A DNA stretch of 64,000 nt from Eledone cirrhosa (Eukaryota): NCBI GenBank assembly GCA_964016885.1, contig OZ024740.1:253146001-253210000 (forward strand), in the 5' to 3' direction. The translations under genes and the position numbers were made by a program. This document shows, piece after piece, positions 1 to 64,000 of this stretch. Within the stretch, counting starts at the first letter, position 1; each line of letters begins with the position of its first letter. The notes below the pieces were generated by a model. It had not been told where the DNA came from. It searched no databases and saw nothing but the letters and a program-made list of their open reading frames with translations.

Positions 1-92
1 GGCTATTTATATCTGTCGCTTCCTCTGTCCCCTGCCTTGAGAACCACAGGGGTGACCCCGAGAGTATCGCCCACGCACAGACTTGTTTACGA

Positions 93-433
93 TGTAGCGA
101 GAGTACTGGGTTGCATGAATGTAACAAAACGAGACATGGTTTGTGTAGATAATATTTAATTAACAATGGTAGATAGTATAGTTGCATGTCAAAGAAATAG
201 ATGATAGAATGAAACAAAGTTAGTCGTTACCGTTTTGATTGCCAGGCAAACGCGGCTGGCAGAGGACGCCTGGCTAAGGCCAGCCAGGCGCCGGAAGGCC
301 AAATGAGAGGCAGAGCCAAATGAGAGAGTGAGAACTTAAAGTTGTTAGTTTTATAGGGTCCTGACCGGAAGTTACAGAAAGGGTTCTACTTCCCGTCTAG
401 ATGTTAATCCAAACAAGGGAGACAACCGCTACA
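93..433 (-). mobile_element. Possible solo LTR
   Basis: Begins TGTAGCG and ends CGCTACA (7-bp inverted termini, TG..CA); TATA-like CCCTATAAAA on the minus strand near 350; no target-site duplication found. Confidence 0.3.
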
Positions 434-600
434 AGCCCGTCATCTCCCCCATCTCTCTCGCCCTCTCCATCTCTCTGTATAGTGAGCAAATGGGGTCCTA
501 CATGCTGGCTGTCCCACAGCCCTGGCGGACAGAAAAGAAATGACGTTTCCCCGGAAATTAGGAGAGAATCGCTGGAAGAGCCATTCAGTTGCTAGTTTTT
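434..600 (-). mobile_element. 3' remnant of a CRE-like non-LTR retrotransposon
   Basis: Minus-strand translation EWLFQRFS..RGN..S resembles the RLE C-terminus; DNA at ~490-520 matches 59719-59750, the 3' end of the CRE-like element at the far end of the window. Confidence 0.55.
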
Positions 601-1974
601 CAAACTGCCAAGACATTGTAGTGAAAGCTGTCCACACCTTTACCTCAGGGTGACATTTAACAGTCATGTTTTGTCGCTAAAGGCTCTTCTGTGTTCAAAC
701 ACATTGCACCCGTCAAGAGTGTATTTTCATACTTGTGATGAACATTGTGAGAAAACGACTATTTCACCTGTAAGACAAGAGTTATCTCTCTAGACACAAC
801 CAGAGAATGTCTAGGATACAAAAGCAGGCACTCCCACTGAACTGTTCAGTTTAAGTATTAAGTAACACTTGGGCGGAAGTGACGTCACCGAGCCTTTGCG
901 CATGTATTCGCTACACACCCTACGTCGAGCAAACTTCGATCTCATCGGCGGGCATATATGCATATATGAGTGGAAGTGTATTTATGTATTTTTATATACA
1001 TGTGTGCACATGTGTATGTATGTATAGGTACATATGTATAAGATTATATGTGTGTCTATATACCTATGATATGATATGTGTGTGTGCATTCTCTGTACAC
1101 ACACACATATATGTTAGCTTTGCAGTCTGATCGACAGTAATTTCTGTATGTCTATGTGCGTATGTGTACATATGTATATACTTCTGTATATGTAAGTGCG
1201 TGTGTGTATCTAGATGTAAGCGAGTGATTTTGCGAGTATATGAACGGTGAATATTTTCGGAACGCACTCAAGTTAATAACCCTACTGTTCGCCGGTTACA
1301 CCGGTTTTGTTTAACGATTAAAAACCACGCTTGATTTGAAAGCGCTACGCATATGTGTATACGTGTATATATATACCTACAATATGTGTGTGTGTGTATA
1401 TTCTATACATACGCATATATGTATATGTTAGTTTTACAGTCGGGTCGACTAATTTTTCATATACGTGTGTGTTTATGTGCGAATGTGTACATATGTATTT
1501 ATATTTTTAAAACAATTTTATACGCCCCCCCCCCCCCCCCGAAAAAACCCAAATGGCATTCAACACACATCTGGGACTACATACAACAAAAGGCAGTGGA
1601 CAACCGAGCAGTACCGCGAGGAGCACTGGGAAACCTCTAATGATTTTTTAAGCACGCCAGCCTCTATATATTTCTGTAAACGTGATTGCATATGGGCATC
1701 TATATGTATGCTAGGGATTGTGTGAGTATATATCTGTATGTATATGTATATTTGAACGGGGATTATTTTTAGAACGTGCTAAATCTGTATAGGCCTATTG
1801 TTCCCCGGATTTGTTAATCGATTAAAAACAACGCTTGATTTGAAAGCATTCAACATGTTTATTTACCATTGAAAATTTAACAATGATTGAGGTAATATTT
1901 AATAATTTTTATTTCACAACTAAAGTTCATCTGGCTAATCTTACTGGTTAATCGATCCACCATAAATAGACTTG

Positions 1975-2382
1975 TGCAGTGACCTACATTCCGCGGGCTC
2001 ACATACATTCTCTGTGCGTGATTTGGCTCAGCTCAGCCAATCAACGCCAGTAGAAGAGGATGTATCCCTACGCGCCCTGAGGGAGAAATTCCCCGCGAAG
2101 ATTTAAAGAATCTCTCTCTCGCACCCGGAACTTCGAACCAGCAACACGTACAACATGTGACGGTGAGATTTTGCACTTTGGCCTGCCGGCTTTCCTTGGG
2201 CCTGGCACAATGGCACATTCCCTTTTGTAACCTCATTTTATGTGTAACTTCAACCATACAAGTTAACAAACATTATTTGTGCTACAACAAAAATAAACAT
2301 ACATTTCATCTCTAATTTCTGCTGTTGACAGCATTATTATGTTACTCGTGTCTCAATAACATTTATATACTATGCTGCTAAA
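1975..2382 (+). repeat. 5' LTR
   Basis: Matches 3822-4229 with about 5 substitutions counted by eye. Confidence 0.93.
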
Positions 2383-2384
2383 AG

Positions 2385-2402
2385 TGGTGACCCCGACGTG
2401 AT
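2385..2402 (+). promoter_or_regulatory. Primer-binding site complementary to the tRNA-Trp 3' end
   Basis: TGGTGACCCCGACGTGAT, 2 nt after the LTR; the 18-nt tRNA-Trp PBS. Confidence 0.9.
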
Positions 2403-3821
2403 GAATATTTTCAGTTCAAAATATTCCTTTTGAAATGACATTAAAATTGGCAGTGTATGTATAAAAAAAAAAAAAAATTTACGCCACGAGGAAATTTCAA
2501 AACGGCTACCACCAAAGTACTTCTCTACTACCAGCCATCAGCAGCAACACATGGCTAACTACTAACCAACACCAGGGAATGGCGATGTGGCAGCTTGTAA
2601 CTTTACCGACGCAACCACCATACCTTCTGTCTCGTTACCACAAGGACTCGAGAAATTAAGACATCAGTCTTCTCACCATTATGGCGTCAGACGTGGCTGC
2701 CATATTGGGGACTCTAGTTTCTTCAACGCTCGACTTCGACTCTACAGAAGATTCATTGTGACTTTGCTTTAACAACAACAACTCTACTAGCTCCCTAGTA
2801 AGAGCGATCCCAAAGAAATTTCAAAGAAAAGAAAAGCGAACTTTTTGTTAAAAGAAAAGAAACAATTCTTTCTTTCTTCCTTTTTTTTTCAGGCATTTAT
2901 TTTGGACATTTATTTTTTAAAAACTGTATTATATGGAAATTCATTTTTTTCTATCATCGTATATATGACTGCATCATTTTCTTTATCATTGTATATATGA
3001 CTGCACCCACACATTTATTTGCTGTATTACATGCCTGCATATGCACACATTTCTTTGTCACCCACCAACATGTTGTTCTTAGTATATGTTCTTCAAACGT
3101 AATATTCTGCGAGATCCCTTTTCACATGGTTGAGGTGCCGTCACATGCTAGTGACTCATAGAGCTTAATTCACCTGGATTCAAACAGGCACCGCAACACG
3201 AGAATGCTAATTGCAGCTGAACTCAAACAGTTTCGCATCTCGTTGCACACTCATCGTCCATAACAACCTCCATCTTGTTACCTTACCCGACTCACTGGGA
3301 AAACAACAAATAGAACTGGACTTGTCAGCATTTCCACCACTCCTGTGGATTCGCCCTAATTATGGAATTTACACTGCAACTACTACCCACCTACAGATTC
3401 AACTTGCTTTTTTCTTTTCAAAGCAACCAGCCATTTTTTCCTGGCTCCCTAGCACATTCGGCAATACATCTGGGAGGCCAACATTTTCTCTCCTACCCAT
3501 CATCTTCTTGCCAGCACTGGTAAACTACCACAATAGCTTCATCCACAGCTACTGGTACAACACTTACCATTAACATTTAATGCAAGAACAGCAACTTCGC
3601 CCATGTCAGACTTTATCCGTTTTCTGTTAGACCTTTGGTGGTCACGTATAAACTACAAACAGCTAGTCATTTGACACAGCGGCTCAACACGGGCCTTAGC
3701 GCCTCATTTTTTTTCTTGCATGCATCCTTCTGCTCAATTATATTTTCACTGATGTGCTCTTTCAGCATTTTTTCTTGTTGATTCAATAATCTGTATCGTC
3801 TTCCGTCTAGAGGGGGAGTAT

Positions 3822-4229
3822 TGTAGTGACCTACATTCCGCGGGCTCACATACATTCTCTGTGCGTGATTTGGCTCAGCTCAGCCAATCAACGCCAGTAG
3901 AAGAGGATGTATCCCTACGCGCCCTGAGGGAGAAATTCCCCGCGAAGATTTAAAGAATCTCTCTCTCGCATCCGGAACTTCGAACCAGCAACACGTACAA
4001 CATGTGACGGTGAGATTTTGCACTTTGGCCTGTCGGCTTTCCTTGGGCCTGGCACAATGGCACATTCCCTTTTGTAACCTCATTTTATGTGTAACTTCAA
4101 CCATACAAGTTAACAAACATTATTTGTGCTACAGCAAAAATAAACATACATTTCATCTCTAATTTCTGCTGTTGACATCATTATTATGTTACTCGTGTCT
4201 CAATAACATTTATATACTATGCTGCTAAA
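3822..4229 (+). repeat. 3' LTR
   Basis: Follows the polypurine tract; starts TGTAG; direct repeat of 1975-2382. Confidence 0.93.
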
Positions 4230-4932
4230 CTTGTTTTAACGGATAATTCATCACTCAAATTCCCTTGTAAAGAGTTGCGCTTTATGTAAACCTTTTTGAC
4301 TTGGTACACCTCACCTACATCTGTATATTCATTCATTAATTATTCCACCCACAAAGTTTTTCCATTTTCTTCCCTTTTTCCTTTCCTTTACAATTCTTCT
4401 TGTGCTTCTTTAACGAAGGGTGTTAGTAGTTGTTAGAATGATTATAACAAGAATAGCTGATTTACTTTATATATAAAGGTTTACTTCACTTCAGTCAAAA
4501 AGAACAATAAACAAGTTACCACGAGTTGCGAAGGTTGACAATGTTATTTTGTTGTTGGTTCACGAGGCTGGTGTATTCTGCGACAAGGAGAGAGAGAGAG
4601 AGGGTAATGGTCTGTAGTTGATTGTAGACCACTGTGGCCTGTAGATAGCGGTGATATTTACATAGCTTATTGCTAGCGTCTCTGTGTAGACGTGGGATTA
4701 TACAGGCTTTATATACCTGTCGCTTTCTGTCCCCTGCCGCGAGGGATCGCTCACGCATCAGCTTGTTAACGCCAAAAGGGTAACCTAGAGTTTGACCTTT
4801 AGGTGTCACCCAAAGTTCAAAGAGTGGACAGATTTCGCTACACTTCTTTACGTAAAAATCCCATGTTTTTGCTTTTCTATGTCTATGGAAGCACCCAACC
4901 GCTGATTTTTATTAATTTACAAGTGCCTTGTA

Positions 4933-5610
4933 GTGAATTATCCTCCGATCTCACTCACCTCTCATATGATCAAGGTATTTGAGAGGGTGGTGAGATCACG
5001 AATAATCCACTTTCTTGAAAGCAACAGACTGCTGAACTCCAACCAGCATGGGTTCCGTAATGGAAAGGACTGCCTAACGCAGCTCCTGCATCACTTTGAT
5101 GATGCTTTGAGAGCCTTGGGAGAGGGCTCCAACTCTGATGCCATCTACCTTGATTTCAGCAAGGCTTTTGACAGGGTTGATCATAAGATTCTATTGAAAA
5201 AAACTATCCAACATTGGTGTCTCTGGAAAGTTACTACAGTGGATCAAGTGTTTCCTGACAGACAGAGCCCAACATGTTGTAGTCAAGCCCAGCCAAAGTC
5301 AGCAGTGGCATTCCACAAGGCACCTTGTTAGGCCCACTTCTTTTCATCATCTACATTAATGACATTATCAAGCACAGCAACATAAGAATCTTCGCAGATG
5401 ATTCCAAGCTCAAGAAGGTCATCAATGAAGTGGGTGAACGGACATGCCTTCAGTCTGTTATCCTACTGGCTGTTATCCAATGGGCAGAAAAGAACAATAT
5501 GCTGCTGAATGAGAATAAATTTGAGTTAATCCACTTTGGAAAAGACGATACTCTGAAACTCCCATACTCAGGTGAAACTATCGTGGCATCCAACATCAGA
5601 GACTTGGAAG
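4933..5610 (+). pseudogene. CR1/L2-group LINE reverse transcriptase fragment
   Basis: NYPPISLTS..KVFER, QHGFR, YLDFSKAFDRVDH, LGPLLFIIYIND, FADDSKL across frameshifted ORFs. Confidence 0.9.
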
Positions 5611-6119
5611 TAATTTGGGTGTATATGTGCGTATATGAATGCGCGTATATGTATGGGTGTGGAGAGGATATGCAGGAGTATATATGTATATGTGTGTGTG
5701 TGGTTATTTGTCCATATTCGCATGTGGCTGTGTGTGTATCTGGGATTATATAATTATGATTATATACTTGTGTGTGTGTGTGTGTATATGGGTTGAAATA
5801 TGTGTATATATATATATGTGTGTGTGTGAGTATATGCGTATATGTATATAAGTGTGTATGTGCATGCATATGTATATATAGTGCTTATTTATTTATTCCC
5901 AGTTTCATTTTAATTTTGTGTTTACCGTATTTTATTTTATTTTATTTTAGTCGGGTGTGTACCGATATAGCTGTGTATGTGTGCTGGAGAGGATATAAGA
6001 GCGTGTATGTGCAAGTATACACACACACACATGTATATATATATGTATGTGTGTGTCTGGGTTTAATTATATCTATATCTGTGTACATATATATCTGTGT
6101 GTGTGTGTATATATATATA

Positions 6120-9100
6120 TCATCATCATCATCATCATTTTACGTCCGCTTTTCCCTGCTTGCTAGAGTGGGACGGGTCTTATTCAGCACAGCATCTCTC
6201 CACTTGTCACGATCCCTCGTCATCTCCACCATGAGCTTCAGTGATCTGAGGTCCGTTCTCACCACCTCCGCCCATGTTTTTCGAGGTCTACTTCTAGCAC
6301 GTCTTCCTTCAACTGGCATTTCTTGGCACTTCTTCACCCATCGGTTATCCTCCATGCGCATCATATGTCCATACCACCTCAGTCTCCTCTCTCGCACACT
6401 ACATTCTATCCCTCTCAGACACAGTTTCTCTCTCAACACATTCATGCTGGGTCGTTCACGCACATTGACATTGCACATCCAACGGAGCATGCTTGCCTCA
6501 TATCTCTGCAACGGTCGCACATCCTCTGCATTTGTTGCCCATGTCTCACTACCATGCAGCATCGCGCTCCTCACACATGCATCATATAACCGGCCTTTCA
6601 CACGCAGGGAGAAACCCTTCTTCGTCAGCAGAGGAAGCAGCTCCCTGAACTTCTTCCAACCCGTCCTTAATTCTAGATACTATGACCTTGGAACACCCCC
6701 TCCCATGCTAATCTGATCTAGGTACCGGAAGCTATCCACCACTTCTATAGCGCCCTCCTGCATTTAAAAAATGTGTCTATCAATGCGACTTCTACTGTCT
6801 AATTTCCCTGTACATCTACTGCATACATATTTCTCCCTACCTGTTAGTTTTCCTGCTATCCCGCTACATCTCTTGTGTACCCCGGATCTGCATTGTGTGC
6901 ATTTTATAGAATTTATGCCACTTCATTTTCTGCATATCGAACATGGCCATTTCCCTGACGGAATTAGAGTTTTGCCCTCTTTTCTACTCATCAACACTTT
7001 TGTCTTAGCTAGGTTCACTCTCACTCCTCTTAATTCCAACTGCTGTTTCCATAGCCAGATTTTATTCTCTAGCTCCTCTACTCATTCTGCTATAAGAACC
7101 AGATCATCAGCATAGAGAAGTTCCCATGGACAGCCGTCTTAAACTCCACTGTTATGGCTTGGAGGACTATAATGAACAAGAGCGGGCTGAGGACCGAACC
7201 TTGATGTACACCTACTTGTATCTGGAATTCCTCACTAAACTCCATTCCTACCCTGACTTTACTGACAGCACCTCTGTACAAAGTTTGCACTGTCCTCACA
7301 AGCCATTCCTCAACACCTAGTTTCCTTAGGGACCACCAGATGACAGATCGGGGTACCCTATCAAAGGCCTTCTCTAGGTCAACAAAGGCTAAGTATAGTG
7401 GCTTATTCTTCTCTAAGAACCTTTCTTGTAGTTGTTTCACTAAGAAGAGGGCATCTGTTGTACTCTTCCCAGGCACAAAACCAAACTGCATCTCATCTAA
7501 TTTGACCCTCTCTCTAATTAGTTGTGCTAATATCCTTTCTGCCACTTTCATAACCTGATCCATCAGTTTTATACCCCTTTAATTGCTCCTCTCCAGAGCA
7601 TTCCCTTTACCTTTGTAGCAATTTATAAGAATACTGCTGCACCAGTCTTTGGGTATGACACCACCATATATAGCCTGATTGATGATGCGTGCTACCAGTT
7701 TAGTGCCTACGTCTCCTGATGCCTTCAGCATCTCAGCAACTATCCCCGACGGTCCAGCAGCCTTACCATTTTTCATTTCCCTAATCGCCTCTTGGACCCT
7801 ATATTCGTCAATCTCAATAGCTGGTCCCTCTGTCGGATCTACTGAGAGTAATTTCTCTCTCTCCCATTCGTTCACATTCATCAGTCTCTCAGGCCTCCTT
7901 TTTCTGATCATTCGTGACACTAAGTACACCGGCATCATTCCAGACACATTTATCTCCAACAAAATCCTGATTTACACTGACACACTGCCTTGCAATGTGG
8001 AACACCGCACGCCTCTGATCTTCCCGTCGCAGAACATTGGCGAACCTCCTCCTCTCAGCTTCCCTGCGTGCTAAGTACACCTGATGTCTAGCTTCTCTCT
8101 TAGCGACTGTATATCCTTCTCTACTCCCACCATTTTTCCAAGCCTTCCATGCTAATCTTTTGTCTCTAATGGCCTTATCTACTGTGCTGTTCCACCACCA
8201 GGTCACTCTCTGTCTGGTTGGAGCTCTGCTCCAGCCACAAGTTTTATCAGTAGCCTGCAGTAAGTTGTCACGTAAGAAATTCCAGTTATTATTTATGTCA
8301 TACGTCTCTAAATCGTCTTCTTTTTCGTCATACACATCTTGAAGGGCTTTCCTAAATTTGTATTTTAGTGAAAGGTCTTTTAACTTCCAGACCTTTCTTC
8401 TCCACACCTTTCTGTATGTCTCATTCCATCTCTTGCTTACTGAGATATCACTAACAATATCTTCCCCAGGGTATGCCTTGGTATTTGACACCATCTGCCT
8501 GTTCCCCTTCCTAACTAGTAAGAAGTCAATCTGGCTTATGTGCTCGCCAGATTTGTAGGTTATTAGGTGGTTGGCAGGTTTCTGGAAGTTAGTGTTGCAA
8601 ATAGTCAGTGTATTTGCATCACAAAATTCAAGAAGTCTCACTCCTTCTTCATTTCTTGAGCCGTAACCGTGCCCACCTTGTACCCCAGTGTAACCATCCT
8701 GGAGCTGTCCAACATGACTATTGAAGTTCCCTGCTAGCATAACAATGTCTCCGTCTTCTGTCATTGCGGTTGTTTGTAAAAGTTGCTCGTAAAAGCAGTC
8801 TTTCTCTTCTTTGCCTAGGTCTGCTTGGGGAGTATAGGCAGAGATGCTTGTCAGTAGTCTCCTGCCTACAACTAATCTAAGCTTAATTATTCGATTATTA
8901 ACTCAAACTACCTCTATTGTCATATTGATCCATCTCTCAGCCAGGAAAATACCTACTCCCCCTAACCTATCATCCTTACCTACCCAGAAAAGCTTATAGC
9001 TAAGATGTTTGCCTGCGACTAGTCTCGCAGAGGCACCTCTCCACCTCAGTTCTTGCACGCAGCACACATGCCTTCTCTCCAACATCTCCACTATTTCACC

Positions 9101-9160
9101 AGATCTACCTCTGAGAGTGCTAACATTAAGTGCTGCAACTCTGAGATGCGACGTCTTCAT
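6120..9160 (-). mobile_element. RTE-clade LINE, near full length, frameshifted (APE endonuclease, RT, PHD-like finger)
   Basis: VCCVQELRW, AGNFNSHVG, QIDFLL (APE); QFGFVPG, FVDLEKAFDRVPR, GVHQGSVLSPLLF (RT); RRLRWYGH C-terminus; (ATG)n 3' tail. Confidence 0.93.
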
Positions 9161-9391
9161 ATTTTTGTCGTTCCTATATATTTGTTGCTGTGCTTATAAT
9201 TGTTTTGGCATTGATACACTGGTTGGATGCCCTTCCTAACACCAGCGCCACTTTACAGCATGGACTGGGTGCTTTTAGAGAGGATGTCTCTACCCCTCAA
9301 TTTTACAGCATGGTCGTGTGTGTGTGCATATATACGTACATATGTGTGTGTATGTATGTGTATATATGTGTACACATATGTAGATATATAT

Positions 9392-9810
9392 GCTGCATGG
9401 TAGTGAGACATGGGCAGCAACTGCAGAGGATATGTGATGGCTGGAGAGAAATGAAGCAAGCATGCTCCGTTGGATGTGCAATGTCAATGTGCATGAACGA
9501 CCAAGCATAAATGTGTTGAGAGAGAAGCTGTGTTTAAGAGGGATAAGTTGTATTGTGCAGGAGAGAAGACTGAGATGGTATGGACAAGTGATGCGCATGG
9601 AGGATGACCGCTGGGTAAAGAAGTGCCAAGAAATCCCAGTTGGAGGAAGATGCAGTAGAGGAAGACCATGAAAAACATGGGTGGAGGTGGTGAGAGCAGA
9701 CCTCACGGAGGAGATGACGAAGGACCATGACAAGTGGAGAGATGCTGTGCTGAATAGGACCCGTCCCACCCTTGCAAGCAGGGAAAAGCCGAAGTAAAAT
9801 GATGATGATG
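9392..9810 (+). mobile_element. RTE LINE 3' fragment
   Basis: MLRWMCNV..RRLRWYG; ends GCAAGCAGGGAAAAGC..TAAAATGATGATG as in the 6120 copy. Confidence 0.88.
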
Positions 9811-9984
9811 ATATATATATATATGTGTGTATGTGTATGTGTGTGTGTATATGTGTATATATATGTATATCTGCACGTGTGGGTCAATATATTTGTATGC
9901 ATATATGTGTGCATTGCAATGTCTTTGTGGATGTTTTCATATATATCTTGCAAGCAGGGAAAAGCGGACGTAAAATGATGATGA

Positions 9985-12900
9985 AAATGATCTGCCTTCC
10001 AAAAGCAAATCTACAATAAGTCCACTCAGTGAAAAACACCCTAAACAATATATGGACTCAAAAGCTCACAGCCCACAAATTTGCCTTTTGGAATCTCCTA
10101 AAAAATAATGGCAAGGCAGATATATATGAAAAGTGGCTAAACTCTACCCCAATCATCATCCAAAAAATACTCCAAATTAAACCCATCCCGAATGAACCAG
10201 AAAACCAACAAAAACTTAGGGAAAAGATGGCCTTAGAAAAGTTTAAAATAGAAATAGAACTGTTACAGTTAAGAGCCAACTCCAGTGAAGAAAAATTCAA
10301 GTCACTCGACCAACAGATGGAAACAGAAATCTCAAGGCACTCTGAAGGCCTACTCTATGAAAAAAACCTTCAAACATTGGAAAGAAAATTGCGAGGATGA
10401 AGAACTAACATCCCTCCAACGGAAGGGAAAACACGCCACCTGGTTCAACAACTACCAAATGGATTTAAAAAACGAACACCATACAGGTAACCCATTTTTA
10501 AAACAAACTAAAACTCACACACCACACTCACAACAAACAACAAAAAAAGTAACAAAACGTCCAACATACCCCCAGCAAAATTATGACGATAATCCCAGAA
10601 TCCATAGACAAAACTATAACCCTACTAAAAAAACTGAATGCCCTCCAACACAAGACAGGACCCGATCTCCAGATCACAACCCACACAAAACCTGTTCCAA
10701 AACCGTAGACCCCAACCAATACAGAACGTGTTCCAAAATCGTAGATCCCAACCCACACAAAGGAACAAAATTTACAACCCTGACCCTGACCATCAACAAA
10801 CCGAACCTCAATACATCCGAAACTTCTATACAAGACCACACAACAATAGGGGGAATGCCATTAGAAAAAACAATTCAGAAAAATCATTTTTTAGACCAAG
10901 GCTACAGGACTCACAACACCCGGTGGCACAAACCGATTTTGGAAAACTGAAAATAATCAATCTTTCAAATACAAACTTCTCAGCCCAACAAATTAAAATT
11001 CTCTCAAAAGGACTGAAATTCACACCAACACCACACTATTCTAACCTCAATGAGATAAATGATGATATCTCACACTTCTGTAGAAAATTACGTCTCACAG
11101 GAATTTTTTGACAAGGAGAATAACGAGGAATCAATTGTACGAATCAAAGCAGCTACAACCCAACAAAGGGCAGGAACAGAGTTCTGGACAAATTTTGTGA
11201 CCACATATCAACTTTCCCATACCATGAACTACCACAACCTAAATCCAAACCCAACACGAGTCGAAGGGAATGGGAGATTATCCATGAATTAAAAAAACAA
11301 TACTGACATTGTAATTAAGGAAGCAGGCAAGGGAAGTACTGTCGTCATTATGGATGCTGAACAGTATAAACATTCTATATTCTCTCTCTTACAAGACACT
11401 AACTACCATGAAAGAGTAAACAACTACCAGCAATCAAAAACGATGACCAGATTAAACACATTCATCTGTCAATACCAGAAAGACTTAACTAAACATTTTG
11501 AATACAAAACCAGCAACCTTTACGGACTTCCGAAGATCCATGAGTGTAAAACAATTAACAATGTCTGTAAAGAATCCACCTCAACCTGCATGAACACACA
11601 ATATCCCACTGACCTTAAATTAGGACCAATTGTAGCGGGCCCACAATGTGAAACACACAGACTAAGCAACTTTATAGACATACTACTAAAACCAATTCTC
11701 AAACACATACCATGCCTTGTAAGAGACGACCTGGACCGCTTAAACCACCTCCCCAACATGTCAATAATGACACTATTATTGTGTCTTTCGATGTAGTGAA
11801 TCTCTACATGACGATCCCACACCAATGCGGACAAGAAGCAATAGGATTCTGGCTAGAGAAATATCCCAATGAGATACCTGACAGAATAGAAAAAAGCTTC
11901 ATCACTGAGGGATTAAAATTTATTTTACAGAACAACTTTTTTGATTTCGATGGCAGCACTTACAAACAAATATCGGGGACTGCGATGGGTACAAAAGTCG
12001 CTGCAACTTATGCTAACTTAGTCATGGCATACTTGGAAATCCAGATATATGAACATTCCAAATCAAAATTCGGCTTGCACTTCCACAAATATTTATCAGA
12101 GAATTGGAAACGCTACTTGGATGATTGCCTTATTCTTTGGTCTCCCACACTCGACCAACTAAATGATTTCAAGAATTTAATTAACAGCATCAATAACCAC
12201 ATCCAATTTATAATGGAATATAGTCAAGACTAACTCTCATTTCTGGACACCTTAATCATAAAAAAAGACACAAATATTGAAACTGACATCCACTACAAAC
12301 CAACAGATTCCAAAGAATACCCGCTATTCCCCTCCAGCCATCCAAAGCACACAAAGATGAACATCCCTTTTAATCTAGCAATAAGAATGTGCACAATTGT
12401 CTCCAATTATGAAACACGAAATAAAAGACTTCAAGAATTAAAGGAAATTCTGCTCGAAAGACAGTACCCACCATTACTAATAAATAATGGAATAGAAAGG
12501 GCTAAAGCAATAAGCATTGATGAATTACGAAAACAGAAACAAATTCAACACACAACCCAAGAAATGCGGAAGCTTACAACATTATTCACAAGAACATCCC
12601 ACTATTGAAACAAGACCCAGGAATGAAAAAAGCACCTGAAACACACAAAATAATCAAAAGCAAAAGACAACCGAAACCACTAAAATAATTACTCATCAAT
12701 GCCAAATTACCCACCACAAGCACACAACCAACTGTCAAAAAATGTGGTCGCTCTAATTGCGCAACTTGCACTCCCCTCATTGACAATGTATACATTTCAA
12801 TCAGGACAAAATTTTGTTGTAAAAAATCCCTTCACTTGCTCATCAAATAATTTACTTTATGCCATTAAATGTAAAGGATGTAATGAAGATTATATAGGGC

Positions 12901-13070
12901 AAACTAAACTCATGCTCAGAAACAGGATGACAAGTCATCGCCAACAATTACAAGACCCTACCACAAGACAGATACCACTCAGTGCATATCTAGACATAAG
13001 ACACCCACATTCCAAGTCTTCCCACTTTATGTTTGCACTGACAATACAACAGATCAAATACGAATAAATA
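9985..13070 (+). mobile_element. Penelope-like element, degenerate (RT plus GIY-YIG endonuclease)
   Basis: INLS..ILSKGLKFTP, LYGLPKIH, GPIVAG, SFDVVNLY, GTAMGT..A.YANL, WKRYLDDC, then LLYAIKCKGC..YIGQT; many frameshifts. Confidence 0.92.
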
Positions 13071-13329
13071 AGGAAAATATGTTTATTCAAATATAGTTTA
13101 ATATACATTATACAACAGGCTAACCATCCAAACAGACACACACACATAACGCCCTCTTCTATATTCGAAAATAAAAGACCAGAGCTAAATATACTTTACA
13201 CCTTAAAATGCTAACCATACCCCCCCCCCCCCCCCCGCTCACACACATACACGCACACACATAACACCCTTCTCCATTTCTACTAATGGAATCATTTTCC
13301 TACACACATACACACACACAAATAAAAAT

Positions 13330-13585
13330 GAGAGAAGGCTGAGATGCGCATTGAGAATGACCGCTGGGTGAAGAAGTGCCAGAAAGTCCCAGTGGAGAGA
13401 AGACGCAGCAGAGGTAGATCACGAAAAACATTGCCGGAGGTGGTGAGAGCAGACCCCAGATCGCTGAAACTCACCGAGGAGATGCCGAAGGACCGTGACA
13501 AGTGGCGAGATGCTGTGCTGAATAGGACCCATCCAACCCTTGCAAGCAGGGAAAAGCGGACGTAAAATGATGATGATGATGATGA
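13330..13585 (+). mobile_element. RTE LINE 3' fragment
   Basis: DRWVKKCQ..RDKWRDAV, same 3' end and (ATG)n tail as the other copies. Confidence 0.88.
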
Positions 13586-13764
13586 TCTCTATTTTCTACC
13601 CTGTCACCACCACCACCACTATCGATACAAACATTCAATTTATTTCAATAGAAAGTCTGAATTTTGACACTTCAGCACACCAGCCATACTCACTGAACCA
13701 GAACAATTTCTCCCCATCCCTTTTCTTGACCATTATCTTTTGTTTGGCACAAAACTTTCTATGA

Positions 13765-14160
13765 CAAATCATGTGACTGTGAAAACGGCTATAAAGAACC
13801 CCCAAATAGGAACTGGCACGAAATTTAATGTACTTATTCACGTGACAGTCATAACAAACCAAATTACATTTATAAAAAAGCAACAATTTGAGCCACTTTT
13901 TAAAGTGAAAATGACAATAAAGAACCCTCAAACTTGAACTGGTATGAGAGTTGATGTGCTTATTCACGTGAGTCATCAACCAACTAAATTTCACTTATAT
14001 ATGAAAAAACAACAATTTGAGCCACTTCTTTTAAAGGCAAATACAATAAGAACTTTGTAACGCGAACTGGCACAAAATTTATTATGCTTATTCACGTGAC
14101 AGTCATCAACCAACCAAATTACTTTTTTTTTAAACCTAGCAATTCGAGCCACTTTTTCCA
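13765..14160. repeat. Diverged tandem repeat, ~127-bp unit, about 3 copies
   Basis: TTATTCACGTG recurs at 13834, 13960 and 14088, each followed by AAT(T)TGAGCCACTT-like blocks. Confidence 0.75.
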
Positions 14161-14334
14161 CATAAAACAAAAGTAACATAAGAACACCAACCAGATGCGA
14201 GAAAAACCACAAACCCTCCATCTCAATTCTACTTTTGAAATGCATAAGAACTGTGAAACCGGTAAAGGAAACAAATAAATATTCTTAAAAAGACTCCAGT
14301 TGCATTTTCGATTTCTTTTCCTTATATATATAGA

Positions 14335-14620
14335 AATGTAGTCTATAGCATATGTACAGAGGGTACTTGCAGAAACATGACAATGGCATACATAGGTGAG
14401 ACAGCTCGAAGAATAGGAAAAAGGATAGACCAACACTGGAGAGAACTAAAAGGACAAAAAACGGTCCAGTACTATATGAACACGCCAGACGTAACGGTAA
14501 TATAGACAACATAGAAATTGAAATAATATCTAAACATAGAAATGACTAGGTAGGTAAATCAGAGAAGCAACTGCGATAGAGCTTAGAAGACCAAAATTAA
14601 ACAGAAAAAATGAATGGAAT
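14335..14620 (+). pseudogene. GIY-YIG endonuclease remnant (PLE C-terminus), not in the ORF track
   Basis: Manual translation from 14335 gives NVVYSICTEGTCRNMTMAYIGETARRIGKRIDQHW. Confidence 0.75.
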
Positions 14621-14954
14621 AACAACAACCATACTCAAACAAACAATACTGACTTAAGAGAAATATAAATAAATATATACACAAGTACAATAACAACAAA
14701 CACATATAAACACACACTAGTAAACAAAGATAGAATACAAAAACAAACACATACACTCAAGCGCGAACACACACACCAAACATTATACACAGATGCAAAC
14801 GCATGCGCAGACCTAGACAAGAATAAGTAAACAAATAAATAAAATAAAAATAACATAGACAGTACAATACAATACAATACAATGGGAGGAAACATAATAG
14901 TACCAATGATGATGTTGCAGATGTGCAACAAAAGAACTTTGTTAGACTATATAT

Positions 14955-16575
14955 CATCATCATCATCATCATCACCATTTAACGCCCATCTTCCACGCTA
15001 GCATGGGTCTGGACGGGAATTGTCCCATTTGAGGCAAGATTGGTTGTCTTGTTCAGGACTGTCTGGCGGGTTTTCTACAGCTGGATGCCTTTCCTAACAC
15101 CAACCACGTTTACAGTGTAGACTGGGAGGTTTTTACCGTGTTACCTATATGGCCACATTACAGCATGGACTGTGTGTTTTTTTGTCGTGACACCTACACG
15201 ACCTCATTTATTTAGGACTGGATGTTGTGGTACTAACATAGCTTTACATCGAAAGGGGTGGTGTAGATGGTGGTGTGGGTAGGGGTAGTGGGACGGGGGT
15301 GTATTTTGGTTAAGAGGTGCCTACTGACTGTAGGTTTCGCTTTGTACTTAGGCAAGGCGGGTCTTCTGCATTACTGCGTAGCGCCAAAGATCTCGGTCCA
15401 GTGACATTGTGTTGGAGAGGTGTAAGTGTGTGAGGTCGGAATTTATCAAGTCGTCCTAGGTTTGTCTGGGTCTGCCTACTCCATAGCTACCATCTATTTT
15501 GATCGCCCGGCACTTTTTTATACAGCTGTCGTCTTTCATGCGCATCACGTGACCATACCAGCGTAGTCTTCTCTCGAGTAAACAGCATCTGATCCCTCTT
15601 ATTCCTAATTTCTCACTTAGTTCATTTATGCTTTGCCGTTCACGTATATTACTATTACACATCCAACGGAGCATGCAAGCTTCGTTCCTCTCAAGTCTGT
15701 GTAGATCCTCTGCACACAAGGCCCAAGTCTCACTGCCATGTAACATCGCTGTTCGTATGCAGGCATCATACAACCTGCCTTTCATTTTTAGAGAGAAACC
15801 CTTAGCGGCTGAACTTTTTCCATCCCGTTCTTTAGAGCACCCTCCACCACTTGCTGATTTTGTCACCCAGGTAACGGAAGGTGTCCACTATTTCTATAGA
15901 ATCATCTGGGCAATGGAATAAGCTAGTATTCTGTGGGCATTTGCTGCTACTTATTGCACCAGAGCACCGGCCACATATTAAATCTATATTCTTAGTTAGC
16001 TTACCTGTGATCCCACTACATCTTTTATGCACCCATACTTTGCATTTGGGACATAAGATGGAGTTTCTGCCTACTCCTTTCCTACACACTGAGCATGGCC
16101 ATTTCCCAGATGGGACCATTGCCCTATTCTCCTTCATACATATTAGAACTTTAGTCTTAGGCAAGTTAATTTTAAGGCCTTTTGATTCTAGGCCATGCTT
16201 CCATGTTTGGAATTCTTCTCTAGTTCAGCCATTGATTCAGCTATGAGCGTTAAATCATCTGCGTATAGAAGTTCCCATGGGCAGCCGGTCTTGAACTCCT
16301 CCGTTATAGCTTGGAGGGCGATAATACATAGGAGGGGGATAAGGATGGAGCCTTGATGAACACCAACTTTTACGCTAAACTCTTCACTATATTCGTTGTT
16401 AATTCTAACCTTGCTGACTGTTTCTTTATACATGGCTTGTATAGCAGCTCTCACAAGCCATTCATCAACACCTAGTTTTCTGAGAGCCCACCAGATAATG
16501 GCGTGTAGGACGCTGTTAAAGGCTTTCTCCAAGTCATCGAAAGCTAAGTATAAGGGTTTACTTTTAGCTAGGTAC
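14955..16575 (-). mobile_element. RTE LINE, 5'-truncated, with 3' UTR
   Basis: GVHQGS..PLL, LLYADDL, Cys-rich finger, FRYLG, RRLRWYGH; (ATG)n tail. Confidence 0.9.
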
Positions 16576-16792
16576 TTCTATATATTTATATCTGTATTTT
16601 TAACCGTAGGTCAATCAATGATAAACATTCATTGCCAAATAAATTAACTATATAAAAGATACAGAAGCGAAAACCAACCAAACAGTGAGTGTGTTCTGTT
16701 ATTATTTCTGGCAATATTATTACAATATGATCCCCCCAAGTATAACAATATTTGTTTCGACACACTATTTCATATTAAAAACCTTGCAAAAC

Positions 16793-16951
<159 letters not shown>

Positions 16952-19552
16952 CTGGCTTGATTTCTACAGCTGGATGCCCTTCCTAACACCAACCTCATTT
17001 ACAGTGAGTGCTGCGTGCTTTTTTCCGTGGTGCCTACACGTCTACTTTACAGTGTGGGCTGGGTGCTTTTTTGCTGTGGCACCTCCACGACCACTTTGCA
17101 GTGGGAGGGTGTGGGGGCATATTGTCTATATGCTTCAGCTTAGGCTTGTACCCGTGGGGGGGGGGGTCTCTTCTGTATTACTGCGTGACGCCAGAGGTCA
17201 CTACCTACACCTTTCCTACATACTGAGCAAGGCCATTTCCCTGAGGGGATCTGGGTTCTGTTTTCTCGTCTACTTACAAGGACCTTAGTCTTTGTCAGGT
17301 TGTCTTTGAGACCCTTTCTTTCTAGTCCCTGCTTCCAAGTTTGGAATTTCTTCTCTATTTCTACCATAGATTCAGCTATAAGTGGGAGGTCATCTGTATA
17401 CAGGAGTTCCCATGGGCATCCGGTCTTAAACTCCTCCGTTATTGCCTTCAGAACTATGATGAACAGGAGAGGGCTAAGAACAGAGCCCTGGTGGACACCG
17501 ACCTGTACGCTAAATTCCTCGCTATAGTCATTGCTAATCCTAACTTTGCTAACTGCTCCCCTATACATGGCTTGTACAGCTCTCACAAGCCATTCATCTA
17601 CTCCTAGTTTTCTAAGAGCCCACCAGATTATAGCACGGGGAACTCTGTCAAAGGCTTTCTCGAGATCGACGAATGCCAGGTACTTTTCCTGTAACTGCCT
17701 CACAAGGAAGAGGGCATCAGTGGTGCCTCTTCCTGGGACAAACCCAAATTGCATCTCATCTAGTTTCACCCGGTCCCTAATCAACTGTGCTATGACTCTT
17801 TCTGTTACTTTCATGACCTGGTCCAGCTTTATACCGCTATAGTTTCCTATACCTAGTGCATCACCTTTACCTTTGTAGCAGTGGACAATGATGCTACTGC
17901 ACCAATCCTTTGGTATGACACCTTCTAGTATTACCTGGTTAACAATACGTGTGGTTATGATGTGACCTACTGACCCAGATGCCTTCAGCATCTCGGCAGC
18001 TATACCCGATGGACCGGTTGCCTTCCCCGTCTTCATATCTTTGATTGCTTTACTTACTATGCTGCTGCTGACTTGCACTGCTAGCTCCTCTATAGGGTCT
18101 ATTTGGTGTAGGGTCTTTTCTTCCCATGCATTCCCTCATTTAGTAATCTATCATAATGGCTCTTCCACGCATCTTTCTTCTCAGCACTTGTGAGGGCAAG
18201 CTCACCTTTATCATTCTGGATACACTTCTCTCCAATGACATCACAATTCTCTCTGACACACTGCCTCACGATCTTGAACACTTCCTGTTTTTGGTCCTCA
18301 CGTTGCAAAACATGCTTGAATTTTCTATCCTCTGTTTCCCTCCTAGCTAAGTATACTTGTCGCTTAGCTTCCCTCCTGGTCTCTATGTAAGGTACCCTGC
18401 TTCCCTGTTCTTCCATTCTTTCGATGCCTGTCTCTTGGCCTTTACTGCCTTATCTACCTTATTGTTCCACCACCAAGTCACTCTCTTCCTGCCTGTGGTC
18501 TTACTCCAGCCACAGATCTCATCCGTCGCCTTTAGTAAGTTATTTTTTAGGAACTCCCAGTGCTCTTCTACATTGAATGTTTCTATCTGTTCTTCTTTAC
18601 TGTCATAGGCGTTGAGTAAAATATCTTTAAATCTGTTACTGGCTGATCTTTCTTCTCCAGGTTGTCTTCTGTTTCCAGGTTCGTCTAGTTCTGACAGGGA
18701 GGTTGCTGACAACTAAGCTATGTTGTGAGGTACATTCCTCACTAGGGAAGGCTTTTGTGACCCGACTGTCCATCTGTCATGTCCTCTGATGAGGATAAAA
18801 TCTATCTGACTAGAATGCTCCCCTGATCTATAGGTGATCAGATGATTGTCGGGTTTTTTGAAGTTTGTGTTACATATCGACATGTCATTGGCGTCGCAGA
18901 ATTCTAGAAGCCTGAAGCTTTCTTCATTTCTTGTGCCAACCCCATGGCCTCCATGGACTCTATAGAAGCCGTCTCGGTGTTTACCTATGTGTCCATTAAA
19001 ATCTCCTGCGATGATTAGGAAGTCATTGTCGTTTGTTAGAGCAGTAGTGTGCATTAGGGACTCGTAAAACTTATCCTTAAGTTCGTTTGGCAACCCCGAT
19101 TGAGGTGCGTAAGCTGATATTATTGTGGTAATTGTTTTATTCAGGACTAGTCTGAGTTTAATGATTCTTGCATTCACCCTGTTCACTGAGATTACCTTAT
19201 CTACCCACTTGTCAGCTAGTAGGATACCTACACCATCCATCCCATCGTCACTTCCCACCCAGAAAAATTTGTAGCGCTGACTTTTTCCTAGAAGGACTCT
19301 AGCAGACTCTCCTCTCCATCTAGTCTCTTGCACACAGCATACATCAACTTCCTTTCGTTCTAGCATCTCTACGACTTCTCCTGCTCTTCCTTTCATTGTG
19401 CTTACATTGATGCTTCCAACTCGGAGTTTTGGGCATTTGTCAACATTTCTGGGAAAGGGTAGATTTTTGCAGGGGTGTGTGTATGCTTCCTGTCTCTGAA
19501 TTGAAGCTTCGCATGGGTGGTTGGTAGCTCGCGGATTCATATTCATTTTCAT
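16952..19552 (-). mobile_element. RTE LINE (APE plus RT) with internal deletion joining the start of the Cys finger to the 3' UTR near 17200
   Basis: VCCVQETRW, SAYAPQ, GDFNGHIG, QIDFIL; QFGFVPGRGT, GVHQGSVLSPLLF, LLYTDDL. Confidence 0.92.
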
Positions 19553-20187
19553 TTATTAATTCGGAGCTGCTCCATTTATTCTCAGCTCATCCATACATAA
19601 CGGTAGGAGAATTCAGAGCTAGAAGGACAGTGGTGGTGGTGGTAATAATGGCAGGGTTTGTTGGGGCTGGGACAGGTGAGGAGAGAGGTAAGTAGTAGTA
19701 GTAATGGCAGAGTTTGTTGGGTTTGGTAAAGGGTGGGGTGGGGGGCATGCTGAGGTTTGATTGGTCGAATAGGCTATAGTAGTGTGTGGGGGTGGGCGGG
19801 AGGGAAATTGTGGGATAGGTAGCCATCATGGCCTATAGCATTTCAGGGCAAAATAAACCGATATGAGTACCTATATTAGACAAGGGGAAATGTTAGGATT
19901 TCGAAGGGAGTAGATGACTTTGTAGAGACAGCGAAATGATAAATGCAACACTAATTATAATAATGTAAGAGAGAGGAAGGGAGTAGATGACCTCGTAGAG
20001 AGACAGCCATTGTGGCCAGCATGGGAAAAAAACGAGGGTAAAAAATAAATATGTGTTGTGGAGGCTAGTGAAATGATAAATACAACAATAATACTAATAA
20101 TAGTGTGAGTCGAACATTGCAATTGGGAAATAGAGGGATACCTGGAAGATATATATGGATGGCTGGAACATGGTTTATATATATATA

Positions 20188-20295
20188 AATAATTGTTTCT
20201 ACTTTAGGCACAAGGCCAGCAATTACCCAGTGCATTACTGGTACTTTATTTTATCGACCCCGTAAGGATGAAAGGCAAAGTCAACCTCGGCGGGA
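20188..20295 (-). mobile_element. SINE, 5'-truncated
   Basis: Reverse complement of the GTTGACTTTGCCTTTCATCC..GATAAAATAAAGTACCAGT..GGCCTTGTGCC family seen at 23487, 54266, 57510, 62755. Confidence 0.85.
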
Positions 20296-20389
20296 TAATG
20301 GTTTACATATATATATATAATTATAAGTGTGGAGAAACAAACAAAATTTACCCAATTTACAAACAAAATCCCCAAGTATAACAATCGTT

Positions 20390-20655
20390 TCGTTTAACGT
20401 CTACCTTCCACGCTAGCATGGCTTTAGAACATGGGTTAGACTTGTCCTGTTGTGGGCAGTGTCCGGTCGGCTAACCTAGTTTTGCTCATACGGGAACTGA
20501 TTCTGGCTTGATTTCTACAGCTAGAAGCCCTTCCTAACACCAACCTCATTTACAGTGAGTGCTGGGTGCTTTTTTTCCGAGGCGCCTACACGTCCACTTT
20601 ACAGTGTGGGCTGGGTGCTTTTTATGCCGTGGCACTTCCACTACCACTTTGCAGT
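20390..20655 (-). mobile_element. RTE 3' UTR fragment
   Basis: Near copy of 16952-17100 and 14978-15130. Confidence 0.75.
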
Positions 20656-20664
20656 GGAATGATA

Positions 20665-20818
20665 GGGACTCGAGTCCTATCATCTCATTTCTACAGCTGA
20701 GTAAACTGGATTAATGTGAAATAAAGTGTCTTGCTCAAGGAAACAACACATCACCCGGTCCGAGAATTGAATTCACAACCTTTCGGTTGCAAGCCCAATG
20801 CTCTAGCCATGCGCCTTC

Positions 20819-20820
<2 letters not shown>
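20665..20820 (-). mobile_element. Second tRNA-derived SINE family, fragment
   Basis: tRNA-like head on the minus strand (GGTTGTGAATTCAATTC B-box-like) followed by CCTTGAGCAAGACACTT. Confidence 0.65.
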
Positions 20821-20882
<62 letters not shown>

Positions 20883-21102
20883 ATTAAGTTAAAAATGTAC
20901 ATCCACATATGTATACTGAAATACTAGTATGCATATGAATACACACACGTATACATATGTAGATGTACCGAGTTTTTCACTGGTCACTTTACTGTGAGTG
21001 TCCAGCTATTCTGTATGTAAACACACAGACAAACCGGTTTTTAGAGTCATACTGGTTTTTGAGGAAACACCTTTCCTCTATTCTCCAGAAAGCCAGACAA
21101 GG

Positions 21103-21147
21103 AATAGTGAACTAGTTTCGATGTTGTTACATCTCATCAGCAATATT
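21103..21147 (-). ncRNA. Type I hammerhead ribozyme (460-bp family), one stem I mismatch
   Basis: Reverse complement: AAUAUUG CUGAUGA GAUGU AACA ACAUC GAAAC UA GUU CACUAUU. Confidence 0.8.
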
Positions 21148-21390
21148 TACCTATCTTCCGGCCTTTCTAGAGAATCGTAAAAGCACATATCGTTATATGC
21201 TTTTTCTATGAAAATTAGTAGTGGGCAGACTAATTTGCATAGAGCGTGAGTACGTACCGGTTCAACGGAGACGATAAAAACAAATAACGAAACGAAATTA
21301 AATTTCGTTTCGTTTGTAACTCACTTTCATAGAAAAAGCATATAACGATATGTGCTTTTACGATTCTCTAGAAAGGCCGGAAGATAGGTA

Positions 21391-21435
21391 AATATTGCTG
21401 ATGAGATGTAACAACATCGAAACTAGTTCAATATT
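21391..21435 (+). ncRNA. Type I hammerhead ribozyme (460-bp family)
   Basis: AAUAUUG CUGAUGA GAUGU AACA ACAUC GAAAC UA GUU^ CAAUAUU: intact core, perfect stems I and II. Confidence 0.9.
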
Positions 21436-21850
21436 CCTTGTCTGGCTTTCTGGAGAATAGAGGAAAGGTGTTTCCTCAAAAACCAGTATGACTCTAAAAA
21501 CCGGTTTGTCTGTGTGTTTACATACAGAATAGCTGGACACTCACAGTAAAGTGACCAGTGAAAAACTCGGTACATATGTATACGTGTGTGTATTCATATG
21601 CATACTAGTATTTCAGTATACATATGTGGATGTACATTTTTAACTTAATTGTTTAAGCGTCAGTCATACAAAAGTGAGTTACAAACGAAACGAAATTTAA
21701 TTTCGTTTCGTTATTTGTTTTTATCGTCTCCGTTGAACCGGTACGTACTCACGCTCTATGCAAATTAGTCTGCCCACTACTAATTTTCATAGAAAAAGCA
21801 TATAACGATATGTGCTTTTACGATTCTCTAGAAAGGCCGGAAGATAGGTA

Positions 21851-21895
21851 AATATTGCTGATGAGATGTAACAACATCGAAACTAGTTTAATATT
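21851..21895 (+). ncRNA. Type I hammerhead ribozyme (460-bp family)
   Basis: As 21391, with a G-U wobble closing stem I. Confidence 0.87.
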
Positions 21896-22183
21896 CCTTG
21901 TCTGGCTTTCTGGAGAATAGAGGAAAGGTGTTTCCTCAAAAACCAGTATGACTCTAAAAACCGGTTTGTCTGTGTGTTTACATACAGAATAGCTGGACAC
22001 TCACAGTAAAGTGACCAGTGAAAAACTCGGTACATCTACATATGTATACGTGTGTGTATTCATATGCATACTAGTATTTCAGTATACATATGTGGATGTA
22101 CATTTTTAACTTAATTGTTTAAGCGTCAGTCATACAAAAGTGAGTTACAAACGAAACGAAATTTAATTTCGTTTCGTTATTTG

Positions 22184-22263
<80 letters not shown>

Positions 22264-22266
<3 letters not shown>

Positions 22267-22835
22267 CCATGTGCAACCATGCAGTATTCTTCTCCCCATG
22301 TTTTTCATATATATTTACCTAAACTGCGATTATCTGTTTCTCTCTTACTGCTCCCCCGTTTACTCTGTTTCTCTTACCTTCTTTCGTCCCCTCTGTCAGT
22401 TAACACTTTCTCTCGACTGACCTCTTCCTCGCACTTCCACTCACTCACTCTCTGTTTCTCCCATTCTCACTTCCTCCCGTTCGCTAGTAGTGGGGTTCCT
22501 TCTTTCTCACACCGCATTCACGGCGTACGGTCTGCTTCTCTGACCGCTCATGAAATTCATCCAGCTTATACTGATCGGATAACTATCATGATTGCTTGCT
22601 GTTTTCCCAACCTTCGGTTTGCTTTTCCTTCTGTTGTTTACTTGTCTCACTCGTTTTACGCGTTTCACTTGTCCCAATAGCTTATTTTAGTTATTGCTCG
22701 CACCAACCTGAGGTATCTGATTTTTAATGCGATGAAATACCAATGATGGTTGGCAAATCACTGATGAGGGACTAATTTTATAATATGTAATCCATGTGCA
22801 ACCATGCAGTATTCTTCTCCCCATGTTTTTCATAT
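22264..22835. mobile_element. Small non-coding element bounded by a ~47-bp direct repeat
   Basis: AATCCATGTGCAACCATGCAGTATTCTTCTCCCCATGTTTTTCATAT at ~22264 and ~22789; lone CTGATGAG at 22771. Confidence 0.5.
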
Positions 22836-22839
22836 ATAT

Positions 22840-23140
22840 ATATAAGTATGTATACGTATGTATATATGTATACAGACGTACAGTAGTATGTATATATACA
22901 TACATGCACACATATATATATGTACGTATGGATTCACCGAACATTTATTATAATGCTCGGTGTGTTTGTAAACAAACATCCCGTATTAAGCCGTAGTGTC
23001 TAGCAACCATCGTTGCTTGTTTGTTAAACACTGACAAAGGAACGCTGTACTAGTTTCAAGCTTATTAGCTATCGTCAGCAACGTATACCTTCCTGCCAGA
23101 TGATTGAACGTCTGAAAGTATATACTTTCCTTATGTATAT
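22840..23140 (-). repeat. Single diverged monomer of the 424-bp family; HHR at 23042-23084
   Basis: Colinear with the array unit; loop II is AAUA instead of AACA. Confidence 0.88.
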
Positions 23141-23169
23141 GGGAAATGAAATTTCGTTTCATTTTTTCG

Positions 23170-23942
23170 TTGCTTTCACCCTTAACGGGATCTTCTGAAA
23201 CTAAAAAATCAATTTGAGGACGCAGAAGTAAATATTTCGAAAAACGTTGCAACCGAAGGAAGACAGGAAGACGATACTTTGGTACGTGGAAACGTTCCAT
23301 GGCAAAGAACGGGAAAAACGAAGATAATACGTCATTATTTGGACCGGTGAAAACAATTACACGCAAAGACAAAACAACGTTTATGGTATAAATGAAGTCG
23401 TAGACTAATATTCTATTAGGTGGTTTGTGGAGACGTTCTCTGGCAATGAACGGAAGAATCGAAGATAATACGTAATTATGTGGAGCCGAGGTTGACTTTG
23501 CCTTTCATCCTTACGGGGTCGATAAAATAAAGTACCAGTAATGCATTGGGTAATTGCTGGCCTTGTGCCTAAAGTAGAAACAATTATGTGGAGCAATAAT
23601 TGTTGAAGCGGTGAAATAATTGTTGCTCCACATATGACGTATTATCTTCGTTTCTTCCGTTCATTGCCAGGGAACGTCTCCACGAACCACCTAATAGAAT
23701 ATTAGTCTACGACTTCATTTATACCATAAACGTTGTTTTGTCTTTGCGAGTAATTGCTTTCACCGCTCCAAATAATGACGTATTATCTTCGTTTCTTTCC
23801 CGTTCTTTGCCAGGGAACGTTTCCACGTACCAAAGTATCGTCTTCCTGTCTTCCTTCGGTTGCAACTTTTTTGGAAATATTTACTTCTGCGTTCACAGAT
23901 TGATTTTTTTAGTTTCAGAAGATTCCGTTAAGGGTGAAAGCA
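23170..23942. repeat. Long inverted repeat (arms about 23170-23486 and 23622-23942) upstream of the PLE ORF
   Basis: Mirror ORFs MSLRVI..NNDVLSSF on both strands; arms are reverse complements with scattered differences. Confidence 0.9.
23487..23581 (+). mobile_element. SINE, 5'-truncated, 13-bp TSD
   Basis: AATTATGTGGAGC at 23474-23486 and 23582-23594. Confidence 0.9.
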
Positions 23943-24063
23943 GCGATTCTTTGCTTAAACTTTAATGTTATTTTAATAAATATTTGATATATATTTATCC
24001 TTATCGAGCTCTCTTTGGATTTTAGTCTTCAAATTTATTATTATTACTATTTGGCTCCCTCGG

Positions 24064-25269
24064 TTGAGCACTCTATTGATCATGCAGAAACAACATCTGA
24101 ATATTTCTACAAAGAACATACCCATACCGAGCAGGAAAACATACCTAAAACTCCTGATACAGAAAACAGATGCGTTCATTAAAAGGTTGCGTTGGCGTGC
24201 CTTTTATTTCGATAATCAGGGAAAAGCGGACAACAAACAGGATAAATTTGGGTTTAAAACCTACAATAACCCACCGAGTAACTCAGCATTGCTACCCTTC
24301 GAAAATGTTGTCTTGGAACTCATACGGAGTATTAAATTTCGGAATAGGAGCAATTCCTTCCAGCAGGACCTGAACAATAGAATTCGTTCTATTAAGGATT
24401 CTAATGCCGTGCACGTCCACTCCGACAAAACTGGCAATCTATATCAAGTGGAGCGCAGTACTTACCATCAACTGCTACATAATGCTGTAACTAAGGATTA
24501 CCGTAAAACTAATCGGAGCGTCATTAATGAGATCAACGATGCTGGGTTTAAAATCACCTCTGATCTCAACATCTTGGACCGGACCAGACCGAACCTCTGG
24601 ACCCTATTTCTCCCCACTTTACCCTGAAGAATCACAAATCCAATTTCCCGAACAACCCCTCTATTCGGCTTATTAACCCTACGAAGTCCGATTTAGGTAG
24701 ACTTAGTAAAAGGATTTTAGATAAAATTATACCTGAAATTAGAAGTTTGGCCCCTCTTGCACTGTGGAACAATTCTTTCGCGGTGATTGATTGGTTCAAC
24801 GGCATATGCAACAAGGAACATTGCCGTTTTATCCAATTCGACATCAATAATTACTACTTCTCCACCACTTAGAGCTATCAATTTCGCTAAAACACTCACA
24901 GTGGTTAAGGATTTCGAAGTTGATGTCATCCTCAATGCCCGTAAGTCGGTGATTAATTTCGACGACTCTATTTGGATTAAAAAATCTAATAGTACCCCAT
25001 TCGACGTGAGTATGGGCGCCAGCGATTCTGCGGAGGTTACTGATCTTATCGGCCTTTTCCGTCTTTATTCTATCAAGTAAGAATTCCCCAACGTGGGCGG
25101 TGGTTTGTACCGTGATAACAAAGTGCGGCCCACGTACTTACGACAGATTCAGAAAAGAACTCACAACCTTCTTTAAAGGCTTCAACCTCTCTATACAGGT
25201 TGAGGCCAACCTCTCGGTTGTTAATTACCTCGACGTTACTCTCAATTTGTCGAATGGCTTGCACTACCC

Positions 25270-25270
<1 letters not shown>
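24064..25270 (+). pseudogene. Penelope-like RT (GLYRD-type), frameshifted, endonuclease part absent
   Basis: STKNIPIP..FIKRLRWRAFYF, SDKTGNLY, IRLINPTKSDLG, VIDWF, FIQFDI, FDVSMGASDSAEV, GLYRD, NYLDVTLNL. Confidence 0.87.
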
Positions 25271-25299
<29 letters not shown>

Positions 25300-25303
<4 letters not shown>

Positions 25304-25703
25304 TTTCGAACGTTCAACTATCTGGCAGATGGGTAAACGGTGCTGATGATAGCTAACAAGCTTGAAACTAGTACATCGTTCCTGTGTCAGTGTTGAACAA
25401 AAAGGTGACGTGGTTGCCTTAACACCGTATAGCATAAATTCAGGCTGTTCGGTTTGTTGACAAACAAACGAACAAAGCGGCGTTGTAATAAATGTTCGCT
25501 AAACTGATGCGTGCATATATGTATGTGTACCTGTATGCATATATGTATATATATGTATATATATGTATATATATATATATGTATATATATGCATGCTACT
25601 GTACGTCTGTATACATATATGTATGTACGTATACATACATACTTACATTTAAGTAAGTGCCATACTAAGAGTGAGAAATGAAATTTCGTTTTCATTTTTT
25701 TCA
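25300..25703 (+). repeat. Diverged monomer of the 424-bp family downstream of the PLE RT; HHR at 25336-25380
   Basis: AACGGUG CUGAUGA UAGCU AACA AGCUU GAAAC UA GUA CAUCGUU; the rest is colinear with the array unit. Confidence 0.88.
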
Positions 25704-25704
25704 A

Positions 25705-25796
<92 letters not shown>

Positions 25797-25797
<1 letters not shown>

Positions 25798-28700
25798 CGG
25801 AAAAAATGAAACGATATTTCATTTCCCACTCTTAGTACGGCTGTTACTTAAATATAAGTATGTACACGTACATACATATATGTATACCGACGTACAGTAG
25901 TATGTATATATATATATATACATACATGCACACATATATATATGCACGTATGGATTCACCGAACATTTATTATAATGCTCGGTGTGTTTGTAAACAAACA
26001 TCCCGTATTAAGCCGTAGTGTCTAGCAACCACCGTTGCTCGTTTGTTCAACACTGACAAAGGAACGCTGTACTAGTTTCAAGCTTGTTAGCTATCGTCAG
26101 CAACGTATACCTTCCTGCCAGATTGTTGAACGTATATACTTACCTTATGCATATTAACGGCTGAGTAGCCCAATATGCATATCGAGTGGGTTAATCGGCC
26201 GGGTGCACCGAAAACGATAAACGGAAAAAATGAAACGATATTTCATTTCCCACTCTTAGTACGGCTGTTACTTAAATATAAGTATGTACACGTACATACA
26301 TATATGTATACCGACGTACAGTAGTATGTATATATATATATATACATACATGCACACATATATATATGCACGTATGGATTCACCGAACATTTATTATAAT
26401 GCTCGGTGTGTTTGTAAACAAACATCCCGTATTAAGCCGTAGTGTCTAGCAACCACCGTTGCTCGTTTGTTCAACACTGACAAAGGAACGCTGTACTAGT
26501 TTCAAGCTTGTTAGCTATCGTCAGCAACGTATACCTTCCTGCCAGATTGTTGAACGTATATACTTACCTTATGCATATTAACGGCTGAGTAGCCCAATAT
26601 GCATATCGAGTGGGTTAATCGGCCGGGTGCACCGAAAACGATAAACGGAAAAAATGAAACGATATTTCATTTCCCACTCTTAGTACGGCTGTTACTTAAA
26701 TATAAGTATGTACACGTACATACATATATGTATACCGACGTACAGTAGTATGTATATATATATATATACATACATGCACACATATATATATGCACGTATG
26801 GATTCACCGAACATTTATTATAATGCTCGGTGTGTTTGTAAACAAACATCCCGTATTAAGCCGTAGTGTCTAGCAACCACCGTTGCTCGTTTGTTCAACA
26901 CTGACAAAGGAACGCTGTACTAGTTTCAAGCTTGTTAGCTATCGTCAGCAACGTATACCTTCCTGCCAGATTGTTGAACGTATATACTTACCTTATGCAT
27001 ATTAACGGCTGAGTAGCCCAATATGCATATCGAGTGGGTTAATCGGCCGGGTGCACCGAAAACGATAAACGGAAAAAATGAAACGATATTTCATTTCCCA
27101 CTCTTAGTACGGCTGTTACTTAAATATAAGTATGTACACGTACATACATATATGTATACCGACGTACAGTAGTATGTATATATATATATATACATACATG
27201 CACACATATATATATGCACGTATGGATTCACCGAACATTTATTATAATGCTCGGTGTGTTTGTAAACAAACATCCCGTATTAAGCCGTAGTGTCTAGCAA
27301 CCACCGTTGCTCGTTTGTTCAACACTGACAAAGGAACGCTGTACTAGTTTCAAGCTTGTTAGCTATCGTCAGCAACGTATACCTTCCTGCCAGATTGTTG
27401 AACGTATATACTTACCTTATGCATATTAACGGCTGAGTAGCCCAATATGCATATCGAGTGGGTTAATCGGCCGGGTGCACCGAAAACGATAAACGGAAAA
27501 AATGAAACGATATTTCATTTCCCACTCTTAGTACGGCTGTTACTTAAATATAAGTATGTACACGTACATACATATATGTATACCGACGTACAGTAGTATG
27601 TATATATATATATATACATACATGCACACATATATATATGCACGTATGGATTCACCGAACATTTATTATAATGCTCGGTGTGTTTGTAAACAAACATCCC
27701 GTATTAAGCCGTAGTGTCTAGCAACCACCGTTGCTCGTTTGTTCAACACTGACAAAGGAACGCTGTACTAGTTTCAAGCTTGTTAGCTATCGTCAGCAAC
27801 GTATACCTTCCTGCCAGATTGTTGAACGTATATACTTACCTTATGCATATTAACGGCTGAGTAGCCCAATATGCATATCGAGTGGGTTAATCGGCCGGGT
27901 GCACCGAAAACGATAAACGGAAAAAATGAAACGATATTTCATTTCCCACTCTTAGTACGGCTGTTACTTAAATATAAGTATGTACACGTACATACATATA
28001 TGTATACCGACGTACAGTAGTATGTATATATATATATATACATACATGCACACATATATATATGCACGTATGGATTCACCGAACATTTATTATAATGCTC
28101 GGTGTGTTTGTAAACAAACATCCCGTATTAAGCCGTAGTGTCTAGCAACCACCGTTGCTCGTTTGTTCAACACTGACAAAGGAACGCTGTACTAGTTTCA
28201 AGCTTGTTAGCTATCGTCAGCAACGTATACCTTCCTGCCAGATTGTTGAACGTATATACTTACCTTATGCATATTAACGGCTGAGTAGCCCAATATGCAT
28301 ATCGAGTGGGTTAATCGGCCGGGTGCACCGAAAACGATAAACGGAAAAAATGAAACGATATTTCATTTCCCACTCTTAGTACGGCTGTTACTTAAATATA
28401 AGTATGTACACGTACATACATATATGTATACCGACGTACAGTAGTATGTATATATATATATATACATACATGCACACATATATATATGCACGTATGGATT
28501 CACCGAACATTTATTATAATGCTCGGTGTGTTTGTAAACAAACATCCCGTATTAAGCCGTAGTGTCTAGCAACCACCGTTGCTCGTTTGTTCAACACTGA
28601 CAAAGGAACGCTGTACTAGTTTCAAGCTTGTTAGCTATCGTCAGCAACGTATACCTTCCTGCCAGATTGTTGAACGTATATACTTACCTTATGCATATTA

Positions 28701-31700
28701 ACGGCTGAGTAGCCCAATATGCATATCGAGTGGGTTAATCGGCCGGGTGCACCGAAAACGATAAACGGAAAAAATGAAACGATATTTCATTTCCCACTCT
28801 TAGTACGGCTGTTACTTAAATATAAGTATGTACACGTACATACATATATGTATACCGACGTACAGTAGTATGTATATATATATATATACATACATGCACA
28901 CATATATATATGCACGTATGGATTCACCGAACATTTATTATAATGCTCGGTGTGTTTGTAAACAAACATCCCGTATTAAGCCGTAGTGTCTAGCAACCAC
29001 CGTTGCTCGTTTGTTCAACACTGACAAAGGAACGCTGTACTAGTTTCAAGCTTGTTAGCTATCGTCAGCAACGTATACCTTCCTGCCAGATTGTTGAACG
29101 TATATACTTACCTTATGCATATTAACGGCTGAGTAGCCCAATATGCATATCGAGTGGGTTAATCGGCCGGGTGCACCGAAAACGATAAACGGAAAAAATG
29201 AAACGATATTTCATTTCCCACTCTTAGTACGGCTGTTACTTAAATATAAGTATGTACACGTACATACATATATGTATACCGACGTACAGTAGTATGTATA
29301 TATATATATATACATACATGCACACATATATATATGCACGTATGGATTCACCGAACATTTATTATAATGCTCGGTGTGTTTGTAAACAAACATCCCGTAT
29401 TAAGCCGTAGTGTCTAGCAACCACCGTTGCTCGTTTGTTCAACACTGACAAAGGAACGCTGTACTAGTTTCAAGCTTGTTAGCTATCGTCAGCAACGTAT
29501 ACCTTCCTGCCAGATTGTTGAACGTATATACTTACCTTATGCATATTAACGGCTGAGTAGCCCAATATGCATATCGAGTGGGTTAATCGGCCGGGTGCAC
29601 CGAAAACGATAAACGGAAAAAATGAAACGATATTTCATTTCCCACTCTTAGTACGGCTGTTACTTAAATATAAGTATGTACACGTACATACATATATGTA
29701 TACCGACGTACAGTAGTATGTATATATATATATATACATACATGCACACATATATATATGCACGTATGGATTCACCGAACATTTATTATAATGCTCGGTG
29801 TGTTTGTAAACAAACATCCCGTATTAAGCCGTAGTGTCTAGCAACCACCGTTGCTCGTTTGTTCAACACTGACAAAGGAACGCTGTACTAGTTTCAAGCT
29901 TGTTAGCTATCGTCAGCAACGTATACCTTCCTGCCAGATTGTTGAACGTATATACTTACCTTATGCATATTAACGGCTGAGTAGCCCAATATGCATATCG
30001 AGTGGGTTAATCGGCCGGGTGCACCGAAAACGATAAACGGAAAAAATGAAACGATATTTCATTTCCCACTCTTAGTACGGCTGTTACTTAAATATAAGTA
30101 TGTACACGTACATACATATATGTATACCGACGTACAGTAGTATGTATATATATATATATACATACATGCACACATATATATATGCACGTATGGATTCACC
30201 GAACATTTATTATAATGCTCGGTGTGTTTGTAAACAAACATCCCGTATTAAGCCGTAGTGTCTAGCAACCACCGTTGCTCGTTTGTTCAACACTGACAAA
30301 GGAACGCTGTACTAGTTTCAAGCTTGTTAGCTATCGTCAGCAACGTATACCTTCCTGCCAGATTGTTGAACGTATATACTTACCTTATGCATATTAACGG
30401 CTGAGTAGCCCAATATGCATATCGAGTGGGTTAATCGGCCGGGTGCACCGAAAACGATAAACGGAAAATGAAACGATATTTCATTTCCCACTCTTAGTAC
30501 GGCTGTTACTTAAATATAAGTATGTACACGTACATACATATATGTATACCGACGTACAGTAGTATGTATATATATATATATATACATACATGCACACATA
30601 TATATATGCACGTATGGATTCACCGAACATTTATTATAATGCTCGGTGTGTTTGTAAACAAACATCCCGTATTAAGCCGTAGTGTCTAGCAACCACCGTT
30701 GCTCGTTTGTTCAACACTGACAAAGGAACGCTGTACTAGTTTCAAGCTTGTTAGCTATCGTCAGCAACGTATACCTTCCTGCCAGATTGTTGAACGTATA
30801 TACTTACCTTATGCATATTAACGGCTGAGTAGCCCAATATGCATATCGAGTGGGTTAATCGGCCGGGTGCACCGAAAACGATAAACGGAAAAAATGAAAC
30901 GATATTTCATTTCCCACTCTTAGTACGGCTGTTACTTAAATATAAGTATGTACACGTACATACATATATGTATACCGACGTACAGTAGTATGTATATATA
31001 TATATATACATACATGCACACATATATATATGCACGTATGGATTCACCGAACATTTATTATAATGCTCGGTGTGTTTGTAAACAAACATCCCGTATTAAG
31101 CCGTAGTGTCTAGCAACCACCGTTGCTCGTTTGTTCAACACTGACAAAGGAACGCTGTACTAGTTTCAAGCTTGTTAGCTATCGTCAGCAACGTATACCT
31201 TCCTGCCAGATTGTTGAACGTATATACTTACCTTATGCATATTAACGGCTGAGTAGCCCAATATGCATATCGAGTGGGTTAATCGGCCGGGTGCACCGAA
31301 AACGATAAACGGAAAAAATGAAACGATATTTCATTTCCCACTCTTAGTACGGCTGTTACTTAAATATAAGTATGTACACGTACATACATATATGTATACC
31401 GACGTACAGTAGTATGTATATATATATATATACATACATGCACACATATATATATGCACGTATGGATTCACCGAACATTTATTATAATGCTCGGTGTGTT
31501 TGTAAACAAACATCCCGTATTAAGCCGTAGTGTCTAGCAACCACCGTTGCTCGTTTGTTCAACACTGACAAAGGAACGCTGTACTAGTTTCAAGCTTGTT
31601 AGCTATCGTCAGCAACGTATACCTTCCTGCCAGATTGTTGAACGTATATACTTACCTTATGCATATTAACGGCTGAGTAGCCCAATATGCATATCGAGTG

Positions 31701-34521
31701 GGTTAATCGGCCGGGTGCACCGAAAACGATAAACGGAAAAAATGAAACGATATTTCATTTCCCACTCTTAGTACGGCTGTTACTTAAATATAAGTATGTA
31801 CACGTACATACATATATGTATACCGACGTACAGTAGTATGTATATATATATATATACATACATGCACACATATATATATGCACGTATGGATTCACCGAAC
31901 ATTTATTATAATGCTCGGTGTGTTTGTAAACAAACATCCCGTATTAAGCCGTAGTGTCTAGCAACCACCGTTGCTCGTTTGTTCAACACTGACAAAGGAA
32001 CGCTGTACTAGTTTCAAGCTTGTTAGCTATCGTCAGCAACGTATACCTTCCTGCCAGATTGTTGAACGTATATACTTACCTTATGCATATTAACGGCTGA
32101 GTAGCCCAATATGCATATCGAGTGGGTTAATCGGCCGGGTGCACCGAAAACGATAAACGGAAAAAATGAAACGATATTTCATTTCCCACTCTTAGTACGG
32201 CTGTTACTTAAATATAAGTATGTACACGTACATACATATATGTATACCGACGTACAGTAGTATGTATATATATATATATATACATACATGCACACATATA
32301 TATATGCACGTATGGATTCACCGAACATGTATTATAATGCTCGGTGTGTTTGTAAACAAACATCCCGTATTAAGCCGTAGTGTCTAGCAACCACCGTTGC
32401 TCGTTTGTTCAACACTGACAAAGGAACGCTGTACTAGTTTCAAGCTTGTTAGCTATCGTCAGCAACGTATACCTTCCTGCCAGATTGTTGAACGTATATA
32501 CTTACCTTATGCATATTAACGGCTGAGTAGCCCAATATGCATATCGAGTGGGTTAATCGGCCGGGTGCACCGAAAACGATAAACGGAAAAAATGAAACGA
32601 TATTTCATTTCCCACTCTTAGTACGGCTGTTACTTAAATATAAGTATGTACACGTACATACATATATGTATACCGACGTACAGTAGTATGTATATATATA
32701 TATATACATACATGCACACATATATATATGCACGTATGGATTCACCGAACATTTATTATAATGCTCGGTGTGTTTGTAAACAAACATCCCGTATTAAGCC
32801 GTAGTGTCTAGCAACCACCGTTGCTCGTTTGTTCAACACTGACAAAGGAACGCTGTACTAGTTTCAAGCTTGTTAGCTATCGTCAGCAACGTATACCTTC
32901 CTGCCAGATTGTTGAACGTATATACTTACCTTATGCATATTAACGGCTGAGTAGCCCAATATGCATATCGAGTGGGTTAATCGGCCGGGTGCACCGAAAA
33001 CGATAAACGGAAAAAATGAAACGATATTTCATTTCCCACTCTTAGTACGGCTGTTACTTAAATATAAGTATGTACACGTACATACATATATGTATACCGA
33101 CGTACAGTAGTATGTATATATATATATATACATACATGCACACATATATATATGCACGTATGGATTCACCGAACATTTATTATAATGCTCGGTGTGTTTG
33201 TAAACAAACATCCCGTATTAAGCCGTAGTGTCTAGCAACCACCGTTGCTCGTTTGTTCAACACTGACAAAGGAACGCTGTACTAGTTTCAAGCTTGTTAG
33301 CTATCGTCAGCAACGTATACCTTCCTGCCAGATTGTTGAACGTATATACTTACCTTATGCATATTAACGGCTGAGTAGCCCAATATGCATATCGAGTGGG
33401 TTAATCGGCCGGGTGCACCGAAAACGATAAACGGAAAAAATGAAACGATATTTCATTTCCCACTCTTAGTACGGCTGTTACTTAAATATAAGTATGTACA
33501 CGTACATACATATATGTATACCGACGTACAGTAGTATGTATATATATATATATACATACATGCACACATATATATATGCACGTATGGATTCACCGAACAT
33601 TTATTATAATGCTCGGTGTGTTTGTAAACAAACATCCCGTATTAAGCCGTAGTGTCTAGCAACCACCGTTGCTCGTTTGTTCAACACTGACAAAGGAACG
33701 CTGTACTAGTTTCAAGCTTGTTAGCTATCGTCAGCAACGTATACCTTCCTGCCAGATTGTTGAACGTATATACTTACCTTATGCATATTAACGGCTGAGT
33801 AGCCCAATATGCATATCGAGTGGGTTAATCGGCCGGGTGCACCGAAAACGATAAACGGAAAAAATGAAACGATATTTCATTTCCCACTCTTAGTACGGCT
33901 GTTACTTAAATATAAGTATGTACACGTACATACATATATGTATACCGACGTACAGTAGTATGTATATATATATATATACATACATGCACACATATATATA
34001 TGCACGTATGGATTCACCGAACATTTATTATAATGCTCGGTGTGTTTGTAAACAAACATCCCGTATTAAGCCGTAGTGTCTAGCAACCACCGTTGCTCGT
34101 TTGTTCAACACTGACAAAGGAACGCTGTACTAGTTTCAAGCTTGTTAGCTATCGTCAGCAACGTATACCTTCCTGCCAGATTGTTGAACGTATATACTTA
34201 CCTTATGCATATTAACGGCTGAGTAGCCCAATATGCATATCGAGTGGGTTAATCGGCCGGGTGCACCGAAAACGATAAACGGAAAAAATGAAACGATATT
34301 TCATTTCCCACTCTTAGTACGGCTGTTACTTAAATATAAGTATGTACACGTACATACATATATGTATACCGACGTACAGTAGTATGTATATATATATATA
34401 TACATACATGCACACATATATATATGCACGTATGGATTCACCGAACATTTATTATAATGCTCGGTGTGTTTGTAAACAAACATCCCGTATTAAGCCGTAG
34501 TGTCTAGCAACCACCGTTGCT
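25797..34521 (-). repeat. 424-bp HHR satellite, block 1 (~20.6 units, 20 HHRs on the minus strand)
   Basis: Exact 424-bp period in the ORF track; units almost identical. Confidence 0.97.
26064..26106 (-). ncRNA. Type I hammerhead ribozyme, first array copy (repeats every ~424 bp)
   Basis: Reverse complement: ACGUUG CUGACGA UAGCU AACA AGCUU GAAAC UA GUA^ CAGCGU. Confidence 0.87.
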
Positions 34522-34523
34522 AG

Positions 34524-37500
34524 TACTGTACGTCGGTATACATATATGTATGTACGTGTACATACTTATATTTAAGTAACAGCCGTACTAAGAGTGGGAA
34601 ATGAAATATCGTTTCATTTTTTTCCGTTTATCGTTTTCGGTGCACCCGGCCGATTAACCCACTCGATATGCATATTGGGCTACTCAGCCGTTAATATGCA
34701 TAAGGTAAGTATATACGTTCAACAATCTGGCAGGAAGGTATACGTTGCTGACGATAGCTAACAAGCTTGAAACTAGTACAGCGTTCCTTTGTCAGTGTTG
34801 AACAAACGAGCAACGGTGGTTGCTAGACACTACGGCTTAATACGGGATGTTTGTTTACAAACACACCGAGCATTATAATAAATGTTCGGGTGAATCCATA
34901 CGTGCATATATATATGTGTGCATGTATGTATATATATATATATACATACTACTGTACGTCGGTATACATATATGTATGTACGTGTACATACTTATATTTA
35001 AGTAACAGCCGTACTAAGAGTGGGAAATGAAATATCGTTTCATTTTTTCCGTTTATCGTTTTCGGTGCACCCGGCCGATTAACCCACTCGATATGCATAT
35101 TGGGCTACTCAGCCGTTAATATGCATAAGGTAAGTATATACGTTCAACAATCTGGCAGGAAGGTATACGTTGCTGACGATAGCTAACAAGCTTGAAACTA
35201 GTACAGCGTTCCTTTGTCAGTGTTGAACAAACGAGCAACGGTGGTTGCTAGACACTACGGCTTAATACGGGATGTTTGTTTACAAACACACCGAGCATTA
35301 TAATAAATGTTCGGTGAATCCATACGTGCATATATATATGTGTGCATGTATGTATATATATATATATACATACTACTGTACGTCGGTATACATATATGTA
35401 TGTACGTGTACATACTTATATTTAAGTAACAGCCGTACTAAGAGTGGGAAATGAAATATCGTTTCATTTTTTCCGTTTATCGTTTTCGGTGCACCCGGCC
35501 GATTAACCCACTCGATATGCATATTGGGCTACTCAGCCGTTAATATGCATAAGGTAAGTATATACGTTCAACAATCTGGCAGGAAGGTATACGTTGCTGA
35601 CGATAGCTAACAAGCTTGAAACTAGTACAGCGTTCCTTTGTCAGTGTTGAACAAACGAGCAACGGTGGTTGCTAGACACTACGGCTTAATACGGGATGTT
35701 TGTTTACAAACACACCGAGCATTATAATAAATGTTCGGTGAATCCATACGTGCATATATATATGTGTGCATGTATGTATATATATATATATACATACTAC
35801 TGTACGTCGGTATACATATATGTATGTACGTGTACATACTTATATTTAAGTAACAGCCGTACTAAGAGTGGGAAATGAAATATCGTTTCATTTTTTCCGT
35901 TTATCGTTTTCGGTGCACCCGGCCGATTAACCCACTCGATATGCATATTGGGCTACTCAGCCGTTAATATGCATAAGGTAAGTATATACGTTCAACAATC
36001 TGGCAGGAAGGTATACGTTGCTGACGATAGCTAACAAGCTTGAAACTAGTACAGCGTTCCTTTGTCAGTGTTGAACAAACGAGCAACGGTGGTTGCTAGA
36101 CACTACGGCTTAATACGGGATGTTTGTTTACAAACACACCGAGCATTATAATAAATGTTCGGTGAATCCATACGTGCATATATATATGTGTGCATGTATG
36201 TATATATATATATATACATACTACTGTACGTCGGTATACATATATGTATGTACGTGTACATACTTATATTTAAGTAACAGCCGTACTAAGAGTGGGAAAT
36301 GAAATATCGTTTCATTTTTTCCGTTTATCGTTTTCGGTGCACCCGGCCGATTAACCCACTCGATATGCATATTGGGCTACTCAGCCGTTAATATGCATAA
36401 GGTAAGTATATACGTTCAACAATCTGGCAGGAAGGTATACGTTGCTGACGATAGCTAACAAGCTTGAAACTAGTACAGCGTTCCTTTGTCAGTGTTGAAC
36501 AAACGAGCAACGGTGGTTGCTAGACACTACGGCTTAATACGGGATGTTTGTTTACAAACACACCGAGCATTATAATAAATGTTCGGTGAATCCATACGTG
36601 CATATATATATGTGTGCATGTATGTATATATATATATATATACATACTACTGTACGTCGGTATACATATATGTATGTACGTGTACATACTTATATTTAAG
36701 TAACAGCCGTACTAAGAGTGGGAAATGAAATATCGTTTCATTTTTTCCGTTTATCGTTTTCGGTGCACCCGGCCGATTAACCCACTCGATATGCATATTG
36801 GGCTACTCAGCCGTTAATATGCATAAGGTAAGTATATACGTTCAACAATCTGGCAGGAAGGTATACGTTGCTGACGATAGCTAACAAGCTTGAAACTAGT
36901 ACAGCGTTCCTTTGTCAGTGTTGAACAAACGAGCAACGGTGGTTGCTAGACACTACGGCTTAATACGGGATGTTTGTTTACAAACACACCGAGCATTATA
37001 ATAAATGTTCGGTGAATCCATACGTGCATATATATATGTGTGCATGTATGTATATATATATATATACATACTACTGTACGTCGGTATACATATATGTATG
37101 TACGTGTACATACTTATATTTAAGTAACAGCCGTACTAAGAGTGGGAAATGAAATATCGTTTCATTTTTTCCGTTTATCGTTTTCGGTGCACCCGGCCGA
37201 TTAACCCACTCGATATGCATATTGGGCTACTCAGCCGTTAATATGCATAAGGTAAGTATATACGTTCAACAATCTGGCAGGAAGGTATACGTTGCTGACG
37301 ATAGCTAACAAGCTTGAAACTAGTACAGCGTTCCTTTGTCAGTGTTGAACAAACGAGCAACGGTGGTTGCTAGACACTACGGCTTAATACGGGATGTTTG
37401 TTTACAAACACACCGAGCATTATAATAAATGTTCGGTGAATCCATACGTGCATATATATATGTGTGCATGTATGTATATATATATATATATACATACTAC

Positions 37501-37643
37501 TGTACGTCGGTATACATATATGTATGTACGTGTACATACTTATATTTAAGTAACAGCCGTACTAAGAGTGGGAAATGAAATATCGTTTCATTTTTTCCGT
37601 TTATCGTTTTCGGTGCACCCGGCCGATTAACCCACTCGATATG
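34524..37643 (+). repeat. 424-bp HHR satellite, block 2, inverted (~7.4 units, 7 HHRs on the plus strand)
   Basis: Reverse complement of the block 1 unit; HHRs at about 34742, 35167, 35591, 36015, 36439, 36865, 37289. Confidence 0.97.
35167..35209 (+). ncRNA. Type I hammerhead ribozyme, representative plus-strand copy; predicted cleavage after 35203
   Basis: CTGACGA 35173-35179, stem II 35180-35193, GAAAC 35194-35198, GTA 35201-35203; stem I extends to about 35142/35228. Confidence 0.87.
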
Positions 37644-37843
37644 NNNNNNNNNNNNNNNNNNNNNNNNNNNNNNNNNNNNNNNNNNNNNNNNNNNNNNNNN
37701 NNNNNNNNNNNNNNNNNNNNNNNNNNNNNNNNNNNNNNNNNNNNNNNNNNNNNNNNNNNNNNNNNNNNNNNNNNNNNNNNNNNNNNNNNNNNNNNNNNNN
37801 NNNNNNNNNNNNNNNNNNNNNNNNNNNNNNNNNNNNNNNNNNN
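37644..37843. other. Assembly gap (200 N)
   Basis: Run of N inside the satellite. Confidence 0.99.
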
Positions 37844-40800
37844 TCGAGTGGGTTAATCGGCCGGGTGCACCGAAAACGATAAACGGAAAAAATGAAACGA
37901 TATTTCATTTCCCACTCTTAGTACGGCTGTTACTTAAATATAAGTAATGTACACGTACATACATATATGTATACCGACGTACAGTAGTATGTATATATAT
38001 ATATATACATACATGCACACATATATATATGCACGTATGGATTCACCGAACATTTATTATAATGCTCGGTGTGTTTGTAAACAAACATCCCGTATTAAAG
38101 CCGTAGTGTCTAGCAACCACCGTTGCTCGTTTGTTCAACACTGACAAAGGAACGCTGTACTAGTTTCAAGCTTGTTAGCTATCGTCAGCAACGGTATACC
38201 TTCCTGCCAGATTGTTGAACGTATATACTTACCTTATGCATATTAACGGCTGAGTAGCCCAATATGCATATCGAGTGGGTTAATCGGCCGGGTGCACCGA
38301 AAACGATAAACGGAAAAAATGAAACGATATTTCATTTCCCACTCTTAGTACGGCTGTTACTTAAATATAAGTATGTACACGTACATACATATATGTATAC
38401 CGACGTACAGTAGTATGTATATATATATATATATACATACATGCACACATATATATATGCACGTATGGATTCACCGAACATTTATTATAATGCTCGGTGT
38501 GTTTGTAAACAAACATCCCGTATTAAGCCGTAGTGTCTAGCAACCACCGTTGCTCGTTTGTTCAACACTGACAAAGGAACGCTGTACTAGTTTCAAGCTT
38601 GTTAGCTATCGTCAGCAACGTATACCTTCCTGCCAGATTGTTGAACGTATATACTTACCTTATGCATATTAACGGCTGAGTAGCCCAATATGCATATCGA
38701 GTGGTGGGTTAATCGGCCGGGTGCACCGAAAACGATAAACGGAAAAAATGAAACGATATTTCATTTCCCACTCTTAGTACGGCTGTTACTTAAATATAAG
38801 TATGTACACGTACATACATATATGTATACCGACGTACAGTAGTATGTATATATATATATATACATACATGCACACATATATATATGCACGTATGGATTCA
38901 CCGAACATTTATTATAATGCTCGGTGTGTTTGTAAACAAACATCCCGTATTAAGCCGTAGTGTCTAGCAACCACCGTTGCTCGTTTGTTCAACACTGACA
39001 AAGGAACGCTGTACTAGTTTCAAGCTTGTTAGCTATCGTCAGCAACGTATACCTTCCTGCCAGATTGTTGAACGTATATACTTACCTTATGCATATTAAC
39101 GGCTGAGTAGCCCAATATGCATATCGAGTGGGTTAATCGGCCGGGTGCACCGAAAACGATAAACGGAAAAAATGAAACGATATTTCATTTCCCACTCTTA
39201 GTACGGCTGTTACTTAAATATAAGTATGTACACGTACATACATATATGTATACCGACGTACAGTAGTATGTATATATATATATATACATACATGCACACA
39301 TATATATATGCACGTATGGATTCACCGAACATTTATTATAATGCTCGGTGTGTTTGTAAACAAACATCCCGTATTAAGCCGTAGTGTCTAGCAACCACCG
39401 TTGCTCGTTTGTTCAACACTGACAAAGGAACGCTGTACTAGTTTCAAGCTTGTTAGCTATCGTCAGCAACGTATACCTTCCTGCCAGATTGTTGAACGTA
39501 TATACTTACCTTATGCATATTAACGGCTGAGTAGCCCAATATGCATATCGAGTGGGTTAATCGGCCGGGTGCACCGAAAACGATAAACGGAAAAAATGAA
39601 ACGATATTTCATTTCCCACTCTTAGTACGGCTGTTACTTAAATATAAGTATGTACACGTACATACATATATGTATACCGACGTAACAGTTAGTATGTATA
39701 TATATATATATACATACATGCACACATATATATATGCACGTATGGATTCAACCGAACATTTATTATAATGCTCGGTGTGTTTGTAAACAAACATCCCGTA
39801 TTAAGCCGTAGTGTCCTAGCAACCACCGTTGCTCGTTTGTTCAACACTGACAAAGGAACGCTGTACTAGTTTCAAGCTTGTTAGCTATCGTCAGCAACGT
39901 ATACCTTCCTGCCAGATTGTTGAACGTATATACTTACCTTATGCATATTAACGGCTGAGTAGCCCAATATGCATATCGAGTGGGTAATCGGCCGGGGTGC
40001 ACCGGAAAACGATAAACGGAAAAAATGAAACGATATTTCATTTCCCACTCTTAGTACGGCTGTTACTTAAATATAAGTATGTACACGTACATACATATAT
40101 GTATACCGACGTACAGTAGTATGTATATATATATATATACATACATGCACACATATATATATGCACGTATGGATTCACCGAACATTTATTATAATGCTCG
40201 GTGTGTTTGTAAACAAACATCCCGTATTAAGCCGTAGTGTCTAGCAACCACCGTTGCTCGTTTGTTCAACACTGACAAAGGAACGCTGTACTAGTTTCAA
40301 GCTTGTTAGCTATCGTCAGCAACGTATACCTTCCTGCCAGATTGTTGAACGTATATACTTACCTTATGCATATTAACGGCTGAGTAGCCCAATATGCATA
40401 TCGAGTGGGGTTAATCGGCCCGGGTGCACCGAAAACGATAAACGGAAAAAAATGAAACGATATTTCATTTCCCACTCTTAGTACGGCTGTTACTTAAATA
40501 TAAGTATGTACACGTACATACATATATGTATACCGACGTACAGTAGTATGTATATATATATATATACATACATGCACACATATATATATGCACGTATGGA
40601 TTCACCGAACATTTATTATAATGCTCGGTGTGTTTGTAAACAAACATCCCGTATTAAGCCGTAGTGTCTAGCATACCACCGTTGCTCGTTTGTTCAACAC
40701 TGACAAAGGAACGCTTGTACTAGTTTCAAGCTTGTTAGCTATCGTCAGCAACGTATACCCTTCCTGCCAGATTGTTGAACGTATATACTTACCTTATGCA

Positions 40801-41486
40801 TATTAACGGCTGAGTAGCCCAATATGCATATCGAGTGGGTTAATCGGCCCGGGTGCACCGAAAACGATAAACGGAAAAAAATGAAAACGATATTTCATTT
40901 CCCACTCTTAGTACGGCTGTTACTTAAATATAAGTATGTACACGTACATACATATATGTATACCGACACGTACAGTAGTAATGTATATATATATATATAC
41001 ATAACATGCACACATATATATATGCACGTATGGATTCACCGAACATTTATTATAATGCTCGGTGTGTTTGTAAACAAACATCCAGTATTTAAGCCGTAGT
41101 GTCTAGCAACCACCCGTTTGCTCGTTTGTTCAACACTGACAAAGGAACGCTGTACTAGTTTCAAGCTTGTTAGCTATCGTCAGCAACGTATACCTTCCTG
41201 CCAGATTGTTGAACGTATATACTTACCTTATGCATATTAACGGCTGAGTAGCCCCAATATGCATATCGAGTGGGTTAATCGGCCGGGGTGCACCGAAAAC
41301 GATAAACGGAAAAAAATGAAACGATATTTCATTTCCCACTCTTAGTACGGCTGTTACTTAAATATAAGTATGTACACGTACATACATATATGTATACCCG
41401 ACGTACAGTAGTATGTATATATATATATATATACATACATGCACACATATATATATGCACGTATGGATTCACCGAACATTTATTAT
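37844..41486 (-). repeat. 424-bp HHR satellite, block 3 (~8.5 units, 8 HHRs), many 1-nt insertions
   Basis: Same orientation as block 1; ends in a (TA)n tract. Confidence 0.95.
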
Positions 41487-41799
41487 ATATATATATATAT
41501 ATATAATATTATAAAGCTGAGTGTCGTGTGTATGTATTATGTATGTAACCTACACACTTCCCTATAGTTTCTTAGCTTTACTCTCTCCGTCGCTCTTCCC
41601 TCTCTCTAATAATAGATCATTCCCCTCTCTATAATTTAACTGCTTTACTCTCTCTGTCGGTCTTCACTCCGTCGTTCTTTCCTCTCTCTATAATCACACA
41701 CACATCTACAGAGAGAGAGACATAATATCAGAGGGAGGGGAAAAAGAGAGAGATAGGCCGTTAGGACAGAGACAGATACAATTAAAGTATTAGTTATTC

Positions 41800-41837
<38 letters not shown>

Positions 41838-42294
41838 GGGGGGACCGTGTCATCGCTCGCATAAGTAACACAAACACACATACCCCCCCCCCCCCCACAC
41901 ACACAAATACACATACTTTCACACCTGATTTCGCCAATTGCCGGATAACATCAAAACAAATCACACTGACACACACATGCACATATACACATACACAAAC
42001 ACACATACACAAACACACATAGACAAACACACACACACATATCTATACTTATAAAGCTGGCGGTCATATATATGTATGTATGTATGTTCTTCTGGTTTTA
42101 TTATTTCACAAAGTTTTAACAATTGAGAGAGAGTCGGTTTCTAGCATAGACACATGAACTAGGTAGATATGTATGTATGCATGTATGTCTGCATGTGTAG
42201 ATATGGATGTTATTGTATGTGTGTATGTGTATGTTTTGAGTTGTATGTGTGCATATATATATGCTTTGCATCTGTACATGTGTATATGCAGTTA

Positions 42295-45200
42295 TTAGAT
42301 GCAAAATGTTTGGAATGTTTTACATATTTTTACTGTTCCATTAATGGATTGTACTTGTAATTTCCTAACTAGCTGTGTTCTTTCTGTTCCTGTGAAGCCT
42401 AGCTTCTCAAGATTTGTACTGAGGCAGTTACTAACATACCCCAGTGCCCCAATAATCACAGGCATAAATCTGAAGGTAAAATCAGGGTGGAGTATCTGCA
42501 GATTTCTCATCAGTTCTGTATAAATATTCTCCTTTTCACTAATCTTTGATATTATATTGGCATCTGCTGGGCAGCTAATTTCCACTACTGTGCATGCTTT
42601 CTTCTCCCTGTCCAATATCATAATATTTGGTCTGTTATGCCTGCATTTTATTGGGGTTTTTACTGGAACATTCCACCAGTACTCTTTCATATTATGTACA
42701 TGGATGTCTTCCACATTGCTGTAGCTTTTAATATGTTTATTATCGGGGCTATCTTTTTTACGAACTGCACTGTACAGTGTTTTGGCCACTACATCATGCC
42801 TCATAGGTAGATAGTACCGCGATGACATCTTTGGACAGCTGCTGATGACATGGGTGATATCCTCGATGTTAGCTCTGCAGAGTCTGCACTTGTTATCACA
42901 TCTAGGTGTTTTGCCTGCACCCCTATCTCTTTTGTGAATCAGGTATTTCGTGCTAATCTCCTGTTCTTGGATTGCAAAAGCGTATCCTTCAAAGTGGGAG
43001 CCAATATAGCGGTTGTTGGTCCAAGATAGACTACTTTCCTTATCTATATTACTCTCACTCTGGAGCTTCCTGGCAACATATCCATGCATGATTTTTTGCT
43101 GATAAGCATGCAGTTTTTCATCCATGGATTCACTGCGATACTGCTGAACGACTTCCCTGGGTGTGAGTTTTTGATTATCACACAGGGAATATCTCTCGAG
43201 GAGTTCCTTCCCAACTCTCATTCATGATCTTATCTGTTTCATGCAGATAGACTTGCTCGAGAAACAGGCTCCTACGCTTCGAGGTTCGTAGATGTTGTCG
43301 GAGAGATATGATGCGACATTCAAATGTTGTCTGGACTGATGTTAGGCCTCTGCCTCCCTGCTTACGTTTCAAATAAGGGCGGTCTATGTCACTGTTGATG
43401 TGGAAGTTTCCGGTGTTGTTTAGTATTTTTCGAGTTCCAACATCAACTGCTCGGATTTCGTCTATCGTCCAATTGAGTATTCCAAACGTTGGTGTTAGGA
43501 CAGGCACAGCAAACACATTGTGAGCCACTGTTTTGTTTTGCGCAGAGAGTTCCGATGACCAGATCTTTCTTAATCGGGTGTAGTATTCCCTGGTTACGCG
43601 TTCTTTATTACAGATACCATTATAGGTTATGTTCTCATCTATCCCCAGGTATTTGTAGCAGTCCTCATCAGATATCGGTGAAACAGTTAGGCCATTGATG
43701 ACAATGTTGCTAGATTGGGTTGTTGTTTTTCTCCGCTTTACAGTCATGTATGAGCATTTATCTTGGCCAAACTCCATTCCTATATCCTTTGAGAACGTTG
43801 TAACCAGGTCAAGATTTTTCTTCATCCCATCCATGTTCTTGGCATAGAGTTTCAGATCGTCCACAAAGAAATTATGGGTTAGGTTCGTATTTCTGTCCTT
43901 CTGTGAGCCAATGATGTATCCCTCACATTTATTGAGCAGAAAGGACAGGGGGTTTAATGACAAGATGAATAATATCACAGAGAGACTGTCCCCCTGAAAT
44001 ATACCCCTGCAATATTTTATTTTATCAGTGAAAATAGAGTCCTCCCTCTCTGTCGTTAACCTTAGGATAGTAGCCCAGGAAGAAGACAGCCTCTCTATGG
44101 CTCTGACAATAATGTCTGGGACTTTAGCAAGTTGGAGAGCCTCTATCATCCAAGAGTGGGGAACAGAATCGAAAGCTTTCCTGTAGTCCAGCCAGACTGT
44201 AGCCAGACTCCTCCTAAGTTGTCGCACCTCCGACATCGCAGTTTTGTTGATTAGGAGTTGTTCAGCACATCCCCAAACCCCTTTCTTTCTAGCTGCTTGT
44301 TCATCTGTGATGATATTATTATTTTCACAGTGATCTTGGAGGAATAGGTTTAGGCAGGCTGTATACATCTTATACATCTGGCATGCAATGGGGTCGGTAG
44401 TTTTTTGCCAAGTGGGTGTCTTTGCTTTTGGGGACCAGTAATGTTTGTGCCATTCTGGTATAAGTGTATCTTCCTTAAGAACTTGTTGGTAGGGGTCAGT
44501 AATGACCCCTCCGATAGAATATCAGTTTTTTTGTACCAGAAGCCGACAATCATGTCTCTTCCTGGTGTTTTCTTATCTTGGAGTTTTCCTATCACAGTCT
44601 CACTTATTTCGTATGTTTCTGTTATAGTGTAGGAGCAATAGTTCTTTCGGATTTCTCTTAGCCACACTGCATCTTGATTGAAATTCTTCTTTTCACCCCA
44701 TATTTTGCTCCAAAAGGAATCTATGTCTTTCTGGGATGGAGCCTCAGTGACACTTATTATTTTGCTCTTCATATCTCTATAGACTGATGTTTGGTTTCGT
44801 CTGAATCTTTTATTAAGCACTTTTCTCTCATCTACTTTCTTCAGGTATCGGCGTTTTTCGCTAACAGCTCTCAATTTTTGTTTGAGGGTGATCAGCTTAT
44901 ATTGGAGAGTTCTGGTTCTACTGTTACCAAACATCGTCTCTATTTTATTTTTCATTCTTTGTTGGTGAGGAGTGAGGTTTTTTGTGTTTGTTTGCATGTA
45001 AGGAGCATTGTCACATATCCTATGTTTTTTCGTAAGTCAGCAATCTTTTTTTCTATTTTAGTTATATACTAGCATTAAAGTCCGGCGTTGCTCGGAGTCA
45101 TTAAGTTACCAAAGTTAGGTTGCACCACCCATTTTATGGTAGCACTTTTTTGTCTGCCAGGCACTGGGTGAATGAAATGCAGACCTGGAAGCAGGAGCTG

Positions 45201-47200
45201 CGCCAGCAGTGACAATTGTAGTTTCGCCTATGGATGTGCAAAAAAGTGCAAAAAAGTGCAAAAAAGTGCAAAAAAGTGCAAAAAAGTGCAAAAAAGTGCA
45301 AAAAAGTGTTGAAATTTATTGTTTCACAGTACTTGCGCAACACGCGCGTAGACGATACCAGCCGAACAACAGAGCTGCGATGGAGTTGTTCTGCATAGTT
45401 GTCTGTGTGTTTTCTAAATTTAAGACAGTAGGGGGGGTTGTGATATGAGGGAGAGTTAGCTGTTGTTTCTAGCAGGTTTAGTGACCTCATAGAGGATATG
45501 TGTTTTCTAAATTTAAGACAGTAGGGAGTGGTGTGATATGGGGGAGAGTTAGCTGCTGTTTCTAGCAGGTTTAGTAACCTCATAGAGGATATGTGTTTTC
45601 TAAATTTAAGACAGTAGGGAGTGGTGTGATATGGGGGAGAGTTAGCTGCTGTTTCTAGCAGGTTTAGTGACCTCATAGAAGATATGTTTTCTAAATTTAA
45701 GACATTAGGGAGGGGTGTGGTATGGGGGAGAGTTAGCTGCTGTTTCTAGCAGGTTTAGTGACCTCATAGAGGATATTATTGTTTATCATTATCTATAAAA
45801 GGCAGATTGTTGTTGTTGTTGAAGTGAGTGTGTGTTTGTATGCATTTGGAAAAGAGGTTTTAAAAAAGATTTATCGCTTGTTGTTGAATAAATGCATCTG
45901 TATAAAAGAGAAAGTAGCAAAATGTGTGGGTTGTAGTTAGAGGAAAGCAGATGATATGAAAGAGTAAAACGGACAGTATCACCATCAAGCTTGGAAAGAG
46001 AAAGTAGCAGAAAGTATGAAGTTGTATAGATTTTGAATGGTAGTGGAAAGAGTTTAGCAGTTTAAATGACAGAGAAAAATCGTAAAATATTGAGTTTTAT
46101 CTATTTTTTTGCGTAATTGTGGGTGAAATTGAAAAAATTATATGTGCCAAGACGCAATCGAAGCTATTTCGAATACTGAATTGTAAATTTCAATTGAAGA
46201 AATTCTATATCGTAGATTTCTATAAGAAAGGAGCTTTATAGATTATGATGATGGTATTTTTGGTGGTGTTCTGTTCTTGTTAATATCTCTGCTATCACCA
46301 AGATAATGCTTCACTGTCGTTGCTAAGGCATATAAACAGGCGTTGATTTACCAAAATGTTGGGGTTTTTATCCGTCGTAAATATTCATCCCCTATTTCGT
46401 CAATAACACGTAATATTTCATTATTTGTTTTTTTATTAAACATTGTCGTTTTAATACGTTCAGCAACAGAGATATTTCTCTCTGGAAGATTTCGTTGAGG
46501 GAAATTGTCAATTGTTTGTACTTTTGATTATTATCATTATCGATAGTATTTTCCACAACAGTCGAGATAGATTCGGATGGTACACGTGGTGTCAAATTTC
46601 TTCGATTATTATTATTATCGATAGTGTTTTCCCCAGCATTCGAGGTAGACTTAGATGGTACAGGTGGTGTCAAGTTTCTTACAGGCATAGTTGTTTCAAG
46701 GCGCTGTTCGACCTGGCTGCTAGGAAGTCTAGTAGCATGGCGACCTGTAGCACGTGTTGTTGATAACATGTTTGTTGTGAGGGACTTACAATTAATAATA
46801 TTTATCTTATTTTTACGTTCAACAAACGTCGCTTGTTGGCGTAATTGTTTCGCTGTGAAATAATTTAGCTCTGGGTGTATTTCGTCCCAGTGTAGCTTCA
46901 TTCTGTTCATATAGCCAATGGAGGGATTGTTTTTTGCCATTTTATAACAATTAAATAAATCATTATTAAGTTCGCAACTCCAAGAGAAATGCGATTTATA
47001 ATTTCGGTTTCTTCTGTAGCTACAACTGAATAAAGTTTGTTTACCTTCCTTGTTATTTGTCTTCGGTACTTCCTTAATTTTGTTGTTGATGTTGTGTTCA
47101 GCCAAGCTGTTTGTAGCAAATCCTTGTAAAATGAATTATGTATTTAGTCGGATATCTCTACGAATTCGAATAATAGGTGTCTTCAGAAGATATAGTTAGA
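42295..47200 (-). mobile_element. R4/Dong-like non-LTR retrotransposon (RT, CCHC, RLE), frameshifted and interrupted
   Basis: WLDYRKAFDSVPH, GIFQGDSLS, FFVDDLKLY, YKYLG, GGRGL, CRLC..THVISSC, RHD, HNRPN..D..VEISCP, KENIY. Confidence 0.9.
45069..46242 (-). mobile_element. Non-autonomous Helitron-like insertion in the R4 element, with internal tandem repeats
   Basis: Minus strand starts TCTATAAAG and ends with a short hairpin plus CTAG; contains (AAAAAGTGCA)x~7 and four ~93-bp units (45407-45775). Confidence 0.65.
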
Positions 47201-47317
47201 AGAATAACCAGTTATTCAACATGACTGTAGTTGTGGCATTACTGTCGGAGATAGTATTCATCTTAAATTTAATAAATAGTCTCCCACGCCAAAATATGCG
47301 ACTGATCGCGTTGACTG

Positions 47318-47349
<32 letters not shown>

Positions 47350-47531
47350 TGTATGTATGTATATTAACAACACAGCTTAACTCTTCTTTTTAAACTCATT
47401 TCTACGGTAGCTCCTCCCCTTTGCTACGAAGTCGGATAGACAATATGACACGGGAGCGTGTGTGGTATCTTTGCAGTGGAGTGGTGGGGGCAGGTATACC
47501 TAAGCCGGGCGCCAGCCGAACGGGCCAGATA

Positions 47532-47619
<88 letters not shown>

Positions 47620-47843
47620 GAATATATATAGGAAAATCTGCTTCGTAGAATCGAGTCATATCCGAGGACCGCGCGATTTCAGAGTCAGGTTTTATCACCA
47701 CATCGATCGTGCCTCGAGCTGGTCGCCCGAGAAACAATTGTAATATGTCCAATAAATTCCTTTCGTCGCAACATTGATTATCTTTTTTCTGTGATATGTA
47801 TATATATACACACACACACATATATATATGTATATATACATAT

Positions 47844-47926
<83 letters not shown>

Positions 47927-47927
<1 letters not shown>

Positions 47928-48178
47928 TATATAAATGGCAATTTCTGTCTGTGTGTAACCAGTTGGCGTCTAAACCATTGATCCGATCTTGATGAAACTT
48001 TACACACATGTTAAGCTAATATTCAGAAACAGCTTATTGTATTTCAATAATGGAACCCCTGGGGACATTAAACACCCCTCCCACTACTCCCCTTTCTCCT
48101 CCCACAACTCAGTCCTCCAAAACGAGGCAATAACTTATTTGTTTTTTGTTCTTCATTCTGTAGAAAAAGAGAGGGGAT

Positions 48179-48212
<34 letters not shown>

Positions 48213-48943
48213 TAGAGAGAAAGAAAGAGAGTAAAAGAGAGAGAGAGAGAGAGAAAGAGAGTAAAAGATTAGGGAAGAGAGAAAAAGAAAACAAAACTGA
48301 TAGCATAGTTCGATAACTAACTTTTATTTATTTATTTTTTTAATGCTTCTTAAGTAACGCCTTTCTTAACGTTACTTCTCAGTCTCTCACTAATTCCTAA
48401 AAGTCGTAATGACACTGTGTGTGTATGTGAGCGTGTGTGTCTCGGCGTTCTTAAATTAGAGAAAGTATGTATGTGTGTTTATCACCATACTTAAGTTAGA
48501 GACATATATCCCAGTCTACTGTCTCATGTATGTATATATATTTGAAGCAATTCTTTTATTTTATTTTATTTTATTTTATTTATGCTTTTTAAAATAGCCT
48601 TCACATTTTGTTTGAATTTCAGAGGTTCTGATTGTGCAAAAAAAAAAAAGGATAAATAAAATTTAAATTTATTTTTTTGGTATTGCCCTTTTCACTGACA
48701 ACATACTTAATGATTCTTCCAAGTGCGAAACATTATATATGCTGACTGTAATAGGGGGCAGTATTAAAAAATCACCATTGAACAAAACTAATAATATTTT
48801 TATCTACATGATTTGTTTTAAACAAACGGCAATAAATATTCTGCTATAATTCCTACTTTAGTTAAAATTCAGCAATCATATTTCAATGGTCAAATATTGT
48901 AACTTTAATAAAATACCCGGGAATCACCGGGTAGCTCAGCTAG
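47927..48943 (+). mobile_element. Non-autonomous Helitron-like element
   Basis: Starts CTATATAAA in a TA tract; ends ACCCGG-GAATCA-CCGGGT hairpin then CTAG/T. Confidence 0.65.
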
Positions 48944-48948
48944 TATAC

Positions 48949-49001
<53 letters not shown>

Positions 49002-49029
49002 AAAATGTGGAGAGGAAGCACACGAGTTA

Positions 49030-49121
<92 letters not shown>

Positions 49122-49728
49122 AAGGGAGAGAAAGACGATTATTAGGAAGAAAAATATATTTTTTTCCCTTTTTATTTCTTTCTCTCTTTTTTCTGGGTTA
49201 GAAAATGATTAAAACAAAATATTTTACTTTGTGTGAAGTGTTAAGGTATTAGTTGATTTATTTATTAATTAACAATGGCATTTATTTATATATTTAATAA
49301 TTGTCTATTACCGGTTTCAGCATTTTTATGCATTATATGTATTGGTGTAGAATGGTGGTGTTGGACATGTTAAGGAAATGGTGCAGAAAGAATAATGTTA
49401 TTTACAAACAAGGTTTACGAAGTGAAAAGAAAAAAGAAAAAAGGAGCGTAATGTGGAGCATAATAAGTCAATGTGAAAGAAAAAATAATTGTATTTACAG
49501 GAATAGTTCTTGAAGATAAGCAGATCAAAATGTGTTAATATAACAAGAGTGCTTAGTTGATCCATGATGGAGGCAAATGGTGGACTGGGTTTGATATGAT
49601 TTAGGGGGAGGTAATTCATGCTGGATGATATTTAATTTATTTAAGAAAAAAGATTAGGTAGGGTGTGAGGGAGGTAACTCTTTAGAGAGACATAGGTATT
49701 TGTAAATGTTTGATTGTTCGTTTCAGTT

Positions 49729-50417
49729 TTAGTTTAGTCCGAAGTTTAGTCCATTAAGTAGAGGTTGGAATTTGTTAATAAAGTACGTTTCCTTATTGGT
49801 ACGATGGATGAAAGTGGCGTTGTCTATGAATTTGTAAATGGGGAAAATTTTAAAGTTTGGATGTTGGTTGGGTGCACAATTGGCGATATGTTCACTAAAT
49901 GCAATCTTTCTGTTTTCCTGTATTTTGATTCGTGATTTATGGACGGTCATACGTTGTCGGAGGCTGTTTTTTGTCTGTCCTATGTGGTGCTCTTGATAAC
50001 CTGAGCAGGTCAAAACATAGATTAGATGCACATGTAAAGTTGTGTTTAACTGTGAAATGTTGTCCTTTTTTAAAATGGAATGTTGAACCTTCTATTAGAT
50101 TTATGCATATGCCACAGGAACATCCATGAACTCAGACACCCCAACTCCAGGAATGAACCGCAACAGAAAACTCTACCATACATCTCCACACACAACTCCC
50201 TTAACAATGAGGCATTCGACACCATCCCCCAGAACATTCCTTTACTAAAAAGAGACCCAAGAATGAACAAAATCCTCCAAACACACAACATCATAAAGAG
50301 CAAAAGACAACCTAAATCCATAAAAAACATCCTCACACAAGCCAAAATCAAACAAACCCTCACAATGAACCCTACAGTAACAAAATGCAGAAGGCCCAAC
50401 TGTGGCATATGCATAAT
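49729..50417. mobile_element. Penelope C-terminal fragment (Cys linker plus GIY-YIG) split by an inversion
   Basis: Plus strand ..SKRQPKSIKNIL..KCRRPNCGIC continues on the minus strand as ..LIYVLTCSG..HIGQT..RQRM; related to 12560-13060. Confidence 0.85.
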
Positions 50418-50434
50418 CGTCTTTCTCTCCCTGT

Positions 50435-50479
<45 letters not shown>

Positions 50480-50484
<5 letters not shown>

Positions 50485-50955
50485 TCATCATTTAACGTCC
50501 ATCTGTTTCTGGCAGGTTTTCTATGGCTGGATGCCCTTGCTAACACCAACCACATTTACAGTGTGGATTGGGAGCCTTTTTACAGCGTGGACTGGGTGCT
50601 TTTTGTCATGTAGGTGACACAGGCACTCTACAGTGGATGGGAATGGGAGGATGGAGTAGGGGGCGTCGTTTGGGGTGTATATTGGGTTAAGAGGTTTCTA
50701 CTGACTGTAGGTTTAAATTTGTATGCATGGGAAGTCGGGTCTTCTGTATAACTGCATAGCACCAAAGATCTCGATCCAGTGACATTGTCTTAGAGAGGTG
50801 TAAGTGAGAAAGGTCACTCTGCACTTTTTAATACAATTGTTGTCCTTCATATGCATCACATGTCCATACCAATGCACACAACATTTGATACCTCTTATGC
50901 TTAGTCTCTCTCTCAATTCGTTTCTGCTTTGCCTTTCACGTACATTACTACTACA
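50480..50955 (-). mobile_element. RTE LINE 3' remnant with deletions
   Basis: IRGIKCC..WYGHVMHMKD..CIKKC plus a UTR like 14955-15430. Confidence 0.8.
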
Positions 50956-51635
50956 CGTGTCTATATATATTTTTTTATATTGCTCTGATTAATAATTATT
51001 TAATTAATTCTTCATTGAGCCCCACCGTGAATGGTTGCCAAACACATATATGTATCTATGACTTTGTCTAATTTATATATATATACCTTTTGAATTTAAT
51101 ATAGGTTGAGTAAAACTTTCGGCAGTATTCGGCTGCGTTTTCTAGCAACCAGCCTACTCACCGATAGGCACCAATCACAAACTTTCTGCCTTGACCACTG
51201 GCCACGTGATGGTTCTTAGCCATTTGAATTCATTTCTGGTGGGGATATGGTAGAAGAATCTTAGTCCAGTCTGAGGTATCTCCTGATGAGTTCCGAGCCT
51301 CGTGGATTTATCCAAGACTGGGTATATAAAAAAAGTGAAACGAAACCGGCAGTTGATAGAGACTATTAGAATTCTGGTAAAATTGATGTGCATTTTTTCT
51401 TCTAACTTCGATTTTGTACCTAATTCCATGTAGTTAACTATTTGTCTAGTCAATTTATACAGGCTAGAAAAAATGTTTGGAAGTGTCATATGGCTGTACA
51501 TCGTGGAAAAGAATCTGTATCATAAGTATATTTTAAACTTATAGCCTCGTTTAAATGATTTTTTGTGTGGTTAATTTATACTGATTGGGAGAGGAAATAC
51601 TGTATATATTTTATCTAATGATTCTTTGGACTTAC

Positions 51636-51692
<57 letters not shown>

Positions 51693-52399
51693 CATCATCA
51701 TCATCATCATCATCGTTTAACGTCCATCTTCCACGCTAGCATGGGTTTGGATATATATATATATATATATAATTATAATATACAGTTAGAACTCACAATA
51801 AATCCCCTATGATCAAGGGAACTCAAGGAAGAAAGACTGAGCTCATTATAAATCATAGCAAAGAGAGAAGGCACATAATAAATTGTCACATAACATATAT
51901 ATATATACATCATCACCATCATCATCATTTTACGTCCGCTTTTCCCTGCGTGCAAGGGTGGGACATATATATATATATAAATTCACGCATGTTGATGTGA
52001 TTCCGAAAAGAGTGAAAACATTGTAAAAATAAATGTTAAAATTATGAAATGTCCTTGACGCTCAAATATAACAATTCAAATGCGAAAAAATAATAATAAA
52101 TTAATTTAACAATATTCTTGCTGGGACATTTTCCTGATATTATTTATTACATTAATAGACAAATCCAGTTGATTCACCTTTAGAGAATGCTTTCTGTTCA
52201 GAATATGCAAAGAATTCAAGAAATTGAAATCGATTATTGTGATTGCCAAAAGAATGAAAAAAATTTGAAAGAAATAAAACTCAATGGTGAAATTATGAAA
52301 TGAATTATAGTAAAAACTTCCTTGTTGTTTAAATATAAATAATGTATATAACAATTTAAATGAAAAAGTATATATATTAAATTAATTTAACAATAACCT

Positions 52400-54250
52400 T
52401 GCTTTAGAATATTATATTCAACAACACATAATATTGATAAAATTTTATCAGTAGCGAGTATAATGTTTTAATCATCCAGTTAATTAATTTTTTTTTTTTC
52501 AGTTTTGGTTTTGCTTTTGGTTTTTGTGTATAAAGATTATTAGGATCTCCTAATCTTGAAAGTGAAACATATAGTTGTCCATGAGGAAATACTTCATTTT
52601 TAAGATTGATACAACCTGGCGCATCTAAAAAGTATAATGTTTGTTCATTTCTATTGGTTATTGAATCATTGATTGTATTGTAAATAAGTCTTTGTTCTTC
52701 ATTTAACAATGGTTCATATTTCATTTAACAAAGTTTCATATTTCTAAGTGTTCGTTTACTCTTCCAATATTGTTTACTTCTAGTTCTTGATAAGTTGGTC
52801 CAATATCTTGGACTTCCAACAAAAGTAGAAGGTAAAATTACAGCCCTACCTAATTCTTGTGCACTGAATATTCCTTCATTATTTAGAGAATCTTTTAAAA
52901 GTGAATACTCTTCGACTCTTAGCTTGGATTGGTGCTGTTTAATGTACAATAACTTCAAACTTAGTTTTGGCATACATATCAACTAAATACATGTGGAACA
53001 ATCATTTACATCTTACAATTTGATTCCAAGTATTTCTTAGTTGTAAATAATATGCATAATATTGCCTGCATGTAACGTTCTTATTTCGGACTGTTTGATT
53101 TGTATTTGGATTGTACAAAGGTAAATTCAACGAATACCCATCATTTTCTTTCCAATGAATCAAAGGATATTGTAATAGATCATAGGATCTATGTAATTCA
53201 TTGATTTGTTTACAGTGTTATCTTTAAAAGTAAAAATGATGTTTCTTCGTGGAAATTCAGTTCCAACCATTACTAATCCCACGTCTTCGGCCATTGAACC
53301 TTCATGTATACTCACTAGCTGGTACTTTATCTGCACAAATTGACAATAGAAGATATGGACTGTTAACAAAAGATGCCATAGTTTTAATTTGTCTGATAAG
53401 CTCACTATTTTCCAAAAGCATTTCTTGGATGTGTCTTATAGTGTGTGTGTTTCAGAAAACCTACTATTTCTAATATTAATTTGTTCATTTAAATCATTGA
53501 TAAAATAAACTTGTGCATATTTAGGAATATTATCAATTGAATTATACAATGAACTACAAAAACTGGCATGAATCCCAGCAGAAATATTGATTCTCGACTC
53601 CAAAGGATGTCATTGAAAACAATTCGATATATTTTTTTATATTCTTTAAGAAGTTTTTGGAATCCTGTGTTTCCCCCAGCATTAGTGTATTTAAAGTTTC
53701 AGGTGGTCTTTCAATCAAATTCAATTTAACTTTACCATTTGAACAACAAAACCCCTTAGGTTCATCTTTAAATAATTTTGCACAACAATGCTTACAAACT
53801 ACTCACATTGTTCCTAAATTTGATAGATTATCATAATTTTTACTTGGATCATATTCAAATGTTGCATTTGTAAATGATTTAACAGAACTACGTAGTTCAG
53901 CATACCTAGATCTTTTTACTTGAGTTACAATTTCTTGTTCCTCCCTAGTCTGAGAATGTCTTGCTTCATTGTGAGAAATTCTATTTTTCTCTCTTAATTT
54001 ATCTCTTCGTTTTTTTTCTGTCAAATTTCCTTTCAACTCTTGGAGAGCTAATCTGTTTTCTTCTCTAATTTCATTTCACCTTTGAATTGAGAGACTTTCC
54101 CGTCTTTGTCGTTGATACTCTCTGAATTTCTTTCTCTTCTTCATTCATTTCTTTTCCCTTTCGGCGCTTTGTTTCTGAGCTATTTGAAATTTTCCTTACA
54201 TCATTAATATTATTGTTGTTTAAGTTAGTAGTTGCATGGAAATGGTTTTC
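52400..54250 (-). pseudogene. Helitron Rep/helicase remnants
   Basis: CKHC.AKLFKDE..GFCCSNGKV, FSMTSFG, LRVEEY..LGRAVILPSTFVGSPRY, LNEEQR.IY..FLDAPG, VFPHGQLYVSLSR; heavily deleted. Confidence 0.88.
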
Positions 54251-54265
54251 ATTATTATGCACTGT

Positions 54266-54444
54266 ATAGGGCGGTGAATTGGCAGTATCGGTGGAAGGTC
54301 GGACGCTATGCTTTCCAATATAGTTACGTCCCTTTACGGTCTGAGTTCAAATCCCGTCGAGGTTAACTTTGCCGACCGGGTCGATAAAATAAAGTACCAG
54401 TAATGAACTGGATAATTGCTGGCCTTGTGCCAAAAGTAGAAGCA
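54266..54444 (+). mobile_element. tRNA-derived SINE with 15-bp TSD
   Basis: ATTATTATGCACTGT at 54251 and 54445; B-box GAGTTCAAATCC. Confidence 0.88.
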
Positions 54445-56895
54445 ATTATTATGCACTGTTGATATCATATTGATATGATAATTTTCTGAAGTCACGCTGC
54501 TGTTAAATGAATTTGTGTCGTTTGTTTCCATGGCGAAAAAATATGGATGACAAAGAAGAATAAGATGAAATAAGAAAGGTTTGGAAAGGAAAGAGTATAG
54601 TGGTCCAATTGTTCAAACAATGGAACACTCTGATCTTGAAATGAACGATTTCTACAGATACGTTCACTCTTAGCAAACTTTCGCTAGCAGATGACAATTT
54701 CTTGTGCGTGTGTGTGTGTGTATGTTTGTGTGAGTGTGTGTGCGTATGCGTGCCAGTGTCATAATATACAGCCAATCATGTAATTCTCAACCCTAAGCAA
54801 ACATACAGCTTCTCTCTCTCTCTCTCTCTATCACACACACACACATACATATATACATACATATCTCACTTTGGCGGTGTTGGTGGAAGAGAGTCGTGGT
54901 ATCAATAAGAGTACATACAATAGTGACAGTAGGACTAGGTATGTAACATCATAAGATAGACGCTGCAGAAAGTTTTGAGGTAGGTAGGTAGGTATATCGA
55001 TAGATATGTAATTAGGTAGATAGATAGATGTGTGATTGTACTAATTATTTTTATCAAAACAGATAGAATATGGATGGTAATTCAAGTTAATACACTTCTC
55101 AATGTTATCTAATGGTCACCCTATTTCAATGCATATGTAATAATTATTTGTTTAAGTGTCTGTGTATGTGTAAATGCGCATGTGTTTGTAATTCCATTTT
55201 TTTAATATCTTTCTAAATAATACACAAACACATATACATTCACTCAAATATTATATATAAATACTAGCCGAATTACCTGCGCCTTGCTGCATTTCACACA
55301 TTTTTCTTTTTTGTAAGAAAATGATGATTGATTTTAAATCAGTGATATAATTTATGGAGAAAAACGTTGCATTTCAATATTACTCAATGTAAAATGTAAT
55401 GCATGAAAAATTGGGACACATTATTTTTTGTAATATATCAAATCAAAATTACATTATTAAATCTTATTCTTATTTTGTTTCTTGTAAATAACTTTTTTCA
55501 AAATATCAATTGAAAACTTTTGTGAATAGGCATCATATCTTGTCATTTTCCTATGGTTTAAATTTCATTTAAATCGAAGGGAAAACATTTTCAGCGGGGA
55601 TTTGGCCCCCCAGGGAACCCTTTGATTAAAATGAAATGTACAGGGCAATGTAGTTTCAGAATATGGTTATAGGGGTCTATATCTGGATGCCGTAGAATAC
55701 GTCAATGGTAGCCGGGCCAGCTAGTATATAGATATTTTACATAAACACACACACAAACCTCCCTTTTACACACACACATATACTCACACGTTGAAACGGT
55801 GTTGGATTTTTTTTTTCACCGTAGAATTTTCACCATCCCACTTCCATCGGTGGATATATAAATATATTTTACACAAACACACATATACACACACACATTC
55901 ACATAATCATAACAATCAATGTGTGTAGCCAACAAACGTTGGCTGTTTTTGTCATAGTAATTTCGCCATCCCCTTCCTCCCTTTTACACATATATACATT
56001 TACACACATATACTCACACAGAGTTGAAATGCTGTTTGATTATTTTTTCGGCGTAAAATGTTCACCACCCCACTTCCATCGCGGGACTGACACACAGGCA
56101 CGATTTGAGTTTTATTTATATAGACTAGCAGAAAACCACCCAGTGGGCGGTTTTCTGCTAGCAAATCTAGTGTATATACTGATATTGTTGAGATTTGGAT
56201 GAGAAATGTTTTCGGCACCACATGTTCACCGTCTCTCGGTGTGTCTTTTATGCATGTATAAATATATATGTTATCTATACGGTGAAATCTTTGAAATAAA
56301 TATATGTTAAAACGAAAAAGAAGAAAAAGAGATTAGTGACGGAAATATAAACGTTATGATACATAAACGTTATGATATAACGATGGAAATATATAAACGT
56401 TTACGATAAAACGATGGAAATAGAAACGTTTATATATAATGATAAGCCGAAACACTCGTAAGCCGAAACACTCGTAAGTTGAAACACTCGTAAAGCGAAA
56501 CGTATAAATAAAGATTAATGTAATGAATTTGAAAAGCATAGAGATTTGAAACCGCGTCTATTTGTTTCCTTGGCATTTTTTACAGACGGACAGACAGACA
56601 GACAAACAGAGAAATGCCCATTATATATTATAAGTAGACTTGGCATGGTGTCAAGTCAGAACCGCCTCGAACTGGTTACTTCTGGCTTGTGCAAGGTGTC
56701 TCTATAGCAACCAGCGATTCCCTCGGCCTCAGTGACCAAAGTCAGTGGAGAGGGGAAGGTAATGTTTCTATAGAGACAGTGTTTCTCTTGGTAGTACCAA
56801 AGTGGAGAAAGAAAGGGGAAGGTAATATTTCTGTAGCACCTACATTTGAGTTTTAGGGAAGGACAGACAGACAGACAGACAAACAGAGAAATGCC

Positions 56896-57390
56896 CATAT
56901 ATTTCTGTGTGTGTATATAGATATATATATATATATATTACACACACAGAAATGTATATATATTTCTGTGTGTGTATATATATATATTACACACGCAGAA
57001 ATGTATATATATTTCTGTGTGTATATATATATTACACACACAGAAATGTATATATATTTCTGTGTGTATATATATATATTTCTGTGTGTGTATATATATA
57101 TATATTACACACACAGAAATGTATATATATTTCTGTGTGTATATATATATTACACACACAGAAATGTATATATATTTCTGTGTGTGTATATATATATATT
57201 ACACACGCAGAAATGTATATATATTTCTGTGTGTATATATATATTACACACACAGAAATGTATATATATTTCTGTGTGTATATATATATATTTCTGTGTG
57301 TGTATATATATATATATTACACACACAGAAATGTATATATATTTCTGTGTGTATATATATATTACACACACAGAAATGTATATATATTTC
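56896..57390. repeat. Palindromic minisatellite (ACACACAGAAATGTATATATATTTCTGTGTGT units, ~45-50 bp period)
   Basis: About 10 self-complementary units separated by TA runs. Confidence 0.9.
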
Positions 57391-57509
57391 TTAGAACAAA
57401 ATTATTATTAATGTTTTGCTGTTCATAACAATTGGAATTGAAAAATTACTTTTGAAATTATTAGTTATTTTACTAATGCTTAGATATGTAAAAATAAAGC
57501 AATGTTTCT

Positions 57510-57700
57510 AATAATTGTTTCTACTTTTGGCACAAGGCCAGCAAATATCCAGTACATTACTGGTACTTTATTTTATCGACCTCGTGAGGATGAAAGGCAA
57601 AGTTAACCTCGGCGGTATTTGAACTCAGACCGTAAAGGGACGTAACTCCATGCTATGAAGCATGGTGTCCGACTCTCTACAGATTCTGCCAATCCACTGT
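57510..57700 (-). mobile_element. tRNA-derived SINE
   Basis: Reverse complement of the 54266/62869 family. Confidence 0.85.
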
Positions 57701-58429
57701 ACGTAATGAGGGAGTGAGAGGGGAGAGAAAGAAAGGCAGAAGTGAAGTGACGAAGTGACTCTCTCCTCCTCCTCGTCCATCTCCCCATTCGTCACAGCGA
57801 TAGAGGGGAGGAATGTTAGTGTGTTACAAAGAGAAAGAGTGAGAGTGAGAGAAACAGACAGACTAAAAGAGAGGGATAGCTGGAGAGAGAGAGAGATAGC
57901 AACCACGCGCGCACGTGTTTCCACTGTCGAACAGAGAAATTGCTGGTTATATATTATAAGGAGATTATATAGACTAGCATATGTAATGTGCATATTGGTA
58001 TTATACGCAAATATATATATATGTAAGTTGGAAAGTAAATTACAATATCTTCTTCTTTGCCCACTTATTTCTGAGATGGTCGTGGGGGAAGAGTCCTTCT
58101 GAAACACTCCTTCTAGAGCGAGTCTGTCAGAAGCAAACATCTCTAACTGATCCAGCTGGATCCCAAAGCGTGACCAGCCAAACTCATGGATATTATGCCG
58201 GTTGGTTTTGCCTGTAAAATGTATCCAGTGATTCTTTACTAAGACATTCTAACCACATGCTCATAATATCGGAGTTGTGATCTCTCAATTCGGAGAAGTA
58301 ACGGCTCTACCAGGAGTGACTCTCTGGTCTCTTAGCTATGCACTTTATCGAGTAACGTTACTCCAAAGACCCTTCGGAGGAACCCCATTTCTGCCGCTTT
58401 TATTTGCAATTGTATTCTTTTCGTCATTA

Positions 58430-58640
58430 CTCAAGATTCACGATCCTCAGTAAGAGTTGTCAGGAATACCAGGAAGACAGCGAGTTTGGCTTTTACACCT
58501 ACCCCCTTTTTCTGATTGTTGAATGCTGAGGCTGGCACATTACTGCATCAGCTTTTGCAATTCTTGCACTTAATTCAGCCTCCTGCATTCCATCACTCAT
58601 GAACACGGGCCCGAGATACTTGCACTTCTTTAACTGCTTC
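58430..58640 (-). pseudogene. Old LINE RT C-terminal remnant
   Basis: KYLG..MSDG..EAELSARIAKA motif. Confidence 0.55.
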
Positions 58641-58869
58641 AGTAGAACTCCATTCACATATATATAAATTTGAGGGACTTCTGTCCACCCGTCCGTCACA
58701 CAATGTGTATGTGTGTTTGTGTGAATGTATGTGTGTGTAAAAGGAAGGAAAGGGATACACACATATATGTCTCTAACTTAAAACAGTGACACACACACAC
58801 ATGTCTCTAATTTAAGAACGCCGATAAACTCACCCGGGCGCACATACACACACTGTCCTATTACCACTT

Positions 58870-59265
58870 TAGAGCTTTGGTCCGGGCAAAAATCCTCTCA
58901 ATTTTGGAACCATCTGGGTTGTCCAGAATTGATGGGAAAATACTTGACGGTCTTACTCTGTGCTCGTGCTCAAGAGGTAGATGCCTTACCTGGGACATCA
59001 CAGTTAGTGACTCTTTTGTCTCTTCACACATCCTGGATGCAGCGGTAAGGGCAAGAGCTACAGCATCCGCAGCTGAATAGAACAAAATCCTAAATTACTG
59101 TGTTCTGTCAGCTAACTACATTATCAAGCCTGTGGTGTTCGAGACGTTTAGGGGAGTCGGGCTACTGACAGCGAGGTTCTTATCTTCACTGGTGGTTCGC
59201 CAAACAGGTAACTGGTGATGCTCGTGAGAGCACTTGGTTGTTCCAGCACCTCAGCGAGCATGCTG
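58870..59265 (+). pseudogene. CRE-like RLE endonuclease fragment
   Basis: LEPSGLSRIDGK..DGLT....RGRCLTWDITV.D..ASAAE, then VFETF and WLFQ. Confidence 0.8.
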
Positions 59266-59714
59266 GCTTGCCTAAAAAATTATTACAGAGGTTTCCCAGT
59301 GTTCCTCGCTATACTGTTATCTTTTGCTCTGGTAGTGGCTCGTTTGTCCACACCTTTCGCCTGCCTTTTGTTGTATGTGGTCCTAGATGTGTTACGTACA
59401 TGTGTATTTTTTCTCTTTCTTTTTTTCCTTTCCCTTTCCTTTGTATATATTATATTTGTTTGTGTTTTCGTTCTGTAACCATTATATTAAATTTTTATAC
59501 AACTGAGTTTTTAAAAAAAAGTTAAACTGTGTTGTTAATAAATAAATAAAAAGTTGTACTTCATTTTACCCTCGAACGCTGCTATCATGACTGTATGTGT
59601 ATTTGTGTGAATGTATGTCCGTAAGCGTGTATTTTTGTAAATTTGTGTTTGCGCGATTATAGTTATATGCTCATACAATAGTTTATAATTTTGCCTATTA
59701 ATCCGTATGGTGAG

Positions 59715-62420
59715 AAAATGGGGTCCCACGTGCTGGCCTCCCCACAGCCCCGGCAGAGAGGATGGAGAAGAGCCATTCCAACTCGTGAGGATCACACCTG
59801 CGGCTGGCTAGCTCAGCGTATATGGTGGTGAATAGGGAGGTAGCCCTAGGGACAAGGACACCAGTAGTGTCCACTGCCAAGGTCACGACCGCGAACCTGT
59901 CGGAGAGCGACCGGTACTTGGAGAGTTTGGCCTCCTCAGCCGGACGTGCAGCAGTACCTGGGTTAGTTGCAGACATGCACCAGGTTGCGGCTGGAGAAAG
60001 TGTCGCTGCAAGTGAGGGGTTTGCCACCATGGAAAGGGGAGATGATCATACCGTCTGGCCTTTTGCCAGCCCCATCGGCTCGAGCTGGGAGGGGAAGCCT
60101 GCAGCGTCCAAGCCATGCTTAATGACCTCGTTGAGGGCAGCATGGCATGGAAGGCGGCGGGGTACTATGGCGACAGGAAAGCGGGTGGAGTTTGAAAGAG
60201 TGGATCCACAGTCACATTTATGTGGCTCGCAGATCCGGAGTCCAAGCCTCAAGGAAACGCCGATGCGCAGGCTATCGTTATCCAGCTGCATGCCAATGGA
60301 GAAGGAGGGCAAGGCATGGAGCGAGGCACTACTGTGGGGTTTGGAGGCCGCGCGAAAACAGACAAAGCGGTGCTGGTCGAGCTGGCGTGTGAGACTGTCT
60401 GAGGCCAGGCTGCACTGGATGGCATCCCATACGCTTTGGGGGGGACTTGACGTTAGCAGAGGGAGAAGGTGGAGGGACGTCTACCGGGCTAAGTCCCATC
60501 TTGTCCAACGTCTCACAGGCGACCTCGCGTTCTCTGAACACAGATGGTTCTATTGTGTTTTGGAGAACCCTACTGACGAGGACACGGCATGAGGTTACCG
60601 ATGAAAGAAATGCTGGCAAAGCCAGCGAGATCGGGGACCGGAGGCCAAGGCCGCCATATATGACAGGTAAAGTGGGCTGTTGCCATCCTGTCGTCAAACC
60701 TGACGTTGCATATCTCCTCAGCTGCCGCTTGGATACAAGTATCGAGGTCAGCGAGGAGAGATGCGTGGCTGTAGTTGCGTGGACGAGTTGACCTGGAGGC
60801 CGATTCCCGCCAGGGCAGTAACCACTGACTTAAGGTCACGGCAGACAGCGTAGCATCATCCAGGTACCAAACTTTGAGAGGATCCGTGATACTCCGGGCA
60901 ATGTGGTCTATACCAAGGGCAAACAGGAGGGGGCCCAAAGGGCCGCCCCAGTGGCTGAAGGTATGACCGTGTCAGCAGCAAGGAGCATGTTCAGGGCTCC
61001 CTATGACAAGTAGGCCAGCGGGTAGGCAGATGGTCTCGGCGTATGCAGTTAAAGGCATTCCTCATGTCAAGCTTGACAATGAGGTGCCTGGAGTCCCTGG
61101 ATGCCAGTTCTGGTGGGCAGCTGTTGAAGAACTGCCCGGTTGCATGTGCGACCCCCTCACAGCCACCGGACACGCCGACACCTAGTTGTATGGGACTGAA
61201 CTCCTCACCCAGTTCAGGTGTTATGGACCTGCAGACCACCTTAGAATCCAGCCTCCGGAAGACATTGCCCACAGCGATGGGGCGTATGCCACCCTCTTTC
61301 TTCCTGAGAGCGGTCAGGCTAGTTGAAAAAAAGAGGCCTCGGGCGTGAGGATCCAGGGCGCCATGGATAAGCCTATTGGTGAGTGCCACAATTGCACTCA
61401 GAAGGTGGCGCCCAGCCTCAGTGGAGAGGGGGATAGCAACTCCTTGAGGTGGCCTCGTTGGAGACCATCAGCACCTCCGCTGCTGCTAGCTGGGAAGGAC
61501 TTGATGGCAGACATGATGTCTGCGTCGGAAGCCACAAGGAGCAGTAGGGGATCTGGTGGGGGGTATGGGTCGGAGGTCAGCGGGTGACTCAGGGTGCTTG
61601 AGTCGCAGGGCAGCCAGGACCTCCACGGTGGGTTGGAGGACATTGTTCTCTGAGGCAACCACTCTGACTGCGGCCTTGACATCACCCATGATAAGTTTAG
61701 TGTTTACACGGTCACGCTAAAGCTTAGCGCTGGTCTCATGGGTGGAGGATTGGAGGAACCCAAGAACAGGGGTTGTGGCGTCCTTCAACATGCTTGGAAT
61801 GGGAGCTTGCCCAAAGGACGAAACATAGGCCTTGACAAAGGCTGCTGTCAACAGGTCGCCTCGGTCAGCGCCAGAGCTGGGGAGGCCGAGGTTGAGTGGA
61901 GCGAAATAGAAGAGGCGCTCCCAGTCGCTGGCTCGATTGGAGTCCAGAGCACTCTCAATCGAGAAAGCGAGGGCATCGGCTACCGGCACCCGGGCCACTC
62001 TCGGGATCCTGAGCGGAATCTTCCGGAGCCGCCTGAGCCGAGCGATGTTGACCAGCGAGGCTTGGGCATCAGGCAAGCTTGCTGTCTCATCTGGTGGAGT
62101 GCCAGATGGCCGTGGCTGTGCAGACGAGGGGAAGAGACAGTTTCTGCATCTCCACGCTTCGAGGACACTGGAAGCTCGACGCGTCAAGCCAACACAAGTG
62201 AGGTGGTGGAAGCAGCTGCACCACGAATAGTTCCATCCCCTCTTCCATCTGTTCGTGGTGCTGCGACTGGTGGGGATGGAGGATGGGGCGTGGAGCCGGG
62301 GACTGGGGCACCAAGCGGCATCAGGAGTGAGTGGCTGGTTGTCATCATCCTAAGTGCTAGGCACAACTGCACGTGGATAGAAGGGAAAGTGTTGGTATGA
62401 GTGAGGCCTCATAGCTCACC
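59715..62420 (-). mobile_element. CRE-like non-LTR retrotransposon, degenerate (Zn/PHD remnant, RT, RLE)
   Basis: H..CVG..WRCRNC, SSGGADGL, GGIRPIAVGNVFRRL, QLGVGVSGGCE, KLDMRNAFN, GPLLFALG, WYLDD, GGLGLR, H.ALN, AEEAKLSKY. Confidence 0.88.
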
Positions 62421-62754
62421 TACATCAGATATGGAGGCGACAGAAGACAAGATAAAAGAGAAAGGGGGCACACATACACGTCAGCGTGTTGAAAAAAAAT
62501 CCTAATCTCTTTCACTCTCTCTCTCTATATATATATCTGTCACATAATCACTCTATCTATCTGTATCTCTCTCATCACACACTCTCTCTTTCTATATATA
62601 ATGTAGTTGAAGTGGTGGTGGCGGCGGCAACATACCGGAAGTGTAGAAATTTGAAACTTTTAAAAGAAGTCAATTTTAAATAGACAATAAAATTATTTAT
62701 ATTTAATCAAGAGTTACGAAATTTAGTACATAAATTATGTAATATTCATTCATT

Positions 62755-63078
62755 AGGTTGACTTTGCCTTTCATCCTTATGGGGTCGATAAAATAAAGTA
62801 CCAGTAATACACTGGATAATTGCTGGCCTTGTGCCAAAAGTAGAAACAATTATTTATTCAAAGTAATCGGTGGATTGGCAGTATCGGTAGAGGGTCGGAC
62901 GCCATGTTTTGCAGCACAGAGTTACGGCCCTTTATGATCTGAGTTCAAATGCCGCCGAAGTTAACTTTGCCTTTCATCCTTACGGGGTCGCTAAAATAAA
63001 GTACCAGTAACGTACTGGGGTCGATTTAATCGACTTTCCCTCCCCCCAAATTACTGGCCTTGTGCTTATACTAGAAAT
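62755..63078 (+). mobile_element. Two tandem SINEs; the second (62869-63078) has a ~20-bp TSD
   Basis: ATTATTTATTC(A/G)AAGTAATC at ~62849 and ~63079; B-box GAGTTCAAATGC. Confidence 0.87.
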
Positions 63079-63172
63079 CATTATTTATTCGAAGTAATCC
63101 ATTATTTTACTAACTGGATTAAAAGAAATAAATCGGATGCTGTCCGGCACTCCTCCCTTTATTATAGTATAG

Positions 63173-63205
63173 ACTAGCAGCAGGACCCGGCTTTGCACGG
63201 GGTAG
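63173..63205 (-). mobile_element. Helitron-like 3' end
   Basis: Minus strand CCCGTGCAAAGCCGGG hairpin followed by CTAG/T; similar ends near 55264 and 55721. Confidence 0.55.
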
Positions 63206-64000
63206 GAAACATGAAATAACAACACGCATATGCAAAGATTGAGCAATGTAGCTGTGTACTTTTTGAATTCCCTTATTCTCAGAGAATGATTGTTCATCTA
63301 CTGGAAACGTAGAACACCAGCAGGCAGAATCCACTAGTAGCGGTGTCAGTGGGCTGATTGCGGAAATCCTGTATGCGAAAGAAGTAAGTAAGTGTTGTGA
63401 TGTATGTTCACGAATCACGTCACAGATGGGGAACAGACGTCAGTCTGACGGAGCGACGTAGTCAATTGTGTGAAAACCAAGTAGGGATAAACGTTTAAAG
63501 TAGGGATATTGAGATGACGAAATCAGCGTGGTAACGCAGCTGCAGCAGAAGGGGGTCATAGTGCAATTAGCACAAACACTGGGCGGCACTGGTTGCACTG
63601 CATTTACACAGCAACAAAGGTGCGACAAAAGGGGTCATTGCGGAATTAGCACAACCGCTGTTCAGCGTACTTGCGCAGGACGTTCATACTGCAGTGTAGG
63701 TGCAACAGAAGGGGTCTTAGTAGAAGTAGCACAGACGTGAGTTTTACGGTGTCAATAACACGGCAACGTACACAGGGCCCAGATTTGTGCGTGATCAAAG
63801 TACGAAGCGTCAACAGGATGCTGACAAATATTTTAAGGTCCTCCTCATTTCCTCAACCCCACGAAATGGTCCTGCTTAAAAGTAAGTAAGTGTTGTGTCC
63901 TCTGTTAAATAAACCAAATTTTTTAACGAAATATTATACGTTACTTACGATGTTTAAGTAGCGTTTATATTGAAAATGAAAAAGGCAGGTAATGCCCAAT

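Follow-up and report, generated by a model that had tools for sequence, protein, structure and literature searches.

A two-armed retrozyme insertion in a (TA)n tract with the anatomy of Penelope-type retroposition

The feature at 20880..22185 of the window (the whole 64,000-nucleotide stretch of Eledone cirrhosa DNA analyzed here) is one insertion in (TA)n, made of an inverted 447-bp arm and an 861-bp arm. We read it, with considerable confidence, as a single two-armed insertion of a 466-bp retrozyme that was reverse-transcribed into (TA)n by a Hydra-clade Penelope protein. The broader reading, RNA-mediated insertion of Penelope type, we hold more firmly still. Insertion anatomy makes the Hydra clade (H1, H2 or a relative) the probable source of the partner. 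The repeat itself is an animal non-LTR retrozyme and belongs to a real, large family of a known class; what is new is that the Penelope signature can be read so precisely, and that arrays may be argued to arise in one step.

Movement of animal hammerhead repeats has so far been a hypothesis, with Penelope suspected from co-occurrence and pLTR similarity. Reverse transcription of circles was proposed for animal retrozymes, with Penelope-like elements as candidates (Cervera and de la Pena 2020, PMC7229834). Here the Penelope signature is seen at nucleotide precision, together with young copies and intact candidate proteins in one genome. This opens three questions to direct assay: whether the template is circular, whether each strand has a different start site, and which protein acts.

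Anatomy of the insertion

As shown in Table 1, the insertion lies between two TA tracts and its arms meet at a short microhomology. The pattern scan found three hammerhead cores in it, two on the plus strand (460 apart) and one on the minus strand. Elsewhere in the window it found cores at -23078 and +25343, and 35 within the 424-bp array; only one strand of the unit bears the hammerhead. The first full unit of the right arm is 460 bp and has a 6-bp deletion near 21575. The usual family A unit is 466 bp, and the 460 bp of the window is this deletion variant. The tail at the right end contains the AAACGAAACGAAAT hairpin and some of the closing helix of the central domain.

Table 1. Features of the insertion and its neighbors in the window. 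Family A unit positions are counted from the predicted cleavage site.
Feature	Position	Strand	Details
Left flank (TA)29, likely insertion target	20822..20879		tract sequence
Left inverted arm, family A, 447 bp	20881..21327	-	outer end T1 (unit position 228-229), inner end 249
Left-arm hammerhead core	21110..21140	-	GUU triplet; stem I mismatch at 21107
Arm junction	21325..21327		3-nt microhomology TTT; unit positions 249 / 363
Right arm, 861 bp, ~1.9 units	21325..22185	+	outer end T2 (unit position ~297)
Type I hammerhead, extended stem I	21363..21458	+	core 21398-21428; predicted cleavage after 21428 (GUU)
Second plus-strand hammerhead	21823..21918	+	core 21858-21888; G.U replacing G-C at stem I base (21889)
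Tail, ~69 nt, T1-to-T2 segment	22117..22185	+	at one insertion end only
Right flank (TA)40	22186..22264		tract sequence
Sister B-type insertion (D)	22835..23165	-	core -23078..23048; left end is T1-homologous site
Broken Hydra-type Penelope-like element, H1 copy	23167..25274	+	candidate partner family
Sister family C unit	25303..25706	+	core 25343-25373; T2-homologous end, then (TA)45
Family B (424 bp) array	25797..41487		20.6 minus units from T2 end; switch 34521-34524

Three mutually exclusive patterns matched 2,603, 14,978 and 26,739 cores in the 3.0-Gb assembly, 44,320 in all, and the reversed controls gave 0. These cores cover family A, its variant A', families B, C and G, and a 310-bp family E that can barely be aligned. 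With looser patterns, dispersed families of greater age come in as well (1,255 matches against 190 in the control, and 212 against 44). Such older hammerhead families were observed at L111-L114 and L127 (family F, homologous to B along the unit) and at L117-L119 and L124-L126. The copies are dispersed, mostly have 1-5 units and have fixed ends; they are not the few large clustered arrays without fixed ends expected of a satellite. The loci studied lie mostly in the first 100 Mb of contig C1, the contig of the window. They were picked through intact cores, so the sample is skewed to young copies.

In an insertion the minus arm lies to the left of the plus arm, both face outwards and each runs into (TA)n; the inner junctions vary freely. 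In family A the outer ends fall at T1 (228-233) or T2 (297-302), about 70 nt apart, and neither is the cleavage site. Both ends were resolved by motif at 23 of 30 loci, and all 23 insertions carry T1 at one end and T2 at the other (12 with T1 on the left, 11 with T2 on the left). The remaining 7 loci have one end resolved. Family B ends at 221 and 277, which are homologous to T1 and T2; these ends were taken from BLAST because automated calling of B and C was noisy, the T1 motif also matching TA-rich DNA. Family E ends at 140 and 166, and the 7 loci resolved out of 8 were all mixed. A target duplication of 14 bp was seen at a family E insertion whose target is not pure (TA)n; at most other loci the (TA)n would mask any such duplication.

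The signature of a non-autonomous Penelope element is present: an inverted 5'-truncated copy, a tail at one end and a microsatellite target. Insertions of the Penelope/Hydra clade likewise have the inverted 5'-truncated copy, the one-end tail and the (TA)n target (Craig et al. 2021, PMC8557442). Compared with these, the repeat here is non-coding and has many tandem units per arm, and the tail is 26-74 nt in its families against 30-40 bp in Penelope-like elements (PMC8557442). The PAc Poseidon protein makes nicks in AT-rich DNA; from there it extends both strands, and it uses two internal RNA starts that bound a tail (Frangieh et al. 2024, PMC11167929). Two tail-bounding internal starts, extension of both strands, an AT-rich target and a predicted dimer are features that our case would share with that system (PMC11167929). 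T1 and T2 may naturally be read as two internal start sites bounding the tail, as in PMC11167929. The PAc work noted no difference in start site between the strands (PMC11167929), whereas here each insertion has one of each. That study makes no mention of retrozymes or circular templates (PMC11167929).

Two other origins of the inverted arm were rejected. Fold-back copying does not fit, as the inner junctions differ between the arms and either arm can be the longer. Neither does L1-type twin priming, as neither outer end varies and the two arms have sequence in common. As far as their accessible parts go, the retrozyme accounts propose Penelope mobilization but describe neither inverted arms nor a pair of fixed ends nor shared haplotypes (PMC7229834; bioRxiv 10.64898/2026.07.22.740005). 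A search of largely open-access literature gave no description of this family or of a two-site retrozyme anatomy.

The earlier note had concluded from covariation that the family replicates through RNA. That conclusion holds, and the Penelope-type insertion anatomy is the stronger evidence for it; covariation alone is insufficient, since an RNA maintained by the host would covary too. "Through RNA" here means RNA-to-DNA retroposition, and we saw no sign of RNA-to-RNA replication.

The hammerhead and selection on its fold

The unit has no ORF of at least 120 aa and no LTR, and its GC content is 37%. It carries a type I hammerhead motif with CUGANGA, GAAA and NUH around three helices and an open stem I. 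Rfam at the gathering score gave 0 matches to hammerhead models. Short tandem non-coding units with one type I hammerhead each and a GC content below 50% are the marks of a retrozyme, and the animal non-LTR retrozymes share them (PMC7229834; bioRxiv 10.64898/2026.07.22.740005). They also share the strongly self-paired predicted circle and the presence of Penelope-like elements in the same genome. With 420-540 bp, the unit here is at or above the 150-450 bp first described for animal retrozymes. Compared with satellite 2 of newt and axolotl, it has the same weak palindromic stem III, expected to act as a dimer (per PMC7229834), a U.U as the bottom pair of stem II, like axolotl HHR_Amex2, and similarly tens of thousands of copies. 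It differs in sequence and unit size, and its loop III has 2 nt against 4 nt.

The predicted fold of the circular monomer has a z of about -11 in family A and -10.5 in family B. Families A, B and C all conserve a GGUA bulge and a UAA(C/U)AA loop, candidate elements of a tertiary contact between loop I and loop II. Shuffled sequences fold much less well than either strand (antisense z -4 to -9.5), and the fold is more stable on the hammerhead strand than on its complement in A, B and C, though in E not in raw energy.

Every motif quoted in the earlier note was found in its place, although not all that had been drawn from the motifs stood. It had described a diverged 460-bp sister array. The unit of family A is indeed colinear with the 424-bp unit of family B and diverged from it: the global score is 33, against -236 +/- 17 for 200 dinucleotide shuffles, and identity is 300/484 columns (62%) in the global alignment or 250/406 aligned positions by MAFFT. 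A head-to-tail array it is not, nor is 460 its usual length. The core motifs are also in place, but loop II AACA and ACUAGU are not invariant, as AAUA, ACAUGU and ACGCGU occur in sister families. The exchange of stem II GAUGU/ACAUC for AGCU/AGCU is present and folds; its bottom pair, from G-C to U.U, is not compensatory. The three versions of stem I are likewise correct, and all of them fold. In two of the window's three copies, stem I has a change, an A-to-C mismatch at 21107 and a C-to-T at 21889 that gives G.U. The distal part of stem I had been offered as covariation as well. Here the arms of A and B cannot be aligned base for base; this is a helix replacement and not countable covariation.

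Among 22 hand-picked hammerheads, 90% of cells pair and 10 of 13 pairs have double changes. Their covariation score was 0.545, compared with 0.203 for shuffled columns and at most 0.116 for slid partners. Because the shuffle control ignores relatedness, we wrote a tree-aware test of the R-scape kind (tree, parsimony, re-placed substitutions and a G-test with APC) and applied it to 80 distinct 51-mers. Pairs of stem II took the top 4 places among 1128 column pairs, and two of them reached E=0.01 and 0.05. In stem I the best pair had rank 7 and E=3.3, and would be significant only if the test were restricted to structure pairs. The covariation of stem II is significant over all pairs in the tree-aware test. 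On the whole unit, RNAalifold gave 75 pairs, 22 with double changes, and these included a long-range helix outside the ribozyme. Covariation per pair was weak there (1/73 at two-set E=0.04), and on inner branches 8 double changes were counted against 1.2 expected, both with the structure taken from the same alignment.

Comparing core and flank conservation in copies found by the core pattern is circular. Flank-anchored searches, which leave the 31-nt core free, were therefore used. For families B, C and G (22,744 matches), a core change was seen by eye in 11 of the 100 copies listed; the changes were spread over eight positions, with at most 3 at any one. The common variants among these 100 fell at position 7, in loop II and in one stem I pair, which was U.G in 49, G.U in 42, A-U in 7 and unpaired in 2. 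For family A (9,131 matches, control 1) there were 0 core changes in the 100 copies listed, many of which are rows from the same arrays; one stem II pair was A-U in 70 copies, U-A in the other 30 and in none of them of an intermediate kind. In these flank-anchored samples, core changes are sporadic and the common variants lie at free or compensated positions.

We called a variant shared if it occurred in at least 3 loci, took the structure from one sequence and skipped TA-rich and end regions. In family A (35 loci), shared variants broke confident stems in 8 cases and kept them in 13, compared with 59 and 16 for private variants (p=0.0008). In family B (17 loci), the counts were 3 and 9 for shared against 45 and 20 for private variants (p=0.007). 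The shared variants are not fully independent of each other. Lineage-level variants break stems far less, which together with the tree-aware covariation of stem II upholds the claim that selection acts on RNA structure. The sequence variants suggest that it likely acts between insertions and that genomic copies decay neutrally; the fold would then be selected only at the RNA step. The shared-versus-private comparison in this way locates the stage at which a parasitic RNA fold is selected.

Template, array birth and rival explanations

We propose the following route. Arrays would be transcribed, and the hammerheads, with a 2-bp stem III and the palindromic ACUAGU, would cut, probably as dimers. 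A host ligase would close the monomer circles. A Penelope protein dimer would bind one RNA and nick both strands of (TA)n, and from each DNA 3' end reverse transcription would start at an internal site of the RNA, T1 for one end and T2 for the other. Both cDNAs would cross the ribozyme junction, run on for a variable number of units and be joined by microhomology. Some long arrays would expand later at the DNA level. A circle could serve as the template, since internal priming needs no RNA 3' end, and the cDNAs here pass over the ribozyme junction many times. One site per end and one haplotype per insertion suggest a dimer acting on a single RNA.

In 21 loci and the window, unit divergence was 0.72% within an arm, 0.84% between the arms of one insertion and 3.42% between loci, and private variants occur on both arms of one insertion. 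Gene conversion could also cause the likeness of the arms. The insertion at C1:30.83 Mb has 7.35 + 13 units that are identical save one junction base, and some 20 identical units in one insertion suggest one-step birth. At L075, a variant is present on the outermost units of both arms and missing from the inner ones; a monomer circle would not yield such a pattern, so it counts against that template. Periodicity was found at L121 (9 units), C1:69.5 Mb (6 units), C1:81.85 Mb (mixed) and L107 (2 units). The long arrays L121, L133-L134, L135, L107 and L136 were observed to have higher-order periodicity (9, mixed, 6 and 2 units) or interleaved haplotypes. The periodic arrays and L075 point to multimeric templates, gene conversion or later growth as DNA. 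The statement in the earlier note that the family replicates through RNA rather than drifting as a DNA satellite is, in its second half, too strong in view of the several long arrays with 2-, 6- or 9-unit periodicity.

On whether the monomer circle was the main template, and not uncleaved or multimeric RNA, our judgment is evenly balanced. That whole kilobase arrays are born in one event, by a dimer on one ribozyme-made RNA circle with primings at two fixed internal sites from the two ends of a cut (TA)n tract and up to tens of turns, is put forward tentatively. If true, it would be genomic evidence that a circular RNA was copied into an animal chromosome by rolling-circle reverse transcription, it would give a one-site-per-strand rule in Penelope priming, and satellite arrays would be seeded ready-made by a viroid-like parasite selected only as RNA. 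The arrays would then show one way in which an RNA circle can become satellite DNA.

Penelope-driven insertion could also have started from a source-array transcript, linear or multimeric, that had not been cleaved. The hammerhead would then serve another step (RNA stability, export or escape from silencing), and the circles would be by-products. We find this somewhat doubtful. The mirrored terminal haplotype of L075 and the periodic haplotypes of L107, L121, L133-134 and L135 fit it well. So does the GUU of families A and A', a slower triplet; A2/A3 have GUC and B has GUA. In vitro, moreover, PAc inserted without need for ribozyme cleavage and unprocessed RNA was the main substrate (PMC11167929). 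However, 20 identical units with private haplotypes on both arms would ask for a very long transcript that escaped about 13 ribozymes, and the cores are intact in every high-copy lineage. Growth of retroposed 1-2-unit seeds by unequal exchange or slippage, like a satellite (the route of bioRxiv 10.64898/2026.07.22.740005), would account for the 2-, 6- and 9-unit periodicity and the block duplications in the longest arrays. It is nevertheless unlikely: in the arrays with the lowest divergence, both arms have reached great length already and the T1 and T2 ends are intact, and both arms would have had to expand and homogenize separately before any mutation.

Readings that dispense with retroposition fare worse. 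An RNA copied from RNA like a viroid and occasionally endogenized would explain the circular fold (z about -11) and the compensatory turnover between subfamilies, but the hammerhead is on one polarity, the predicted fold is branched and the tens of thousands of genomic copies could supply the RNA; we consider it highly improbable. A DNA-only foldback, MITE or Helitron-like satellite, with hairpins that covary through single-strand folding or quasi-palindrome repair, is already largely excluded, and we give it hardly any credence. The hairpin-rich unit and the folding of both strands beyond shuffles are what it would predict. Against it, the hammerhead core is conserved between families whose identity is 62% or which can barely be aligned, G.U pairs and stability favor the hammerhead strand (A, B and C), and fixed unequal outer ends with variable inner junctions are not terminal inverted repeats.

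Candidate partners and neighboring elements

The window ORF at 24082-25274 belongs to family H1, which has many 713-aa open frames among its best 150 matches. H2 is a second intact Hydra-type family of 714-715 aa and ~4.3 kb with a long TA-rich 3' UTR (L181-L195). Motifs from natural ORFs were compared with PMC8557442, and both families have those of the Hydra clade: RWK (RWR in H1), DKT, a CxCX5C linker, a C-terminal GIY-YIG with CxxC/CxH, and a (TA)n target. Pfam gave no match to H1. Both have two ends in (TA)n. The distance between the ends is ~87 nt in H1 and ~66-70 nt in H2, where 5 of 6 two-armed cases were mixed. The units of A, B, C and E have no homology to the UTRs or pLTR of H1 and H2 beyond TA-rich low complexity; the partner is therefore assigned by anatomy only. 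In Xenopus, retrozymes have pLTR homology (Li et al., bioRxiv 10.64898/2026.07.22.740005), whereas here there is none to H1 or H2. Unit C was considered as the H1 pLTR and rejected, as the 3' UTR of 12 intact H1 copies is unrelated to it. Upstream of dispersed hammerheads at 40 loci, no convincing same-strand partner ORF was found.

The 3' UTR of H2 contains two copies of a canonical-looking hammerhead with a 12-bp stem II. A hammerhead-shaped motif also lies just before the 3' end of H1, at 23911-23961 (+) in the window, at L052 and at other H1 loci. Its core is CAGAAGA (A for U at position 4), its stem III has 5 bp, and it has 16,698 matches; among the 100 matches listed, 97 have CAGAAGA and 0 have CUGA. 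Its predicted minimum-energy fold is a different one, so it may be inactive or a variant ribozyme. Within the H1 3' UTR there is an internal duplication of 141-143 bp, seen in the window at 23280-23484 and 23657-23832. L110 has two copies, inverted to each other (3473-4324 and 5746-6596), of a segment in which a third Hydra-type endonuclease fragment joins a B/C retrozyme unit.

In the window, the H1 copy consists of an inverted piece of 3' UTR (23167-23486, minus), a pLTR (23625-23983) and the ORF from 24082, cut in the middle of the RT. At 25262-25310 this ORF ends at (TA)16 and meets the 5'-truncated C unit at a common TATA; the remainder of H1 is absent from the window. Either a deletion made this junction, or reverse transcription switched template between the RNAs of the retrozyme and H1. 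Beyond its switch, the family B array has at least 7.3 plus units, a gap and then a minus block. This block (37644-41487, past a gap of 200 N) is rich in indels and has a 5'-truncated end in TA. It is likely unpolished assembly or a second insertion.

In two of four sequencing runs (X5 and X6), the unit appeared as one closed-loop contig of 495-496 nt (unit length + 30). It matches 21244-22136 of the window, and most differences preserve base pairs. The abundant repeat at 20700-20813 was absent from all contigs of X5 and X6. A tandem array would explain the closed loop no less well than a circle would, and it was for this reason set aside as evidence.

A non-coding element of ~520 bp lies between TA tracts at 22265-22842 and has a terminal 53-bp partial tandem. 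Its relatives in L089, L097, L107 and L132 are 75-97% identical. It has CTGATGAG near its end but lacks a complete hammerhead, and it looks like another non-autonomous element of Penelope type. Broken ORF pieces with RT and GIY-YIG-like motifs, which we take to be of Penelope/Neptune type, were found at 10020-13067 and 49729-50613. Several kinds of broken non-LTR retrotransposon ORFs are present at 4906-5753, 6140-8902, 15456-19552, 42295-45036 and 59789-62400.

Follow-up and report, generated by a model that had tools for sequence, protein, structure and literature searches.

Which enzyme copies the retrozymes of animals is, in the literature, a matter of proposal; Penelope-like elements (PLEs) have been put forward as helpers of metazoan non-LTR retrozymes in the text of Cervera and de la Pena (2020, PMC7229834). 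The 64,000-nt stretch of Eledone cirrhosa DNA analysed here (the window) raises this question at a single locus, where a degenerate PLE reverse transcriptase (RT) lies between two hammerhead monomers of opposite orientation. A preliminary description had suggested that the 424-bp satellite unit either derives from the pseudo-LTR (pLTR) of this PLE or uses its enzyme. Following the locus through the genome (3.0 Gb in 1796 contigs), we conclude that it is probably a dead Hydra-clade PLE with an inverted copy of its own pLTR, into whose terminal TA runs two retrozyme families, unrelated to it in sequence, inserted later and separately. The locus itself does not name the helper.

Anatomy of the locus

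The RT, the sense and antisense monomers, the inverted repeat and the TA tract of the preliminary description were all recovered (Table 1). The arms of the inverted repeat (23167-23486 and 23625-23946) align over 323 columns with 94% identity, and each carries a hammerhead-like motif that the earlier account did not list. The short interspersed repeat between the arms, which we take to be tRNA-SINE-like, is flanked by a 12-bp target duplication (23475-23486 and 23583-23594). An Rfam search of the window at the gathering threshold gave 0 matches, so the ribozyme calls reported here rest on a motif-and-helix scan together with folding.

At the left end, the short 3' end of the A-type left arm sits in a TA run, and the right arm of the same insertion abuts the inverted pLTR directly, with an imperfect 5-nt shared word and no TA run between them. 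The inverted pLTR ends about 50 nt before its normal short end. At the right end, the long 3' end of the family B monomer passes into (TA)45, across which the 3' end of the young family A array faces it. An assembly gap of 200 N (37644-37843) lies inside this array, so the length of the array and its second orientation switch are uncertain.

Immediately upstream, the window contains two further tandem families bounded by TA: family C (20881-22185) and a non-coding element with a 525-bp tandem unit (22265-22836), which ends in (TA)n and contains the first half of a hammerhead core only. The 525-bp element has 2192 candidates in the genome, the best copies being 97-99% identical. As an autonomous helper it was rejected: a matching ORF was found upstream (within 1.5 kb) at 0/29 loci, and its copies are tandem partial units. 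It may travel on the same machinery as a passenger without a ribozyme.

Table 1. Features of the locus, in window positions
Feature	Positions	Strand	Details
Third retrozyme family C, 460-bp unit, two-armed	20881-22185		hammerhead cores 21398, 21858
Left arm of older A-type retrozyme insertion	22837..23140	(-)	unit positions 372 to 67; hammerhead core 23078
Right arm of the same A-type insertion	23141..23171	(+)	unit 393-424, long 3' end
Inverted copy of the PLE's own pLTR	23172..23486	(-)	truncated inside hammerhead-like motif, core 23197
5'-cut fragment of abundant short interspersed repeat	23487..23594	(+)	spacer between inverted-repeat arms
Sense pLTR and 5' UTR of F1	23625..24081	(+)	CAGAAGA hammerhead-like motif at 23916
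Dead PLE ORF fragment (Hydra clade by motifs)	24082..25272	(+)	first 1229 of 2139 nt
(TA)16	25271-25302	.	at internal TATA of F1 ORF
5'-cut monomer of retrozyme family B (496-bp unit)	25303..25706	(+)	hammerhead core 25343
Young 424-bp family A array	25797..41487	(-)	inverted block 34524-37643

The PLE belongs to a large family with intact copies

A query of the N-terminal 181 amino acids gave 15,017 candidates in the genome, of which 150 were scored; the 149 besides the window's own copy showed 91-95% identity, and many lay in 713-aa open frames. In this family, here called F1, the 713-aa ORF was present in 19/20 fetched loci, and F1 DNA was found in 4/20 arbitrary 10-kb stretches. The single ORF encodes an RT followed by a GIY-YIG domain: GLYRDD is followed by a C-terminal YIGLT, and LRWR (R for K), DKTG, the linker CNCRNRADC (CxCX5C), CDLCAAE (CxxC) and CKH (CxH) are all present. 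The features that the text of Craig et al. (2021, PMC8557442) gives for Hydra-clade PLEs are a C-terminal GIY-YIG, an RWK motif, DKT in place of DKG, a CxCX5C linker and CxxC/CxH around conserved E and N; an inverted 5' copy of the pLTR is described there as typical of PLEs. Searches of Pfam and PDB sequences with the F1 protein gave no match, and its Atlas neighbours, at 0.96-0.99, carried HTH_animal and GIY-YIG and, in one cluster, RVT_1. A tree of 21 proteins, which held no named reference elements, separated F1 from the genome's other families only; the clade assignment therefore rests on the motifs, by which F1 is classed as a Hydra-clade PLE. A Naiad identity was rejected, as the endonuclease is C-terminal rather than an N-terminal GIY-YIG and the motif reads DKT, not DKA. 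The intact 713-aa copies with Hydra-clade motifs thus bear out the earlier identification of the element as a PLE.

The RT copy in the window is 93.1-94.1% identical to intact F1 copies, which are 96.2-98.9% identical among themselves. Its ORF, beginning at an ATG at 24082, has three frameshifts (near 24582, 24867 and 25114), one of which hits the catalytic motif. Because a 17-nt deletion cuts this motif it reads GLYRD, and the label "GLYRD-type" fits the window copy but not the intact copies, which have GLYRDD. Thumb, linker and endonuclease are absent, the ORF stopping at an internal TATA. A recurrent cut of the ORF at this TATA was considered and rejected: the cut site joined to (TA)n matched once genome-wide, in the window itself, and two patterns gave 0 matches.

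The inverted repeat is the pLTR of F1

Intact F1 copies carry the sequence of the inverted-repeat arm both ahead of the ORF and about 650-1100 nt past the stop codon, and their 3' ends continue into (TA)n. As it recurs at both ends of intact elements, it is the pLTR of F1, and the inverted repeat in the window is an inverted 5' pLTR, as had been supposed. The preliminary description had also proposed checking whether the 424-bp-like sequence is the pLTR of intact copies. It is not: the ORF and 3' end of 19 intact F1 copies were framed by the inverted-repeat-arm sequence and not by a retrozyme monomer.

In the F1 pLTR the hammerhead-like motif stands some 25 nt ahead of the short end; its form is like that of Hydra ribozymes, with the core CAGAAGA. 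The exact motif pattern occurs in 18,523 copies in the genome; position 4 of the core is A in 100/100 of the first listed matches, and the canonical CTGA form, with U at position 4, has 75 copies. Although the motif has the place and form expected of a Hydra pLTR, its core is therefore not that of a canonical hammerhead. The 89 motif copies compared come from fetched loci and are not independent; among them, differences fell in 74/4362 cells of core and helices, compared with 248/6142 for loops and flanks. Three helix changes recurred; two preserve pairing, and the third, present in 3 copies, disrupts it. The minimum-energy fold of the motif is not a hammerhead and is weak (z -0.85). The F1 motif and the retrozyme ribozymes alike have U-U as the basal pair of stem II. 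A literature search that reached few subscription journals or figures found no paper describing a U4A or CAGAAGA core. The unusual trait here is the family-wide U4A core of the putative F1 ribozyme.

The flanking monomers come from two retrozyme families

The antisense monomer is 90% identical to the 424-bp unit (family A). The sense monomer is 73% identical to that unit, and its sequence is the unit of 496-bp arrays elsewhere (family B); the two monomers thus come from different retrozyme families. In both families the tandem units are non-coding and each contains a single type I hammerhead motif; near-identical A or B arrays occur at many loci, the copies being dispersed and mobile. Exact ribozyme motifs of A and B together number 22,909 in the genome, A-like DNA was present in 6/20 arbitrary 10-kb stretches, and unit A is predicted to be strongly self-paired (z -9.6). 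The B monomer is 98.6-99.4% identical to its best other copies, the A array in the window is 100% identical to arrays elsewhere over 271 nt, and the left A-type copy reaches 92-95% identity to the most similar sequences in the fetched loci. Judged by these identities, the B monomer is clearly younger than the RT copy. An additional two-armed retrozyme family, with a 310-bp unit, was seen at another locus (L096, about 6000-8000).

Family C is distantly related to A and B, and the three are mutually related above shuffles. Local alignment to the F1 3' UTR and pLTR scored 36 for A, 50 for B and 26 for C, and A against B scored 366. The scores against F1 were near equal on both strands, and the A alignment was a TA/TG-rich stretch. 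Local alignment thus revealed no similarity of A, B or C to the F1 pLTR past low complexity.

Retrozymes and F1 share an insertion footprint

One long and one short 3' end were found in 8/8 two-armed A insertions (of 11 blocks), in 5/6 two-armed B insertions (of 13 blocks) and in 20/25 two-armed F1 insertions (of 46). Since retrozymes and F1 share this two-armed arrangement with a long and a short end, a Penelope-type enzyme likely mobilises the retrozymes. The common end rule supports a common Penelope-type integration route for A, B and F1, and does not single out F1. The distance between the two ends (the tail) was 52-53 nt in A and B, 94 nt in F1 and about 89-99 nt in three other PLE families described below (F4, F5 and F9); the retrozyme tail is shorter than all of these, so no sampled family matches it. 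By eye only, the 3' tails of several Hydra families seem to have in common a hairpin closing on a GAG(T/C)-type word. Of the two relations first proposed for the 424-bp unit, derivation from the pLTR thus fell, the pLTR being unrelated, and use of a PLE enzyme found backing in the PLE-type footprint, with F1 not singled out as its source.

Retrozymes lie close to F1, and also to another family

Association was tested on listed exact-match positions on one contig (C1) up to 22.55 Mb, with 3000 circular shifts; clustering left 55 retrozyme, 50 F1 and 38 F5 loci, and of the 100 F5 positions listed, the 75 lying no further than 30.5 Mb were entered. Among the matches listed, 10/55 retrozyme loci lay within 5 kb of F1 (expected 1.3) and 4/55 within 5 kb of F5 (expected 0.86, 4.6-fold). 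Within 10 kb the listed matches gave 12 retrozyme loci near F1 and 8 near F5, both about 5-fold, and co-location with F1 was about 8-fold over chance at 2-5 kb. Per partner locus the difference between F1 and F5 was, in this small sample, not significant (Fisher p 0.26 at 5 kb, 0.80 at 10 kb). For F5 against F1, also among the matches listed, 3/57 lay within 5 kb (expected 1.5, 2-fold, not significant); that this enrichment is only 2-fold argues mildly against pure nesting.

Twelve close pairs, picked for closeness, showed separate insertions. The closest pairs stand tail-to-tail across short TA runs, and others are nested in a TA run inside the PLE; at one locus (L180, 2625-8642) a two-armed B array is lodged in a TA run located precisely where an F1 insertion switches orientation. 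A retrozyme match was present in 4/28 other F1 loci, and never as a terminal repeat. Taken together, these results show that the retrozyme-F1 association is real genome-wide, is not specific to F1 and is explained by nesting in (TA)n. They also carry a warning: adjacency among TA-targeting elements is expected from nesting.

The preliminary description had named two observations that would speak against its source idea, namely unrelated pLTRs in intact relatives and no genome-wide association of the monomers with this PLE. The first is what intact F1 copies display, framed as they are by an unrelated pLTR; as for the second, an association exists, but it is not family-specific and reflects nesting in (TA)n. 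Independent insertion, which the same description had offered as a caveat, is the better reading.

Other Hydra-type families in the genome

Searches with endonuclease (EN) and RT sequences revealed more Hydra-type families, whose ORFs measure 750, 821, about 840, 847 and 893 aa. Young families with intact ORFs of 750, 893 and 821 aa occupy loci L195-L197, L190-L192 and L204, respectively, the first two being 98% identical among copies; their pLTR ribozymes are canonical, with a long stem II and a palindromic stem III. The pLTR ribozymes of F4, F5, F6 and F9 are canonical, with a long stem II unlike that of A, B or C. F4 (98.5% among 3 copies) appears at least as young as F1, and no ribozyme was detected in the copy of the 847-aa family. 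In the 18 ORF-yielding loci (of 20) of these other families no terminus was formed by an A, B or C match, and 0/20 retrozyme loci had an intact ORF directly upstream. As the sampling of PLE families is incomplete, a source family may remain unseen.

At two loci (L106, 5996-9230, and L132) an inverted and split F6 copy directly joins a diverged dimer of an A-type retrozyme, no TA run lying between them. The retrozyme does not resume beyond the F6 copy, and the fusion is a candidate chimeric insertion. It prompted us to consider F6 as the retrozyme source, which was rejected, F6 having its own pLTR ribozyme.

Discussion

In the mechanism that we propose, a Hydra-type GIY-YIG endonuclease would cut (TA)n, and both DNA ends would prime reverse transcription at two fixed sites on a tandem or circular RNA. 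The product would be two arms placed back to back, of which one is long and the other short; both would end in (TA)n, a target for the next insertion. A and B would probably depend in trans on the machinery of one or more Hydra families, among which (six or more) F1 is one candidate helper. At the present locus, F1 would have inserted first, with its inverted pLTR, its right end arising by internal priming or by a later deletion between the TATA and the terminal TA run. An A-type copy would then have entered the left end of F1, with loss of about 50 nt of the pLTR, and B would have gone into the right TA run, with the young A array beyond it.

This reading is compatible with a descent of all three retrozyme families, A, B and C, from the pLTR of some other PLE family, extinct or outside our sample, which or whose kin would still mobilise them. 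We regard such an origin as quite plausible, at somewhat under an even chance. The A, B and C ribozymes have the Hydra-like form seen in File S2 of Craig et al. (PMC8557442), the three families are interrelated, and frogs offer a precedent; against this stand the differing, long-stem-II ribozymes of F4, F5, F6 and F9, the 18 ORF-yielding loci (of 20) without an A, B or C terminus, and the retrozyme loci, 0/20 of which had an intact ORF directly upstream.

It is unlikely, in our judgement, that F1 is the main helper of A and B and that the left junction arose in a single insertion during which reverse transcription switched templates, one being a retrozyme RNA and the other an F1 RNA. The 8-fold co-location at 2-5 kb and the common end rule would fit F1 as main helper, but F5 is enriched as well, the tails are unlike (52 vs 94 nt) and F4 appears at least as young. 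The U-U pair of both ribozymes points the same way, but is common in Hydra ribozymes and occurs in an axolotl retrozyme too. The TA-free left junction, with its imperfect shared word, is the sole feature that could record a template switch, and one co-insertion keeps some weight because no TA run is found at this junction and the divergence of the A-type copy is close to that of the RT copy. However, the left monomer is a complete two-armed insertion by itself, and a similar fusion exists with F6.

That F1 has been a working helper of A and B, having expanded to thousands of insertions with a U4A-changed hammerhead, seems to us similarly improbable. If it were true, U4A would be a new functional natural core variant, or else an autonomous element would have lost cutting while its parasites kept theirs, and the intact 713-aa ORFs and near-identical retrozyme units of one genome would form a helper/passenger pair for reconstituting retrozyme mobilisation. 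Descent of the 424-bp unit from the F1 pLTR, to which adjacency in the window, the type I hammerhead folds of both and such homology for 24/57 Xenopus retrozyme families (10.64898/2026.07.22.740005) had lent appeal, is refuted at the level of detectable similarity by the different pLTR and ribozyme of intact F1, by alignments that stop at low complexity and by the single genomic occurrence of the ORF cut at (TA)n, so that only a very ancient common descent could be left.

Comparison with known systems

F1 resembles the Hydra clade, as described in the text of PMC8557442, in its GIY-YIG domain, RW(K/R), DKT, CxCX5C, CxxC and CxH motifs, (TA)n targeting, inverted 5' pLTR, one-ended tail and ribozyme-like motif near the 3' end. 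It differs in length (about 3.2 kb vs generally under 3 kb), in its tail (about 94 nt vs 30-40 for Naiads) and in its core (CAGAAGA vs CTGA in the Hydra rows of File S2). Hammerheads tolerate rare natural core changes, and Perreault et al. (2011, PMC3088659) mention a viroid with U4C as well as a basal U-U pair in stem II; the text of that paper, figures aside, contains no U4A. In contrast to such rare variants, the core change of F1 is fixed across about 18,500 motif copies, which bears on whether PLEs need a ribozyme at all.

A and B, known here from their DNA, are like the metazoan non-LTR retrozymes described in PMC7229834 in being non-coding tandem units, strongly self-paired, with one type I hammerhead each. 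At 424-496 nt their units exceed the 170-400 nt given there, and the word "inverted" does not occur in the text of that paper. A PLE origin of retrozymes has already been proposed in print: Li, Clavereau and Pollet (2026, bioRxiv 10.64898/2026.07.22.740005) present retrozymes as pLTR derivatives, and the frog families that match known elements (24/57) match nearly always PLE termini. A and B are like these frog retrozymes in co-occurring with PLEs and in their proposed mobilisation in trans. Unlike them, A, B and C match no sampled pLTR, and the evidence for their link to PLEs is the insertion footprint: the two-end rule at (TA)n holds for retrozymes as it does for an autonomous Hydra family, and this genome supplies intact candidate enzymes.
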